The translations under genes were made by a program, and so were the position numbers. Shown here one piece after another: positions 1 to 64,000 of a stretch of 64,000 nt of DNA (its first letter is position 1; every line of letters begins with the position of its first letter). Under the pieces are notes generated by a model that worked only from the letters and a program-made list of their open reading frames with translations, had not been told where the DNA came from and did not search any database. Origin of the DNA: Methanobacteriota archaeon (GTDB lineage Archaea; Halobacteriota; Bog-38; Methanoflorentales; Methanoflorentaceae); assembly GCA_963701995.1 (NCBI GenBank), contig OY969693.1:1926105-1990104 (forward strand), in the 5' to 3' direction.

Positions 1-321
1 GGAGAGCTCCTGCAGCTCCCGCTTTCGCGCTTCCATCTCGCGCAATTCGCTCTCCTGCTTTTTTACCGCAGAGTCGAGAGCGGCGTCGAGGTCCACTGCT
101 GCGTATATTGTTGGAGAGTCGAGTGACGGACGTACCATACCCTTTTCGATGAGACTAGTAAGCGTGCGGTGCACGTCCTCACGGTACGTCTTCAGCGACT
201 TTGCGAGGGGAGAAGGAGTCTTGGGTCCGTACTTGAGCAAGTGATGGTAGAGCTGTGCCTCCTTTTCGCTGAGCCCGAAGCCTATGAGCCGAGTAGTAAA
301 CTCCGCTTCGTCGTCCATCAT
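1..321 (-). CDS. TrmB-family transcriptional regulator, N-terminal winged-HTH part (3' end runs off the window)
   Basis: Reverse translation from ATGATG (316-321) gives MMDDEAEFTTRLIGFGLSEKEAQLYHHLLKYGPKTPSPLAKSLKTYREDVHRTLTSLIEKGMVRPSLDSPTIYAAVDLDAALDSAVKKQESELREMEARKRELQELS. Bases 1-114 are identical to 2661-2774. Confidence 0.8.
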   Translation of the reverse strand, partial: MMDDEAEFTTRLIGFGLSEKEAQLYHHLLKYGPKTPSPLAKSLKTYREDVHRTLTSLIEKGMVRPSLDSPTIYAAVDLDAALDSAVKKQESELREMEARKRELQELS

Positions 322-801
322 AACGAGATATGGTAGGCCGTAGATAAAAGTTACCTTGTTCGATTGTGTCAATATTGCCTTTTTTTGCTAATTATATGTC
401 TAAACGTTTCAGGTAGCGCGCCTACGGCGAGAATAACTGCCACATCACCGATCTCTTGCGCGGTTGGCTTACTTTCCTTGAAGTAAAGCCTACGTGCGTA
501 CGAAAATAAGAGCACAGGCCCATATACAGACACCGCTCGTTAGCCTCGGGGCCTATCATTCTTACGGTAGCCCACGTCCAAAGCTGCACTCTAGCGCTTT
601 TTGTCCACGTTCGGTTTGGTTGACTGTTTTTCGTTATCTCAAAGGAAGAGAGCAGATACTCGGCGTAGGCGGCGTTGCGCTTGAGAACGCTTCGAGCTTT
701 AATTTATCCAGGGGCTCTATTCCTAAGTTGAGCACGACTCTACTTAAAAATGATACGCAACGTGCTTTCGGCAGTCGCACCAGGCTGTTGCCTTAGAGCG
801 T

Positions 802-2022
802 TCAACGTCTCTCCATAAGCGTGTCTGCTAGCTCTTGTAAACGCGCCAAATTGCGCATAACAAGCAGAACCTTCGGATTCGCTGCAACTAACCGCAGTGC
901 GACACTTGCAAAGCTCATCTCTTGTGGTCTTACGCCCTTCAATGACCGTATGAGCTTGTTTAGCTCGTTATCAGACAAGGTTGCTACCAACTCCTTGATT
1001 CGGTAGTTGTGCTTCTGCAGTTTGCCGAAAAGTGAGCGACGCCGCGTATCCTCATATTCCTTAAGAACGCGAACTGAAGAGTCTCGTTGCCGCACCGCCT
1101 TACGCGCAACGTTCCCTGCTATTTTTCCCCCTTCCATTGCATTGGTAATACCAGCACCGCTAAGAGGATCGCAATGGTGTGCAGCGTCACCTACCAGCAT
1201 CAGTCCGTTACATATTACGGTTTTGAGCTCATCGCTGCCAGGGCCGCTTCCCATGATAAGCCCAAGCTGTTGTCCCTCGGGAAATTGTTTCGAGATAAAC
1301 TTGTCCAAGTAATCTATGGGCCTGCTTCCGTTCAGCATGCTCGCTTGCATGCCAAGCCCTACGTTTGCGAGCTTTTCACCCTTGGGAAAAACCCATGCAT
1401 AGCCTCCTGCTGCTCGCGAACCGAGGTAGATGTCGCACGAGTCTTCTGCCACATCGATATTGGCCATTAGGTACTGTGCGCCGCTCCCAACGTCTTTAAG
1501 CTTAAGCGCAGTATTTATCCCAGCCCATCGACCGACCTGTGACTCCACGCCATCTGCACCTATCACAACTTTTGAGCGTACCTCGAGACTCTCTCCTAGT
1601 CTTTTAATTTTGACGCCGTTCACCACCCCGTCTTCTACTATAAGCCCCGTAGCACGTGTGCGCACAAGGACGTCCGCACCGGCCCGCGCCGCTTCTTTTG
1701 CGAGCTCGCGGTCGAAGATCTTGCGTTCAAGGATGTAAGCAAGTTCACCCTCAATTCCCATCGCCTCAGCCGATACTTCGAGCGTAGTGCCGTCAGGGGC
1801 GAAGATCCGATATCCACGAATATAGCTTGAAATCCACTTTCTGTCGGGCTGTGCGAGTTTTATGAAAGCGCTCTTAAGAACTCCTTCTGCGCAGCGGACA
1901 GGTGCACCTATTTCCTGACGTTTCTCAATCAGCAGCACATCGCAATCTTCAGCAGCGATGCGCGCTGCTACAGATCCTCCTGGACCTGCTCCCACTACAA
2001 TTACATCGTACTCATCTCTCAC
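802..2022 (-). CDS. Geranylgeranyl reductase family protein (digeranylgeranylglycerophospholipid reductase-like)
   Basis: 406-aa ORF. N-terminal FAD fold YDVIVVGAGPGGSVAARIAAE, then LLIEKRQEIGAPVRCAEGV and a later GDAA motif, all typical of archaeal GGR. Confidence 0.85.
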   Translation of the reverse strand: MRDEYDVIVVGAGPGGSVAARIAAEDCDVLLIEKRQEIGAPVRCAEGVLKSAFIKLAQPDRKWISSYIRGYRIFAPDGTTLEVSAEAMGIEGELAYILERKIFDRELAKEAARAGADVLVRTRATGLIVEDGVVNGVKIKRLGESLEVRSKVVIGADGVESQVGRWAGINTALKLKDVGSGAQYLMANIDVAEDSCDIYLGSRAAGGYAWVFPKGEKLANVGLGMQASMLNGSRPIDYLDKFISKQFPEGQQLGLIMGSGPGSDELKTVICNGLMLVGDAAHHCDPLSGAGITNAMEGGKIAGNVARKAVRQRDSSVRVLKEYEDTRRRSLFGKLQKHNYRIKELVATLSDNELNKLIRSLKGVRPQEMSFASVALRLVAANPKVLLVMRNLARLQELADTLMERR

Positions 2023-2143
2023 GTTTACACCCCCGCTCTACGGTTCTACCGGAGCTTTGTGTGGCTAGCGTCCGTGCGTCGCTCGACCTCGTTTCTGACG
2101 ACCCGGTGCAGCCGAGGCAACCGATGCGGCGCGTGCGGCTCCC

Positions 2144-2978
2144 TTAGGCTTTTGGAGGCCCTTGGTGCTGAAGCTTCTCGATCTGCTCGCTTGCTGGCAC
2201 AGACTGTTCCCACAACGTGTCAAAGGTAAGGGCAAGATAGTTGGCATAGGTCGGATCATCGGTCCAGAGCAATGAAATCGGCTCATTCAGCGAAACACGG
2301 TGGATCTCGACGTTGATCGCACTAACACAATGTTTTTTGTCCACCACTGCGAAGTACGACCCTCTGTAATTGTCACAGTGCCGCAAATCTTCGCCAATGT
2401 CTAACAGCTCTTGAGCCGGCGCAATATCTGCGTACCTCACTTCAGTGATTCCCCTAATGTGCCCGCCTTGCTCTAACATTTTTTGGCTTCCGCGTTTATG
2501 CCGAACAAGGAGGCTTGACCAACATTTCTGCAGGAACCACATACAAGAATGTGTTCTTTGCATAGGATACGAGAGTCGCAGTAGCGGCGACGAGTTCCTT
2601 GACGCTCTTGATGATCTTGAACGTCGTAACTTCGTCCGAGGGTCGGAACCGCTGTTGCTTGGAGAGCTCCTGCAGCTCCCGCTTTCGCGCTTCCATCTCG
2701 CGCAATTCGCTCTCCTGCTTTTTTACCGCAGAGTCGAGAGCGGCGTCGAGGTCCACTGCTGCGTATATTGTTGGCGAATCCAGCGAGGGGCGCACCATGC
2801 CCTTTTCAATAAGACTGCTGAGCCCCCGGTGTACGTCTTCACGGTACGTCTTCAGCGACTTTGCGAGCGGCGAGGGGGTCTTGGGGCCGTACTTGAGAAG
2901 GTGCAGATAGAGACGAGCCTCTTTTTCACTAAGCCCGAATCCGATCAGCCGCGAGGTAAATGCCGCGTCGTCGTCCAT
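2144..2978 (-). pseudogene. TrmB-family regulator (wHTH + C-terminal sensor-like domain) broken by two frameshifts
   Basis: The HTH part (MDDDAAFTSRLIGFGLSEKEARLYLHLLKYGP..., start 2978) ends at 2496. The C-terminal part (..GGHIRGITEV..LWTDDPTYANYL..) is in another frame (2144-2563). The linking peptide QASLFGINAEAKK is readable only in the third frame around 2485-2530. Confidence 0.7.
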
Positions 2979-3421
2979 CACAACCGATGCGCAGTAGCGA
3001 GTAAATAAGCGTTTTGCAGCGACAGAGTCGTTTGGCGATAGCAATATCTTAAAGCGGCGGCAATAGAATCCTAGCCGTGGTTCAGCGCTTCTGAACAACG
3101 TAGTTGCGATGCTAGCTATCAAGGGCAGCGGTTTGGCGTACTGAGCTAGTTCGTGCACAAATCCAGAGACACGCACGCGGGAAGCGTAATAAGCTGGAGA
3201 TCCTCTCTCGCATTGATAGCGGCTCATCAAAACTAGGCAGGCAGAAAAAAGCACAAGTGGAAGCGTTTTGAGCTGCAGTCGTCAATCAAGCACGTGGAGA
3301 ACCTTGTTTCAATAGCTCGTCGATCCGTTCGGTAGCCGGAATTGATTGCCCAAAGTCTTAGCAAATCTATCAGCGTGTAGCTACTCGCTTCGAATGCGCT
3401 CTGAATATGCGCGGATCTTCT

Positions 3422-3880
3422 TCAAAACTCGCGGATCCGCTTTTGCGCATCCGTAGCTTCTGCCCAAGCTATATCGAAGCTTGACAGCAGGTACTCGGCG
3501 TAGTCAGGATCATCAGTCCAGAATGCCACGATCTTGTCATCAAGTGAGAGATCTTCGACGTTGAGGTGAATGGAACTAATGCTTTGACTTTTGTCTCCGA
3601 CGAGCATAAACGAGCCCGTGTAGATTTCAATATGGCGCACGGCTTCCCCATTGTCGATGAGTTCGCTTACAGTTTCGACGTATGGAGATGAGATCGTAGT
3701 GATTCCGCGCACTCGTCCACCCTTTTGTATCAGGCTTTTCGCTTTCACGTTGTATTTCGCAGCCATCACCAACATAGGTGCAGGGATAATCCACGCAATC
3801 TCTCTCTCTGCAGATTCTATGATCGTTGAGCCCACCGCTATGGCGTCTTTCACACTTTCAACGATTGTCTCCCTAACCAT
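3422..3880 (-). CDS. TrmB C-terminal-domain-only protein (no HTH)
   Basis: 152-aa ORF. KGGRVRGIT..VRHIE..FWTDDPDYAEYLLSSFDIAW aligns with the C-terminal halves of the neighbouring TrmB genes, and no wHTH segment is present. Confidence 0.75.
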   Translation of the reverse strand: MVRETIVESVKDAIAVGSTIIESAEREIAWIIPAPMLVMAAKYNVKAKSLIQKGGRVRGITTISSPYVETVSELIDNGEAVRHIEIYTGSFMLVGDKSQSISSIHLNVEDLSLDDKIVAFWTDDPDYAEYLLSSFDIAWAEATDAQKRIREF

Positions 3881-3903
3881 TAATAGAACGAAGTGTCTTA
3901 GGG

Positions 3904-3911
3904 TTTATAAA
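3904..3911 (-). promoter_or_regulatory. TATA-box-like element upstream of 3422..3880
   Basis: TTTATAAA lies 24-31 nt upstream of the ATG at 3880. Similar boxes sit upstream of the starts at 321, 2978, 4726 and 5289. Confidence 0.4.
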
Positions 3912-4011
3912 GTTGCGTGACATCATTTCTTCACGTGCTATTACGCCGAGGAGCTGAGTCTCAGTGAGCTGTATGCAACATTGAGCGTTCTCATTGCCGA
4001 GCGTCCGCTCT

Positions 4012-4726
4012 TCACGTCTGCGGCGGACCTCGTTTTAAAAGCTCTTGAATCCGCTCTGCCGCTGGAACTGACTGTTTCCACAACATTTCGAACGTAGACG
4101 CGAGATGCTGGGCATACGTAGGATCGTCGGTCCACAAGGCTGCCATCGGTGAGCTCAGCGAGACGCGAGCGGGGATACTAATTGCCGTCACACTAGTTTT
4201 TCGGTCGAACACGACAAACGTGACGCTGTGCTGATCGATATGGCGCACTTCTTCGCCGATGTTCAATAGCTCGCGTACGTTGTCGATAACGGGATATGAG
4301 ACGTCGATTATCGTTCTTGCTTTCCTCCGCGCTGAATGAACTCTCCGGCGGCATCGTTGATGCCAAACAATGAGGTAACGACCGACGCCAGGCCAGGTAC
4401 GGCTACAAGCCATTCCTCCTTCATCGAGTCCAACAGGGGTAAAGCAGCAGCGACGAGTTCCTTGACGCTCTTGATGATCTTGAACGTCGTAACTTCGTCC
4501 GAGGGTCGGAACCGCTGTTGCTTGGAGAGCTCCTGCAGCTCCCGCTTTCGCGCTTCCATCTCGCGCAATTCGCTCTCGGTTTCTTGAGTGCGGACTCAAG
4601 TGCGGTGTCGAGGTCCACGCGGCGTAGGTTGTTGGCATGGAGATAAAGATGGGCTTCCTTTTCGTTAAGCTCGAAGCCAGTGAGACTGGTGATGAATGTT
4701 GCCTCGTTATCCATAGCCACAACCAT
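4012..4726 (-). pseudogene. Degraded TrmB-family regulator (internal deletion of HTH core plus frameshifts)
   Basis: Three overlapping frames carry the pieces. These are MDNEATFITSLTGFELNEKEAHLYLH then a jump to VDLDTALESALKK; MREMEARKRELQELSKQQRFRPSDEVTTFKIIKSVKELVAA; and ..VRHIDQH..ALWTDDPTYAQHLASTFEMLW. Bases 4450-4577 are identical to 2587-2714. Confidence 0.75.
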
Positions 4727-4821
4727 TCCGCGGCAGACTGTAGATAAACGTTACTACTAATAGCTCAGATTAAGAGGCTCCTTAGCGGCAACCGCCGGTT
4801 AAAAAACGAAAGGCGTGCGAT

Positions 4822-5289
4822 CTATAGCTCTCGTACCCGCTTTTCTGCATCGACTGCTTCGTTCCATGCAGTCTCAAACGTGGCGGTCAGAAAATCAGCG
4901 TAGGCTTGGTCATCGGTCCAGAACGCCACTATCGGATCGTCAAGCGAGAACTCGGTATTCACGTTGATCGAACTAATGCTTTCTTTTTTGTCTCCGATAA
5001 GCATGAATGCTCCCTGGTACTGGTCGATGTGGCGCACTTCTTCGCCGTTGTCCAAGAGCTTGCGGACGATATCAAGGGAGGTTCCTGAAATCTTGGTGAT
5101 CCCCCGTACGCGTCCGCCTTTTTCTATCAACATTTTGGACTTCTTTGGTAAACCGAATTGAAAGGAGAAGGCCAATATAGCAGGTTCGAGAAGCCACACG
5201 ACTTCCTTCTCCGCAGATTCTATGATATTTGAACCTACGGCTAAGGCGTCTTTGACACTTTCAATAATGATTCGCTCGGCCATTATCAT
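4822..5289 (-). CDS. TrmB C-terminal-domain-only protein (paralogue of 3422..3880)
   Basis: 155-aa ORF. IIESVKDALAVGSNIIESAEKE..KGGRVRGITKI..VRHIDQYQGAFMLIGD..FWTDDQAYADFL is collinear with 3422..3880. Confidence 0.75.
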   Translation of the reverse strand: MIMAERIIIESVKDALAVGSNIIESAEKEVVWLLEPAILAFSFQFGLPKKSKMLIEKGGRVRGITKISGTSLDIVRKLLDNGEEVRHIDQYQGAFMLIGDKKESISSINVNTEFSLDDPIVAFWTDDQAYADFLTATFETAWNEAVDAEKRVREL

Positions 5290-5694
5290 CAGATAACGTC
5301 GTCGAGCTTATAAAACTGTACCTCCGAACGCGTCGCAAGGCTTATCGTCGCTCGGATGCGCCCTTTGGGGGGCAAGAACCTGTTAGATCTGTAATGCCGG
5401 CCACACGGCGGTATGTTTTCTTCAAAGTGAATCCCAAACGGCAAAAAAAAGAACGATGAAGCTCACTAGCACCGGTCGTCGGCGCCATCGATCGTTGTTT
5501 TGCTCTCACTCAATTTACACTCTGTTGCGGCGCTTCATTATAGCTTTATTGGGACAAGCGGCAGTCGCCGGTTGGTTTTAGACTGAGCACTTGCCACAAC
5601 GGTTGACGCGGGCCCGGCTAGCGCTTCAGGATTCATTCTAGGCGTAAACGAAGGCCGTTGCTCAGCTGCGCTATCTATACAAAACTGAAACGTC

Positions 5695-6969
5695 TTAATT
5701 CGATGGAGCGATGGACTCTAATGACGGGTGTCCTTGCTTCAGCAGCTCGTCTATGCGCTCTTTTGCGCATGACGCCTGCTCCCAAGCCATCTCAAACGCG
5801 CTCACAAGAAATTCCGCTTGCGCAACGCTATCGCTCCATAGCGCCGCAACATTTTCGTCTAGAGAAAGGGCAGCCTTCAGAGTGGCGTGAATGAGGCTGA
5901 TGCTTCGCTTGCCATCGGCCACTAGCAGCGTCATGCCGCGGTATGGGTTTATATGTCGCAGTTCAATGCCACCTTCCAGGTACTCGCGTCCCGCAGAAAG
6001 GTTCTGGAGTGAGATTTCAAGCACGCCGCGAACATGCACGTCGCGGCCCACGGCACATTTGAGATGATCCAGCAAGCCTCCCATCGTGATGAGGTTGAAT
6101 TGAGGATGGGCGACGAAGACAACAGACGTCTCTGCCGAGTTGATGAGCTGCGAGATGGCAGCAACAAGTTCGCCGACGATTTTCAACATCTTGAACGCGT
6201 GAGCGTTGTCTGCTCCGCGGCTGAGCGCGCCGTTTGTTTCCCCCACAAGCTCATTCTTGACCCTCTGCAACCGACGCAGCTCGTGCTGGCGGAACATGAG
6301 CGCGGCATCGAGCGCTTCGTCAAGGTCTACAGGCGCGTAGCGTGACGAATCTCTCACGCTTTTCACGATCATACCTGCGTCAATCAATCTTGCGCATCGG
6401 CGATAAGCGTCCTCACGGTACGTTTTGAGAGATCGCGCGAGGTCGCCAGCGCGCTTCGGTCCGTACTTGAGCAAGTGCACGTAGAGCTGAGCCTCCTTTT
6501 CACCGAGCCCGAACTCACTAAGCAGTTTTGTAAGCGCTTGCTCGTTGTCGAGTGCGAGAGCCTTAGATGGGGGGGTTTCGTCTGAGGCAAGGAATTGCGT
6601 GTCATTCACGAGCACACTGAGCTCCCTCTTTATCTCCTCCATCCGGCGAAGTTCGCGTTGGCGGGGGAGCAGCACGGCGTCGAGCGCATCGTCTAAGTGC
6701 ATCGCGGTATAGACAGACGGGCTCTCCCTCTTTGCGGTCACCATGGTCTTATCGGCGAGGCTTGCAAGTTTTCGATAAACCTGCAGGCGATACGTTTTGA
6801 GAGATCGCGCGAGGTCGCCAGCGCGCTTCGGTCCGTACTTGAGCAAGTGCACGTAGAGCTGAGCCTCCTTTTCACCGAGCCCGAACTCAGTCAGCAGTTT
6901 TGTGCAGGGTTCTGCATTGATGCCATAGGCCCCGTTATTCGTGCGGTAACTCGGCATCTCACCAAACAT
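5695..6969 (-). CDS. TrmB-family regulator with two tandem winged-HTH modules and one C-terminal domain
   Basis: The segment EFGLGEKEAQLYVHLLKYGPKRAGDLARSLKTYR occurs twice, each followed by a coiled-coil (RELRRMEEIKREL / HELRRLQRVKNEL). A TrmB C-domain follows (..IELRHINPYRG..ALWSDSVAQAEFL). Start taken at MFGEMPSY. Confidence 0.8.
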   Translation of the reverse strand: MFGEMPSYRTNNGAYGINAEPCTKLLTEFGLGEKEAQLYVHLLKYGPKRAGDLARSLKTYRLQVYRKLASLADKTMVTAKRESPSVYTAMHLDDALDAVLLPRQRELRRMEEIKRELSVLVNDTQFLASDETPPSKALALDNEQALTKLLSEFGLGEKEAQLYVHLLKYGPKRAGDLARSLKTYREDAYRRCARLIDAGMIVKSVRDSSRYAPVDLDEALDAALMFRQHELRRLQRVKNELVGETNGALSRGADNAHAFKMLKIVGELVAAISQLINSAETSVVFVAHPQFNLITMGGLLDHLKCAVGRDVHVRGVLEISLQNLSAGREYLEGGIELRHINPYRGMTLLVADGKRSISLIHATLKAALSLDENVAALWSDSVAQAEFLVSAFEMAWEQASCAKERIDELLKQGHPSLESIAPSN

Positions 6970-7336
6970 CGTGATCCCCCGCAAAATGTGTGTTCGCCAT
7001 TTTTTCTTCGCGCGCCTCTGCAGCGCCGCCAGCGTAAAGCGCTGCCCATGTGCGCGACGCGTTGGTGTAGTTCACGCCACAGTGCAGCTCGTAATTTACC
7101 GCGTTTGTCAAGCGTTGTGCGCACCTGCGGCAGTGGGGGTCGAGCGCGGCGTTAAGGCAGCCAAAGTGGACCCCGTAATAGCACCCCGAATTCTTCGTGA
7201 CCATGTCCGTTGCCTCCTGCTGATCCTGCGCGAAAAAGCGGTATAAGGCCGCGTGAACACATTTGTGTGTCACAGCTTGGTGGAGGCGACCAACGCTTCG
7301 AGCACTAGCCGGCGCTCTCGCTGTAGCCACACACAC
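6959..7336 (-). CDS. Hypothetical Cys-rich protein (start uncertain; alternative ATG at 7204)
   Basis: The ORF carries CYYGVHFGCL..DPHCRRCAQR..ELHCGVNY. No family was recognised, and it overlaps the TrmB gene start by 11 nt. Confidence 0.3.
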   Translation of the reverse strand: MCVATARAPASARSVGRLHQAVTHKCVHAALYRFFAQDQQEATDMVTKNSGCYYGVHFGCLNAALDPHCRRCAQRLTNAVNYELHCGVNYTNASRTWAALYAGGAAEAREEKMANTHFAGDHDVW

Positions 7337-7425
7337 AAAAAAAATCTCAGATTACCGATGCACGAACCTGTAACGTTTGTGCACGCCTTTCCTCGTCGCG
7401 CGGGTGTTCAGAGGTAATAAGTCGA

Positions 7426-8424
7426 TTACCGCTGAAACGCGTCGCGCGCCAAGTTGGCTACCGCAAATGCCGGGAACACTTTTGAAAGCTCTTTGCCGTA
7501 CTGCTGTGAGAGCAAGTGGCACTCAAGTCTCACTTTTGAAGCGGCTTTAGCTATGAGAAACTCTCCGAGGCCCGCGCCCACGACCGCGTTTAAGTCGTGT
7601 TTGCGTGCTTGAAAAGCGAGGGCTTGAGCAAGCTCATCGGTCTGGGCGCGCTCTACCTGTCGGGCAACGTCGCGAGCGTTCTTTCGGCCAAGCTCATCCA
7701 CGTCACAAAGCAGGACTCTAGCGATTCTTCGATAACAGGCCTCAAGATCGCGCGGTCGGGCATCCGGCGTGTCGCACGCGTAATCCTCGGCGTTAATGTT
7801 ACCGAGAACGCGATGGGCGTCGGCGGCAATCGCGAACAGTTCGGAAGCCAGCCAATACTTCTCCCCATTGAGGGTTACGAGCCGCAAAATGGTCGCGATA
7901 TTGGTTCTAAGCGCTCCAGTGTAGATGAGCTCACGTTCTCGCAACCGCTCAAAATCCGTTGTCATGGCGGCTGGTTTTCCGTCCCGTATGGGAATCACGT
8001 CGCACGTCGTGCTCCCCAGATCCACGAATATGCAGTCCGTGACACACCGTGAAACAAAAGCGGCTGAAGCCGTCCAGTTTGATGCGGCGTACAAGGAGGC
8101 CTCGCTCTCAGCGATCTGCCGCGTAAACTGGCCGCGAACGTTCAGATAGCACGGCCTCGCAAAAACTGAGTCGACTAAAGACGCGATCGAGCAGATCCCT
8201 TCCTTCTTACTCTTGAACGCGTCGGCGAGCTCGCCTGTGATCACGACGCCCACGCGTGTCGGCTGAAACTCCTCCCTTATGCGTCGCAACTCGCCGGCGA
8301 GGTCGTTGTCCCGCCACAGTGGCAGGTAAAGGCTTCTCGCCTCCCCGCTGGCGGACGCTACTTTTGTATTTGCTCCCCCGATGTCGATTCCAATCGTATC
8401 GCTTAGGGCCATTTGGGTGCTCAA
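7426..8424 (-). CDS. Hydantoinase-A/ASKHA-fold protein of the 'H4MPT-linked C1 transfer pathway' type (MfnF-like)
   Basis: 332 aa. N-terminal IGIDIGGANTKVA and a second phosphate motif FVDLGSTTCDVIPI, with length and layout like the methanofuran/H4MPT-associated family. Confidence 0.55.
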   Translation of the reverse strand: MSTQMALSDTIGIDIGGANTKVASASGEARSLYLPLWRDNDLAGELRRIREEFQPTRVGVVITGELADAFKSKKEGICSIASLVDSVFARPCYLNVRGQFTRQIAESEASLYAASNWTASAAFVSRCVTDCIFVDLGSTTCDVIPIRDGKPAAMTTDFERLRERELIYTGALRTNIATILRLVTLNGEKYWLASELFAIAADAHRVLGNINAEDYACDTPDARPRDLEACYRRIARVLLCDVDELGRKNARDVARQVERAQTDELAQALAFQARKHDLNAVVGAGLGEFLIAKAASKVRLECHLLSQQYGKELSKVFPAFAVANLARDAFQR

Positions 8425-8430
8425 ACGGGG

Positions 8431-9306
8431 CTAGATGGTTCCGCAGTTGGTTCGGAAGGTGTGTGTGCCATGTGGTGTCAGAAGCGTCGGTAATTCTTGC
8501 CCGAATCGCGCTTTGAGAATCAAATCGGCAACGTTGCCTATCACTTTATCGACACTAACGATGGCTGTCGTCGGACGTGGATTCACGTCGACGATGTTAA
8601 CGACGCCGTCGGGCTGAAGCACGATGTCGACGCCGACGTACCCTTCGCAACCTAGCAGCTGTGCGGCTCTCACCGCTTGAGTAATAACGTTGTTGGCGTT
8701 AGGGACTGCGTACGGCGTCGTGTTCCCGACGTAATGGATCGCATCATCTATGCGAAGGTGCTGCTTGTTGATCGATAACGGAAGCGCTGTCCTGCCAATG
8801 ATGAGGCTTACGCTTATGTGGTCTCCCGTCACGAACCTCGAAACAAGCGTGTTCTCGTCCACGCCGTTGGCCTCGAACGTTTCGACGATCCTGATCCTTT
8901 CCGCGCCGCAGCCGTAGCGTGGCTTCAAAACGTACGGGCCTGTCAGAGGGCTTATTTCAGGAACGGTCAGTGATCCTTCCGAAAGCGCGAGAGACGCGCT
9001 GAGTTTGTCCGCCGCTCTCCTCACTGCCTCTGCCGGACACCCGAGATTCGTGGTGTGCTGTTCCACGAGCGCGGTGAAATCGTACAGGACGTTGTCGGGT
9101 GCTATGATCATCCCTGCGTCACAGGATCGTGCTAGTTGCTTTACCTGGCTGCAAAAAATGTCAGCGTCGCCTGTGCAAAGTCGCGGCACGTGCACGACGT
9201 GCCCGCTGCGTTGAAAGCCTCCTTTCAGCGTTTCGAGCAAGGCTCGCCCTGCTTCAGCGAGATCGGGAAGCATCGCGCTTGCGTATTCGGCCAAGAGTAT
9301 GTCCAC
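8431..9306 (-). CDS. ATP-grasp ligase (MfnD/tyramine-glutamate ligase-like)
   Basis: 291 aa. ATP-grasp core YVLKPRYGCGAERI ... GCEGYVGVDIVLQPDGVVNIVDVNPRPTT. Lies 7 nt from the preceding gene. Confidence 0.6.
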   Translation of the reverse strand: MDILLAEYASAMLPDLAEAGRALLETLKGGFQRSGHVVHVPRLCTGDADIFCSQVKQLARSCDAGMIIAPDNVLYDFTALVEQHTTNLGCPAEAVRRAADKLSASLALSEGSLTVPEISPLTGPYVLKPRYGCGAERIRIVETFEANGVDENTLVSRFVTGDHISVSLIIGRTALPLSINKQHLRIDDAIHYVGNTTPYAVPNANNVITQAVRAAQLLGCEGYVGVDIVLQPDGVVNIVDVNPRPTTAIVSVDKVIGNVADLILKARFGQELPTLLTPHGTHTFRTNCGTI

Positions 9307-9321
9307 AGAGCCTCCTAGGAT

Positions 9322-10098
9322 TCATTGTGGCGCGCTATCAGTCAGGGTCGCATGAACCGTTGAAACGAGCTTTCGGAATGTCGCGTTGCTCGGTATGACG
9401 TCTGCGCGCACCTCGTAACTGCCGAGCGCTTCTGCTGTCGGCCTTCCGATGGCGCCGACGACCCGATTCGCAAATCTCTCGATGAGGTGTTTTTTCATCC
9501 CTATTCGGTCGGCGCAGTCGAACAGGGCGCGCACCGTCATGGCACTCGTAAAGAGAACGCCGGCGACGTCGCTTTCTACCAGCTCGCGTATGAAGTTACG
9601 TTGCTGCTGGCCGCAGAGCTTTTTCAGGGTGTACAGCACGATCTCGTTTACGGTGGCACCGCTGTTCTGGAGCCCTTCCGTTAGTTCGGAGCTGCCAAAA
9701 GCGCTGCGCAACACCCATATGTTCTTGCGCGCAGCATCGCTCAGCATTTGAACGATGCCGCTTGAGCTATACTCTGACGGCATCAGGTCGACGCGGAAAT
9801 GTGCTTTGAGCAACGCGCTTCTCGTCTTGGGACCTATGGCAACCACTTGCGTTGAAGACGGAAAGCTTGCCGCGTTCAATCTGAGTTCCGCGCAGCTGCG
9901 CGCGCCGTTTGCGCTCGTAATCACAACGTAGTCGACGCGGCCCGTTTTGAGTTCGTCCAAGAACGTAGGCCAGAGTAAGTCTCGTATCGGTACGATGTCA
10001 ACCATTGTGGTCGCGAGCACGCCGTACCCAAAGGATTCGACAACTTTCTTCGAATCCTCGAGTTGGTTGTCAGGTCGAATGATTGCTAGGGTCTTCAT
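9322..10098 (-). CDS. hemD: Uroporphyrinogen-III synthase
   Basis: 258-aa ORF with a HemD-like two-lobe pattern (..YVVITSANGAR.. / ..VLFTSAMTVRA..). Last gene of the tetrapyrrole operon; overlaps the cobA stop. Confidence 0.75.
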   Translation of the reverse strand: MKTLAIIRPDNQLEDSKKVVESFGYGVLATTMVDIVPIRDLLWPTFLDELKTGRVDYVVITSANGARSCAELRLNAASFPSSTQVVAIGPKTRSALLKAHFRVDLMPSEYSSSGIVQMLSDAARKNIWVLRSAFGSSELTEGLQNSGATVNEIVLYTLKKLCGQQQRNFIRELVESDVAGVLFTSAMTVRALFDCADRIGMKKHLIERFANRVVGAIGRPTAEALGSYEVRADVIPSNATFRKLVSTVHATLTDSAPQ

Positions 10099-10846
10099 CG
10101 CTTGGCTGTAGGATGTGTTTGAGTTTGACCACGTCGCCGATGATCAGCACCGCTGGGGCTTTCAGGTCGGCATCTTTGGCCTTGCGTGCGATGTCGCTAA
10201 GAGTCCCGACGACAACTTTCTGGCGTGGCGTCGTTCCCTGTGCTATGATTGCAGCAGGCGTTTGTGCGTTCTTTCCACACGCGACCAGGTTCGAGACGTT
10301 TTCTGCGAGCGTGCCCACGCCCATCAGTACGACGAGGGTGCCATCAAGCTGTGCGAGGACTTCCCACTGCAGCCGATTGCCCGCCGCCTCATGACCCGTA
10401 ATGATGGTGACGCTTGAGGCGTAGTCTCGGTGCGTGACCGGTATGCCGGCATACGCAGGAACGGCGACCGCCGATGAAATGCCGGGCACGACCTCCACGT
10501 CGACGCCGTGGCGCATGAGTTCCTCTGCCTCTTCTCCTCCCCGACCAAACACGAAGGGATCACCTCCTTTGAGCCGCACGACGGTCTTGCCTTGACGAGC
10601 GTAGCTGACAAGCAGCTCGTTTATCTTGTGCTGCGGCACCTTGTGGCGGTCCGGATCCTTTCCGACATCCAAGAGCTCCGTCCCGTGGGGAACGAGCGCG
10701 ACGATGCGGTCGTCGACGAGTTTGTCGTATAACACCACGTTGGCGTCTTTGATCACGCGCTCTGCTTTTCGTGTCAGCAGGTCCGGATCACCCGGGCCCG
10801 CGCCTACCAGAAAGACCTTTCCTTTGCTGCGGCGTGTCGGGGTCAT
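10070..10846 (-). CDS. cobA: Uroporphyrinogen-III C-methyltransferase (SUMT)
   Basis: GKVFLVGAGPGDPDLLTRKAERVIKDANVVLYDKLV and VVRLKGGDPFVFGRGGEE are hallmark SUMT motifs. Start moved to the ATG at 10846, 7 nt after the hemC stop. Confidence 0.9.
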   Translation of the reverse strand: MTPTRRSKGKVFLVGAGPGDPDLLTRKAERVIKDANVVLYDKLVDDRIVALVPHGTELLDVGKDPDRHKVPQHKINELLVSYARQGKTVVRLKGGDPFVFGRGGEEAEELMRHGVDVEVVPGISSAVAVPAYAGIPVTHRDYASSVTIITGHEAAGNRLQWEVLAQLDGTLVVLMGVGTLAENVSNLVACGKNAQTPAAIIAQGTTPRQKVVVGTLSDIARKAKDADLKAPAVLIIGDVVKLKHILQPSDEDPSNHST

Positions 10847-10853
10847 AGGTCGA

Positions 10854-11753
10854 CTAAGCGCTGAAGCCGGTTGCGATGGCTTCTGCAATCAACGCTTCAC
10901 CTCCGTTTTCTTTTAGTCGGAGTGCGAATGCTCGAGAATCGTGGTCGTAGTTCTCGATGGACATGTGATCGGCGAGGCGGACCGCCCGCTGCCCATCAAG
11001 GGAGAGCACCTCGGCGGTGACGCTGACCGAGTCGCCTTGGAGTTGCGCGAAGACGCCGAGGGGAACCAAACATCCGCCGCCCAGAGTCTCCATGATGATG
11101 CGCTCGACCATCGCTTCGACGAGCGTGGCTTTGTCATTGAGTGCAGAGATGGCCTCATACTCTCGGATCTCCTCGCTCGCCATTATGCCGATTATTCCTT
11201 GATTCGGAGAGGGCACGAACGGCAAGCGCTTCTGCTTGATGCGCACGCCCAAACGCTCGAGCCCTGCTTCCGCGAGAACGATCGCGCTAAACTCGCTCGC
11301 TCTCAGTTTTCGCATTCGCGTGTCCACGTTGCCTCGAATTTGTCTGCGAACGTCCTGCGGAAAGTAGCGCGCCAATTGCGCGTGCCGTCTCAAGCTCGAG
11401 GTGCCTACGACGGCTCCGTCACGCAGCGGACGTTCAAATATAAGAACGTCATACGGTGAAGCACGCGGCAGCACGGCACACACGCCTGTCTCCTGCGGCC
11501 GTTTCGTGGGCACGTCCTTCATACTGTGCACCGCCACGTCGATGTCGCCAGCGAGCATTCGGTCGTCGATCTCGCGCACAAACGCCCCGATGCCGGCCTC
11601 GCGGAAGGGCTTGTCGGTGAAGCTGTCGCCGCTCGTTTTTACGATGACAAGCTCGCCCTCTACACCGTTTTTTGCTAGCACGCGCTTAACGGTCTCTGCC
11701 TGAATCAATGCGAGTTTGCTGCCTCGGGTGCCGATACGCAGTATGTTGATCAC
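10854..11753 (-). CDS. hemC: Porphobilinogen deaminase (hydroxymethylbilane synthase)
   Basis: LRIGTRGSKLALIQAE..., IDVAVHSMKDVP and IRGNVDTRMRKL motifs. Confidence 0.9.
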   Translation of the reverse strand: MINILRIGTRGSKLALIQAETVKRVLAKNGVEGELVIVKTSGDSFTDKPFREAGIGAFVREIDDRMLAGDIDVAVHSMKDVPTKRPQETGVCAVLPRASPYDVLIFERPLRDGAVVGTSSLRRHAQLARYFPQDVRRQIRGNVDTRMRKLRASEFSAIVLAEAGLERLGVRIKQKRLPFVPSPNQGIIGIMASEEIREYEAISALNDKATLVEAMVERIIMETLGGGCLVPLGVFAQLQGDSVSVTAEVLSLDGQRAVRLADHMSIENYDHDSRAFALRLKENGGEALIAEAIATGFSA

Positions 11754-11786
11754 TCTCTATTCGTTGTTCGCAGTCGCCACTGCGTG

Positions 11787-13076
11787 CTAGTAACCCGGGG
11801 TGTCGACGTCAAGGCTGTAAAGCTGTTCGAACGCGTTTGCGCACGCACGGATGGTGTACTCCAGATCTTCGTTTGAGTGTGCCAGTGAGATAAAGTTGGT
11901 CTCATATTGCGACGGAGCCAAGAAGATTCCTTCGTCGCGCATATACGCGCTGAATTTCTTGTACAGGTCGGCGTCGCAGGTCAGCGCGTCCCGATAGTTC
12001 CTGACCGGTTTTTCGGTGAAAAAGACCTGGAACAGTGTCCCTATCCCCTGCACCGAGATATGGACGTCGAGCTCTTCGAGGAGGTCGACAAGCATCCGTC
12101 TAAGGAGGTCCCCCAAGCCGTTGACGCGTCGATAACCCTCCTCGTTTAACACGCTAAGCGTCGCCAGGCCCGCGGCGAGTGAAACGGGATGTCCGCTGAA
12201 CGTCCCCGCGTTAAACACGCCTCCCGACGGGGCAACACATTCCATAATCTCCCTTGTGCCGCCAAAAACCCCCATCGGAAATCCTCCGCCGACGATTTTT
12301 CCGAGGGTGGTCAGGTCAGGAGTGACCCCGTAAAGGCACTGTGCCCCGCCGATACACAGTCGGAAGCCGGTAATCACTTCGTCAAATATCAGCAGCGTCT
12401 CGTTCTCTTCGGTAACTTTTCGTACGTCCGACAGGTAAGTCTCTTCGGGCACTACTGGCCCGATGTTGCCCATCACCGGTTCAATGATAAGACATGCTGC
12501 GTCATTTCTTTCTAAAGCGCCTGAAAGGGCTTCAACGTCGTTGAACGGCACTTGCACTGTGTGTTTCACCGCCGCTGCGGGAACCCCCAACGAGCTCGCA
12601 GCCGAGATGGCGGCTGAGCCTGGCTTTACAAGTACCGCGTCATGCGCGCCGTGGTAGCCCCCCTCGACCTTCACGATGGTGTCTTTTCCGGTAAACCCTC
12701 GGGCGGCGCGAATCGCGCTCATCGTGGCCTCGGTACCCGTCGATACGAACCGAAGCATCTCCATTGACGGGAAGTCCGCTTGAATGCGCTCCGCGAGGTC
12801 AATCTCAGCCTTGACCGGGGTGCCATAGTCCCACCCCGACTTCAGCTGTGCGGCCACCGCCGCGTAGACCGCCGGGTGAGCGTGGCCAAGGATGAGCGGG
12901 CCGTATCCCATGCAATAATCAATGTACAGGTTGCCGTCGGCGTCCCATATGCGAGAATCGCTCGCCTTCTGGACGTAAAACGGATACGGGTCAATCGCCC
13001 GGACCGGGCTTGAAACGCCGCCAGGCATCAGCTTTCGGGCTTTTTCATACAGCTTCGCAGACTCGTCTGTTCGCAT
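11787..13076 (-). CDS. hemL: Glutamate-1-semialdehyde 2,1-aminomutase
   Basis: 429 aa. KLMPGGVSSPVRA, DYCMGYGPLILGHAHP and LIFDEVITGFR..TTLGKIVGGG (PLP lysine region). Confidence 0.92.
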   Translation of the reverse strand: MRTDESAKLYEKARKLMPGGVSSPVRAIDPYPFYVQKASDSRIWDADGNLYIDYCMGYGPLILGHAHPAVYAAVAAQLKSGWDYGTPVKAEIDLAERIQADFPSMEMLRFVSTGTEATMSAIRAARGFTGKDTIVKVEGGYHGAHDAVLVKPGSAAISAASSLGVPAAAVKHTVQVPFNDVEALSGALERNDAACLIIEPVMGNIGPVVPEETYLSDVRKVTEENETLLIFDEVITGFRLCIGGAQCLYGVTPDLTTLGKIVGGGFPMGVFGGTREIMECVAPSGGVFNAGTFSGHPVSLAAGLATLSVLNEEGYRRVNGLGDLLRRMLVDLLEELDVHISVQGIGTLFQVFFTEKPVRNYRDALTCDADLYKKFSAYMRDEGIFLAPSQYETNFISLAHSNEDLEYTIRACANAFEQLYSLDVDTPGY

Positions 13077-13088
13077 CGGTACACTCCT

Positions 13089-14048
13089 TCACTGTGAAGC
13101 CAGTCTCTTTGCGGCCTCTTTGGCAAAATACGTTACGATCATATCGGCTCCGGCGCGCTTTATTGAAAGGAGCGTCTCGTAGATAGCTTCATCCGTCAAA
13201 TGGCCGTTGTCGATCGCTGATCGCAACATTGCGTATTCCCCGCTGACGCTGTACGCTGCGACCGGGACGCCGAAGGTGTGCTTGATCCGGTAGATGATAT
13301 CCAGATAGGGCAGTGCCGGTTTGATCATAATGATATCGGCACCCTCCTCCAAGTCCAAACGCACCTCACGTACCGCTTCGTTGGTGTTGGCAGGGTCCAT
13401 TTGATGTGCTGAGCGATCGCCGAACGCGCACCCCGAGTCCACGGCGTCCCGGAACGGCGCATAGAAGCTCGAACAGTATTTTGCGGCGTACGGCATGAGG
13501 GCGACCGCGTCAAACCCTTCTTCGTCGAGCTTCGTTCGTATCGCGCCGACCGTCCCGTCGATCATGCCCGATGGCGCGACAATGTCGACCCCGGCGCGCG
13601 CGTACGATGCCGCGACCCGTTGGAGCATCTCCAGGGTCGGATCGCGGCGGATGGTGCCCGCTGCATCGACGATGCCGCAGTGTCCGTGGCTCGTGTACTC
13701 GCACAGGCACGTGTCGGCGATAACCGTGGCTTTTGGCACGTTCGCCTTTATCGCACTTATGGTATCTTGCACGATGCCGCTGAGCGCGGAGCTCCCCGTC
13801 TCGTCTTTGTGGCGTGGCACCCCGAACACGATCACGGCGGGAATGCCCAGCTTCGTGACCTCCTCGGCTTCGAGTATGGCGGTTTCAACGGTATGACGAG
13901 AAAACCCCAGCAGGGAGGGAATCGAGACCGGCGCTCGCAGGTTCTCGTCGACAAACAGCGGGCATATCAAGTCGTGCGGGTGCAGTGACGTCTCTCGAAT
14001 CAGCGTGCTGATGCCCTTTTTTCGGAGCCGTGCGGGTCGACCGGCCAC
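13089..14048 (-). CDS. hemB: Porphobilinogen synthase (ALA dehydratase)
   Basis: 319 aa. [35 protein letters not shown] and [13 protein letters not shown]. Confidence 0.92.
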
Positions 14049-14049
14049 G

Positions 14050-15297
14050 TTAATCAGCCTCGCGTTTGAAGAGCTTGTGCGCCGAGCGCATCAGGTCATC
14101 ATCGTCGTTAGCCGCCGCCTCTCGCAGCGAAGCGGTCAGCTCGAACAGCAGCTTGTTGACGATCGAAGCGGTGAGATCGTCTAGGATCTGTTGATAGTTG
14201 CGCAAGTCGTCCGCGCTTTGCATGCGTTTGCGCGCTTTTTCCAATTCGCGAATCCTGAGCTCCTCTGCGCTCTGATACAAGCCTGCGATCAGCTCATTCG
14301 CGCGGGCTTTCTTATACTGCTCTTCGAGAAGGTTTAACTCCTGATTGATGATCGCGACCACCTTTCCGATCTCAGAACGCCGCTTTTTGAGGTTTTCCTC
14401 GGTGATTTTTCGGAGGTCGTCTATGTTGTGCAGCTCAACGTTGTCGATCGTCGCCGCGGCCTCTTCGACGTCGCGCGGGTTGGCGATGTCGATAATGACG
14501 AGCGAGTGGCCGTCTCGCCGCTGCATCGCGCGCCTCACCTGATCACGCGTCAATATGTAGTGCGGCGCGGCCGTCGCGCTTATGACGAGGTCCGCTTCGC
14601 ACAGGTAATCGTCTATTGTGTCAAATCGTATCGCCGTTCCGCCAAGCTGCTTGGCGAGGGTTTGGGCCCGTCGAAAGGTTCGGTTGGACACGAACATCGC
14701 TTTCAGTTTTCGCTCGGCGAGGGCGACCGCCACGAGTGTTCCCAGCTCACCGGCCCCGATGCTCAGAATTGACTTGTCGTCGAGGGTGCCCATGAGACGT
14801 TCGGCCAGGTCGACGGCGGCAGAGCCGACGGAGACTGAACCGCGGTTGATCTGCGTCTCGGTACGCACGCGCTTTCCGACCTTGATGGCCTTGGAAAACG
14901 CCAAACTCAGCTCTGGTCCCAGCGTTCGCTCTTTGCTCGCGGTTTCCACTGCATCCTTAAGCTGACCGAGTATTTGGTCCTCACCGATGATCATCGAATC
15001 GAGGCCCGATGCCAGGCGCATCAGGTGTCGGAGTGACTCGCGTGACTCATTATGGGCGATGAGCTCGTGGGGCACGGACGGGAAGAAACGTGCGGTGAAA
15101 GCGGCGACGTCGAACTCGCTGTTGACGTCAAGGTAGAGCTCAACCCGGTTGCACGTCTGGACGATGGCACACTCACGGACACCGTCTGCTGAACGCATAG
15201 CCCGCAACGCGTCCTCTGGGTTGTCGATGCGGGCGCACTCGAGATCGTTCAGGCTTGCCCATTTGTGCGAGATTGAGACGTTGGTGATCCCGTTCAC
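14050..15297 (-). CDS. hemA: Glutamyl-tRNA reductase
   Basis: 415 aa. [10 protein letters not shown] active-site motif and a Rossmann segment [10 protein letters not shown]. Confidence 0.9.
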
Positions 15298-15308
15298 GTT
15301 AGAACCCC

Positions 15309-15959
15309 TTATGTCGTGGCGCGCGGCTTCGTTCGCTCGTGTTCCACGATTTCAAGCGCCGTGTGGAGCCCTGCGTCGTAGCTGCGCGCCAGTGCCGTCC
15401 ACACGCCGTGGTCATTGATGATTGACTCAAGGATGCGCCTTCGCTCAAGCTGGCTGTCAATCTCCTTTTTTAGAATGCTTCGCAGCTCGTTTTGGAGCGT
15501 AACCATGAGGGCGACGTTCTCGATGAGCTCCTCGATGCGCAGCCTCAGAAATCGGGCTGCCGCGGGACTTTTGCCCATCGTCGAGATCCCAATGTGGATG
15601 TCGTCCTTGTGGATGACCGACGGCACGATAACCTCGCCGATATCGTCAACCTGGTTTACGAGGATGTTCAAAGCCTTTGCCTGATCGGCTATCAACCCGT
15701 TGAGCGCGCGGTTGTTGGTCGCAGGAACGACGATGAACGCGCCGTCGAGGTACTTTTTGACGTCTTTTAGATCGTCGACGATCGCGTCGACAAGCCCACT
15801 GTCTGCCATTTTCATCAATTCAGGGGTGAAGCTGGTGCTCACCACTTTGGTTAGCCCGTAGGCGCAAAACATCTTAGCCTTCCTCTCTCCGACGTGTCCA
15901 CCGCCGAATATGACGATGCACTTGTCTCGCAGGTCGATAAAAAGGGGCACGTGAGCCAT
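15309..15959 (-). CDS. sirC: Precorrin-2 dehydrogenase / sirohydrochlorin ferrochelatase (siroheme synthase N-terminal-type)
   Basis: 216 aa. PLFIDLRDKCIVIFGGGHVGERKAKMF Rossmann start, typical of SirC/Met8/CysG-N. First gene of the operon. Confidence 0.8.
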   Translation of the reverse strand: MAHVPLFIDLRDKCIVIFGGGHVGERKAKMFCAYGLTKVVSTSFTPELMKMADSGLVDAIVDDLKDVKKYLDGAFIVVPATNNRALNGLIADQAKALNILVNQVDDIGEVIVPSVIHKDDIHIGISTMGKSPAAARFLRLRIEELIENVALMVTLQNELRSILKKEIDSQLERRRILESIINDHGVWTALARSYDAGLHTALEIVEHERTKPRATT

Positions 15960-16169
15960 AACAATGCCAACTCTGAACGGTGTGTCGCTTGCTGACCGCT
16001 CGCCAAAATGACGCAGCGCTCGTTTTAGGATAGCCCGGCTGGTTCAAATTCCTACCACGTCATCCTGGTATAAATGCTTACCTCCGGCCCGGCGGCGCCA
16101 GGATCGTCGTCACGTCGCTGTTTCAGGCTAAAAATCGCGGGGAGAGGGAAAAAGCTGGGGGTCGCCCCT

Positions 16170-16895
16170 TTACTCGTGCGTCGTGTTTTCTTCGGGCGAC
16201 TTCACGTCGATTTCTATGTTTTTGACCGTCCCGTCATCAGTTTCTACTACGGCAATCAATTTGATCAGCTTTCCTGCCTGCAGGTCGATCTTCTGCGCGG
16301 ATTCCTGCGATACCAATTTGCGTAGTGACTCTTGAGCCCGCCGCTTCACCATGTCACTCGGATCTTGCAGCGATTTGGTCAATGCATCGAACGCCTTGCT
16401 ATCGGCGATCGCCCCGAGGGCCTTGGTTGCACTGTATCGGATGATCGCGTCTCGGTCGGAAAGCAGCGCTATCAGAGGCTCTATGGCACGCGCATCGCCG
16501 ATCTGCCCAAGGGCTTCGATCGACCAGTAACGCGTGTTTAGGTCTGGGCCATGAATGACCCGCAGTAATGGCTTGACGGCTGGCCGGCCGATTTTCGCCA
16601 GCGCCTCGGCACAATACGCGTCGATGCCGCCCCACGTTTTTTTGAAGGCGCCGATGAGGTACAGAACAGCCCGTGCAGAGCCGATCTCTCCCAACGCCCA
16701 TGCGGCATTCCGGCGTACTGGCCAGTGATCGTCGTTTAGCGCCTCTATCAAGGCGTCGGTGGCGGCTTCGTCCTTCAGCCCTCCGAGCCCCTCGGCGACC
16801 TGCGATCGAATGTCTGCGTCGGGGTCTTTCAGCGCATTAATCAGTCCATAGAGGTTTTTTTTCTCCTTGAGCTTCGCGATATCGACTGGTCCCAT
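16170..16895 (-). CDS. HEAT-repeat (PBS-lyase HEAT-like) protein
   Basis: Repeated ..D.D..VR..AA.ALG.IGD.RA.EPLI.AL.D units (e.g. DADIRSQVAEGLGGL, HWPVRRNAAWALGEIGSARAV). Confidence 0.8.
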   Translation of the reverse strand: MGPVDIAKLKEKKNLYGLINALKDPDADIRSQVAEGLGGLKDEAATDALIEALNDDHWPVRRNAAWALGEIGSARAVLYLIGAFKKTWGGIDAYCAEALAKIGRPAVKPLLRVIHGPDLNTRYWSIEALGQIGDARAIEPLIALLSDRDAIIRYSATKALGAIADSKAFDALTKSLQDPSDMVKRRAQESLRKLVSQESAQKIDLQAGKLIKLIAVVETDDGTVKNIEIDVKSPEENTTHE

Positions 16896-16949
16896 ATGCG
16901 CGTACCCTTGATTGTCGGCGAGCGAATTCTGCGCGTTGTCAACAAACAG

Positions 16950-17894
16950 CTAGTCAGTAATTCTCGCAGTCGACCCACTTTTTGAGAGCACGACGACGCG
17001 ACTAACGGGAGATCCCGCGGCGACAGCGTAGCCTACTCGTTCTGCGATATCGTACGCAAACGACATAACGCCTTCGTACGACATCATCGCCGTGCGCGGC
17101 AGTCGTTTTCGCGAGAAGCCGAGGTGCATATACGATTTCACCTCGACGTAGTCGGGTTCGGCCAATTCGATGAGCTTCGCGTAGCCCGGCTCTCCGAAAG
17201 CGTTGACCTCGTTTGCAAGCGTGATGCGAATCGCCGTGCGCGAGGGATGATCAACGAGAACGCGCAGCGACTCGAGCAGGTGCTCAAATCGACGCGTTTG
17301 CGGCCTGCAGACCGCATAGAAATGCTCTTCGTCCGGGCTATTCAGTGAGACATAGAGTTGGGTCGGGCGTATGTCTTCGAGCACCTCCGGGTGACTGCCG
17401 TTTGACACGACGAAGGTTGTCATGTGTTCGCCGTGGTAGCGTTTGATAAGCTCGTCGAGATACGGGTAGAGCGTTGGTTCGCCGCTAAGTGAGATGGCCA
17501 CTTGGCTCGGATTATAAGCTTCTTCCAGCTTGTGCACGTCCGTTGTCGAGGAGCCTTTATAGCCTGAGATAAGCCTCCTCTGTGCCGCTATCGACCCTTC
17601 GACGAGGGTCTGCGGCTCGTCGAAGGTGACCTTCTCTGCCGCGTCGAGATCAGTGGCCCTCCAGCAGTGAAGGCACTGCTGATTGCAGCGCAGTGTCGGC
17701 GTCATTTGAATGCACCGGTGGGCGTGAATACCGTAGAACTGCTCTTTGTAGCACACGCCTTCGTCGCGGAGTGACTTTTTCAGCCAAAGACAGGGTTTGA
17801 CGGCCCCGCCGCAGCCGACGGCGTGATAACCCTGTTTTGCCAGCGTCTGGCGGTAGGACAGGGGGGCTGACTCGCTAGCCTTCTTTCGTCGCAT
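16950..17894 (-). CDS. taw1: tRNA 4-demethylwyosine synthase (radical SAM, Taw1/TYW1)
   Basis: 314 aa. GCGGAVKPCLWLKKSL, CIQMTPTLRCNQQCLHCWR cluster motifs and ISLSGEPTLYPYL. Confidence 0.85.
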   Translation of the reverse strand: MRRKKASESAPLSYRQTLAKQGYHAVGCGGAVKPCLWLKKSLRDEGVCYKEQFYGIHAHRCIQMTPTLRCNQQCLHCWRATDLDAAEKVTFDEPQTLVEGSIAAQRRLISGYKGSSTTDVHKLEEAYNPSQVAISLSGEPTLYPYLDELIKRYHGEHMTTFVVSNGSHPEVLEDIRPTQLYVSLNSPDEEHFYAVCRPQTRRFEHLLESLRVLVDHPSRTAIRITLANEVNAFGEPGYAKLIELAEPDYVEVKSYMHLGFSRKRLPRTAMMSYEGVMSFAYDIAERVGYAVAAGSPVSRVVVLSKSGSTARITD

Positions 17895-17913
17895 AAACGG
17901 GCACTCCGTACAC

Positions 17914-19584
17914 TCACATCGAATCTACGGGTTCGATTCCGAGACAATTCAGTACGTTTCGTAACACGATGCGCGCACACGTCACTAACGCCAGCCGCGC
18001 GCGAGACATCGCGGGTTCTGCTGAGAGCACGGGCATGAACCGATAGAACTGATTGAACGCCTCAGCAAGCTCGCGCGCGTAGGCGGCCAGCGCGCTTACG
18101 CTGAAGTTCGCCGTGACGTCCTCGATCACTGCGGGAAACAGTGCACACAGCTTAATGAGCTTTACCTCGTATTCATCGGTCAGCAAGTCTGGCTCGTACT
18201 GATTGTCGAATGTGGTTTTTGTTAGTATGCTGGTCGCGCGCGCGTGCGCGTACTGCAAAAACGGTCCTCCCTGACGTTCGAAATCGAGGGCTTCGTTCCA
18301 GTCAAAGACCATCGACTTGTCCGTCGACACCCGGAGCATATCATAACGCGTCGCGCCGATGCCCACCGCTTGTGCTATCGCGCGCTTTTCGTCTTCTGAC
18401 AGCGTCGGGCGCCGCTTGTCGACCTCTTCGTAAGCTTTTTCGGTCACCTTTTCTAATACCTCGTCTGCGCTGATGAAATGGCCCCGACGCGTACTCATTG
18501 AGCCCTCGGGTAGCGAGACGAACTCAAAAAACACGACCTCGGGGGCGTTGATGGTCAGCAGCTCGAGCACTTTGCCGACCTGAAGGGCGGTCAGCCTGTG
18601 GTCGGCGCCGAGTACGTTGATCATGCGGTTGCATCGTCCCGCCTTCCAGACGTGGTAGGCGATATCGCGCGTCGCGTACACCGACGTGCCGTCAGAGCGC
18701 CGCACCACGAGGTTCTTGCTGATACCGAACGGCGATAAATCGACGTGCGTTGACCCATCACGTTCGGTGACTCCATGGTTTCGCAGCTCGGCGATGATGC
18801 CGTCGATGTCGTCGAGGAACTCGCTCTCCCACACAAACCGATCGTGGGCGACGTGAAGGTTTTTGAGGGTCTCGTTAATGCCGCGCAAGCAAAATTCGAC
18901 CGCGTCCTTGAAAAGCCACTCTACGTCTTGATCGCCGCTTTCGAAGCGCTGCATAAGCTGCCGGACTTCAACGAGCTTCGTGGGGTGGAGCTCCACATCG
19001 GCGTTCGCCTTGACATAGATATCAGCGGTGGCGTGATCTGACTTCTTCCCCTCGGTGAGCGCGAAGTTCATAATGCCCCAGACGACGAGCGCGATCTGTC
19101 TGCCCATATCGTTGACGTAGTATTGGGTCTCTACGTGGTACCCTGCCTGCTGCAGACAGCGCTTCAGTGTGTCGCCGATCACCGAGTTACGAATGTGACC
19201 GATGTGCAGGGGTCCGTTAGGGTTCGCTGAGGTGTGTTCGAGAATCACCACCCCCTTCGCGTCGATGCCGCCGTAGTCACGATCCGCCTGAAGCACGGTG
19301 CTGAGCGTATGACGTAGGTAGTCAGTGCTTACGAAGAAGTTGATGTACGGTCCCGCTGTCTCGGCCCGCGCTACGAGCTCGTCAGCGCCGAGGTACTTGG
19401 TGACGTTTTGCGCAATCTCATGAGGCTTCAGTCTGAGAACGGGCGCGAGCTTAAAGGCTATGAGGCTGGTCAGATCGGCATAGCCAGGCTTGACGGTAAG
19501 TGCGAGGTCGTCGCATGGATACTGGCACTTTTGCAACGCCTCAGCTAACACCTGCTCGACGTGCCTGCGGAAGGTCAGAAACAC
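17914..19584 (-). CDS. argS: Arginine--tRNA ligase
   Basis: HIGH motif SANPNGPLHIGHIRN and C-terminal anticodon-binding domain. Start placed at the GTG (19582-19584), preceded by GGAGG and directly after the prf1 stop; the track ORF extends to 19638. Confidence 0.9.
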   Translation of the reverse strand: MFLTFRRHVEQVLAEALQKCQYPCDDLALTVKPGYADLTSLIAFKLAPVLRLKPHEIAQNVTKYLGADELVARAETAGPYINFFVSTDYLRHTLSTVLQADRDYGGIDAKGVVILEHTSANPNGPLHIGHIRNSVIGDTLKRCLQQAGYHVETQYYVNDMGRQIALVVWGIMNFALTEGKKSDHATADIYVKANADVELHPTKLVEVRQLMQRFESGDQDVEWLFKDAVEFCLRGINETLKNLHVAHDRFVWESEFLDDIDGIIAELRNHGVTERDGSTHVDLSPFGISKNLVVRRSDGTSVYATRDIAYHVWKAGRCNRMINVLGADHRLTALQVGKVLELLTINAPEVVFFEFVSLPEGSMSTRRGHFISADEVLEKVTEKAYEEVDKRRPTLSEDEKRAIAQAVGIGATRYDMLRVSTDKSMVFDWNEALDFERQGGPFLQYAHARATSILTKTTFDNQYEPDLLTDEYEVKLIKLCALFPAVIEDVTANFSVSALAAYARELAEAFNQFYRFMPVLSAEPAMSRARLALVTCARIVLRNVLNCLGIEPVDSM

Positions 19585-19594
19585 GAGGCCCTCC

Positions 19595-20827
19595 TTAGTG
19601 CTCGTCGATCGCAAAGCGCAGAATTGCTGCGATGCCACCGAATGCTCGCATCAGCTGCTCTCCCTCGTTGAAGTCAGTCGAGATGAATTCCACCGCTGTG
19701 CCTGTGTCTCCTGCTCGGCGGATGAGCTCATCAACGACGTCTTCCTCGTGCACGCGTTCCATGGAGCCCTCACACTTGGGGCACACGCCCGTCCCTTTTA
19801 TCCCGCGAATCGTCTCTTCGAGCGTGAACCCGCACAGAGGACAGCTGTTGGTCACGCGTTGAATGCGAAGCGCCTCTGAGAGAAGGAGGGTGTCGACGGC
19901 GCCCAGCTGCAGCGCCTTTCGCACCTGTTTCTCTCCGTAGGTCGCCTTGTTGGAATCGTGCACGAGCTCCTTGAGGAAGCGCTCTACTGCATTCTTCTCG
20001 CGCATCAAGTCGAGCTCTTGCAGCACTTCGGCGCCGTTTTCGACGAGTTCGGAGAGGCCGAACTCGTCCGTGTAGGAGGCGTCGAACGCCCCAAGAATCC
20101 GCTGTTGCAGTTCGTGATGGAGGTACTCCCCGTCGACGAATTCTTCCTTGGTCGGGCTGGGCCCCCCGATGAGCACGCCTTTGAGTTCAGGGTGTTGGAG
20201 AAACTCGTTGTTCGCCGCCTCCCCGATGCGCTTGTAGAACTCGTGAATGGCGATGAGCCGTAGCCGCTCAAAACGGCGCTGCGACTGTCCGCCCTTCGTG
20301 TGTTTGCCTGGGACCCCTGAAGTGAGGTGCTTCGCCGGCTCGATGCGCTTGCCGTCGAGAATGCCGACTGTCGCCTCGTTTCGGTCGAGCACGACGAGTC
20401 CAAAAACGTCCTTTTCCTTGAGCATTTCCTTGAGGGGCTCTAGGTTGAAGGTCGAATCGCAGCGGTACTGATAAGATTTGATGGGTTCGATCGGCTCAAC
20501 GACAAGCGTTTCCATGGTCGTCTTGTCGCCGCCGAGCGATATCGTCCCGGTGAAGATAACAAGGCCTTTTGACGGCGGAAAGCGATAGTACTTGAGGCGC
20601 GACATGATCGACGAGAGCGCGCTCTGTACGTTGGTTCGCGTGCTCTTGGACTTGATGTTCGCCGCTTGGCCGTACTCGTCGCGTAGCTGGCTCGTCACAT
20701 CTGAGATCTGCTTGTCGGGCGGGATGTAGATGGTGATGAGCTCCGTCGCTTGGCCCTTCTTGCCCTCGAGGTTCTCGATAACGCGCTTGAATTCGTAGCG
20801 CTTTATTGATTCGATTGGGTCGCTCAT
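19595..20827 (-). CDS. prf1: Peptide chain release factor aRF1
   Basis: NIKS motif (AANIKSKSTR) and GGQ motif (HTKGGQSQRRF). Start taken at MSDPIESIKRYEFKR. Confidence 0.92.
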   Translation of the reverse strand: MSDPIESIKRYEFKRVIENLEGKKGQATELITIYIPPDKQISDVTSQLRDEYGQAANIKSKSTRTNVQSALSSIMSRLKYYRFPPSKGLVIFTGTISLGGDKTTMETLVVEPIEPIKSYQYRCDSTFNLEPLKEMLKEKDVFGLVVLDRNEATVGILDGKRIEPAKHLTSGVPGKHTKGGQSQRRFERLRLIAIHEFYKRIGEAANNEFLQHPELKGVLIGGPSPTKEEFVDGEYLHHELQQRILGAFDASYTDEFGLSELVENGAEVLQELDLMREKNAVERFLKELVHDSNKATYGEKQVRKALQLGAVDTLLLSEALRIQRVTNSCPLCGFTLEETIRGIKGTGVCPKCEGSMERVHEEDVVDELIRRAGDTGTAVEFISTDFNEGEQLMRAFGGIAAILRFAIDEH

Positions 20828-20917
20828 ATCGGTAGATCTCCGCCTTGTACACGGACAAAAAGTCAAAAAGGACCACGCGTTTTGCAGCCGGTCGCTCGAT
20901 AGAGGATATAGTGAGCG

Positions 20918-20932
20918 CTTTATTTAAAAACC
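20918..20932. promoter_or_regulatory. AT-rich TATA-like box in the divergent prf1/hypC intergenic region
   Basis: CTTTATTTAAAAACC is the only strongly AT-rich stretch between the two divergent starts. Which gene it serves is not resolved. Confidence 0.3.
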
Positions 20933-21083
20933 TTTTAGCGCGCATACAGCCAAGCGGGGCGAGGGAAGCTATATATGGCCGCGGGACAAAATTACGTACA
21001 GAACACGAGGCTCACGCGGTTCTTCTTGTGACCAGGTGCTGCGATGAGCTTCGCATCCTTGCTCGTTATAGGAGTCAATCTAC

Positions 21084-21314
21084 ATGTGTCTTGCAATTCC
21101 TGCAGAGGTTATTAAGGTCGAAGGGAATAAAGGCGTCGTCGACTACGGCGGTTTAGAACAGGAGATAAGCCTGGATCTCGTCGAGGACGTCCGTCCAGGG
21201 GACTACGTGCTGATCCACGTAGGCTTCGCCATCGAGAAGCTCAGCAAGGAAGCTGCGCTCGAAACGCTTGCGATTTTTAAGGAGTTGGAAGAGCTCGAGC
21301 AGGAAAATGCATGA
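21084..21314 (+). CDS. hypC: [NiFe]-hydrogenase maturation chaperone HypC/HupF
   Basis: 76 aa starting MCLAIPAEV (essential N-terminal Cys2), then GDYVLIHVGFAI. Confidence 0.9.
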   Translation: MCLAIPAEVIKVEGNKGVVDYGGLEQEISLDLVEDVRPGDYVLIHVGFAIEKLSKEAALETLAIFKELEELEQENA

Positions 21315-21657
21315 GTTTGGCATCGCGACCGAAATCGTCAACGTCGTGAAAGAAACGGTCGAGAGCCGTCCGGTGAAACGGCTGATCTCGGTGACCGTCG
21401 AGGTCGGGCAGCTCGCGATGGTGAACCCCGAGCAGCTCAAATTCTCCTTTGAGATGATTACTGAAGGCGGCCCCTTTGAGGGCGTCGAGATGAGAGTAGA
21501 AACGCTTCCAGCCGTCGCTAAGTGCAAGTGCGGCTTTGAGGGAGCCTTGGGCGACGAAGACTACGTGTGTCCTAAGTGCGGTGGCATGTACGAGCTGCTC
21601 TCAGGACGGGGCATCTGTATTAAGAATCTTGAGGTCGAGCTCGAAGACGAGAGCTAG
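21307..21657 (+). CDS. hypA: Hydrogenase nickel-insertion protein HypA
   Basis: Starts MHEFGIA (the MHE motif) and has a zinc site CKCG...CPKCG. The ATG overlaps the hypC stop (ATGCATGA). Confidence 0.9.
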   Translation: MHEFGIATEIVNVVKETVESRPVKRLISVTVEVGQLAMVNPEQLKFSFEMITEGGPFEGVEMRVETLPAVAKCKCGFEGALGDEDYVCPKCGGMYELLSGRGICIKNLEVELEDES

Positions 21658-21676
21658 ACGGCGAGGCGATTGAATT

Positions 21677-22714
21677 ATGCAAACACAAGGAGCACAGGGC
21701 GACGAACACGTAAGCTTGCTTCATGGGGCGGGCGGCGAGATGATGAACGCCCTCATTGCCGACGTTCTGACAAAGATTAAGAACAAGAACGTCGGCGGCA
21801 TTGGCTTGGAATCGTTGGACGACGGCGCGGCCATTCCGCTGGCGCAAGGTGGCTATCTCGTGCTTACAACCGACACCCACGTGGTCAAGCCGATCTTCTT
21901 TCCCGGAGGGGACATCGGACGGCTGTCGATATCCGGGACGGTCAACGATCTTGCGATGATGGGCGCGGCGCCGCTCGCCCTGACGAGTGCGATCGTCATG
22001 GAGGACGGCTTCGCGATCAGTGATTTGCGCCGGATTGTGGCATCTATGGACGACGCGACCCAGGAGGTTGACGCGGCGATCGTGACCGGCGACACCAAGG
22101 TTATGGAGAAGGGTGCACTCGATCAGATCATCATCAACACGGCGGGCGTCGGTTTTGTTGACAAGCCGGTACGTGACTGCGGTCTTGAGCCCGGGAATAA
22201 GCTTATCATCACAGGCACGATCGGCGATCACGGCATCGCAGTACTTGCCAAGCGCGAGGACTTCCACTTTCGCACAGAGCTGCGCTCGGATGTCGCCCCC
22301 ATCTGGCCCACTGTCAAGGCCGCACTCGATGTTGCTGACTCGGGGACTATCACGGCGATGAAGGATCCCACGAGAGGAGGCGTCGCGAGCGCCCTCAACG
22401 ACATGGCACACAAGAGCGGTGTGGAGATCATCATTGGAGAGGAGCTTCTGCCGATTAATCCCTCGATACGAGCTGCGGCCGAGATGCTCGGTATTGATGT
22501 GCTAGAAGTTGCCAACGAGGGGAAGGCGCTTATCGGTGTCGAAGCGGACAGCGCGCAAGCGGTGCTCGATGCGATCAAGGCAACCAAGTACGGGAAAAAT
22601 GCTGCGATAATTGGCGAGGTAAAGGAGGGACAAAAAGTGCTAATGACGACACAGATTGGCGGAACTCGCTTTGTCGATGCTCCACTAGGCGACCCCGTCC
22701 CCCGCGTGTGCTAG
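21677..22714 (+). CDS. hypE: Hydrogenase maturation carbamoyl dehydratase HypE
   Basis: 345 aa with a PurM-like fold and a C-terminal ..PRVC ending characteristic of HypE. Confidence 0.9.
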   Translation: MQTQGAQGDEHVSLLHGAGGEMMNALIADVLTKIKNKNVGGIGLESLDDGAAIPLAQGGYLVLTTDTHVVKPIFFPGGDIGRLSISGTVNDLAMMGAAPLALTSAIVMEDGFAISDLRRIVASMDDATQEVDAAIVTGDTKVMEKGALDQIIINTAGVGFVDKPVRDCGLEPGNKLIITGTIGDHGIAVLAKREDFHFRTELRSDVAPIWPTVKAALDVADSGTITAMKDPTRGGVASALNDMAHKSGVEIIIGEELLPINPSIRAAAEMLGIDVLEVANEGKALIGVEADSAQAVLDAIKATKYGKNAAIIGEVKEGQKVLMTTQIGGTRFVDAPLGDPVPRVC

Positions 22715-22862
22715 GTTATAGATTGTTGACTGCTGCTTCGTAGCCTCAATGAGGTCGCAGGGCTTCGAAATCCTGTTGAGCGTCTGCTCGTCCTTGGCTA
22801 AAATCCAGTCCCTGCGTAGAACCTTTTAGCATAGGGTTCCATCCAAACTTTTGTTTATAGCG

Positions 22863-23674
22863 CTATATTAGTTCCCCATTTACAGAAATCGTGTAATCTT
22901 TAATTATTATGTTTTTTTGGGCTTTTTCTAGTGCCCTTTGGACTACAATCTCAATACCTGAGCAGCAGGGAACTTCCATATGCACAATGGAAATCGATTG
23001 TATATCCTGTTTCTGGAAGATTTCAGATAATTTATCCACGTATTCGTCTATGGTTCTATCCAGTTTGGGATAGCGAATTATCAATACCTTATTCTTTAAG
23101 AATCTTTGATGGAAATTAGCATAGGCAAATGGGGCGCAATCGGCCGCCAACAAAAGTTCAGCATTTTTCAGGTAAGGTACGTACGGGTTTAAGAGCTGTA
23201 ACTGTATGGGCCAACTTCCGAGTTCTGAAGTTAACATCACCGGCTCGTGAGTCAGATTGCCAGATCTACGTAAATCCCGCGTCATTGAACCGGGACAACC
23301 GCAGGCCAACGGTTTTTCTTCGTAATCCGGAATTTCAATGTTATTTTCCTTTAAAAAGTCAATAGCCTCATTTACAAGATCCTCCTGGCCATGTTCCTGA
23401 AGGTGCTGCAAGTGGGCTTTATGACATTAGGTCCTGCTTTTGTGATATTTCCCATAACCTTGTACTCATCATAAGGTTCGGCTTCTCTTGTTTCAATTTC
23501 TATGGCGCCCTCCGGGCAATGCCCAATGCAGGCCCCTAAACCATCACAGAAGAAATCACTTATGAGTCTGGCCTTCTCATCAATTACCTGCAAGGCATCT
23601 TCAGGACATCCAGTAGCGCAACTGCCACATCCAGTACATTTTTCTTCAATAATTCGGATGACGTCTCTTTTCAT
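22863..23674 (-). pseudogene. 4Fe-4S dicluster-domain protein, split by a 1-nt frameshift
   Basis: The N-part is MKRDVIRIIEEKCTGCGSCATGCPEDA..CDGLGACIGHCPEGAI. The C-part (QHLQEHGQEDLVNEAIDFLKEN..HMEVPCCSG) continues in another frame. The junction is at a short homopolymer near 23415-23422. AT-rich relative to the flanks. Confidence 0.65.
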
Positions 23675-23824
23675 AGCTATTCGCCCATATCCGGTTGATT
23701 TATTGAATTTTAGGATCGTTTGCCCCAACATCATTGTCAAGGTACTAATCCAATCGAAATGCGCTCACTGAGCAGTCATGTCTGAATGAATCGTCAACCG
23801 AATCACCACTGGAGGAGACGGGAG

Positions 23825-24298
23825 TCACAAACCCATGTCAGACAACCCCGGATGATCGTCGGGGCGTCGCCCCAGTGGCCAATGATATTTGCGGTCCCCC
23901 TCTTTGATCGGCAAATCGTTGATACTGGCAATGCGACGCTTCATCAATCCATTCTCATCGAACTCCCAGTTCTCATTGCCATACGAGCGGAACCAATTAC
24001 CGGCATCATCGTGCCACTCATACGCGAAACGCACCGCAATACGATTCTCACGAAATGCCCATATCTCTTTGATCAGGCGATAATCAAGTTCCTTTGCCCA
24101 CTTCCGTTTCAGAAATTCGAAGATCTCCTTGCGACCGCTTATGAACTCGGCCCTGTTGCGCCATGTGCTGTCAATGGTATACGCCAGTGACACCTTCTCG
24201 GGATCCCGTGAGTTCCATCCATCCTCGGCCATACGAACCTTCTGCACTGCTGTTTCTTCGGTGAATGGCGGTACCGGTGGTCGGGTGTTTTCTGTCAT
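23825..24298 (-). CDS. DUF1348 (NTF2-like) family protein
   Basis: 157 aa. [72 protein letters not shown] matches my recollection of DUF1348. Confidence 0.6.
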
Positions 24299-24399
24299 AC
24301 AAGCTCATACTGATCTATTATAGATAAGTCTGCTTGGCATTATCGAATCTATTAAGGAAATGGATCGAAGGGTGAACTGCGTTTTCGGTTGGTGCTTTA

Positions 24400-25358
24400 T
24401 TAGACGACCTCGATCGTTGAGGGAGGTTTGGAGGCAATATTATAAGTGACGCTGACAATGCCGGGCACTTTGCGGATAATCTCCCCGGCGACCTTTTCGA
24501 GGATTTCAAAGGGGAGTCGGGTTGGTGTCGCGGTTCGAGCATCGATGCTGTCCCAGCAGCGAACCTCGATCTGCTGGCCGAAGTCACGCTTGCCTTCGTG
24601 TATGCCGGTAACACGGTCTTCGTAAAGAATCGCCATATACTGGAACGCGCCGGTGTCTTTTAACAATTCCTCCACGACGGCAGTCGCCTTTCGAACCGTT
24701 TCGATGCGTTCCGGGTTACCTCTCCTATCACGCGTGCGCGAGTGCCGGCCCTGGGAACGGTATACGTTCGAAAAGCTCAGCGGGAAGGCCGAGGGCATTG
24801 CCTACTATCCTGACACCGTCCTTACGAAGCTGAATAAGCGGTTCGATAATGCGGTAGCCGAAGGCCTCTTGCGGGTCTATTCCCAGTTGCTCGAAGACAT
24901 TGTGTTGCCGCTTTATCCCCGCGATTGTCTCATCGACATCAGTTAAGATAGTCCCCTGAAGGAGGTGTTTCGCACCGCTTTCCTTGACCATACGTCCGAA
25001 GACGTCCCGGTAGAAGGTCTGGGTCACGGCCTCGCGCTTCTCTTCCGGGTCGGTGATTCCTTTGAATGCCGAGAAGAACTCCTTGCGCATCGATTACCTC
25101 AACCTTGACACCGAGATTTCTGAAAAGAGCCGCAACCTGTCCCGCCTCCCCCTCGCGCATGATGCCATTGTCAATGAATGCGGTCTTAAGACGGTTCCCC
25201 AGGGCACGATGTCCGAGCATCGTGACTGTGGACGAATCAGCTCCTCCGGAGAGGGCGTTGATCGCCATTCCGTCCCCGACAATCTCCTTGATCTCCTTGA
25301 TCTTCTCGTTGATGAAGCCATCGATATTAAGTTCCCGTGCGGTGATCTCCTTAATCAT
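24400..25358 (-). pseudogene. guaA: GMP synthase ATP-pyrophosphatase subunit/domain, two frameshifts
   Basis: Three overlapping frames read in order. These are AINALSGGADSSTV (PP-loop); GTILTDVDETIAG..IIEPL..LRKDGVR..GLP..FPGPALA; and the C-terminal dimerisation part ..ARTATPTRLPFEILEKVAGEI. Confidence 0.8.
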
Positions 25359-25869
25359 TCCTGACCTCCGTATATGTAATGATGAATTTGCGTTGCCCTG
25401 AAAAGGGTACTTGTGAATATCCTTTAACGTATTGAATGCCTACGTGTTTTCCAGAGTTCTTCCAAAATAACAATGGAAGCATTTTTGCCATCTAAGTCAC
25501 ATTGAGACGAAAATTTTCGGCAGGATTCTATAAGTTCATCGTTCTCTTCAGCAAGTTTAAACTGTTCTCTTATCAGGACCTCCGCGTGCAATGATAGTGT
25601 TTAATCTCCTTTTCTGACCTGCTTCCAAACATCTCCTTCGTATCATTACCCATATATTTGATAAAAGTTTTGAAGCATCTTAGTTTACAGCGACAACACA
25701 ATTGAGTACTTCGTGTTCGTTCGCAAGCGTACACAGAATGCTCTCTTTTGCGTTCTCTTTCAGAAACGCATATGCACCAATCCTAGAGACCGGTCAAAGG
25801 AGGGACTAGTGTTCGGTAGTTCAACGTCACGTTGCGGACGCCAACTCTTATAATTAAGAGGTGTCCGTC

Positions 25870-26256
25870 ACGCAGCTCATCGGAAAATCAAAGATCGGTT
25901 CTTTTTCTGCTAGAAAGGGCTTAAGGTATCCGCAATTCCGCTTACCCCAACAGTGTGCCGATGTAATCGGGCACACAGCTAACATTCTTGAAACTGAAAG
26001 TGAGGGAAAATGTGCTTTTTGATCGTAACCGATCAAGCCAAGCCGAAAGATGACAGTGTTTTAAAACATCTGCATTCTGTTTTAAAACAGTGTCCAGGTG
26101 AAGCGCAGTATGTGGTGGAAGCCCTTGCCAAAAGTGCGCCAGGCTCCACGGAACCGTCAGAGGCAGAGACAAGCTCGGAAAGCACCGCAGAAAGCTTCAT
26201 TATCAATAGTTGGCTAGTAAGCTGTGCTGCGTCAGGCAGTGGCTTTGCGTGCGCAA
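25870..26256 (+). pseudogene. Remnant of an integrase N-terminal module (older copy) abutting attL
   Basis: Collinear with 31551-31931 (..IGKSKIGSFSARKGLRYPQFRLPQQ..AFLIVTDQ..). The start codon is ACG where the other copy has ATG, and a T5 run at 26016-26020 shifts the frame. Confidence 0.55.
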
Positions 26257-26296
26257 GCCCGGGTAGTGTAGCGGCCTATCATGGAGCCCTGTCGAG
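26257..26296 (+). repeat. attL: 40-nt exact copy of the 5' half of tRNA-Asp
   Basis: GCCCGGGTAGTGTAGCGGCCTATCATGGAGCCCTGTCGAG is identical to 31932-31971. Identity ends right after the anticodon loop. Confidence 0.85.
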
Positions 26297-26372
26297 CGAT
26301 ACTCCTTTTTTTGACCCCCTTTTAGTAAAACTAGGCATATATTCTACTCTTAGCCCAATTCACTCAGATTTA

Positions 26373-27341
26373 ATGAGTGATAAAACATGGATGATGCCCC
26401 CTTCCTATTCAGGCAATGGTCAGAGTCTTGGTTCGCTTCAGTTGACGTTCTCGCGAAACCAACTTTTCGATTACAAAAACTGGCGTGTAGAAGGCCTTGA
26501 TCGGAAAAGTAGTAACTGGATGAACAAGACGACTGAGATCGTTTGGAACTGCACGCAGGGCATTATTAGTAAGATAACAATGGACGCGGTGCGTGACGTC
26601 GCTTTAACCAAATACAAGTGTGTTTATTCAAAACGCAAGGTGCTATATTTTACCAAAGGTCTTCTCAAGTATCTTACTAAAACAACATTCGACACTCGTT
26701 TTCAGGCATTTGAACTCTTCTTGGAGATGCCTAAAGTGCTCAAAACGCGCAAGCACGTTACAAACCGCATTGTGACTAAGGAAGATGTGGAAAACGTGCT
26801 AAAAGCGATTGAACAGGCGTTTAGTAGAGGGCGCATTGATAACGATCACTACCTTAACTACAAAGCAATCGTGCTTTTTGGTGCGTTTACAGGTCAGCGG
26901 CCTTTAGCGACTATAGCAAGGTTGACAGTGGAACAGTTCAAGGAAGCTATGAAAATGAGGAAACCCGTTATTGATGTTCTTCCGTGGCAAGACAAAATTC
27001 GTATGCAGCACTATTGCCCGCTGCATCCACAAGTCGTCGAAGCGCTGCTGCCTGTAATCGAAGGTAGAAGAGATGAGGACGTTGCTTTTGAGCAACTGTC
27101 CTTTCAAGAGTGGCTTAAGTACACCGACGTCCGATTGTTGCACGGCGGTGCTCGTATCGTCAACGGAGATCTGAGAAAATTCTGTGAGCTGCAATCCGAC
27201 GTGCTGCAGTGGGATGAATCAAACAAGAACTACATATTAACCCACGGTGTTAGGGGAGTTGATTGGCGATTTTACAAGAGTCCAAGACCAGAACCTGTAT
27301 ATGATATCTACATACAGGTACTGGGCACCTGTAAGCTTTGA
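26373..27341 (+). CDS. Tyrosine recombinase/integrase (catalytic part; the open frame continues upstream through attL to 26010)
   Basis: C-terminal catalytic-type segments GAFTGQRPLATIARL.., ..HYCPLHPQVVEAL.., LRKFCE..ILTHGVRGVDWRFY. Two truncated paralogous 3' ends occur at 34992-35174 and 45683-45830. Confidence 0.75.
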   Translation: MSDKTWMMPPSYSGNGQSLGSLQLTFSRNQLFDYKNWRVEGLDRKSSNWMNKTTEIVWNCTQGIISKITMDAVRDVALTKYKCVYSKRKVLYFTKGLLKYLTKTTFDTRFQAFELFLEMPKVLKTRKHVTNRIVTKEDVENVLKAIEQAFSRGRIDNDHYLNYKAIVLFGAFTGQRPLATIARLTVEQFKEAMKMRKPVIDVLPWQDKIRMQHYCPLHPQVVEALLPVIEGRRDEDVAFEQLSFQEWLKYTDVRLLHGGARIVNGDLRKFCELQSDVLQWDESNKNYILTHGVRGVDWRFYKSPRPEPVYDIYIQVLGTCKL

Positions 27342-27912
27342 TTCATAAACCGTGCTTTAAACTTGCTTGACCGTGCCAAAACGCACGATGTTCCGTATAT
27401 GCAGTCTTGCAAAGCTGTCGAATTTCTATGTTAGGCTGCCTACGATTTATCAGCCTGCAAGGGTAGCAAAAATACCGTGCATCCGTCATTTCATCATCAG
27501 TGAAATAGGCATTTAACCTGCGGCCTTCTTTTCTTAAAATAAAACGTGTAAGGCCATATCAAAAGTACGTTAGTAAACAGTAGGTATTTCATACCGTCCA
27601 GCAACCGTCCAGCAGGGCCTAGTCGCCTTTCATTTTATAATCCGGCCAGCGCATCTGTCCAATAACCTCTTCATACGTCATTCTGTTTTCAGGATTCATA
27701 GTTAGTGTCTCAAGCTGAAACCCAATAACGAGTAAGATCTGAAAAGATCAAAACGACTAATGGGTTCGCCTAGTAGCGTTAAAAATCGTCAGAGCACGGT
27801 TTAAATGGTCTAAAAAGTCTTTTAGAAAAGTGTTATCTATGTTGAATACGATCAATAAGCTTTTATCTGCCAAACACACAATTAGGCAACAAAGCCACAA
27901 GGAGGTGAACGA

Positions 27913-28428
27913 ATGGCAAATGAAATGACCCCAGCGCCTGAAATAACCCCAGCGCCTGAAATAACCCCAGCCCCGCCGCAGTACCGTAGCGTCGGTGTCA
28001 GATTCGTAGCTCTTCTTATCGATGTCATTATTGCTGGCATTATTGCGTCAGTTTTCGCCAGTCCGTTGCAAACGCCCGTCTTCAATAGCGCGGATTTTAC
28101 TAATGGAACCTTTCACGTTTCCACCACAGCGAATTCGCTCGCAGGACTTGGCAGCATCATATCAGCACTCGTCGTGCTCTTCTATTTCACGCTCCTCTTG
28201 GGAGCGTATGGACAGACGGTAGGCATGATGGCCCTTAAGATCAAAGTGGTCAAAGAGGATGGCTCAAAGATTGGCTATGTCGATGCACTCGTGCGTTCCT
28301 TACTGCTGATCATCGACGCAATACCGTACATTATTCCGTTCTTGCTCGGTGCAATTCTTATATGGACGTCGGATAAGAGACAGCGGATTGGAGACCGCGC
28401 AGCGCACACCGTCGTAGTGACGGCGTGA
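27913..28428 (+). CDS. RDD-family membrane protein
   Basis: YRSVGVRFVALLIDVII.., GQTVGMMALKIKVV, and QRIGDRAAHTVVV at the C-terminus. The N-terminus holds TPAPEI x2.5, from an 18-bp tandem repeat at 27928-27971. Confidence 0.75.
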   Translation: MANEMTPAPEITPAPEITPAPPQYRSVGVRFVALLIDVIIAGIIASVFASPLQTPVFNSADFTNGTFHVSTTANSLAGLGSIISALVVLFYFTLLLGAYGQTVGMMALKIKVVKEDGSKIGYVDALVRSLLLIIDAIPYIIPFLLGAILIWTSDKRQRIGDRAAHTVVVTA

Positions 28429-28542
28429 AGGGCTATTTTTCCCTTCTTTTTTTTTCAAACGCGGCTCGTGGGCATAATTGTTGTTATCTCGTTCGCATTG
28501 ACTTCGTCACACTATTTTATTAGCAATTACAGAGCAATTACG

Positions 28543-28689
28543 CTATTTGGGAAAAACCGTGGTCAGATAATCTGGCGCATTTAGAACGGGATTCATAAGG
28601 GCAGTACCGGCTGTAGCGCCCATGGCTTTGACCAGGAACAGAGAGGCCACCAATATTGCCGTTCTACGGGATGATGCATCAGAAGTCAT
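28543..28689 (-). pseudogene. N-terminal fragment of a DUF4386-like protein
   Basis: A 48-codon ORF preceded by GGAG. RRTAILVASLFLV...APDYLTTV parallels RKTAIIVGVLFIT...ASNYLTSV of 29185..29895, then stops. Confidence 0.4.
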
Positions 28690-29184
28690 GTTCTTCTCCT
28701 TTTTTGAACCATATGGATAGGTTTCATTAGATTGGACTTGAGCCCGTTATGAAACACCCAACTCCCGACTGGTCGGTATTTTTTACATGCACCACATCAC
28801 AAAATGCATGATCGCTTTTTTCTGATGGCAATATTAGCGTCAAAATGGCCGTTATTCCTAGCGGCGAGCGTTAGCAAAGCTTCAATAGGTAGATAGTCAC
28901 TGCACTAGTCCCGGATAATACGCGGTCGACGGTACTCTTCACAATGCGGAACGCGCTCTCTGTCGCCCCGTAGGCTACAACGGGCGTACTTCTCGAACCT
29001 TTGGCAGTTCATCATATTTGCATTTCATGGACGGCTGAGTAAAGAGATCTACCGGTGCAGTGGGGAACTAGCCGCAGCTAAACGACAAAGCTTAAGCCTT
29101 CGTGCACCGCTTCTACGACCTAACGTTTTGCGACACGCCTATTGGCGTAGAGTTACGGCTGAAACAAAACGAAGGCGGGAAAAT

Positions 29185-29895
29185 ATGAATTCATATCGAA
29201 AGACCGCAATAATTGTCGGAGTATTATTTATAACCGCGACAGCTGCGTCTTTACTAGTAGCTGTTTTTTTAGGTTCTACTCTAGCTGCTTCAAATTATCT
29301 TACTTCTGTTTCTGCAAATGAAAACCAAGTGATAATAGCAATGATATTTGAGTTGATTGCTGCCGTTTCAGCTTTAGGCACCGCAGTTATGCTGTTTCCC
29401 GTCCTCAAAAAGACTATTGAAAGTCTAGCGCTTGGGTATGTCGCTCTCAGACTTATTGAGAACATTTTCTACATTGCTGGTGCGCTCAGTTTGCTAATAA
29501 TATTAACAGTGGGCCAGGGATATGTAGCAGGAGCGTCTAACGCTTCGTATTATCAACCGTTAGGCACGTTACTGCTGGCATTACATGACTGGTCTATTTG
29601 GATGGGGACTTTGATCTTTTTTGGTTTAGGAAGTCTGACTCTGAATTATTTATTGTATCAATCAAAACTCGTTCCTCGATTTTTATCAGTCTGGGGTCTC
29701 ATTGGAGCCGCATTAGTTTTATTGTATGGCCTGTTAAGTTTGTTCAGTCTTACACCTGACATGCTTTTCTCGATCTTGACCATATTGGCTGTTCCAATCG
29801 CCGTGCAGGAAATGGTATTTGCGGTATGGCTTATAGTGAAAGGATTCAATCCAGCAGCAATCGCTTCCTTGTCTGCCAAAACAGATACAAACTAA
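29185..29895 (+). CDS. DUF4386-like multi-pass membrane protein
   Basis: Start taken at MNSYRKTAIIVGVLFITA. Six or more hydrophobic spans. The family call is from memory of the N-terminal pattern. Confidence 0.5.
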   Translation: MNSYRKTAIIVGVLFITATAASLLVAVFLGSTLAASNYLTSVSANENQVIIAMIFELIAAVSALGTAVMLFPVLKKTIESLALGYVALRLIENIFYIAGALSLLIILTVGQGYVAGASNASYYQPLGTLLLALHDWSIWMGTLIFFGLGSLTLNYLLYQSKLVPRFLSVWGLIGAALVLLYGLLSLFSLTPDMLFSILTILAVPIAVQEMVFAVWLIVKGFNPAAIASLSAKTDTN

Positions 29896-30259
29896 GTTTA
29901 AATGAGCTCATCTAAAATAGGGAATGATGTGCAAAATGCTAATAGCAAACAGCGACCGTGTGCTTTATCTGCTTAAAGCGGCCGTATTTAGAGCTGCTGT
30001 GCTCTGTTAGCCAGCTTGTGCACAGTTCGGCTACTCAATCCCTCTTTTCACATCGCAGCGCATCCAGCCGCTTTGAGAAAGTCCCCTCCCTAGAAGCCTG
30101 TAGCGAAGAGGAGGGGCTGTGGCCGCAGGAGCTTTGGGTGGAAGGCTAAGGCTAGCTGTCTTTCAAGGTTATCATTTTTCTTGCGTCTATCCTGATCTTG
30201 TCCTCCGGGCCATAAAACATATTTTTCTTGATATTCTGATCTTGCCTTTGGGTAACCTT

Positions 30260-31108
30260 TTACGTCGTACCTATCGTTAGCACTTCCAGCATACAGAAAT
30301 AGAACTCTTCCAAATCAAGGATATAATTGTCGGAGTTGGGATCAAAGTGTGTTCGCCACTGCTTAAGATCTTCTTCTGATAAATATGGAGTTCCTATTTT
30401 AGCGTGCCATTCTGCATTACCTGCAATATAGCGTTTTGCTTCTGGAATGAGAGGTGAGAGTTTTTGTATGGCATAGCTTTTAGTAGATACATCTTTTAGG
30501 CCTGCCTGTAAAAACAGCCCATGCAATTTTCGCCCGGTAAAGTTATCAAATGGAGGTTCTAGGGGATTTTCTTTAAGAGCCTGGGCCGTTGCTGTTAAGA
30601 TTTTTAAAGACAACTGAGGCTCGATGGGATGGACAATAAAAAGGCCACCATCAAAATCCTTACCGGCAATTCTTCCACCGTTCTTAGTCACTCTTTTCAT
30701 CTCTTCGATAATCTTGAAATAATCTGTGACATAAGCAAAACAGTTGCTGAAAAAGACTAAATCAAAGGTATCATTGTCGAAGGAGGCATCGTGGAAATCA
30801 TCTTTTCGAAACTCAATGATGTTACTAAGAGGATCTTTTTCCAGATTTTCCACAGCATAATTTATTAAATCTGGTGAGAAATCAAGCCCAACAACTCGCC
30901 CATTGGGCTTCACCTTCTCTGCTAGTAGGTGTGTCCATAAACCTGGTCCACATCCTAAATCCAGTACTACATCTCCTGGTTTAAGATTTAACTCATCAAC
31001 CGTTTTACGCCGTTCCTGCAATTTTGTTTTATGATGGTCGAGAAGCCATTCTACATTGGTTAACTCCAAGCCCTTTTCACCCTTAAAATATTGATTCGTT
31101 TCTAACAT
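30260..31108 (-). CDS. Class I SAM-dependent methyltransferase
   Basis: Motif I VVLDLGCGPGLWT and post-I GRVVGLDFS. Visibly AT-rich compared with the flanks. Confidence 0.8.
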   Translation of the reverse strand: MLETNQYFKGEKGLELTNVEWLLDHHKTKLQERRKTVDELNLKPGDVVLDLGCGPGLWTHLLAEKVKPNGRVVGLDFSPDLINYAVENLEKDPLSNIIEFRKDDFHDASFDNDTFDLVFFSNCFAYVTDYFKIIEEMKRVTKNGGRIAGKDFDGGLFIVHPIEPQLSLKILTATAQALKENPLEPPFDNFTGRKLHGLFLQAGLKDVSTKSYAIQKLSPLIPEAKRYIAGNAEWHAKIGTPYLSEEDLKQWRTHFDPNSDNYILDLEEFYFCMLEVLTIGTT

Positions 31109-31550
31109 AAAATATCCTCCTTATTATTTACCTTATTATTTAGATATACCTGCCACTGTCATCATTTGGAGCATTTTGATTGGCCTGACTTACTTCTCCT
31201 GTTTTATCAACAGTTGCCTCTTTTATTGTTAAACGAGCGCCATTAACAACCAAAAATACAGCTTCATCTGATTAAGTGCTTTTATAGGTTCCACCGTTGA
31301 TCGTAGCATTTATTCCGTTCACAATATAAGCAGCTTTAAGACTGACAGATTTTCCTTCAAACGTAGCAGACGACTTAATAGTAAGATCGGTTCCCCGCCC
31401 ACCTGCCGATTAGTCGCTGGACACATTAGAAGTTGCGAGGCAGGGCGACGCACTTCAACCTTACTCAACATACAATAGCCTTTCAAGTAGGTTATTATTC
31501 TGCTAGGGCGAATAATACCCAGTCATCGTTGATTAAAAGAAGGTGTCGTT

Positions 31551-31931
31551 ATGCAGCACATTGGAAAATCAAAGATCGGTTCTCTATCTGCTAGAAAGGG
31601 CATAAGCTATCCGCAACTGCGCTTACCTCAACAGTTTGCCGAAGTTATCGGGGAAACGACATTTTTGAAACTGAACGTGGAGGAAAACGTGCATTTTTGA
31701 TTGTTACCAACCAAGCCTTGTCAAATAGTGACACTGTTTTAAAACAAGATGCTGATATTTTAAAACAGTGTGAAGGTGTAGCACAGACTTCTACGAAAAC
31801 TCACGCCGTTACATCGCATTCTGCGCAACAGTCAGAAGCTGAGGAAAGCCTCCAACGCACTGCAGAAAGCTTTAATATCTATACACAGCTAGTAAGCTGT
31901 GCTGCGTCAAGCAGTCACTACGCTAGTGTAA
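31551..31931 (+). pseudogene. Integrase N-terminal module left at attR (partitioned int gene), frame-disrupted
   Basis: MQHIGKSKIGSLSARKGISYPQLRLPQQFAEVIGE.. stops at 31700. The continuation ..AFLIVTNQALS..ESFNIYTQLVSCAAS..SPGSVAAYHGALS is in another frame and reads into the tRNA. Confidence 0.55.
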
Positions 31932-32004
31932 GCCCGGGTAGTGTAGCGGCCTATCATGGAGCCCTGTCGAGGCTCCGACTCGGGTTCAAATCCCGACTCG
32001 GGCG
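31932..32004 (+). tRNA. tRNA-Asp (anticodon GTC)
   Basis: Hand-folded cloverleaf. Acceptor GCCCGGG/CTCGGGC (one G-T pair), anticodon arm GAGCC-CTGTCGA-GGCTC, T arm TCGGG-TTCAAAT-CCCGA, discriminator G. Followed by a T6 run. Confidence 0.85.
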
Positions 32005-32008
32005 CTCC

Positions 32009-32014
32009 TTTTTT
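32009..32014 (+). terminator. Oligo-T tract after tRNA-Asp
   Basis: TTTTTT begins 5 nt after the tRNA 3' end. Oligo-T is the usual archaeal termination signal. Confidence 0.5.
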
Positions 32015-32068
32015 GCATCTATTTGACCAGCGGAGGCTAAAATAGAGTTTTCTGAGGCGTGGGGGTGG

Positions 32069-32154
32069 GGAGCCTGTATTAGGCTCCGGTCACTGTGTCA
32101 AATTCGTCAACAATGCGTTCAGATATTGCTAAGTAAGGGAGCCTCAGGGGCTCC
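32069..32154. repeat. Junction repeat copy 1 (hairpin A + GCGTTCAG box + hairpin B)
   Basis: GGAGCCTGTATTAGGCTCCGGTCACTGTGTC ... AATGCGTTCAGATATTGCTAAGT ... GGAGCCTCAGGGGCTCC. Related copies lie at 35320, 37247, 41695 and 47761. Confidence 0.7.
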
Positions 32155-32234
32155 ACTGACGTGGAATTTTGCAAATAGTCGAAAGAAAAAACATAATGTA
32201 AATTAAATCATGAGATTATTCTGATAACAAAAAA

Positions 32235-33017
32235 ATGAAAGAAAATACATTAAATCTTGGTAAAATGCAAGAAAGAGACCTATATCCTACCATATTCCAA
32301 CGGAAGTCCATTAGAAAGTACGATTTAGACCCCCTCGATGAAGATACATTAAAGGATTTCAGAGATCATCTTCAAACTTTAAAGCGGTTGCATAAGGACA
32401 TTAAAATTGAATTTAAGATTTTATCTCCCGATACTGTTATAAGAAGGACGATGAGAAAAGCACCGCACTATATAGCTGTTTTTTCAGAGCCAAAAGAGGG
32501 TTATCTAAGCAATGTAGGGTTCATGCTACAGCAGATGGATCTATTTTTTTCTGCTAATGGATTGGGTAGTTGCTGGCAGGGGATCCCTGCTCTCAAAAAA
32601 GAAGGTTTGGCAAGTTCACATCTGAAATTCATCATTTTAATGCCCTTTGGAAAGCCCCAGGAAACGTTACACCGAACAAAAACGTCCCAATTCAAAAGAA
32701 AATCACTCCAGGAAATAAGTGACATTAAAGGTGCAGATGATTTACTGGAAACAGCTCGTCTTGCTCCTTCTGCACGCAATGCACAGGAGTGGTTTTTTAC
32801 AGGTGATGAACATTTAATTCATGCATATTACCGTAAACCAAGCTTCATCCCGGGACTTTTAATCAAAAAATATCCCCCTATAGATGTGGGAATTAGTCTT
32901 TATCACTTGAAACTGGGTGCAGAACATTTTGGCAAAGAAACTGAAATTATATTTGATAACCCGGAGGATAATAATCTCAATAATTATGAGTATGTTGCCA
33001 GTTTGCGCTTAACATAG
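32235..33017 (+). CDS. Nitroreductase-family protein
   Basis: 260 aa. IFQRKSIRKYD near the N-terminus and ARLAPSARNAQEW later. AT-rich. Confidence 0.75.
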   Translation: MKENTLNLGKMQERDLYPTIFQRKSIRKYDLDPLDEDTLKDFRDHLQTLKRLHKDIKIEFKILSPDTVIRRTMRKAPHYIAVFSEPKEGYLSNVGFMLQQMDLFFSANGLGSCWQGIPALKKEGLASSHLKFIILMPFGKPQETLHRTKTSQFKRKSLQEISDIKGADDLLETARLAPSARNAQEWFFTGDEHLIHAYYRKPSFIPGLLIKKYPPIDVGISLYHLKLGAEHFGKETEIIFDNPEDNNLNNYEYVASLRLT

Positions 33018-33341
33018 TCAAATTCCCTGATTTGTTCTCGAGTGATTTCTACCAATCTTTCGGCTCCGGTTCAATAGTTTCTTTTTCCGTTATGAAGCTT
33101 AAAAAAAGAGTTTGTGCCAGACTCTTCGCCCCTCACTTCCTTACCCTTGTAGTACGCTGCCTTTTTTGCCATCTCCCCAGGCGAGGCGATTGCTCCTAGC
33201 TGCTGCAGCACTCGAAAAAAGAAGCACGCTACTGGCTTTAAATCGAAAAAAGAAATAACGAGCTAGGAGTTAAGGAGAGATAAAACTGAGCGCGCTATAT
33301 CTCTCCCTGATATGCGGACTAACTCAATCGTGTTGCTTGCA

Positions 33342-33674
33342 TTAGAGTTTGACCATGATGTTTTCGTCTTCAACCTTTAGTTGGTAGGACGGTACATCCT
33401 TTATCTTTGGATGTAAAAATACCACTTTCGGACGAGTAACCACCTTGCCAGTAGTGACGTCGAACTGTGCATTGTGCCCCGTACATGTCATAATATTGCC
33501 GTCTAAAACGCCTTGCGAAAGGGCGTTCCCCATGTGGCTGCACTTATTGCTGATGGCATAGTAGTTGCCGTTCACGTTTGCTATCAGAATCTGTGTGCCC
33601 TCAACCTCAACCTCTTTCATGGTGCCGACTGGAACCGCTGACGTTTCACCAACCTTCACATAATCTGCACTCAT
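33342..33674 (-). CDS. Rieske [2Fe-2S] domain protein
   Basis: CSHMGNALS ... CTGHNAQF (the CxH...CxxH Rieske ligands). Start taken at MSADYVKVG. Confidence 0.8.
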   Translation of the reverse strand: MSADYVKVGETSAVPVGTMKEVEVEGTQILIANVNGNYYAISNKCSHMGNALSQGVLDGNIMTCTGHNAQFDVTTGKVVTRPKVVFLHPKIKDVPSYQLKVEDENIMVKL

Positions 33675-33883
33675 AATCTTACCTCTTTCTCTTCTGACAA
33701 ACTCTCGGTACTTACCTCTGGTGCGTTTGCGTAAACATCTACATCTCTCTCCGGTGGACAAGGAGGATGCTCAATACAAACGTTGCAGATGCTGAGCAAA
33801 TATGTTAACCACTTTCGAGTGAAGTAGCAGTGACTGTAAGCCCTTGATTTATATAACGCTACTCTCCATTGATTGAAGCGAGA

Positions 33884-34063
33884 TTAAAAAGGACGCCATA
33901 CTGTTAGAATCAAACCAGTTACAATAATCAAGATTAACACAACGGCTATAATTTGGCGTCCTCTTTGTGACTTATTTTGCAGTTCCTCACCACATTGAGA
34001 GCAATACAGCACACCGTCGCGGTTTTGGAATTGACAATTTTCGCACCACCCTTTCGTCACCAT
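33884..34063 (-). CDS. Small zinc-ribbon protein with C-terminal transmembrane helix (not in ORF track, 59 aa)
   Basis: GGAGG lies 5 nt before the ATG. Translation is MVTKGWCENCQFQNRDGVLYCSQCGEEL..IIAVVLILIIVTGLILTVW. Confidence 0.5.
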   Translation of the reverse strand: MVTKGWCENCQFQNRDGVLYCSQCGEELQNKSQRGRQIIAVVLILIIVTGLILTVWRPF

Positions 34064-34447
34064 ATTCGCCTCCGACTTCCGTTTGAGCAGTTATTGGTTT
34101 TAAATTACATACGTTTATACAAGAGGCGAGAGGTAGCTTAACAATTCCTATCCTGTCACTCTTGCCTTCTTGGGTCAGGTCGTGAACAGAGCCCATTAAG
34201 TGCTTGAAATCGAAAAAAGATCGAGCGCAGATTAGCTTGGACTACTTACGCGTTCGGCTGGTTGAGGATTTCTAGCTTTGGCCAACCCTTCAAAATAAGT
34301 AAAGTCAATAATGCTGTGACGTATTAAGCTACACGCCTAAGTTGCAGCTCGCTGCCATTATTGTTTGACTTATAAGGCTATCTTTAACGATATTTATACT
34401 CGAGATGCACTGTTAGAAACAGGTATCGGAAGCTGAGGAAAAATGAG

Positions 34448-34951
34448 ATGAGTATTCTTGTGAACGTAATAATAAGCATAAATGTTCTGGCAGTAGCATA
34501 CATCATAGCTTCTCTTTACTATCCTATGCTGGCAGGAGGCGCAGCATATAGTCCTACTCCGAGGCAGATTGTAGCTGAGGCTCTTAAACTGGCAGACCTT
34601 AAGAAAGATGAAGTCTTCTACGACCTTGGATGTGGAACAGGAGAAGCCCTTTTAGAAGCCTCAAAGTTATGCGATCATGTGAAGGGAGTTGAGATAGAGC
34701 CTATTCGATGGTTTATAGCCAAGCTCAGAGCAAGAAAAGCCCAAGTCATTCTAGGAAACCTTTTCAAGCAAGACATTTCTGACGCTGATGTTATATTCAT
34801 ATTCCAATACGAAGGAAGGATAAACAACAGAATCGTGATGAAAATAAAGGCTGAAACACGAAGCGAAACAAGGATCATAAGCTATTTGCACCCAATAGAA
34901 AATATGAAGCTTATCAAAAGCCAAAACGAGATTTTCTTTTACAAGACATGA
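34448..34951 (+). CDS. Class I SAM-dependent methyltransferase (small)
   Basis: VFYDLGCGTGEALLEA motif I and VKGVEIEP post-I, with an N-terminal hydrophobic helix. Confidence 0.7.
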   Translation: MSILVNVIISINVLAVAYIIASLYYPMLAGGAAYSPTPRQIVAEALKLADLKKDEVFYDLGCGTGEALLEASKLCDHVKGVEIEPIRWFIAKLRARKAQVILGNLFKQDISDADVIFIFQYEGRINNRIVMKIKAETRSETRIISYLHPIENMKLIKSQNEIFFYKT

Positions 34952-34991
34952 AAGGTTCTGTCAACATGTTTTACAGGGCTACGCCTTTCCA

Positions 34992-35174
34992 TTATTCCAT
35001 ATACACGTCATACACGTGCTCAGGCAGCGGATGCCGATAGTTGCTCCATTCAATGCCTCGCACTCCATGCGTGAGAATATAGGCACAATTGGATTCATTC
35101 CCTCCGACTACATCGCCGTGCTGCTCAGCCAACTTACGGGCGTGTGAGAGAATAAAAGAACTCGGACTCTGCAT
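34992..35174 (-). pseudogene. Integrase C-terminal fragment
   Basis: ..NCAYILTHGVRGIEWSNYRHPLPEHVYDVYME aligns with ..NKNYILTHGVRGVDWRFYKSPRPEPVYDIYIQ of 26373..27341. The upstream sequence is out of frame or degenerate. Confidence 0.75.
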
Positions 35175-35319
35175 GGCCTATGTACAATAAACTGGTTCCA
35201 CTCTGTCGACATCAAAACGTGTTCAGGGACGGAGGAAACCCCAGCCTGCATTCACGACATATCTGCTTCTTTCACGAGATCTTTACCGCCTTGTCGGTTC
35301 CCGTCCCGGTACTCATGTT

Positions 35320-35372
35320 GAAGCCTGCATTAAGCTTCGGTCGCTGTGTCGAATTGATCCTTCAAAGCGTTC
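35320..35372. repeat. Junction repeat copy (variant hairpin A + GCTGTGTCGAAT + CAAAGCGTTCAG) abutting the integrase fragment
   Basis: GAAGCCTGCATTAAGCTTCGGTCGCTGTGTCGAAT..CAAAGCGTTCAG, compared with GGAGCCTGTATTAGGCTCCGGTTGCTGTGTCGAAT..CAAAGCGTTCAG at 37323-37370. Confidence 0.6.
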
Positions 35373-35475
35373 AGTGTTAATAGGTCGGTCCCAGCCTCAA
35401 CAGGAGGACTATGACCTACCTAAAACTTGTTCGCGAAAAAAAGGAGGAAGGCCTGCCCTTTCAGTACATCTTTAT

Positions 35476-35616
35476 TCAGGTCCACTCGTGGCCTTTTTCA
35501 CACCTGTGCTTCCCTTCGTGCTTTGCGTCTTCATGCGAGCAGACAATCTCGCCACCACACTCAGGGCACGTGACAGTGCACTTAATGATTTCATTTTGCT
35601 CGTCATCCTCTGCCAT
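35476..35616 (-). CDS. Small zinc-ribbon protein (46 aa, not in ORF track)
   Basis: GAGGTGG is upstream of the ATG. Translation is MAEDDEQNEIIKCTVTCPECGGEIVCSHEDAKHEGKHRCEKGHEWT. Confidence 0.45.
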   Translation of the reverse strand: MAEDDEQNEIIKCTVTCPECGGEIVCSHEDAKHEGKHRCEKGHEWT

Positions 35617-35683
35617 TGTTCCACCTCTTGTTGACTACTAATTAAAGCGTATGCGGAGTATAAAAGTAGTGTTTTAAATCCAG

Positions 35684-36170
35684 CTACCGTTGGCGGTAAT
35701 CAGCAGGCACCCCCCATCTTTCTGTTACATTATACCGAGGCACTGTTGACTCGAAGTGAACCCAGATGGGAGCATTATCTAACTGAGGATGTGCTGCAAA
35801 AAAAGAACTGTCGCCGTGGCGTAGGGCTTTAAGAACTAAGGGCAATTCATCTTGAAAGATTGTATATCGTAATGGAGCAGATCCAAAAACAAACCCGCCA
35901 CTCACGTGACAATAGACGCGTAACGCCGGCCTTTCATTAGTTTCCTTCCCACTCAGCTAGCACTTCATCTCTCACGAGCCTTGTATACCGACCACATATC
36001 TGTGATTCATTGCAATCTGGGCCAATTGTCAAAAAGAGCTCAGCTGTGATATCGGAGTGGGTTAGCGTATAACGGCGCGGGGAGATCGGATCCGTGGGTC
36101 CAATTCCAGCCACGTATTTGACGTGCAACTTTTCCGGCCGCAATCTATTCTCGCGTCTGTGCGTATCCAT
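35684..36170 (-). pseudogene. Staygreen (SGR)-family protein, frameshifted
   Basis: PRRYTLTHSDITAELFLTIG..RDEVLAEW ends in a stop. The +1 frame continues ..LRVYCHVSGGFVFGSAPLRYTIFQDELPLVLKALRHGD..HPQLDNAPIWVHF. Confidence 0.6.
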
Positions 36171-36389
36171 TGGTTCGCCTTCCCTTCAACCGTCCTTAAA
36201 TTCAATCTCGTAGACGAATTGGAAGCCTATATGCTTATCAAAAAGGGTATTGTCAAACCTTTGACGGCAGCGTGCCGGAACTGCCTCACAAATATTTGCT
36301 GTCAATGCTTTGTGAGCAAAGAAAAATGCCGCTCTCCTGTGAAGCAAGAGAACAGCTATGAAATGTTCCGCTGTTTTAGCTTATGCATT

Positions 36390-37031
36390 CTACTTCTCGC
36401 CTTCATCAGGAGCGGAAGCAGCGGGAACATCAGTTGCCGACTGTGGCTGGTCAAAACCATCTGCCAAATGACTGCTAGAACTGACTTCTGCATCCAGTTG
36501 TTGCAGCGAGATGCCGTTTTTCTCCAGCAGGTGGATCAGCATACGAGTATGGCGCAACAGTTCCGCGTCTTGAGCGGAGAGATGTTGCATAACCAGTTCA
36601 ATATCCTTATAGCTGGTCATAGTCGTATTGAACTGTTCGTCCGCCTGAAGTTCAGACTTTCGTCCTAAGACGTTCTGCCCAACCATAATAATCGGTAGTA
36701 AGGTCAGCTGAAGGAATGTTTGCGAAATCCATACAACGAGTAAGGCGACGATGGGGCTAAGTAAGCCAACGATGGCCATCAATCCAACGACAGCAAGCGC
36801 TGCAAACGCATATGCCATCCACATCGTACCCACCCTTTTAGTAAGCCCAACCGCAACGCGCGTATTGACGCCAGCCGCCTTTTGCTCAGCTTCATGAAGC
36901 AAATTAACATTGCGTGGCTGGTAAGGATGATGTTCGTGATTAAACAACGCGCTGGTATGGCGATGCGGGTGCGCCTGTGTTTGTGGTACAATCTCTGTTT
37001 TGACAGAATCCGACGTGGTCTCTCCTTGCAT
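36390..37031 (-). CDS. Membrane protein, DUF1003-like
   Basis: Two TM helices followed by IIMVGQNVLGRKSELQADEQFN..DIELVMQHL, resembling the DUF1003 pattern. The family call is tentative. Confidence 0.4.
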   Translation of the reverse strand: MQGETTSDSVKTEIVPQTQAHPHRHTSALFNHEHHPYQPRNVNLLHEAEQKAAGVNTRVAVGLTKRVGTMWMAYAFAALAVVGLMAIVGLLSPIVALLVVWISQTFLQLTLLPIIMVGQNVLGRKSELQADEQFNTTMTSYKDIELVMQHLSAQDAELLRHTRMLIHLLEKNGISLQQLDAEVSSSSHLADGFDQPQSATDVPAASAPDEGEK

Positions 37032-37246
37032 ACTAATAATCCTCCGATTGCTAAATCTACCTATGTTTTCGATTATATCTTACACTATAACAGCCTCCGA
37101 CCTTTTTGAATACTGTCACCTGTTGAACTCTCTCTTGTTTTGTTATTTCCCATAATCTACCCTCTTTACGGTCTTCCGGTCATCAAAATAACCTAAACAC
37201 GTAAGAACAAGTTGACTCAGCTTAGAAGCTATAGTTTTAGTTGCGA

Positions 37247-37375
37247 CAAAGCGTTCAGATGTTACTATATCAGTCGGAGCCTCAATAGGGCTCCAACTCA
37301 TTGCTTGTGGACAATGGAGTCGTAGCCTGTATTAGGCTCCGGTTGCTGTGTCGAATGCATAGTCAAAGCGTTCAG
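37247..37375. repeat. Junction repeat copy 2 (box + hairpin B, then hairpin A + box)
   Basis: CAAAGCGTTCAGATGTT..GGAGCCTCAATAGGGCTCC..TAGCCTGTATTAGGCTCCGGTTGCTGTGTCGAAT..CAAAGCGTTCAGAAGTC. Confidence 0.7.
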
Positions 37376-37495
37376 AAGTCACACAAATTAGGCGAGAAGT
37401 CACCAGAGCGATGCAATGTCTTTCGGCTTATGTCTATGAAGTAAGATAAACTATGGAAAAAGAAATTTTTATACTCTGTCACCTAATTTCTTACT

Positions 37496-38557
37496 GTGAT
37501 AGATGCAGAACCTCTAATTACCGTCATTATCCCAACGTTTCGCAGGCCGAAGTTGTTACGAAGAGCGATCTTAAGTGTACTAAACCAGACGTTTTCCTCA
37601 TTTCAGGTATGCGTATACGATGACGCCTCAAATGATAATACGCAAAAAGTTGTGACTGAACTAGCGGAAACTGATTCAAGAATCAAGTATTACTGTCACG
37701 AACAAAACATAGGCGCTGTGGCAAATTTCAATTATGGACTAAAAGAGGTGAATACCCTTTTTTTTTCATTTCTCAGTGATGATGACCTACTTTTGCCACA
37801 TTTTTTTGAAGTGGCCATGCAGTCTCTCAGCTCTAATCCCGATGTCATGTTTTATGCAGGGTTGACCATCCAAGTTGAAGATAACAAGATCATCGGTATA
37901 TCGAAAAACGGTGGTCGCTTTGGATATATTTCCCCTCCTGATAGTCTACTAGACATATTGGATCATCAATTAATGTGGAATTCGATTGTTTTCAGATCAA
38001 AGGTTGTGGATTGCGTTGGCTTATTAGACATTGACGTGGGTGGACCAGCAGACATAGACTTTGAGTTCCGCGTTGCAGCGCATCATCCAGTTATTATCTC
38101 AAATGAACTAAGTGCAATTTACATGCTGCACACACAATCTTTCTATGCCCGTTCGTCTGATATTAGACTATTTTTGCCTGGGTTCAAACTTATTGTTAAT
38201 AGAATGATGTCAGATGAATCTCTCTCATTAGATACCAGGATTCAAATCAAGAATAGACTTAATGCGTGGCTAGCTAACATGCTTATCGCGCTAGCAGAGC
38301 GAGCAAGCCTGAAGGGAGAGTTTGACAATGTCTCTGCTATTGCGGAAATACTGAAGCGTTTCTGCAATAAAAAAGCGACGGCCCTTCTTCTTGTTGGCCG
38401 ATTAAAACTGAAAGAATCAAGTGAGCCAGCCTTTTTTTTGGTCATTTGGATAGAACGGTGGTTACGGTTCATTTTTCCACTTAACATAATAAACAAGATA
38501 AAACTCAAACAGCTTCAAAGGAAATATGGAGAATATTTGCGCTACCTTGATACGTGA
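37496..38557 (+). CDS. Family-2 glycosyltransferase
   Basis: ITVIIPTFRRPKLLRRAILSVLNQTF..VCVYDDASNDNT. GTG start. Confidence 0.8.
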   Translation: MIDAEPLITVIIPTFRRPKLLRRAILSVLNQTFSSFQVCVYDDASNDNTQKVVTELAETDSRIKYYCHEQNIGAVANFNYGLKEVNTLFFSFLSDDDLLLPHFFEVAMQSLSSNPDVMFYAGLTIQVEDNKIIGISKNGGRFGYISPPDSLLDILDHQLMWNSIVFRSKVVDCVGLLDIDVGGPADIDFEFRVAAHHPVIISNELSAIYMLHTQSFYARSSDIRLFLPGFKLIVNRMMSDESLSLDTRIQIKNRLNAWLANMLIALAERASLKGEFDNVSAIAEILKRFCNKKATALLLVGRLKLKESSEPAFFLVIWIERWLRFIFPLNIINKIKLKQLQRKYGEYLRYLDT

Positions 38558-38576
38558 CTAGATCTGCTTCACGAAT

Positions 38577-39665
38577 ATGAAAGAAGATGTACCCTTGGCC
38601 CACGCGGGAATGGCGGCGCAATTTGACCTCCAAAAACAATATTATGCAGAAGGAAAAGTCTTCATCCTCCAAATCGAATCAACCCTCCAATGTCCCCAAT
38701 TATGTAACTATTGCTACGCTGGAAGCACCCCCGAGAGCCCTCAAGGGTTATCCTCCGCAACTATTCGGCAGCTATTAGACGCTGCGGCCGCTTTGAAGGT
38801 GCAGGTGATAGATTGGTTGGGAGGAGATCCCCTTATGCGGAGGGACTGGGAATCCCTCTGTACCTACGCCACCAGCTTAGGTCTAATTAACAACATCTGG
38901 ACATCGGGCATCCCGCTCGCCAAACCGGGGGTCGCGGCAAGCGCGGTAAAAGCGACCCAAGGGGGTTTTATCTCGACGCATTTAGATTCGCTCGATCCGG
39001 AACTTTACGGGATTTTGCATGGCGAGGAAAAACGTCGCGGAGATTCACGTAATATCGGATTAATCCTGAAAGGCGTTAACAACTGCTTGGCAGCGGGGAA
39101 GGACCCGGGGGGGATGGTCAATTGCATCACCTATACGACCCCATTGGCCGCTGGAGACGCGCGGGCGACAATCGCCTATTTTCAGGAAAAGTTCGGCATC
39201 AAGACTTGCGTCACATTATTCAACCCCGCGATCCAGCGCATGGGAAATAGTTCTTGGGAACCGACCCACGCCCAGATAAAGGACATCTTTAACTTCCGTG
39301 ACCGAGTAAATTACCCGAACGACCCCTCATGCGGGCCTATGGATGTTTCGAAATTCTATTGTGGAACGCTCGTATGTGTCACTGCTGGGGGATGGGTGGT
39401 CCCTTGTTCCGTGATCCGGACAGAGGAGTTTGGAAACGTGAATAAAGAAGAATTTTTAACCATTCTGGAGCGCGGACGGCGGAGACTCTTATTTTTAGAT
39501 TTCCGGGATCTTGCCAAACTCCCTGGCAATTGCAGCAGTTGCTGCAATAATTCCTTTTGTTTCGGGTGTCGGAGTAGCGCCTATTATTATGCTGGCGACT
39601 TAATGGCCGCAGACCCCAAGTGTTTTCAATATAACCAGTGTTCCACGAAAAAAGAAGGGATCTGA
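38577..39665 (+). CDS. Radical SAM protein with C-terminal Cys-rich (SPASM-like) extension
   Basis: CPQLCNYCYAG (CxxxCxxC). The C-terminus has CGTLVCVTAGGWVVPCS ... CSSCCNNSFCFGCRS. Confidence 0.8.
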   Translation: MKEDVPLAHAGMAAQFDLQKQYYAEGKVFILQIESTLQCPQLCNYCYAGSTPESPQGLSSATIRQLLDAAAALKVQVIDWLGGDPLMRRDWESLCTYATSLGLINNIWTSGIPLAKPGVAASAVKATQGGFISTHLDSLDPELYGILHGEEKRRGDSRNIGLILKGVNNCLAAGKDPGGMVNCITYTTPLAAGDARATIAYFQEKFGIKTCVTLFNPAIQRMGNSSWEPTHAQIKDIFNFRDRVNYPNDPSCGPMDVSKFYCGTLVCVTAGGWVVPCSVIRTEEFGNVNKEEFLTILERGRRRLLFLDFRDLAKLPGNCSSCCNNSFCFGCRSSAYYYAGDLMAADPKCFQYNQCSTKKEGI

Positions 39666-39670
39666 TTCAC

Positions 39671-40492
39671 ATGGATGTTAAAGAAAGCATGAATAGACAA
39701 TATGACTTTAGCGTTAACGACGTGAGTGCCGTTTACGCTGGACCAGGCGGAAAACTGTGGGAACTTTTAATGGGTGAAGAGATCCACGTCGGTGGGGCCG
39801 AACAGACAGATTATTTAGCAAAGAAAGTCGGCATTGATAGGAGGGGCAAGGATCTCATCCTCTTAGACATATGTTCTGCCCTCGGCGGTCCTGCCCGGCA
39901 CCTGGTCGAAAAATATGGCATCAGCGTCATCGGAGTGGATATCACGCCGGAAATGATCGCAGAAGCCCAAAAGCGCACCATAGGTAAACCCTTCAAGGAC
40001 AAGATCGAATATCGCTTTGGTTCCGCCCTAGACTTGCCCGCTCATGCGAAGTCTTTTGATGTCGTGTGGGGTCAAGACTCCTGGTGCTATGTCAGGGACA
40101 AGAAACGGCTCATCGACGAAACGGCACGAGTACTCAAGTCCGGTGGGACTTTGGCGTTTACGGATTGGATTTGGGGTTCGGTACAAGCCCCCCTAAATGA
40201 GGCGGATTTCCTAATGGCGTTTATGGTATTTCCCGATTTGCAGACCTTGGATGGATATGCAAATTTGATTCGGGCAGCAGGATTGAAATTAAAAGAACAA
40301 GAAGACCTGAGTGTTGATTTCGCGCAGAATATGGGTCAATACTTGGTTACCCTAAAGAAGAACAAGGGGAACATCATTCCAGGCTTTGGCAATGATCTGT
40401 ATAATGAAGCGGAAAAGGGCATAATGGCTTGGAATAAGGCCGCCCACGAAAGAAAAGTTGGACGAGGACTCTGGATTGCAACTAAAATGTGA
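39671..40492 (+). CDS. Class I SAM-dependent methyltransferase
   Basis: LILLDICSALGGPARHL and VIGVDITPEMI. Start taken at MDVKESMNRQ. Confidence 0.75.
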   Translation: MDVKESMNRQYDFSVNDVSAVYAGPGGKLWELLMGEEIHVGGAEQTDYLAKKVGIDRRGKDLILLDICSALGGPARHLVEKYGISVIGVDITPEMIAEAQKRTIGKPFKDKIEYRFGSALDLPAHAKSFDVVWGQDSWCYVRDKKRLIDETARVLKSGGTLAFTDWIWGSVQAPLNEADFLMAFMVFPDLQTLDGYANLIRAAGLKLKEQEDLSVDFAQNMGQYLVTLKKNKGNIIPGFGNDLYNEAEKGIMAWNKAAHERKVGRGLWIATKM

Positions 40493-41324
40493 ATCTGTCG
40501 AACCTAAGTCGCACGGAACAGAACATGGAGCAATAAGGAACGTCGTTATCATATTTTCTAAGGTTCCGGTGGCCGGGACCGTAAAAACTCGCCTTATCCA
40601 AGACTCCAGTTTAGACGCAGAGCATGCTGCCTTACTCGCCGAGGCAATGTTGAAGGATACAATAGTGCTTTCCGCCGAAAGTAACGCGAGCGAAATCGTG
40701 ATTGGATTTACCCCTGCAGACGAACGGGAATCCATGGAGCGGATTGTAAAGGAAGTCGTGAAGGAGAGACATGTGGAAAGACCTATTACATTTCTCACCC
40801 AAAGCGGCACGAATTTTGATGAGCGATTTGGATCCGTGGTCTCCGCAGCTTTTGCCATGGGCTCGGAAAATTTAGTAATTTTGGGCGACGACCTCCCTTA
40901 TTTACCCCCGGATATTATAAACCGCGCATTCTCATTTCTCATGGAAGATAGGAGCAATGATTCCGTAGTTCTCGGTCCCGCTGGCGAGGGAGGCATTTAT
41001 CTCGTGGGAATTACACGGCATTTCGATCCGGAATATTTTTCAAAAAACCAGCTGTTTTCCGGGGGCGTGGAAATCTCTCAATTCATAAAACTTTGTAAAA
41101 ATGAAGGAAGGGTTCTAAAATTACTCCCCGCATTCACTGATGTTGATATCGAAGGAGATCTGGTCTCCCTCCTGCTTTATATTGATGCTATGAAAATCGC
41201 AAAGAAGTTCGAAGGGTTTTATTTTCCTAGTTACACCGCAGATGCAATAACCCAGCTCAGACTGATCGTCTTGGAGCATAGAGGAGAAACTAGACATCGA
41301 AGGATTGGCATAATGCGAGCGTGA
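40458..41324 (+). CDS. DUF2064 / TIGR04282-type nucleotidyl- or glycosyl-transferase-like protein
   Basis: VVIIFSKVPVAGTVKTRL is the signature N-terminus I recall for DUF2064. The exact start is uncertain; the track ATG overlaps the upstream gene by 35 nt. Confidence 0.6.
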   Translation: MDEDSGLQLKCESVEPKSHGTEHGAIRNVVIIFSKVPVAGTVKTRLIQDSSLDAEHAALLAEAMLKDTIVLSAESNASEIVIGFTPADERESMERIVKEVVKERHVERPITFLTQSGTNFDERFGSVVSAAFAMGSENLVILGDDLPYLPPDIINRAFSFLMEDRSNDSVVLGPAGEGGIYLVGITRHFDPEYFSKNQLFSGGVEISQFIKLCKNEGRVLKLLPAFTDVDIEGDLVSLLLYIDAMKIAKKFEGFYFPSYTADAITQLRLIVLEHRGETRHRRIGIMRA

Positions 41325-41506
41325 GCGGATTGTTAATTTCCGTTATCACCATAACTCTAAATGAGGCCACAAATCTTTCCATAACAATACAGAAAGCCCG
41401 AGAAGCGTCCCAGACTCCAAAAGCGTGGGGGGGTATCCCGCCAGGCGGAGCGGAGCAAAAGAAGGCCGAGTACTACAAGGGCAAGGAAGTGAAAGGGAGA
41501 AAGTAG
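41321..41506 (+). pseudogene. Truncated N-terminus of a second GT2-type glycosyltransferase
   Basis: LISVITITLNEATNL is a GT2 N-terminal beta-strand/NE motif. The ORF then degenerates into low-complexity sequence and stops, just before junction repeat copy 3. Confidence 0.45.
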
Positions 41507-41694
41507 TCACACACGTCTAGTTTTGATCGTGAATGCAATAATAACGAGGCCTTAGCATTGCTTAGGAACCATTCCGACTCAGCGACCTCCCGCGAGAAGC
41601 TAGTATCGTTCCAATATCGTTATATACATCATAGACGGGTGCCCAGGCAGCGGGCTTGTAATGCGCCCACTCGACTTGATCTGGGGCTGCTGTC

Positions 41695-41760
41695 GGAGCC
41701 TGTATTAGGCTCCGGTTGCTGTGTTGATCTTACCTCAAGGTGTTGAAAAGTTGCTAAGTC
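41695..41760. repeat. Junction repeat copy 3 (hairpin A + TTGCTAAGT tail)
   Basis: GGAGCCTGTATTAGGCTCCGGTTGCTGTGT..GTTGCTAAGTC. The hairpin is identical to copy 1. Confidence 0.7.
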
Positions 41761-41879
41761 GATCGAAGCCATATAGTCCTTCTCTCTCAGGCGGCTAAAA
41801 AAACTACAGTGCTCTCCCGATACCTAGTCCCAGAATGCGTGCGGCATACGTGGAATGACCTAGAGCCTCACCGAAGCGA

Positions 41880-44810
41880 TTATTCGCTGTACCGTACCGC
41901 ATCAGCGGGCGGCAGCGCGGCGGCGGCGCGCGCTGGTCCGAGCGTACACACGATGGCAGCAATGTAAATGATAACGTAGATCGCAACGAGGAGCGTAACG
42001 GGGATGGTGAAGGGGTTCGTTGGCTGGCTGATGCTGAGATAAGCGGCGTATGAACTCGCGACTCCTGTAATCAGCCCGATCAGCGATCCGAGTATGGTAA
42101 TAAAGAGCACTTCGATGAGCATCGACAGGAAGACTTTGCGTTTCTCCAACCCTATCGCCAGCATAATGCCGATGTCTCGGCGGCGCTCGAGGACAGATCG
42201 CACCGCGATAATCCCAAGCGATGCGACGCCAATGATGAGGCCGAGACCGAGGAATATCTGTATGACGCCGTAGACCACATTGTTCTGTTGGTTCAGCTGG
42301 AGCACCTCATCGCGAATGACTCCAGCATCAACGCCGTACTGCTGGAAGTCTCTCTTGAGGTTGTAGGTCACGTTCAGAGGATCGACCCCTGGTGCCGTTT
42401 TGATGAGAAAGAGGCTGTTGCCCGCGATGGTAGGAAAGACCTGCCGCATCGCCGGTTTGCCCATGAACACGCCGTGGAGGTACGATTCGTCAAGCACGCC
42501 CGTCACCGTAAACGCGGTCGTTCCGTTGGCAGTGGCGAGGCGCACCGTATCGCCGGCCTTCACGGGAGTGGTGCTGCTTCCGAAGGTGTACCCTGCATCA
42601 AGGATAACGTTCTTGGGATTGGCAAGCGACTGCCAAACCGCCTGGGAAGTCATACTTTTAGCGGTGTTTTGAAAACTGTACGTCGCGTGCCTGACGAACG
42701 ATGCATCTATGCCGTACACGGTGTCGAACGGTGGCCCTTGGTACCGCACCGTTTGATTGTTAATGGTCAGCCCGTATACCGACGTGGTGAAGAGCCCGTC
42801 GCTGTAGGTTATCTTCGAGGTGTCGAAGGGGACAACTGACGGAGAGACCGCACCAGACGTTTGTGCAGTGACCGCTCCTCCCGCTGGCACTGCCCGCGGC
42901 GCGTTCGTGAGGTTTGAGAGCGGGACGGCCGAAGTCGCACGCACATCATACCCGCCAGCTTGTTGCGCGACATTAACTTGGTACGTCGCGCCCTGGATCG
43001 CGAAAAACACTATGATAAAGGTGACGAGCGAGAACATAGTGACGGTCAAGCCCGTCCGGAACATCTTATTGAAGGGATACGCGAGCGACGGTTTGATGAT
43101 CGCCCCGAGTGCTCGTGTGCGGCCGAACGTGCCGTTCACCGCTCGAATGAGCGTGGTCACATTCACGACGGCGATGAGCACCACCCCGATGACCAGCAGG
43201 ATGCCCCCAGCCACGATCAACGTATTTGCGTCTGTGCCGCTCAGATCTGCTAGTGTGTAGATGCTCAGATACAGAATGTAGGCGACGAGCGCGATGCCTG
43301 CCACCGAAAATGTCCATCGACTGCTCGTGAAGCGTGACCCAACCACGCCGGCGCCCAAGATGGCGAGCGAAGGCGCGATCACCTTGATGAGCACGTTTGA
43401 CCCTGCCACAACGTAGAGCGCAACGCCGAGCACCACGAGCAGCGCGCTCGCCGCGACGACTCGGGTGCTGCGCCGCGTATCGCCCTCTTCCTCAGTGTTT
43501 CGTATAGCCTGGATGATGTTGATCCTGCTAATCCGGAAGGACGTCAGGCCTATTGTCGCGAGCGTCACGATCATGCCAATCAGAAACGCCTCGAGCACCA
43601 TGGAAGCGCTGTAATGGACGGACAAAGAGGTGCCGAGGTTCACAAAGATCGAATTAAATCCGTACGTGAGGGCCGCGCCCACACCGATGCCGACCACGGA
43701 CCCGAGCGCTGCCGCGATCACTGCATAAATGACGCCCTCAAACAGGACGAGCTCCATCAGGTGACCGCGCGGCAGTCCTATGGCGCGCACGATCCCGAGC
43801 TCGCCTTTTCGTTCCTCCGCAAGCATGACAAAGATGTTGATGATAAGCGCCACGCCTGCGGCGACCGAAAAAGCACCGAGCAACACGAAGAGGCTCGATA
43901 TCTGGGCACCAGTATTTTGCGCCTGGGTCAGCAGGTTCTGTTTGATAGGGCTCACCGTAAAGCTGAGAGGGAGGCCCGCAAGCGCGTGCGTCACCGCATC
44001 GACAACGGCAGGAGAGGCTGCGGCGCCGTTTTCGACAGTTCCCGTATTGGTGATACGAATCCCGGTAATTTGTCCCGGCATTTGCGCGAATGCCTGGGCG
44101 GTCTCGAGCGCGGTGTATATGTTGAGATTCAGGCCATACTGCGCCTTCCCCTCATCTTGCGCGATGTACTTAATCGTAAAATTATGTGCTCTCGGCGCCG
44201 CACCTGTGCTCCCCCCATACACCGTTAGCGTATCACCGACGTGCGCGTTGAGCTCGTGGGCGAGCTTGTTTTGAATGAGCACCTCGTCAGCGCGAAGGTC
44301 CGTCGCATCCGTGCGTGTCCCGTCAAGGAGAGTAAACGAGCCGAAGCTCTTATCGATGGTAAGGTTCGTGCCAAAAACCCGTGCACCGGTTGCGGTGACG
44401 CCATTGCTCGCGTCAAGAACCGACGGCACGTTGATAGACACTTCCGGCGCGATGCCAGCGACAAGCCCCGTCACGGTCGGGTTCGCGGCGAGCTTATCGT
44501 ACACTGAAGAGTTGAAGAACTGGTAGTTTCCGTACTGGCTCCCGACAGTCACCACTTCGTCGACCGCTCCCAACGAATCGTAGGCGATTTTTTGGATCGT
44601 GTAATTGAATGAGTCACCCGCCACGAGCGATCCTGAGATTACTGCCGTGCTGATGAGCAGCCCAACGATGACGACGGCGGTGTTTTTCGGGCGCCGTGAA
44701 AAATTTCGCACGCCCATCGTAAAGAGGATTCTGTGCCTGACTGCGAGCAGAGCGGTAAAAAGGAGTATCAGTCCGACAATCACCGCCAGGAGAGTTGTCG
44801 TCAAATCCAT
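41880..44810 (-). CDS. ABC transporter permease, FtsX/MacB-type, duplicated module with large extracytoplasmic domains
   Basis: About 976 aa. There are two FtsX-like 4-TM blocks (..ERKGELGIVRAIGL.. and ..ERRRDIGIMLAIGL..), each preceded by a long soluble segment. Start taken at MDLTTT after GAGGA. Confidence 0.8.
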   Translation of the reverse strand: MDLTTTLLAVIVGLILLFTALLAVRHRILFTMGVRNFSRRPKNTAVVIVGLLISTAVISGSLVAGDSFNYTIQKIAYDSLGAVDEVVTVGSQYGNYQFFNSSVYDKLAANPTVTGLVAGIAPEVSINVPSVLDASNGVTATGARVFGTNLTIDKSFGSFTLLDGTRTDATDLRADEVLIQNKLAHELNAHVGDTLTVYGGSTGAAPRAHNFTIKYIAQDEGKAQYGLNLNIYTALETAQAFAQMPGQITGIRITNTGTVENGAAASPAVVDAVTHALAGLPLSFTVSPIKQNLLTQAQNTGAQISSLFVLLGAFSVAAGVALIINIFVMLAEERKGELGIVRAIGLPRGHLMELVLFEGVIYAVIAAALGSVVGIGVGAALTYGFNSIFVNLGTSLSVHYSASMVLEAFLIGMIVTLATIGLTSFRISRINIIQAIRNTEEEGDTRRSTRVVAASALLVVLGVALYVVAGSNVLIKVIAPSLAILGAGVVGSRFTSSRWTFSVAGIALVAYILYLSIYTLADLSGTDANTLIVAGGILLVIGVVLIAVVNVTTLIRAVNGTFGRTRALGAIIKPSLAYPFNKMFRTGLTVTMFSLVTFIIVFFAIQGATYQVNVAQQAGGYDVRATSAVPLSNLTNAPRAVPAGGAVTAQTSGAVSPSVVPFDTSKITYSDGLFTTSVYGLTINNQTVRYQGPPFDTVYGIDASFVRHATYSFQNTAKSMTSQAVWQSLANPKNVILDAGYTFGSSTTPVKAGDTVRLATANGTTAFTVTGVLDESYLHGVFMGKPAMRQVFPTIAGNSLFLIKTAPGVDPLNVTYNLKRDFQQYGVDAGVIRDEVLQLNQQNNVVYGVIQIFLGLGLIIGVASLGIIAVRSVLERRRDIGIMLAIGLEKRKVFLSMLIEVLFITILGSLIGLITGVASSYAAYLSISQPTNPFTIPVTLLVAIYVIIYIAAIVCTLGPARAAAALPPADAVRYSE

Positions 44811-44846
44811 CTGGGTTCCTCGTTTGTGCGCGCACGGTTCAGGCAA

Positions 44847-45563
44847 TTAGGGGGGTAATTCCGAGGCGTTGCCCCCCGGCCGAGCGTTCTCGTCAGACGA
44901 GATCGTGCCATCTTTCATTCCGATGATCCGATCTGCTTGCGCGCCGACGGTCGGGTCGTGCGTTACGATGACGAGTGTCTGGTCATTTTTTATGTTAAAT
45001 TTCTTCAATAGCTCCATAATATTATGCGCATTCTCAGAGTCGAGATTGCCGGTCGGTTCGTCGGCCCACACGATCGCGGGCTTGTTGACGAGCGCTCGCG
45101 CGATCGCCACGCGCTGTTGCTGCCCGCCCGAGAGCTCTGACGGTTTGTGCGTGCTCCAGCGCTCCATGTCTACAAGCGACAGCATGTCTGAGGCACGTCG
45201 GTGCGCTTCATGTGAGTCAACTCCGGCGATAAGGAGGGGTAGCTCCACGTTCTCGTGTGCGGTAAGTACGGGTAACAGGTTGAATGATTGAAAGACAAAA
45301 CCCATACGTTCTGCCCGATAGCGGGCGCGCGCCTTGTCCGACATATGCTCGAGCGGTGTACCGTCAATGCGGATCGTCCCGGTCGTTGGCTCATCGAGTC
45401 CGGAGAGGCAGTTGAGCAGTGTCGTTTTCCCGCTTCCGCTTGGGCCCATTATGGAGACCATCTCTCCCGCAGCAATGGTGAGCGTGATTTGGTGAAGAGC
45501 GTCTACTTCTAAACCTTTTAGTCGATATACTTTAGAAACGTCGAGCGCTTCGACAGCGTTCAT
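44847..45563 (-). CDS. ABC transporter ATP-binding protein (MacB/LolD-like)
   Basis: Walker [10 protein letters not shown], signature [15 protein letters not shown], Walker [13 protein letters not shown]. Confidence 0.9.
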
Positions 45564-45682
45564 TCATATTCCCCCTCAAAACGTCATTATTATTCCTTAT
45601 AGATTTTGCTCTGCATACTAGCTCCGGTCCTATGTAATACATCCTCGGTCTCTGTTTCTATGCACTGTCCGCCGTTAAGAAG

Positions 45683-45830
45683 TCACTCACCAGATCTAGC
45701 GTAGAGCCCCACACCTGTCCAAAACTTCACATATGCGTCATACACGTGTTCCGGGAGCGGATGCCGCTAGTTGCTCCACCGACGCGCATACCGCGAGGCT
45801 GTCCATACTCGAAGAGTTATGCATCACACG
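45683..45830 (-). pseudogene. Integrase C-terminal remnant with in-frame stop
   Basis: The reverse strand reads ..RRWSN*RHPLPEHVYDAYVKFW... The DNA is collinear with 34995-35080 (..GTCATACACGTG..AGCGGATGCCG.TAGTTGCTCCA..). Confidence 0.6.
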
Positions 45831-46219
45831 CGCTGATGCACAGAGAGCAAGGGAAAGACGAACGGAACCAGAATCAGACCGATCGCCCACAAACTGTATA
45901 CTGTTATGACTCGCCGACTATAGTCTGCTTTGCGGGCGCGGTCGCCGCGCCGAACGATACTCAGCGCTAGAAGCAAGAAGGTCAGTGAGTTAAGCCCGCA
46001 CGATAAGAAAAATAACCCGGCAAGGACCACGGACAATGAGCCTTGCGGCGTACCGGCGAGAAGCACAAATGATCCGATCATAACAGCGAGTGCGGTGGCG
46101 AGGGCGAATTCGAGGATAATAAAGCGGGCTCCGTTAAGGGCCATATCCATTCGGACGAGGTCGCGCACCTCGATGACTACACTAGGGCGATATCCGTTTT
46201 GATCCGGGGTTGACGTCAT
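45824..46219 (-). CDS. Hypothetical membrane protein
   Basis: 131-aa ORF with 3-4 hydrophobic spans. No family recognised. Confidence 0.4.
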   Translation of the reverse strand: MTSTPDQNGYRPSVVIEVRDLVRMDMALNGARFIILEFALATALAVMIGSFVLLAGTPQGSLSVVLAGLFFLSCGLNSLTFLLLALSIVRRGDRARKADYSRRVITVYSLWAIGLILVPFVFPLLSVHQRV

Positions 46220-46267
46220 GCGCTCTCCCTCAACTCAAACCGTATGCTGATCTCCTCAGTGCGTTGT

Positions 46268-46923
46268 CTAGCCGGGGTGCAGTCGACGCACAGCGTTAAG
46301 TGCAAAGACGAGCAGCCACGTGGCCTCGGCAGCAGGAATACTTACAAACGCGATGCCCATCGAAGCGAGGAAGACAAGAGGGGCGACTGCATTCCTGAGT
46401 GTAGTTGCGTGAATATGCTGCGTGCTCAGCATCGTTGCCACAAGCCGATGATTGTGCGATGCGTAGAGCCAGAGCGCACTCAAAAGCAGACCTGTGATCG
46501 CGAGCGTCGCCGCATAGAGTATAACGGCAATCAGCTGGTCGCCGTATGCGCTGAGCACCCCCGTCGGAAATGGAATTAGTGCGACGAAAAGCAGAAAGAA
46601 AAGATTGATCCAAGCGAGCCTTCGGTCGTAGCGTTCGATATAGTGGAACGTGCGCTGATGCGCCATCCAGTACGCCCTATCACCAAAAAGCTGAGCGCAT
46701 AGCTAAAGAGTCTCGGCACGGTGGCGAGCAGTGCTGAGGGCAATTCGGTCGAGACAGCGCCCGGTTGAATGACCGGGAGCGCGACATTAAGCACGAGCAG
46801 CGTAATCGCTATCGCAAAGACCCCGTCGCTGAAGAAAATGAGGCGATCTAAGGCTTTGCGCTCATGGTAGGATATCTCCGACGACGGGACCGACGTCTCT
46901 TTTTTTGCGGAGATTTTGACCAC
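46268..46923 (-). pseudogene. TMEM175/DUF1211-family channel-like protein, frameshifted
   Basis: DRLIFFSDGVFAIAITLLVL (DUF1211 signature), then SFLVIG. The expected continuation (Y)WMAHQRTFHYIERYD.. is in another frame, with the overlap at 46576-46666. Confidence 0.65.
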
Positions 46924-47134
46924 CTGCTACCAAGCCGGCGCTTAGGCCTCTACGTGCTTCGACATGTACGCAGAATTATGACTGCGTTCAGCGCGATGAT
47001 ATCCACATAGATAGCTGAATAAATCTCAGTATCTCCCTTTTTTAAGCCTCTCCTACTCGCTAGCTGCAATTCTGTCCCTGTAGTTCACCTCTATGAGGTG
47101 CATCTTCTTTCAGGTGATGCCCGGCCAGCCGGCC

Positions 47135-47509
47135 TTATTTCGCAGACGGGTCCATCTCCATGACGCCAAAAACGTTCCCTTCTGTGTCCGTGCAGTAGGC
47201 GAGATACCCCTGGCCCGCTACGGCCATTTTTGGCATCATAACGTTTCCGCCGGCGTCCACGATCTTTTTCGTGAAGTCATCGACAGATGCGACGCTGATG
47301 GTGTTGACCGTAACCTGCTCAGGCATCCTGCGCGGCATTATCGCACCGTTAATTCCCGGTTCGTCATCGGGTCCTGTCGTGACTAGCCAGTAGTCCATAG
47401 GCGCTTCCCACTTTGTGATGGTCCACCCAAACACCTTCTCGTAAAACGCTATCGCCCGCTTTGGGTCGTCGGCAGGCAGCTCGAAATACATTACTCTTCC
47501 TCTTGGCAT
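47135..47509 (-). CDS. VOC/glyoxalase-family protein
   Basis: MPRGRVMYFELPADDPKRAIAFYEKVFGW..GYLAYCTDTEGNVFGVME. Confidence 0.75.
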   Translation of the reverse strand: MPRGRVMYFELPADDPKRAIAFYEKVFGWTITKWEAPMDYWLVTTGPDDEPGINGAIMPRRMPEQVTVNTISVASVDDFTKKIVDAGGNVMMPKMAVAGQGYLAYCTDTEGNVFGVMEMDPSAK

Positions 47510-47760
47510 TATTATCCTCCCTAAGGTTTTTTGCAAGTCTTTGTGACGCTGATACTTACGCACGTTGGCCGGGAACCGTGTGCGAGATGCTTTTATGCCG
47601 CGGAAAGCACGGAATCAAGTTTGTGGTGAGCTGAAGTGTTCGATACCAAGCTGTCAGCAGACTTCCGGTTGATGCATTATCCAACTGAAGTTCTGCGGGT
47701 AGCTATCGACGTCCCGTGCGCAACGATCTGGCTCAAGGAAACTAGCAATTGCGGTGATAA

Positions 47761-47790
47761 CGTGTATTAGGCTCCGCTTGCTTTGTTGAG
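47761..47790. repeat. Junction repeat copy 4 (5' arm of hairpin A missing)
   Basis: TGTATTAGGCTCCGCTTGCTTTGTTGAG, compared with TGTATTAGGCTCCGGTTGCTGTGTTGAT at 41701. Confidence 0.55.
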
Positions 47791-47905
47791 TTTTGTTTCA
47801 AACTGCGAGGATGCCGCTTAGGCCGAAGCTGCTCGTTTCTAGCTGTCTACACTCACATCGGCACGATGCTCAGAGAACTTTCGCAGATCTGAGGCAACAA
47901 AATGT

Positions 47906-48376
47906 TTGTTTTTCATGCATGGTACTAAAAGCAAAAACTTAAGTCAGCGCCCTCCGCAACCTTTTCCTATGCCGTTCGTTCATCAACCTGAGTATATACC
48001 TGGAATTCCAGCAGCCACCATTACAACCCCCACTAATAATACGCGGGTGGAAAACTCAGAATTTGTTAAAGGCACAGCCCATAACATTGAGGGAGGACAA
48101 TATTGGCTATGGCTTGCATTATATGGTTACAACGCGAACCGCCATTACCCACAAGATGGTCCCGTTGTTGTCTCCTCAGACGGTCAATGGGAGATGACTG
48201 CTTCTTTTGGGAGCAGCGGAAGGTATGATATTACTGCGCTCGCTGCAGACAAAGACGCCAACGAGATTCTCTTACTATACCAAGCGGCCAGTGAGTCGAG
48301 TGGTGATTATCCGGGGTTGCCTGCCCTTCCTTCAGGATGCATAACGCTGGCTTCAGTCACCGTCTCTAGAACGTAG
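47906..48376 (+). CDS. Hypothetical protein
   Basis: 156-aa ORF with protein-like composition. No motif recognised. Confidence 0.4.
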   Translation: MFFMHGTKSKNLSQRPPQPFPMPFVHQPEYIPGIPAATITTPTNNTRVENSEFVKGTAHNIEGGQYWLWLALYGYNANRHYPQDGPVVVSSDGQWEMTASFGSSGRYDITALAADKDANEILLLYQAASESSGDYPGLPALPSGCITLASVTVSRT

Positions 48377-48510
48377 CTTTAACCGTGTACTATTCGTTCA
48401 AGCAGGGTTACTGAAGCAAAAAAAGTACTTTGTCAGCGCAAGCTTTCTTCTCTAACAACTAAACTGAATTGATGCTTGCTGCGCTCACATTTTTGGTTCG
48501 TGTTTAGCAT

Positions 48511-48546
48511 CTGCCGGTCGGAGCCCCCACCAGGCTCCAGCGGCAG
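48511..48546 (+). terminator. Extended stem-loop with GGAGCC/GGCTCC core followed by TTTT
   Basis: CTGCCGGTCGGAGCCCCCACCAGGCTCCAGCGGCAG, then TTTT. Lies between two plus-strand ORFs. Confidence 0.35.
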
Positions 48547-48587
48547 TTTTATTCGGAGTAGAGAAGAATTACTGATATTATAAAGGC

Positions 48588-49049
48588 ATGAAGATACCAA
48601 AGTTAGCAGTTACGGACAAAGACAATATGATCGCGGAGCGTGTCGGTAAAACCGACCACAAAACGCTAGCAGTCTGGGCTTGTGATTGTGCTGAACGTGC
48701 ACTGCCCTATTTTGAAAATAAATACCCGCAGGATAACCGTCCGAGGCTAGCTATTGAAGCAGGTCGAGCGTGGGTGAAAACTGGCGTGTTTAAGATGGAT
48801 ATACGCAAGATTGCACTTGCAGCTCATGCGGCAGCTCGTGAAGTAAAAGATGAAAATGCAGCTCGCGCAGCTGCCCGTGCAGCAGGTCAAGCGTTGTCTA
48901 CTGCACATGTTCCCACCCACGCTGTCGCTGCTGCCATTTACGCAGCAACCGCTGTCCGCGACGCCGTTGAACCTGCTAACGCCGAGATAGCCACAGACAA
49001 AGAGCGTGAGTGGCAATTGCAGCATTTACTTAACTTGTCGGAAAGCTAA
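48588..49049 (+). CDS. Helical Ala-rich protein resembling 'putative immunity protein' (Imm5-like) families
   Basis: TLAVWACDCAERALPYFE..DNRPRLAIEAGRAWVKTG..AAHAAAREV..AARAAGQALSTAHV.THA. The family call is from memory only. Confidence 0.4.
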   Translation: MKIPKLAVTDKDNMIAERVGKTDHKTLAVWACDCAERALPYFENKYPQDNRPRLAIEAGRAWVKTGVFKMDIRKIALAAHAAAREVKDENAARAAARAAGQALSTAHVPTHAVAAAIYAATAVRDAVEPANAEIATDKEREWQLQHLLNLSES

Positions 49050-49433
49050 GCCATGCCAACGATTTCATTGGCTTACAAACCCAGAAGCTGCTTCTTTTTT
49101 GCAGCAAACTCAGCCTCTGTCACTAAGCCTTGCTCTTTGAGCTTAGCTAGTTTGGTTAATTCGTCGTCGACACTAGGCTGGCTGACTGGTGCTGCTGCCG
49201 CGTGCCTTGCTTGCTTAACAGATCATACGGCAGTAAAGTGAGCAGGCTCATCAGCTAACGTCGGAAGGTTGCTATACCGGTTCACACGTCGGAGCCTCCA
49301 TCATACTCGGAATTCTCATACTACTTGAACACAGGAGCAGCTGCTTGCTAAGCAGGCTCATCGGGCAAGCTATTTGACATCAATACACAATGAACAGAGA
49401 TTATGGACTTTGGAGAATACATTAAGTTTGCAA

Positions 49434-49844
49434 ATGAACACCCCCCTCTGCTCTGTCGCAACCGTCGACAGCGATCAGCCGCATGTGCGGAGGTTTGGCA
49501 TGTGGTTTGCCGATACGAACGGCTTTTACTTCTCTACCGGTAAGATGAAAGAAGTCTACCGACAACTCCCGATGAACCCGAAAGTAGAACTGTCCTTCTA
49601 CGCGCCACCTGAAACCCCGGCAGGACAGGGTTCCGCGGTGGACATTGGAACGGAGATGCGCGTTACCGGCACAGCTGAATTTTTAAATGACCTCGCGATG
49701 AAAGACCGCCTCTTAACCGACAGGCCGTTTCTGCGTCCGATTGCCGACAACGTGGCAATAGTGCACGTCAAAGACGGTGAAACGTGGTTTTGGACCTGGG
49801 AGAACAACACGCGTGAATCGACCATAGAGAGGGCTCGCTTTTAA
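49434..49844 (+). CDS. Pyridoxamine 5'-phosphate oxidase-family (FMN-binding split barrel) protein
   Basis: ..CSVATVDSDQPHVRRFGMWFADTNGFYFSTGKMKEVYRQLPMNPKVELSF... A likely original N-terminus MDFGEYIKFANEH lies out of frame upstream, across a C6 run at 49441-49446. Confidence 0.65.
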   Translation: MNTPLCSVATVDSDQPHVRRFGMWFADTNGFYFSTGKMKEVYRQLPMNPKVELSFYAPPETPAGQGSAVDIGTEMRVTGTAEFLNDLAMKDRLLTDRPFLRPIADNVAIVHVKDGETWFWTWENNTRESTIERARF

Positions 49845-50051
49845 TTGAAAGCCGTTTGACAACTGAGCGTAAAACGACGTTTCAATGGAAGGACGATAGA
49901 ATATCGAAAAACAAGGTCGAATACTGGTCGCTTGGTGAGTAAAGTTAGTTGGTTGTATACTAACAACATCCATTACTATCCAGAAACTGAAAAAGCGAAA
50001 AACGCTTATAAGGCTATCAAACGCTCTTCTAGTCTCGAGGAGGTTAGCAGC

Positions 50052-50519
50052 TTGTCAAAGATCCTGGTTGTTTACGAATCAAAGTATGGTAACACGAAGC
50101 GCGTGGCAGAAACGATCGTCGAAGGCATGCAACGCGTTCAAGGAATAGAAATAGCGCTAAATGAGGTCAAAAACGTTGACTCCAACGCGATCCCCAGTTA
50201 CGACGCAATTGTGATCGGCGGCCCTACCCATTTTGGAGGACCAACGAGAGGCATCAAGAAGTTTATTAACAAACTAAGCTCCTTTTCATTAGAAGGCAAG
50301 CAATTCGCCGTGTTTGACACCTAATTGGGGGAAGACTTCGAAAAAGGGACGAAGAAAATGGAGCAAATAGCAGGCGAAAAGGCCCCCGCGATGAAGATGG
50401 CGGCTCCAGGGCTGTCGATAAAGGTTGAAGGGATGAAGGGTCCAATTGCTGAAGGAGAGCTCTCAAAATGCGAGGAGTTTGGAGCTAAGATAGCATCTCA
50501 ACTGATGCGTCCGGCTTGA
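50052..50519 (+). pseudogene. Flavodoxin interrupted by an in-frame TAA
   Basis: KILVVYESKYGNTKRVAE..AIVIGGPTHFGGP..GKQFAVFDT, then TAA (50322-50324), then LGEDFEKGTKKMEQ.. in the same frame. A TTG start follows GGAGG. Confidence 0.7.
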
Positions 50520-50580
50520 TCAACGCTACTACGTTTCATAGGAGGCGCTCTGAGAATGACAAAAGGAGGTGTAGGCAGAA

Positions 50581-50766
50581 GTGGTGCAAGATTTCGCTCT
50601 GAGAATCGTCTTAGTTGTGGCAGGTCTCTTAGCTCTAGCGTTCGGTATCGCTAATGGATTCTCGAATGGGTGGCAGCTGGACATCGTGAACCTTATTACT
50701 ATCTTTGCTGCTATCGTGCTGATCGTCGTAGGGATTTTTGTCAAAGACATCAGGCGGAGGAAGTAA
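50581..50766 (+). CDS. Small two-helix membrane protein
   Basis: 61 aa: ALRIVLVVAGLLALAFGIANGF..IVNLITIFAAIVLIVVGIFV..RRRK. Confidence 0.4.
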   Translation: MVQDFALRIVLVVAGLLALAFGIANGFSNGWQLDIVNLITIFAAIVLIVVGIFVKDIRRRK

Positions 50767-51114
50767 GAGCGTGCCGCAAACGGCACGAGGATAAACAATA
50801 ATTGGAACGTTCACGCTCCCCTTCTCTTTTCTCTCCTTTTGTCCGCCACCATAAACGAAGCAATGACCCCTACAACTCGTGAACGGATTGAGAGTCTTCT
50901 TGCAGGGGCGTGTTCGCTTTTGCCAACAAGTACCGTGGGCATGGAGCGCGGTTATTGTGGTGGTGACGCTTGCTATTATTGCTGTGTACGCGTCCGCACA
51001 ACACCGTTTGGCGGTTAGTCGCCGGTGGATAATAACAACGATTAAGTGTTCAGCTCGATCACTTCCACCATTATGTTAGCCACTGAACCCTACCCAAACC
51101 TTTTTACTTATGGT

Positions 51115-51387
51115 ATGCAGCCACAGACCGAGCTGCCGGAGATTCCTGGCAGCAAAATCTCGCTCCATCGCGCAAAAGCAGGCTACAGCTATCCAACGAT
51201 TCGGTTGCCCCATAAGTTCTCAAAACTTGCAGGACTACCAACTCGTGTCTATCAGACGGTTCATCATGGGGCATTAGCCTTCCTCGTTATCGTCTCTAAG
51301 GGTACGGCTTCAGAAAACGGTGCTCATCTATCGAAAAACGCCGAAATAAAAGCCAAATTGGGCTCCGTTTTTGTAAAAGGCTGTTGA
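51115..51387 (+). CDS. Stand-alone homologue of the integrase N-terminal module
   Basis: GSKISLHRAKAGYSYPTIRLPHKFSKLAGL..GALAFLVIV shares the G.SKI...(K/A)G.SYP.(I/L)RLP..F...G...AFL(I/V)V pattern with 25885-26030 and 31560-31710. Confidence 0.5.
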   Translation: MQPQTELPEIPGSKISLHRAKAGYSYPTIRLPHKFSKLAGLPTRVYQTVHHGALAFLVIVSKGTASENGAHLSKNAEIKAKLGSVFVKGC

Positions 51388-51582
51388 CCGCTGGATAGCC
51401 GTTTCATACGCGAAGCCACAAAAGGCCTCCCTGGTCGGCTTGTGCACTGATTTCATCACACTGCCAGAGCATCTACGAAACGTTCACCCCTACCGCGTTG
51501 CTCGTGATGCTCGCCAGCGTGTCGTGTTTGCGGACCGCGCGCCAAGGCACCTTTATATGATTTCACCTCATTTAAGACGCTC

Positions 51583-52863
51583 GTGCATATGCCGTTTACG
51601 AGCTCTTGGAGCACGGCGATCGTTGCGCTCGTCGTGATTGGAACCATTTTGACCGCCGGATGCACGTCAAACGTGCAGCAGACTCAAGCAAGAAGCGTAA
51701 CGGTAGGCGCGCTGCTGCCGCTCACAGGTGACGCCGCGAGCGTAGGCGCGAACGTGAACGCAACCATAAGCGCGGCGGAGGCCGATATCAACAGCTACCT
51801 TGCCGCAAACAACGCTCGTATTCGCGTACAGCTCGACGTCAAGGACACGGGAACCACCCCCGAAGGGGCACTCGCTGCAATGCAAGCGCTGCACGCGGAC
51901 GGAGTGACAGCAGTCGTGGGGCCCTATTCAAGCGCCGAACTCAAAGCAGTCGCCCCATACGCCGGCGAGAACGGCATGGTGCTTGTGAGCTACGGAAGCT
52001 CCGTTTCCTCGCTCGGCGTCGCACGAGAGAACGTGTTTCGTCTCGTGCCCGATGACAGCCATCAAGGACCCGCGCTAGCTACCGCGATGCAAGAACGAGG
52101 GGTGAGGCTGCTCATAGCCTTCGTCCGCGACGACGTCTACGGTAATGGCCTCATCAACGTAACGAGAACGGCATTCGAACAGCAGGGCGGAGTCGTGACC
52201 GAGGCGGCGCCATTTTCACCGAATACTACAAACTTCAGCAGCGCGCTTGATGCGGTGCGACCGCAGCTGTCGCAAGTGGTTGCCACCTACAAAGCGGGCT
52301 CGGTCGGCGTGCTTTTCATCGGCTTCGAAAACAACACCGTGCCGATGCTCATAGCGGCTGGCAGCGATCCTCAATGGTCTACGGTCCCGTGGTACGGCGT
52401 TGCCGCAACGCCGATCAACGACATTCTCGCCAATGAAACGGCCGCGCAGTCTGCCGCTCACCTTAACTACACCGCCGTGCAGCAAATCGAAGGGCAAGGC
52501 GCCAGCTATGATCGCCTTACGCAAAATGCGAGCGTGCAGCGCACGGTCCAAACACCCTATGGCTCCTTTGCGTACGACGCTATGTGGATCGTCTCTCGCG
52601 CGCCGGCCGAAACGGGCGCGCAGAACTCCACCGCGCTGCGGGACGCAATTCCGCGCATCGCCAGCTATTACAGCGGCATCACCGGCAACACCACGCTCAA
52701 CGCTGCAGGCGATCGCGCGTACGCGAACTACGACTTCTGGACGATCAGGAGTGAAAACGGCACCTACGTCAAGGTGAAAACTGCGCACTTCCGAACCGAT
52801 CCCCTCTCAGGCGCAACGGTCATCCAAGGGCCGAGTACGAGCACCGCAGCGGTGCGTGCGTGA
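51583..52863 (+). CDS. ABC-transporter substrate-binding protein (type-1 periplasmic binding fold, Leu/Ile/Val-binding-like), probably lipid-anchored
   Basis: Signal peptide ending LTAGC, then VTVGALLPLTGDAASVG.. and AVVGPYSSAE. Confidence 0.75.
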   Translation: MHMPFTSSWSTAIVALVVIGTILTAGCTSNVQQTQARSVTVGALLPLTGDAASVGANVNATISAAEADINSYLAANNARIRVQLDVKDTGTTPEGALAAMQALHADGVTAVVGPYSSAELKAVAPYAGENGMVLVSYGSSVSSLGVARENVFRLVPDDSHQGPALATAMQERGVRLLIAFVRDDVYGNGLINVTRTAFEQQGGVVTEAAPFSPNTTNFSSALDAVRPQLSQVVATYKAGSVGVLFIGFENNTVPMLIAAGSDPQWSTVPWYGVAATPINDILANETAAQSAAHLNYTAVQQIEGQGASYDRLTQNASVQRTVQTPYGSFAYDAMWIVSRAPAETGAQNSTALRDAIPRIASYYSGITGNTTLNAAGDRAYANYDFWTIRSENGTYVKVKTAHFRTDPLSGATVIQGPSTSTAAVRA

Positions 52864-53007
52864 AAGGGGAAATGTACCTGCTCCCTCTATGTGAACAGCG
52901 CGTTGCTGCCGCACTGCGCAAACCAGTCCAATTACGGAAGAAGGGTGCCCTTGAGTGGGCGTTCCCGCCACAAAATCCGCGATAGCGGGGGTGAGTAAAC
53001 GGCAAGC

Positions 53008-53703
53008 ATTTATCTGGGTTGCAGCGGGTGGCATTATGATCATTGGCTAGGCGTTCTCTATAGCTCACGTCGTCTCTACCTAGAGCAATATGCGCGATTT
53101 TTCCACTCAGTCGAAGTTAATTCGACGTTTTATCACTTTCCGAAGGAAGGCCAGCTAAAAAAATGGTACGACGCTACCCCTGACGATTTTGTGTTTTCTG
53201 TAAAGATGAACAGGTACATCACACACACTAAGAGGCTGCACAACGTACATCAAGCTCTCAGCGACTTGTTTGAGATCTGTGAGCTATTGGGACACAAGCT
53301 TGGCCCGTTTCTCGTAGGGCTCGCCCCGAGCTTTAAAAAAGATTTAGACCGCTTAGACGAGTTTCTTTCACTATTACCTGACCATCGTTTTGCTTTTGAA
53401 TTTCGTCACGATTCGTGGTTTAGCGATGACGTTTTTGACCGTTTCAGAGAACAAAGCAATCTCGCTTTGGTAGTGCTCGGTGCACAATTCGACAAGAACA
53501 TCGACTGTTTTAAGGATTTTGCTTACATCAGATGGCACGCGCGTGGTAGGGATCTAGACCTTTACTCGTCAGGAGAACTAGACTACTGGGCGCGTCGAAT
53601 CCGAGAGATTTCAACCGAAGCTGACGTTTTCGGCTACTGGAACCACGATGCATCTGGGCCTAAGAATTGTTTGGATTTAGCGTCTAGGCTGGAAGTGCGA
53701 TAG
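53008..53703 (+). CDS. DUF72-family protein without a canonical start codon
   Basis: IYLGCSGWHYDHWLGVLY..LEQYARFFHSVEVNSTFYHFP.. are DUF72 hallmarks. The frame is open only from 52999, with no ATG/GTG/TTG before the conserved GxSGW. An out-of-frame ATG gives MIIG*. Confidence 0.6.
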   Translation: MYLGCSGWHYDHWLGVLYSSRRLYLEQYARFFHSVEVNSTFYHFPKEGQLKKWYDATPDDFVFSVKMNRYITHTKRLHNVHQALSDLFEICELLGHKLGPFLVGLAPSFKKDLDRLDEFLSLLPDHRFAFEFRHDSWFSDDVFDRFREQSNLALVVLGAQFDKNIDCFKDFAYIRWHARGRDLDLYSSGELDYWARRIREISTEADVFGYWNHDASGPKNCLDLASRLEVR

Positions 53704-54067
53704 CCGTTACCGCCAGCAGGCTACTCGCTACGCGGATGCCCCGACGCGTCGTTACTTGTGTGACGCTTATATGCAGTTAGGCGCGCGTGACAAGGCTATA
53801 GCAGCATATCAAGCTCCTCTCAAAACTGATCCGAGTTATGAAGCTGCGCAAATGGCGTTGCTTAAGGCTTCAGAATCAAAGTAGCCAGTTAAAGTGCGCA
53901 CCCGAATTACGTCAAAACGAGGCTGCAGCTAAACTCCGCGTTAAGGTGCTGCGACGATTTCCACGACCATCGAGCATAGCTTTTTATCGCGGGCAACGAA
54001 ATTGATTCCAACAATCGCTGTGCCGCGTGATCGTGATGCTCCGAGGGTCGTGCAAAGAGGATGGCCG

Positions 54068-55186
54068 ATGATCAGTAAGGAAGTGATGCTCAAGAACCAC
54101 CGGGTGATCGTCGATCTGAACTGTCCAGTGGCGCGGTTCCCGGATAACCCCGTGCTTACGGCCAAGGAAGTGAACCAGGTGTGGCAGGACCCTGGCCTCC
54201 AGGTCACGACCGTCCACAACGCCGGCATCGCGCTGCACGGTGGCGACACGGTCATGCTGTTCCGGTCTCATCTTCGTTGCGGCGTGAGCGTGCTCGGAGT
54301 CGCCCGCAGCAGCAACGGCGTCGACGGCTGGCGTGTCGAGCCGCGACCGGCTATGGCGCCGGCCGCCGAGGGGGACGCCTTCGCCCCCGGCACCGATGCC
54401 AGGGCCCTCATCGAGAACGAGTCGGGCGGCGTCGAGGATCCGCGGATCACCCAGATCGGCGATACCTACTACATCACCTACAGTGCCTATCACGCGACGG
54501 TGAAGAACCGCGTGCGCGTCTCGCTGGCAACGACCCGCGATTTCTCCCACTTCATGCGCCACGGCCCGGTGCTCGAGCGAGATATGCGGAACGTGGTGAT
54601 TTTCCCCGAGCCCATAGGCGGCGGCTACGCGGGTCTGTTCCGACCCAATGACGCCACGGCGGGAGAGGTCGGGGGCATCTACACGCAGATCACGCTCGGC
54701 TGGACGAGTTCGATCGAGTCCAATCGGTGGGAGATCCAGCCGGAGCCCATCATGAGGACCGGCGCGGGCCCAAGCGCCTTCTCGGACAAGATCGGCCCTG
54801 GAGCGCCGCCGTTCAGAACCACCAAGGGCTGGCTCAGCGTGTTCCACGGGGTGCGCACCACCATGGGCGGCAACCCGTACGTGCTCGGGGTGGCGCTACA
54901 CGATCTGGCGGACCCGGCGCGGGTCAAGATGTCGAGCATCCCCATCCTGCTCCCGTCCCGGGCTGACTGCAGCGTCGGGGAGGCCGCCTACACCCATGTG
55001 CCGCAGGTCGTGTTCACTTGCGGGGTCGTGCGCCGCGACGATGGCAGCATCCTCATCTACTACGGCGGCAATGATACGGTCATGAACGTGGGCGTGACCC
55101 ACGAGGACGTGCTCATCGCGCTCTGCGAGAACTACGGCCAGGACCCGCTGACAGGGCATCTCAAGTACGACATTCGCGGCCACTGA
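54068..55186 (+). CDS. Glycoside hydrolase family 130 (beta-mannoside phosphorylase-like)
   Basis: ..VHNAGIA..GGVEDPRITQIGDTYYITYSAY..GWLSVFHGV..YVLGVALHDL.DP..ILIYYGGNDTV. Strongly GC-rich relative to its neighbours. Confidence 0.8.
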   Translation: MISKEVMLKNHRVIVDLNCPVARFPDNPVLTAKEVNQVWQDPGLQVTTVHNAGIALHGGDTVMLFRSHLRCGVSVLGVARSSNGVDGWRVEPRPAMAPAAEGDAFAPGTDARALIENESGGVEDPRITQIGDTYYITYSAYHATVKNRVRVSLATTRDFSHFMRHGPVLERDMRNVVIFPEPIGGGYAGLFRPNDATAGEVGGIYTQITLGWTSSIESNRWEIQPEPIMRTGAGPSAFSDKIGPGAPPFRTTKGWLSVFHGVRTTMGGNPYVLGVALHDLADPARVKMSSIPILLPSRADCSVGEAAYTHVPQVVFTCGVVRRDDGSILIYYGGNDTVMNVGVTHEDVLIALCENYGQDPLTGHLKYDIRGH

Positions 55187-55537
55187 AGCTGAGGAGCTCG
55201 GAACCAGCGGCCACCAGAGCACCGGGACATAGACCGTTCGGTGCCTCGGAAGCACAGTCGGCGTCAAGACGATGATCCAGGTGGCACTGGCTCTTCGCGA
55301 CCTTCGCGGCGGGAGCATTTATAAACCTTGGTGTCAGCGCTCTGCCAGAGATAGCACCCAATTTCGAAAAACGCACAGGGAAGCCGCTTCTCAACTTCGT
55401 GAACGATCTTGAATTTTCCTGAGTTGAGCCGCCGGTATGAACGGAGGACCTCGTGTAGCAGATCCGAGGAGTTCGAGATGATGAGCAAGATAGCGTCATC
55501 CTGATATATCGTCGCGCCAAGAGATGATCTTTGAAGT

Positions 55538-57412
55538 GTGATATTTATGGTCTTCGGGTTCGGCACGCCAAACGTAGAAACGATGAGAGAGAAGCGGGAC
55601 GTCAAAGGGCTCATCAAGGCATTAGGGTATAAAAAGGAAAGTGATGTTCGCATAAACGCTGCGAGCGTCCTTGGCGAGATCTGCGATCCCCGGGCCGTTA
55701 GGCCGTTAATAAAGGCGCTTAACGACGCGGACAGTGATGTTCGCAGTAACGCTGCAGAAGCCCTCGGCAGGATCGGTGAACCGGCCGTTAAGCCGTTAAT
55801 ACGGGCGCTCGGAGACACGGGCGAGCATGTTCGCAGAGCTGCTGCAGAAGCCTTAGTCAATATCGGTGAATCTGGCGTTGAGCCGTCAATAAGGGCGCGA
55901 AACGACTCGCGTTATCATGTGCGCAGCGGCGCTGCGGAAGCCCTCGGCAGGATCGGTGATAGCAGAGCAGTGGAGCCGTTAATAAGGGCGCTCAACGACG
56001 CTGACAGTGACGTTCGAAGTAGCGCCGCGGAAGCCCTCGGCAGGATCGGTGAACCGGCCGTTGCGCCGTCGATACGGGCGCTCGGAGACACGAGCGAGCA
56101 TGTTCGCAGGGCTGCAGCGGATGCCCTCGGCAGGATCGGTGAACCGGCCGTTAAGCCGTTAATAAGGGTGCTCAACGACTCGAATTGGGGTGTGCGCGAG
56201 AGCGCTGCCGCTGCGGAAGCCCTCGGCAGGATCGGTGATAGCAGAGCAGTGGAGCCGTTAATAAGGGTGCTCAACGACTCAGATTCGCATGTGCGCGAGA
56301 GCGCTGCCGCTGCGGAAGCCCTCGGCAGGATCGGTGATAGCAGAGCCGTTGAGCCCTTAGAAAGGGCGCTTAACGACGCGGATTCGCGTGTGCGCGAAAA
56401 CGTTGCGGAAGCCCTCGATGCGCTGAGGTGGACCCCGGGAAGGGATGAGGCAGCGGCCGCCTACTGGATATCGAAAGGACAATGGGATAAGTGCGATACA
56501 ATCGGTGAACCGGCTGTTCCGCCGTTGATACGGGCGCTTAACGACGCGGACAGTGATGTTCGCAGTAACGCTGCGGAAGCCCTCGGCAGGATCGGCGAAC
56601 CGGCCGTTAGGCCGTTAATAAAGGCGCTTAACGACGCGGACAGTGATGTTCGCAGTAACGCTGCGGAAGCCCTCGGCAGGATCGGCGAACCGGCCGTTAG
56701 GCCGTTAATAAAGGCGCTTAACGACGCGGACAGTGATGTTCGCAGTAACGCTGCGGAAGCCCTCGGCAGGATCGGCGAACCGGCCGTTAGGCCGTTAATA
56801 AAGGCGCTTAACGACGCGGACAGTGATGTTCGCAGTAACGCTGCGGAAGCCCTCGGCAGGATCGGTGATAGCAGAGCCGTTGAGCCCTTAGAAAGGGCGC
56901 TTAACGACGCGGATTCGCGTGTGCGCGAAAACGTTGCGGAAGCCCTCGATGCGCTGAGGTGGACCCCGGGAAGGGATGAGGCAGCGGCCGCCTACTGGAT
57001 ATCGAAAGGACAATGGGATAAGTGCGATACAATCGGTGAACCGGCTGTTCCGCCGTTGATACGGGCGCTTAACGACGCGGATTCGCGTGTGCGCAAGAGC
57101 GCTGCGGAAGCCCTTGGCAAGATTGGTGGTTTTAGGGCGGTGCGGACGTTGATAAGAGCGCTCAACGACTCTGATTGGGATGTTCGCTCGGGTGCTGCGG
57201 AAGCCCTCGGCACGATCGGTGAGCCGGCGGTGGAGCCGTTAATAAAGGCGCTCAATGACTCGGATATTACGCGTGTTCGCGTGAACGCTGCGGAAGCCCT
57301 CGGCAGGATCGGTGATAGCAGGGCTGTTGAGCCCTTAGAAAGGGCGCTTAACGATGCTGACAGTGGTGTGCGCAAGAGCGCTGCGACAGCCCTTCGTAGG
57401 TTCGGACTATAG
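55538..57412 (+). CDS. Large HEAT-repeat (PBS-lyase HEAT-like) protein, about 20 repeats
   Basis: The 30-31-aa unit EPAV.PLI.ALND.DSDVRS.AAEALGRIG is iterated throughout. An alternative ATG is at 55547. Confidence 0.85.
   Translation: MIFMVFGFGTPNVETMREKRDVKGLIKALGYKKESDVRINAASVLGEICDPRAVRPLIKALNDADSDVRSNAAEALGRIGEPAVKPLIRALGDTGEHVRRAAAEALVNIGESGVEPSIRARNDSRYHVRSGAAEALGRIGDSRAVEPLIRALNDADSDVRSSAAEALGRIGEPAVAPSIRALGDTSEHVRRAAADALGRIGEPAVKPLIRVLNDSNWGVRESAAAAEALGRIGDSRAVEPLIRVLNDSDSHVRESAAAAEALGRIGDSRAVEPLERALNDADSRVRENVAEALDALRWTPGRDEAAAAYWISKGQWDKCDTIGEPAVPPLIRALNDADSDVRSNAAEALGRIGEPAVRPLIKALNDADSDVRSNAAEALGRIGEPAVRPLIKALNDADSDVRSNAAEALGRIGEPAVRPLIKALNDADSDVRSNAAEALGRIGDSRAVEPLERALNDADSRVRENVAEALDALRWTPGRDEAAAAYWISKGQWDKCDTIGEPAVPPLIRALNDADSRVRKSAAEALGKIGGFRAVRTLIRALNDSDWDVRSGAAEALGTIGEPAVEPLIKALNDSDITRVRVNAAEALGRIGDSRAVEPLERALNDADSGVRKSAATALRRFGL
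56311..57081 (+). repeat. Nested perfect DNA repeats inside the HEAT gene
   Basis: 56311-56550 is identical to 56842-57081 (240 bp). Between them are 90-bp units starting at 56541, 56631, 56721 and 56811, identical to each other. Confidence 0.85.
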
Positions 57413-57582
57413 CAGAACCGTTGGGAGGCTCCTCACTGAGCACATCTATCCGGCAATTCATGGCTGCGACCGACACGAGCGCCAGACTGAAGATCGTTCA
57501 CCTGCGAGTTTGATGCTAAAGAGACGTGTGTGCTAATTTCACCGAAGGCATAGCGCTTTAAGGTGATGCACTGTGATAATTT

Positions 57583-58098
57583 TTAGACATTTGCTTCTGG
57601 GAGTGGAACATAAACCCTTGCTGCCAACTCGTTATCTAACATAAACAACGCAGCAGAATCTTGAGCTACCATTTTTAAGCGCCTAACGATAGCCGTAAAA
57701 TTAGATTCCTCCTCTATCTGCTCATTTACATACCACTCAAGGAAGCCTGAAGCTGCATAGTTTTTTTCTTCTACAGCAATAGTCTTTAAGTCGTAAATTC
57801 TACCTGTGACAATTTTTTCATGGTTTAATGCTATCTCAAAAGCATTTAGGACAGAGCTGAAATCTGCTTGTGGATCTTGGAAACCAGTAATCTTAACGTT
57901 GCCTTCCATTTCAGCTACAAAATTAAAAAACTTCATCGCATGATCTACCTCTTCACGATATTGCACTCTTAAAAAATGTGAAAAGCCTGGCAGATCAATA
58001 GCGGCACAATAGGCAGCCATCGATAAATAAATGTGGGCTGAATAAAATTCGAAAGTCATTTGCTCGTTAATAGCTTGATTCAATTTTGCGGAAATCAT
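57583..58098 (-). CDS. Ferritin (non-heme, bacterial Ftn-type)
   Basis: LNQAINEQMTFEFYSAHIYLSMAAY..REEVDHAMKFF..LNHEKIVT..EQIEEE are ferroxidase-centre residues. Very AT-rich block. Confidence 0.85.
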   Translation of the reverse strand: MISAKLNQAINEQMTFEFYSAHIYLSMAAYCAAIDLPGFSHFLRVQYREEVDHAMKFFNFVAEMEGNVKITGFQDPQADFSSVLNAFEIALNHEKIVTGRIYDLKTIAVEEKNYAASGFLEWYVNEQIEEESNFTAIVRRLKMVAQDSAALFMLDNELAARVYVPLPEANV

Positions 58099-58277
58099 TT
58101 GTCTTGCCTCCTAAAATATCATTTTGTGAATTAATCTTACTACAAGAATAAAATAAAACAAGCGTTTAATTATGATTTTAGTAATTATTATTGTGTATTT
58201 TCAGCATATAATTCTTTTATCGTAAATGTTTTTCTATAATACTAATATATTCCACACGTAATCCAAGCATTGTTTGT

Positions 58278-58793
58278 TCAGCTTCTTAGAACTTTCAAAT
58301 AAACGTTCTTAACTCCATTGTTCTTCTTATCTTGAACTATCTCTTCAATTTTTGACCCAAGTTCTTTTCTGATCGCAGGATTACTTTTTACGATTTGTGT
58401 CAAGGCAAAGGCAGCACACCAGCGAACCACTGTGCTCTTGTCTTTGGTATTCACTAAAAGTTTGGGAATTGCCTTTTTTACTTCAGTTGGGTATTTCTGT
58501 GCCAGATTCCCTATTGTTTCAGGCACTCCCCACTTCACTCTCGGCGCCTTGTAGTTAATGTAGTCAACTAAATCGTCGATGTAAGGCGCCACGATCTGAG
58601 GCTTATCCTTCGAAACGTGTTTCATTACGTCTGCAGCTGTTCCTTTTTCAACGTCAGAACCAGACTTCAAAATCTCAATTACTTGAGAAAACACTTTTTG
58701 ATCTTTTTCAATGCTTTCAGTTAAGAATGCAACCAGTTCCTTCGGCTTACCTTTCCAGTTTCTTATTTCATCTGTCACGTTCATATCATACAC
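58278..58793 (-). CDS. HEAT/ARM-like helical repeat protein
   Basis: 171 aa. ..VEKGTAADVMKHV.., ..VKWGVPETIGNLA.., ..VVRWCAAFALTQI.. are repeat-like helices. AT-rich like the ferritin gene. Confidence 0.5.
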   Translation of the reverse strand: MYDMNVTDEIRNWKGKPKELVAFLTESIEKDQKVFSQVIEILKSGSDVEKGTAADVMKHVSKDKPQIVAPYIDDLVDYINYKAPRVKWGVPETIGNLAQKYPTEVKKAIPKLLVNTKDKSTVVRWCAAFALTQIVKSNPAIRKELGSKIEEIVQDKKNNGVKNVYLKVLRS

Positions 58794-59200
58794 TTATCCG
58801 AAAGACAAATCGTACCACGTTACATGTTTCTCAAAAAGCGTGCAGGTCGGAAAAACGTCAAAATTAACTAACCTCTCTGTAGCAGCGAGGCGGCTCGCAA
58901 CCAGCCCTCAACAGCCCATCCAAGTTCGCGGGATTGATGTATTCGGACTTGTATCCTTCTGCCTATCGCGACTTTGGATCTATTTATGCTACGGTTGGCC
59001 GTGAATTATCCGAAAGCTGCGGTATATCTGCTCCAAAAGTATCAGCCGCATCATCTTTTGGCAAGATCATCCAGAGAGCCCACCAATTGGCAGCTTGCCG
59101 GCGCTTTACAAGCCGTAACTTCACGAAGTTTTGCACCGGCTTGAAAAAGAAGCTTTGAGCGTCCTCCAATTTCTCAAAAGACGCTGTTATCTGCTTTTAA

Positions 59201-59347
59201 TTATTCACCTCCGTGATGATCTTCGCTATATACGGCGAACCCTGCGTCAACGAGTGTAGCCGCATCTCCGCTGTCGAGCTGCAAACCGTCGCCGGCTCTG
59301 TATCTGCCACAGCTTCTGACAAACCTTATGCTTTTAGGAACTTTCAC
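59201..59347 (-). CDS. Small hypothetical protein (48 aa, not in ORF track)
   Basis: GGAGG lies 10 nt upstream of a GTG. Translation is VKVPKSIRFVRSCGRYRAGDGLQLDSGDAATLVDAGFAVYSEDHHGGE. Confidence 0.3.
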   Translation of the reverse strand: MKVPKSIRFVRSCGRYRAGDGLQLDSGDAATLVDAGFAVYSEDHHGGE

Positions 59348-60180
59348 CTTGCGCTCACCTCCTTTTTACCAAATGAGTATAGGGCTCGTAAGGCCCCACG
59401 TAACCGCTGAGAACAGCAAAAGCTCGAGCGCACATATAGGGTCAGCGAAGCCTTTGTGGCCCCGTAGAACGCTTCCCCGCTCTCCGAAATTTTCTGCTCG
59501 TAGTTTGAGGGCTCTTGAATCAGGTTATCGGCCTCTCCGCTCTTATCCGAAAAGATGCACGCTCCCGCTCTCAAGTGCCGTGATGATGAGCGAGGCGAGC
59601 TGCTGTTTTGAGACTTGTCGTCAAAGTCGATATTGCTCGGTCGGCAATGCCTTTTGCACGATCTCCACGACCGGCCGACCAATCCCGGTCGCATCACAGT
59701 ACCGGTTTGCAGATATGAGTTTTGTCCAGCATAGGCTTCAAGCTGCCGGTCGAGTTTGACCAGCTTCTTCACCATCCTCGTTCCATTCTTTCACCTTTCT
59801 GCGTTAGTGCATTGCTCGACTTGAACCTGTCAAATAGTCCCACGTTGATCCCCCAGTACAAGCACGCGGGCATATTTATAATTCTTCTTTAAATTGGGAA
59901 CACAGGTAGCTCACTTGCTATGCTGGGGAATCCTTTAGCTACCTTGCTAGGCAAGAGGGAGCCCTTGCGCTTGTTTTCACTCAACCGAAACCCCAAAAAA
60001 AGATACATCAAAAATCGGGATTATCAAAATACCTTAACGTGCTCGTGGCGGCTTTAGTCATTTCTCAAGCGATTTGTGAACAAAAACGCCCTCACGATTA
60101 CGCTCCGTTATATGCTTTCGTCTAGCGCATCGGCAGCAGAATCGTGAGGGTCGAGTAGAAACGACATCGGTGCTGCGTCT

Positions 60181-60723
60181 GTTGTGGAGAAGCAACATGA
60201 CAAGGATTATTACGATAAAGAAGTATTTTTGGGAAGGGTTGCAGAGCAACATCCACTAAAATAAGGATTGAAATCGAGGATTCAAAACATAAGGGTGGTT
60301 CTACAGTTATGACCGAAGGAGATTGGTTTAAAGTGAGAATGTGGGAGTTAAAGAAGCTGCTGCGTGGTTCCGATTACAATACCATATACGATGAGTTCGG
60401 GGGTGAAGTTATCGCTGACCTAACTGAATGGCTCAAGATGAAAGGAGCAGCGAAGTTCCAGAATAACCTCAATCCAGTGGTTGCAATCACAGAGAAAGAC
60501 GATGTGGTATTCCTCCAGGACTTCGAAGAAGCTCCTACCGACCGGAGCAAAGCGATTATTCACCTTGACGGGCTGTATGAGTTTATAAAAGAAAAGGTGC
60601 ACCAAGATGTCTAGATCCATCGCTGTAAGGCTGCAGAGCAACATCCACTAAAACAAGGATCGAAACCGCACTTAGATGCAATAAGCGCTGGAAAGATCAG
60701 TTGCAGAGCAACATCCACTAAAA
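60181..60723 (+). CRISPR. Orphan, partly degenerate mini-CRISPR array (37-nt repeat ending ATTGAAAC) with one 355-bp ORF-bearing 'spacer'
   Basis: R1 is 60238-60274 (GTTGCAGAGCAACATCCACTAAAATAAGGATTGAAAT) and R2 is 60630-60666 (GCTGCAGAGCAACATCCACTAAAACAAGGATCGAAAC). R3 is 60700-60723 (truncated) and a degenerate copy lies at 60181-60213. A 33-nt spacer occupies 60667-60699. Confidence 0.7.
60309..60614 (+). CDS. Hypothetical small acidic protein encoded between CRISPR repeats R1 and R2
   Basis: 101-codon ORF with GGGTGG 10 nt upstream of the ATG, on the same strand as the repeat orientation. No recognisable motif. Confidence 0.55.
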   Translation: MTEGDWFKVRMWELKKLLRGSDYNTIYDEFGGEVIADLTEWLKMKGAAKFQNNLNPVVAITEKDDVVFLQDFEEAPTDRSKAIIHLDGLYEFIKEKVHQDV

Positions 60724-61468
60724 GGCGTGTGTGTCTTTTCAGCTGCGCTTGCGTGTTCCATTCGCCCTCTCCGTAGCTCCTGACTCGTTATTTCTTTTTT
60801 CGATTCCCTTTGATTTATGGCCCCCTTCAGCAGCAACGCTGCAACCTTCTCATTTTACAGCAAAAAAGTGCCTTCGAGGGCATTTCAAACTATCAAGAAA
60901 AAAAGGAAAAAAAGGTAATAAGCACGCTGAAAACAAGCCGCGCGATAAGCAGCCACGCTAAGGCCCGGATCCGGGCTTGGTGGCACGTGTAGGCTATAGA
61001 CCAGCTCACCAAGTGTCCACGTGCGAACCGTAGAGGCTTTTTCATTCAAGAATTTTATCAGTCTCCTCTCGCTCCTTTGCTTTCTCTCTCGAGTCCTCGG
61101 CTGCTGTTTGGGTGTCTAACTTACGCCTCAAATCATCCATAGCCGCCCGCACCCGTAGAATCTCGGCTCGATACTGAGTATAAAGCTCTGGAAAATCCTC
61201 TAAATAGAGGTCAATCTCGTCACAGCGTCATACAACACGTCGCTAATCATCTTTCTGGACCTCCCAAAGGTTCAAAGGTTCGATTCGCATAATGCAGCAT
61301 GCGGCATCAATAAACTCGTATCAGTCCTACAGTAGTAGCAGCAACAGGGCGATAAACAAAACTGCTATGAGCGAACCCCTTTTCACGAGATGTTCAGATG
61401 CGTCTGCAATGCGCTTTAAGTGGTCTTTTTCTCCCGGTCGCACGTCCTAATCAACCGCGCCTCTTTTT

Positions 61469-61624
61469 TTAAATCCCCTGCTCCTCGGCAAATTCAACGC
61501 TCAGAAAAAACGTCTTTGAAATCGCAGTCTTGCGCAAGCTGATTGAATAACGCAATTGCCCCCGTATGTCTGCGAGCGTTATCTTGGTATCAGCAATCGT
61601 GGCTATCATTAGTTTTTCAGACAT
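61469..61624 (-). CDS. Small ORF with UPF0175-like (antitoxin-type) C-terminus
   Basis: 51 aa: MSEKLMIATIADTKITLADIRGQLRYSISLRKTAISKTFFLSVEFAEEQGI. It resembles the ..S.GKAAE.....EF...L.E.GI ending of UPF0175. No clear SD or partner gene. Confidence 0.3.
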   Translation of the reverse strand: MSEKLMIATIADTKITLADIRGQLRYSISLRKTAISKTFFLSVEFAEEQGI

Positions 61625-62312
61625 AGGTAACGAATGTAAGAGAGTGAATTAATTTACCCGTTAATCATAGACCGTCAAAGGTTCATTAAATTCGCTAGCT
61701 GTAAGCTTCGCGGCGATGCCGAGCGCGTCCCTTTTTGCGAATATTATCGCCGTCCGCGCCTCGTGGCATATTGACGGTTCTACGCTACCTACGAGAACGG
61801 CCTCGACGTGCGGCAACGACTATAATGAATGGCGCTATTTATTCGTTCTCGATGCCACTTCCGAAATATGCGAGCTTTTTCTATCCCTGTTCTTAAATGA
61901 CACGCCTCGTACGGCCTATTATCAACATATATTGGTAATGTCATCTTATCAGGACCGAAAACGACGGTGAGAAAATCTTAACTGGCCAGCGGAATAACTC
62001 ACTTAACAACGATGATGGATTGTCGACGGTGCGAAAAGTTTAACGGTTGCAAACTGCGCGGTAAGGGGGATCGCGTCCCATATTGCGATCAGTACCGACG
62101 TCCGCACCGTATCATGTACACGACATAGCAAGAAGCCGTCATAGAGGTTGCCGATGACTAGCCTGGAACCGCGCTTTTATCCAAGCCAAGACGTTAAGTG
62201 CATAAATTATGACCGCGCTTCTATGTGGTTTATTGGTCTCGCGCTTATCATTATAGGCTTTTTTTATCTTTTTTATACTAAAGCAACACTTGTTTGAGGG
62301 AGGATAAACACA

Positions 62313-62648
62313 ATGACCAATAAAGAGAAGTTTATCTTGAACGAGCTTAAGCGGCTCCAGGGCGAGATCGACGTGCTTAAGGAAGTCTACGCGCATTATT
62401 TGGATGAAGGACTGAAGCGCGAGGCACGGGTCGAGGATGCAATGAATAAAATGCTTACTATAACGAAGGAGCGGGTAACAGAGGCCGATAGCGAGCAATC
62501 AGAGAAAAATATCACGCACTCGAAGAGGCCGGTGGAGAAGATTGCGGAGCTTGAGGAGAAGATTGCGGAGCTTGAGGAGAAGATTGCGGAGCTTGAGGAG
62601 AAGATTGCGGAGCTTGAGGAGAAGATTGCGGAGCTTGAGGAGACATGA
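62313..62648 (+). CDS. Coiled-coil protein with C-terminal (KIAELEE)x5
   Basis: GGGAGG lies upstream of the ATG, and the protein has a heptad-like composition. It is preferred over the antisense ORF 62139..62498. Confidence 0.6.
   Translation: MTNKEKFILNELKRLQGEIDVLKEVYAHYLDEGLKREARVEDAMNKMLTITKERVTEADSEQSEKNITHSKRPVEKIAELEEKIAELEEKIAELEEKIAELEEKIAELEET
62535..62639 (+). repeat. Five perfect tandem copies of a 21-bp unit
   Basis: GAGAAGATTGCGGAGCTTGAG x5 without a mismatch. Confidence 0.9.
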
Positions 62649-63140
62649 ACAAGGGCGCGTTTTTTTGTACAACTGAGAGTTAACCCTCCTCTTATTTTCC
62701 AGTGTTCTTTTTTTAAGAGTTTGAATGGCGTGGAGCCTTCACGTGGAACAACCGTAGACGGCTCCTTTTCCCTAAACACTTCAGAATGTTGAGTATGCGC
62801 AGTGATCAATTTGCGTGGGTTTACAGCCGCTTAACGGGGCTCTCTTTCGCAGAGAGTTTCTCTTCTTCCGATCGCAGCGATTAAGCGAGAGCGCTGACGA
62901 GGTGCTTATTACTATGCTGTCGATCAATACCAGATGCTTTTTTTAATTTACCAGAATCTGTGCTGCACGAGATTCATCACCGCAGCAGAATCTCTGTCGA
63001 TCGTGCAAAAGCAGATTACGCCTATCCAGCAATATGGTTGCCCCACCATTTCTGCGGGCTTTGGAATCTACGAACACAGTCTGCGAACGTTGCAAGTGGG
63101 TGGCAGCAACTATAAGCTTATGCGAGTCCATATATAACTA

Positions 63141-63713
63141 GTGAAGAAAAACAAAGAAGACAAAGCAACGCTGGCGTATCTCGAGAAGTTGGTTGGTCAA
63201 CAGGGCCTTGAAATGATCAAGCGACTTTCAAAAAATGAGTTGACGGACCAGCAGATAGCAGAAGAAACTGGTTCTGACCTGAACACTGTGAGGCGGACGC
63301 TATTCACTTTGTACGAGCATCGCCTCGCCTTCTATACGCTTCAGCGCGACAAAGAAACTGGATGGATGTTGTATCGATGGCTCGTAAACTTTGACGATAT
63401 TGAGCGTCGCCTCGCTGATGATGCTAACAAGCTTATCTCAAAGCTCGAGACGTGGCTGGATGGAGAGCTGAACACCGCCTATTACACGTGTGACAACAAC
63501 TGCGGCCGCTACACGTTTGACATGGCGAGTGGCTACATGTGTGGATACGAATTTGTGTGCCCTGTGTGCAAGCAAAGCCTCCACTACGACGACACGTCCA
63601 AGCTGACCGATACTATGCAAGGAAAAATTAGCGAATTAAAGACCGACGTTCAAGCCGTCTTCTATCCGGAGAACTCGTCGATTTTTGAACTTGTCCAGAC
63701 AGAACAAGAATAA
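63141..63713 (+). CDS. tfe: Transcription factor E (TFE alpha)
   Basis: Winged helix ..LTDQQIAEETGSDLNTVRRTLFTLYEHRLA..RDKETGWMLYRW.. and zinc ribbon C..C...CPVC. GTG start. Confidence 0.85.
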   Translation: MKKNKEDKATLAYLEKLVGQQGLEMIKRLSKNELTDQQIAEETGSDLNTVRRTLFTLYEHRLAFYTLQRDKETGWMLYRWLVNFDDIERRLADDANKLISKLETWLDGELNTAYYTCDNNCGRYTFDMASGYMCGYEFVCPVCKQSLHYDDTSKLTDTMQGKISELKTDVQAVFYPENSSIFELVQTEQE

Positions 63714-63806
63714 AAAGCCTTGTCGCGCGTCAAGTCGGGCACCTTTTTTCGCGCTCTGCCGGTTGAAGTCCTGATGTCCTTGAAATGGAGACCGATTCCA
63801 CGCCTG

Positions 63807-63999
63807 CTAAAAGACTGACTTTTGCAGCGCCTCCTCCACTGTCTGATGTGGGGTTTCACTTTTTTCGCTGAGCAAGGCTTTGATAATCGGCTGCACGGCT
63901 CTCGTATCACCGATCTCCCCGAGCGCATAGGCGGCGTTGCCCCGAACCGTGCTGTCTGTGTCACCTAATGCCCGAATGAGTGGTTCTAAGGCTTTTTTG
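63807..63999 (-). CDS. HEAT-repeat protein, C-terminal part (5' end beyond window)
   Basis: The reverse frame reads [63 protein letters not shown], then a stop (63807-63809). It is not in the track because it has no Met. Confidence 0.7.
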
Positions 64000-64000
64000 T

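Follow-up and report, generated by a model that had tools for sequence, protein, structure and literature searches.

A conserved protein-coding gene in the spacer position of an orphan CRISPR array in uncultured Halobacteriota

The DNA analyzed here, referred to as the window, is a 64,000-nucleotide stretch from an uncultured archaeon of the Halobacteriota. It contains a chromosomal CRISPR array that reads along the forward strand, in order, as a leader, a first repeat (R1), a 355-bp cassette, a second repeat (R2), a 33-nt spacer (S), and a truncated third repeat (R3). An earlier interpretation made from the letters alone (the sequence-only reading) had placed a gene, ORF101, where a spacer would be expected in an orphan mini-array at this site. 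That proposal was borne out: the positions given for R1, R2, R3, the spacer, the ORF, and the GGGTGG motif were all confirmed, and the arrangement is conserved in dozens of related loci. The features of the locus are as follows.

59794-60165, forward strand: distal leader-like region, with a TTATAT motif at approximately 60108 and a 16-nt inverted repeat at 60089-60104 and 60135-60150
60166-60237, forward strand: conserved leader-proximal element, …GCAACATGACAAGGATTATTACGmTAAAGrAGTATTTTT…, which spans 60181-60213
60238-60274, forward strand: R1, full-length 37-nt CRISPR repeat with two substitutions relative to the canonical repeat, C25T (loop) and C37T (last base)
60275-60308, forward strand: 5' untranslated region of 34 nt, with a Shine-Dalgarno-like GGGTGG at 60293-60298
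60309-60614, forward strand: ORF101, 101 codons, in the spacer position between R1 and R2
60615-60629, forward strand: tail, 15 nt from the ORF101 stop codon to R2
60630-60666, forward strand: R2, full-length 37-nt CRISPR repeat with two substitutions relative to the canonical repeat, T2C and T32C
60667-60699, forward strand: spacer S, 33 nt, between R2 and R3
60700-60723, forward strand: R3, truncated terminal repeat, a perfect match over its first 24 nt and divergent beyond
60724-60838, forward strand: trailer, with T-runs read off the sequence at approximately 60735 (TCTTTTC) and approximately 60790 (TTTCTTTTTT)

The canonical 37-nt repeat is GTTGCAGAGCAACATCCACTAAAACAAGGATTGAAAC. R1 and R2 each have two mismatches to it and lie four T/C transitions apart from one another, and none of 100 shuffled sequences gave a match like R1 or R2. 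Both repeats exceed the gathering score of 37 for the Rfam family RF01320 (CRISPR-DR7), with 45.6 bits for R2 and 40.1 bits for R1, and Methanoperedenaceae GB37 has arrays of 58 and 26 copies beside Cas1, Cas2, and Cas4 whose repeat is exactly this consensus, confirming that the repeats are genuine CRISPR repeats. Only the 33-nt interval between R2 and R3 has the regular spacing of approximately 30-40 nt, compared with 355 bp for the interval between R1 and R2.

When used as a probe, GB37 Cas1 proved to belong to a very large family (4950 matches), and its closest relatives, which come from other organisms, belong to loci that also encode Cas6b, RAMP proteins, and Cas8b/7/5/3. The cas loci of these Cas1 relatives point to an association of the repeat with Cas6b, and the repeat family appears to serve composite type I-B/type III loci with Cas6b in related archaea. 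An 8-nt crRNA handle is a general feature of Cas6b systems. The window itself had been described as free of cas genes, and indeed no Cas family was recognized in any window ORF of at least 130 aa. Likewise, PADLOC gave no credible match for four ORFs near the locus, and no cas genes were found within 3-10 kb of the 67 related loci that carry the gene. Since no Cas family is found in the window ORFs or near the related loci, we regard the array as an orphan. Orphan arrays are those with no adjacent cas genes, and they are either served in trans or decaying. The exact 18-nt core of the repeat occurs a single time in a chromosome-level MAG record of 2.3 Mb in which the module is found (locus L023), indicating that an array with the exact core is absent from that record.

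Upstream of R1, the distal leader-like region is alignable at 78-89% to close relatives (L026/27, L001, and L031), and it also aligns to DNA 5' of the first repeat of L023. More distant loci gave no alignment (mean column identity of 0.24). This region may have a promoter role. The leader-proximal element abuts the first repeat of the array in every case, forms the left limit of DNA homology in most loci, and is kept at three loci where R1 has decayed (L009, L068, and L069); in the manner of a CRISPR leader, it sits beside the newest repeat at L029 and L041. It diverges at approximately the neutral rate (p-distance 0.25-0.30), and it is likely to act as the promoter of both the array and the gene. 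The leader of the GB37 arrays showed no relation to that of the window. Two stretches in this region had been described as degenerate repeats, and neither description holds up. The stretch at 60003-60030 is at chance level (shuffle p of approximately 0.26) and that at 60181-60213 is marginal (shuffle p of approximately 0.01), with nothing returned by Rfam for either at E <= 10; the score of the latter, 24, falls below those of several chance matches within unrelated genes of the window. We take 60181-60237 to be part of a conserved leader-proximal element instead of a degenerate repeat. The 24 nt that separate 60181-60213 from R1 are referred to below as the pseudo-spacer.

ORF101 encodes an acidic protein of 101 aa (pI 4.7, 11.8 kDa). 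The GGGTGG motif ends 10 nt before its ATG, and either GGGTGG or GGGTGGT is kept in most loci, within a 5' untranslated region that is conserved across lineages (p-distance 0.18-0.29). Homologs fall into approximately 50 clusters at 70-94% identity, and the gene is present on hundreds of contigs. Identity at codon positions 1, 2, and 3 is 0.93, 0.95, and 0.79, respectively, and the pN/pS ratio of 0.20 indicates purifying selection; 45 residues are nearly invariant throughout the family. The AlphaFold model is confident (pLDDT 84, pTM 0.76). We consider ORF101 to be a real, functional gene of an uncharacterized family. The sequence-only reading had proposed that the protein be compared with Acr and toxin families by profile and by structure, and the comparison yielded no assignment: neither the protein nor its profile matched any family in Pfam, PHROG, PADLOC, or NCBIfam, the sequence gave only chance-level matches to the PDB, and a Foldseek search of the model against PDB and BFVD gave no fold match (best E = 0.4-0.8). 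The Acr families in Pfam were among those that did not match, and no Aca-type HTH gene lies alongside. At three related loci (L075, L077, and L079), the copies of ORF101 are truncated or pseudogenized.

A comparison with related genomes, which had also been suggested, revealed that the arrangement recurs and is not a one-off. At approximately 47 distinct related loci, drawn from the 67 with the gene, a repeat on the same strand ends 33-41 nt 5' of the ATG, and R1 is so placed in nearly all related loci. Loci L026-L079 come from soil and peat samples. Where a downstream repeat or a remnant of one survives, it starts 14-17 nt, and mostly exactly 15 nt, 3' of the stop codon. DNA homology in many loci is limited to approximately 60166-60719. 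Chromosomal housekeeping genes surround the window locus, and its ferritin, HEAT-repeat, and TFIIE-alpha neighbors are kept in synteny in relatives. The module is found at more than one chromosomal site among relatives. A segment of approximately 960 bp (60838-61797) is present in the window and missing from its closest relatives, and L023 carries a second repeat-flanked insertion, of 3.5 kb, at the same site. The trailer has 87-89% homology to L001, L031, and L026/27; it may mark the end of the array transcript, possibly as a terminator.

The two full-length repeats have fared differently among these loci. R1 has a p-distance of 0.13-0.21, compared with 0.26-0.32 at four-fold degenerate sites, which is approximately half to two-thirds of the neutral rate and shows that this upstream repeat is under moderate, partial constraint. 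Its 3' handle, ATTGAAAC, is highly conserved. The R1 hairpin (positions 14-17/28-31) is paired in 97% of cells across loci and shows no covariation, in a stem that is almost invariant and therefore gives little power; six of the eight stem substitutions keep the pairing by way of G-U, and there are no compensatory changes. In the clades of L001, L031, and L033, the first five 5' bases of R1 have been replaced, and clade variants with an altered 5' end read ATAGG…. We set aside a reading of R1 as a TATA-bearing promoter because no part of R1 varies more among lineages than its A-rich loop. R2, with a p-distance of 0.38-0.45, evolves at or above the neutral rate, indicating that it is decaying. 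It is full-length in approximately 10 lineages and truncated or degenerate elsewhere, and in several clades the whole of R2-S-R3 has collapsed, leaving a single truncated repeat ahead of the same AAAGGCGTGTGT trailer, the outcome expected if R2 and R3 had recombined. At L009, L068, and L069 the gene is intact (81-85% identity) and R1 has decayed beyond recognition, and the most divergent orthologs keep the gene and have lost both repeats.

Spacer S is recognizably conserved at L026, L028/30/32, L034, L039, L041, L052, L056, L060, L066, and L067, and it is ancient and common to several lineages. It had been called an ordinary 33-nt spacer, which is right as to its length but not as to its age and its presence across lineages. 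Ordinary spacers of 35-37 nt have been gained between the leader and the gene-proximal repeat by two relatives, one by L029 and two by L041, and the duplicated repeats of L029 carry a common derived variant. These spacers were acquired after the gene was in place. Polarized leader-side acquisition with repeat duplication is thus seen in these relatives and not in the window itself. The first 24 nt of the three newer spacers found no match in IMG/VR, and no target for S, for the pseudo-spacer, or for the newer spacers was found in the window or in approximately 85 loci that were compared; these were exact-match scans of limited sensitivity. For S and the pseudo-spacer, no match of at least 11 nt occurs elsewhere in the window or those loci.

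More distant homologs of ORF101 (29-42% identity) lie in virus- or plasmid-like contigs, whose mobile-element nature was judged from gene organization: their surroundings consist of tightly packed, co-directional small ORFs, including one DUF6011 protein with phage-family matches. Because its distant homologs sit in such contigs, ORF101 probably comes from a mobile element. The sequence-only reading had held that homologs without flanking repeats would mark a chance insertion into a dead array, and the distant homologs are of that kind, as neither a direct-repeat search nor a permissive Rfam scan revealed repeats around them. IMG/VR contained no relative of the ORF101 family and no copy of the repeat, and tblastn searches of ORF101 against GenBank phages and PLSDB plasmids found no relative. 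Likewise, tblastn searches of P0058 against phages and of P0055 against plasmids gave no match, and no viral hallmark genes were recognized in the window flanks using PHROG and Pfam. Integration of viral genomes into arrays by solitary-repeat recombination has been proposed, in a passage of PMC8616872 that cites Faure et al. 2019.

The locus shares features with several known systems. Like other orphan arrays, it combines a leader with genuine repeats, here of the DR7 family, its last repeat is degenerate, and the 64-kb window is free of cas genes; its relatives show erosion together with occasional leader-proximal spacer gain; it differs from them in that a 355-bp cassette carries a selected coding gene, which is inherited together with the array in the clade. 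With CrePA and CreTA it has in common a gene of approximately 100 aa, of apparent mobile-element origin, that is joined to CRISPR repeat sequences. CreTA modules lie inside cas operons, with a pseudo-spacer that partly matches a PAM-flanked toxin promoter and a toxin gene outside the repeat pair (10.1101/2024.01.05.574328, PMC8501985, PMC9458426), and in CrePA a 103-aa phage-derived toxin gene lies beside a psiR-psiS-psiR creA (10.1101/2024.01.05.574328), whereas here there is no cas operon, no target was found, and the gene lies between two true array repeats. Virus-borne mini-arrays, solitary repeat units, and Racr elements resemble the locus in having one or two spacers and two repeats, one full and one truncated, like those of complete systems (PMC6858448, PMC10651486, PMC8616872), but the present array is chromosomal and partly syntenic, lacks viral genes, has an ancient spacer, and carries a protein gene instead of a guide. 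Regulatory mini-arrays and CreR are short repeat-like arrays outside the main array that are common in archaeal loci, including those of type I-B; they lie in or near cas loci, have spacers of 15-60 bp, and target cas or toxin promoters (10.1101/2023.03.03.530964; 10.1101/2023.03.10.532045). Here, by contrast, no cas gene lies within the 64-kb window and the coding "spacer" is 355 bp long. Finally, IS elements that interrupt arrays also place foreign DNA within an array; unlike these, the present insert has no transposase, inverted repeats, or target-site duplication, its junctions fall exactly at the repeat ends, and it consists of a single small gene under long selection. In the literature that was searched, we found no description of a conserved protein gene in an array spacer position, and the arrangement is apparently undescribed.

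None of the three explanations put forward in the sequence-only reading fits as stated. The closest is a decaying array with an insertion, which is incomplete in that the gene is selected, S is ancient, and L029 and L041 gained spacers. In its plainest form, a dead array that received a chance insertion, with an ORF that is nonfunctional or a spurious frame, it would account for the orphan, partly eroded array and for the truncated or pseudogenized copies at L075, L077, and L079. The pN/pS ratio of 0.20, the 45 near-invariant residues, the confident predicted fold, the conserved ribosome-binding site, the presence of the gene on hundreds of contigs, and the spacer gains of relatives all contradict it, and we find it hardly credible, since the selection analysis refutes it as far as the gene is concerned. 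The array could also be a virus-borne mini-array on an integrated provirus or plasmid that uses host Cas proteins against competitors, with ORF101 as an ordinary viral gene nearby. The arrangement of R2, S, and truncated R3 does resemble archaeal-virus mini-arrays (PMC6858448; PMC8616872), the flanking 58.8-62.3 kb is ORF-poor, and the approximately 960 bp at 60838-61797 is missing from the closest relatives. Nevertheless, the chromosomal synteny with ferritin, HEAT-repeat, and TFIIE-alpha neighbors, flanks that lack hallmark genes of viruses or plasmids, the absence of both repeat and protein from IMG/VR, and a spacer that is conserved over long divergence instead of being rapidly renewed, and that is targetless in the window and the approximately 85 loci, make this very unlikely, even though the gene itself is probably mobile-element-derived. 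Nor do we give much credence to an addiction module of the CreTA/CrePA kind, in which a degenerate repeat, the 24-nt pseudo-spacer, and R1 would form a crRNA-like antitoxin that guides Cascade to repress ORF101 as a toxin. Directly 5' of the gene, R1 is indeed preceded by a short spacer and a repeat-like stretch, an order that resembles CrePA (10.1101/2024.01.05.574328), but the upstream "repeat" is not significantly repeat-like and has the handle ATTATTAC instead of ATTGAAAC, the 34-nt gap between R1 and the ATG is too short to hold a downstream promoter with its target, and at L029 and L041 ordinary spacers intervene between the upstream element and the gene. The locus is neither inside nor beside a cas operon, and CreA-like targeting was rejected, as the pseudo-spacer, S, and the newer spacers have no target in the window or the approximately 85 loci. 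With both target and cas context absent, the module is largely refuted and highly improbable.

Two further explanations deserve somewhat more weight. In one, expression of ORF101 is coupled to CRISPR activity: Cas6b cleavage in R1, and in R2 where present, would mature or stabilize the mRNA, or repeat-bound Cas proteins would control its translation, so that ORF101 output tracks CRISPR activity. The slow divergence of R1 (0.13-0.21 against a neutral 0.26-0.32), the retention of the DR7 hairpin with G-U pairing in six of eight stem substitutions, the fixed strand and spacing, the highly conserved ATTGAAAC handle, and the continued recognition of the array by the adaptation machinery at L029 and L041 are consistent with such coupling. 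However, R2 is decaying at least as fast as neutral sites and R2-S-R3 has collapsed in several clades, the L001, L031, and L033 clades carry other bases at the five 5' positions of R1, the gene is intact after R1 loss at L009, L068, and L069, the hairpin lacks compensatory changes, and no cas genes lie near any locus. Since R2 decays and divergent orthologs keep the gene without repeats, the pair of Cas6 sites flanking the gene is not maintained, and the processing-coupled, CreTA-like explanation of the sequence-only reading is not supported, given these points as well as the missing cas operon and the targetless pseudo-spacer. We judge coupled expression in general to be unlikely. The other explanation holds that a virus or plasmid with a solitary repeat integrated and was mostly deleted, leaving ORF101 as a surviving anti-defense or superinfection-exclusion gene that is expressed from the leader and may explain the orphan, eroding array. 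In its favor are a small, acidic protein (pI 4.7) with no family or fold match, distant homologs in mobile-element-like gene clusters, an orphan array whose repeats erode in many lineages, the presence in L023 of another insertion at this site, 3.5 kb long and also flanked by repeats, and published proposals of solitary-repeat integration and of phage repeat units beside acr genes (PMC8616872; PMC10651486). On the other hand, the module is conserved under purifying selection in many lineages and at more than one chromosomal site, which is unusual for a selfish anti-defense gene, spacer acquisition went on after the capture, and the gene has neither an Aca-type HTH neighbor nor a match to a Pfam Acr family. 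We regard this history as rather improbable.

The explanation that we prefer, and whose chances we put at about even, is that a chromosomal orphan array captured a mobile-element gene in its oldest spacer position and expresses it from the leader. The source of ORF101 would most likely be a virus or plasmid, and either repeat recombination or an aberrant integration event probably brought the gene into the array, two routes that are not distinguishable because both predict precise repeat junctions. Capture would have taken place in the ancestor of a clade of uncultured Halobacteriota, after which the whole module would have been inherited and occasionally rearranged. If the leader-proximal element provides the promoter, then ORF101 would be transcribed as part of the array transcript and translated from its own Shine-Dalgarno sequence. 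Where the cognate Cas6b is present, it might cut 8 nt before the R1 3' end and leave the mRNA with a 5' end like that of a crRNA; R2 processing would be dispensable. The repeats would then be largely an inherited array scaffold and not a dedicated regulatory device. R1 is more conserved than neutral sites, which a pure scaffold does not fully explain. The most plausible class for ORF101 is a mobile-element accessory function, either anti-defense or exclusion, that has been retained by the host. A more speculative form, which we hold to be unlikely, would make the array a platform for gene capture and expression, with a mobile-element cassette installed by the adaptation integrase or by repeat recombination, driven by the leader, delimited by Cas6, and kept for acting on CRISPR immunity or virus-host conflict, and with R1 as a 5' processing or control element. 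If this were true, then ORF101 would be the first conserved example of an array-embedded gene.

The usual view of CRISPR arrays is that they store short guides that do not code for protein. It is therefore unusual to find a selected protein gene placed exactly between two repeats and co-inherited with the array across a clade while spacer acquisition continues upstream, and the finding suggests that array architecture can host and express coding DNA. It raises the questions of whether foreign DNA that exceeds spacer length reaches arrays by recombination at solitary repeats or by an aberrant action of the Cas1-Cas2 integrase, whether mRNA expression draws on existing leader promoters and Cas6 sites, and whether orphan arrays persist by carrying something useful or selfish. 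Such loci would be missed or split by CRISPR-finding software that caps spacer length. The ORF101 family links chromosomal arrays and mobile elements, and this link makes it a reasonable candidate for a new anti-defense or exclusion factor in poorly studied methanogen-related archaea.

The arrangement of repeats and gene described in the sequence-only reading was confirmed; its features are as follows.

59794-60165: distal leader-like region
60166-60237: leader-proximal element, abutting the first repeat
60238-60274: R1, full 37-nt repeat
60309-60614, + strand: ORF101, a 101-codon gene inside the 355-bp R1-R2 interval, with a GGGTGG motif ending 10 nt before its ATG
60630-60666: R2, full 37-nt repeat, followed by a 33-nt spacer (S)
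60700-60723: R3, matching the first 24 nt of the repeat perfectly and divergent beyond

R1 and R2 each have 2 mismatches to GTTGCAGAGCAACATCCACTAAAACAAGGATTGAAAC, a quality of match equalled in 0 of 100 shuffles, and four T/C transitions separate them from one another. Rfam model RF01320 (CRISPR-DR7), with a curated threshold of 37 bits, scores R2 at 45.6 bits and R1 at 40.1 bits. The two additional degenerate repeats that had been claimed did not hold up: the stretch at 60003-60030 is at chance level (shuffle p ~0.26), the one at 60181-60213 is marginal (p ~0.01) and is outscored by several chance matches within unrelated genes, and neither is matched as a CRISPR repeat by Rfam at E <= 10. 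R1 is preceded at about 30 nt by an A/T-rich TTATTA, and R3 is followed by T-runs.

In agreement with the sequence-only reading, a Pfam scan of all ORFs of at least 130 aa in the 64 kb revealed no Cas family. The genes identified by Pfam encode tetrapyrrole biosynthesis enzymes, ArgRS, aRF1, HypE, an ABC transporter, HEAT-repeat proteins, ferritin and TFIIE-alpha, a housekeeping content indicating that the window is ordinary archaeal chromosome. Elsewhere in the window, a low-GC region (~26000-41500; 41-45% GC versus 52-59% around it) surrounds tRNA-Asp (31932-32005) and may be an integrated island; it encodes an RDD-family protein, DUF4386, methyltransferases, a GT2 glycosyltransferase, a radical-SAM protein and a 443-aa ORF (26010-27341) without a Pfam match. 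The most GC-rich stretch (61%; 55538-57412) encodes a 624-aa HEAT / PBS-lyase-type repeat protein with large near-identical internal duplications, such that the antisense ORFs 56357-56501 and 56888-57032 are the same. Five or six paralogs clustered at 2144-6984 have a common C-terminal domain ending …LWTDDPxYAxxLxxxFExxW…; TrmB-type HTH domains are present in two.

Few species-representative genomes contain an 18-nt core of the repeat. Candidatus Methanoperedenaceae archaeon GB37 has arrays built from the exact 37-nt consensus, with 58 and 26 copies, and a one-variant form is present in 17 copies in a Thermoplasmata MAG. In GB37, Cas1-, Cas2- and Cas4-like genes and a RAMP protein gene directly precede the array. 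The closest relatives of GB37 Cas1 (80-85% identity) are encoded in composite loci with Cas6b, RAMP proteins, Cas1/2/4, Cas8b (TM1802), Cas7, Cas5 and Cas3, beside which lies a repeat with the same 3' half as the window repeat. These composite loci point to a repeat family of type I-B / type III systems with Cas6b as its predicted processing enzyme, of which the window repeat is, by sequence comparison, a genuine CRISPR repeat. From what is known of such systems, Cas6b cleavage would leave an 8-nt AUUGAAAC 5' handle. Isolated copies of the repeat were observed as well. A solitary repeat with an altered 5' end (ATTCGAGAGC…) in Methanoperedens sp. BLZ2 (L018, 7624-7660) is separated by 5 nt from the ATG of a downstream membrane-protein ORF, L019 has a mini-array of two copies of the window's repeat (7513-7549), and a lone copy lies distant from the arrays in GB37 (L015, 5480-5516). 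Repeat copies immediately 5' of genes may be more general in this archaeal group.

ORF101 homologs form ~50 clusters of 70-94% identity on hundreds of contigs altogether, from 'Halobacteriota' or 'Euryarchaeota archaeon' MAGs and environmental metagenomes, and are always annotated 'hypothetical protein'. Contig look-ups and one metagenome scan yielded 67 gene-bearing loci, 47 of them distinct. In nearly all of these, the upstream repeat ends 33-41 nt before the ATG on the same strand; the downstream repeat or its remnant, where recognisable, starts 14-17 nt past the stop codon, mostly exactly 15. Full-length repeats flank the gene on both sides in about ten lineages. In other clades, R2-S-R3 is reduced to a single truncated repeat, after which the trailer is unchanged (AAAGGCGTGTGT…); R2-R3 recombination would give this outcome. 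Spacer S is not recent, since the same sequence is recognisable in a dozen diverged lineages.

Many loci have DNA similarity to the window only over ~60166-60719, that is, the leader-proximal element and R1-gene-R2-S-R3, with unalignable outer flanks. The context of this module varies: group A, like the window, has TFIIE-alpha 2-3.6 kb downstream, group B has a conserved ~245-aa protein upstream, and still other settings occur. No cas genes were found within 3-10 kb of any related locus. A stretch of ~960 bp in the window (60838-61797), without an ORF of note, is missing from the closest relatives, L026 and L027, and it explains a part of the flank that had been described as full of broken ORFs. 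A 111-aa coiled-coil protein gene (62313-62648, +) adjoins the module in group A relatives too (74-88% identity); its C-terminus, (EKIAELE)n, is encoded by five or six perfect tandem copies of the 21-nt unit GGAGAAGATTGCGGAGCTTGA at 62534-62643. A 153-aa protein (48588-49049) with a strong Imm-5-like putative immunity match (PF21805, E = 2.9e-39) is encoded next to a small secreted-looking protein (47906-48376), homologs of which are neighbours of the ORF101 module in L062, L064 and L069.

ORF101 coding sequences from 17 lineage representatives have a pN/pS of 0.20, indicating that the gene is real and functional. The array is chromosomal and orphan, and its oldest spacer position is occupied by a protein gene under selection.

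p-distances among the 17 lineage representatives
Four-fold degenerate sites: 0.26-0.32
R1: 0.13-0.21
5' UTR: 0.18-0.29
Leader-proximal element: 0.25-0.30
R2: 0.38-0.45

By this measure, R1 is under moderate constraint, or may instead have its canonical form kept by repeat turnover, and R2 is not maintained. Pairing of the DR7 hairpin (positions 14-17 with 28-31) is kept in 97% of cells, with six G-U-preserving changes, two disruptive ones and no compensatory pairs among the changes seen, a pattern that would fit constraint at the RNA level without demonstrating it. In the most divergent orthologs (L009, L068, L069 and L064), the gene is intact (81-87% protein identity) and the leader-proximal element is kept; their repeats are decayed and almost unrecognisable. 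ORF101 copies in L075, L077 and L079 are truncated or pseudogenised. In one chimeric homolog (P0050, 116 aa, on a 666-nt ENA contig), an unrelated N-terminal region precedes a stretch that matches the C-terminal 41 residues of ORF101 at 90% identity, suggesting within-gene recombination in some genomes.

Two loci carry spacers additional to those of the window. L041 has the order leader, repeat, 37-nt spacer, repeat, 35-nt spacer, repeat, gene cassette, repeat, S, truncated repeat, in which all three repeats upstream of the cassette are identical to the consensus and the downstream one agrees with it at 36/37 positions. Likewise, L029 has one additional 35-nt spacer; both of its upstream repeats carry the derived variant GAGAACCATCC, and its downstream repeat has diverged. 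These layouts indicate that new units were inserted between the leader and the gene-proximal repeat, duplicating that repeat, which is the hallmark of canonical leader-proximal acquisition. In these two lineages at least, a Cas1-Cas2 machinery recognised leader and repeat with the gene already present. No targets for the spacers were found in an IMG/VR scan of the newer spacers or in the window and related loci. In a further locus, L023, the distal leader and a repeat (4012-4048) are followed by a 3.5-kb insert, a second copy of the ~100-bp unit made up of leader-proximal element and repeat (repeat at 7620-7656) and, directly, the gene. The insert carries the conserved 245-aa gene and a secreted repeat protein fragment immediately upstream of the ORF101 homolog, a layout that may represent a route to the group B context. 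The duplication of this unit on the two sides of the insert points to the array repeat as a recombination hot spot.

The protein is small and acidic (11.8 kDa, pI 4.7) and motif-less, as had been described: Pfam, PHROG, PADLOC, NCBIfam and PDB-sequence searches were empty, including those with a broadened profile. AlphaFold models it confidently as an alpha/beta protein (pLDDT 84, pTM 0.76), and Foldseek matched this model to nothing in PDB or BFVD, with a best E of 0.4-0.8. Only 12 proteins came out of an exhaustive profile search across 1.8 billion representatives. The six distant ones among them (29-42% identity) have the common core motif …ITENDD..FL.DFxExPFDR…GLY.F. The three that could be placed lie on contigs of close-packed small ORFs that are co-directional and nearly all unannotated. 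One of these contigs (22 kb) has 33 such genes, including one for a DUF6011 protein with matches to phage families. Neither direct repeats around the homolog nor Rfam CRISPR repeats were found on these contigs, and no ORF101 relatives were found in IMG/VR, GenBank phages or PLSDB plasmids. From gene organisation only, we infer a family native to viruses or plasmids, one member of which was captured into an array. Capture by recombination between an array repeat and a mobile-element repeat has been put forward earlier (PMC8616872, citing Faure et al. 2019). Such recombination, or aberrant long Cas1-Cas2 integration, could have brought in the gene, and both predict the repeat-flush junctions observed.

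The leader-proximal element, kept even where R1 has been lost, is the likely carrier of the promoter. A promoter inside this element would make the gene part of the array transcript, with translation from ORF101's own Shine-Dalgarno and a transcript end possibly at the T-runs past R3. If a cognate Cas6b is present, its cut within R1 would leave the mRNA with a crRNA-like 5' end. The idea that the mRNA is obligatorily matured by two Cas6 cuts is not supported. Some lineages keep the gene with no recognisable repeats, and R2 is dispensable; on these grounds processing would be incidental, not something that the gene requires.

Among known systems, CrePA/CreTA is functionally the closest, with a 103-aa phage-derived toxin adjoining a psiR-psiS-psiR guide gene (10.1101/2024.01.05.574328). 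Its defining features were not found here: the window has no cas operon around the gene, and no pseudo-spacer that matches a promoter of the gene next to a PAM. Virus-borne mini-arrays (PMC6858448) have the same look of one spacer with a full plus a truncated repeat, whereas the locus described here is chromosomal, its spacer is ancient and no copy is found in IMG/VR. Regulatory mini-arrays (10.1101/2023.03.03.530964) differ in being bound to cas loci and having 15-60-bp spacers, and IS insertions in arrays in having their own transposases and ends. Our literature search, which was incomplete in coverage, turned up no description of a spacer position taken by a conserved protein-coding gene. 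We regard the locus as an orphan CRISPR array in which a coding cassette under selection is embedded. It is more than a single decaying locus, and more interesting than one, as the arrangement is old, widespread in a clade and compatible with continued array activity.
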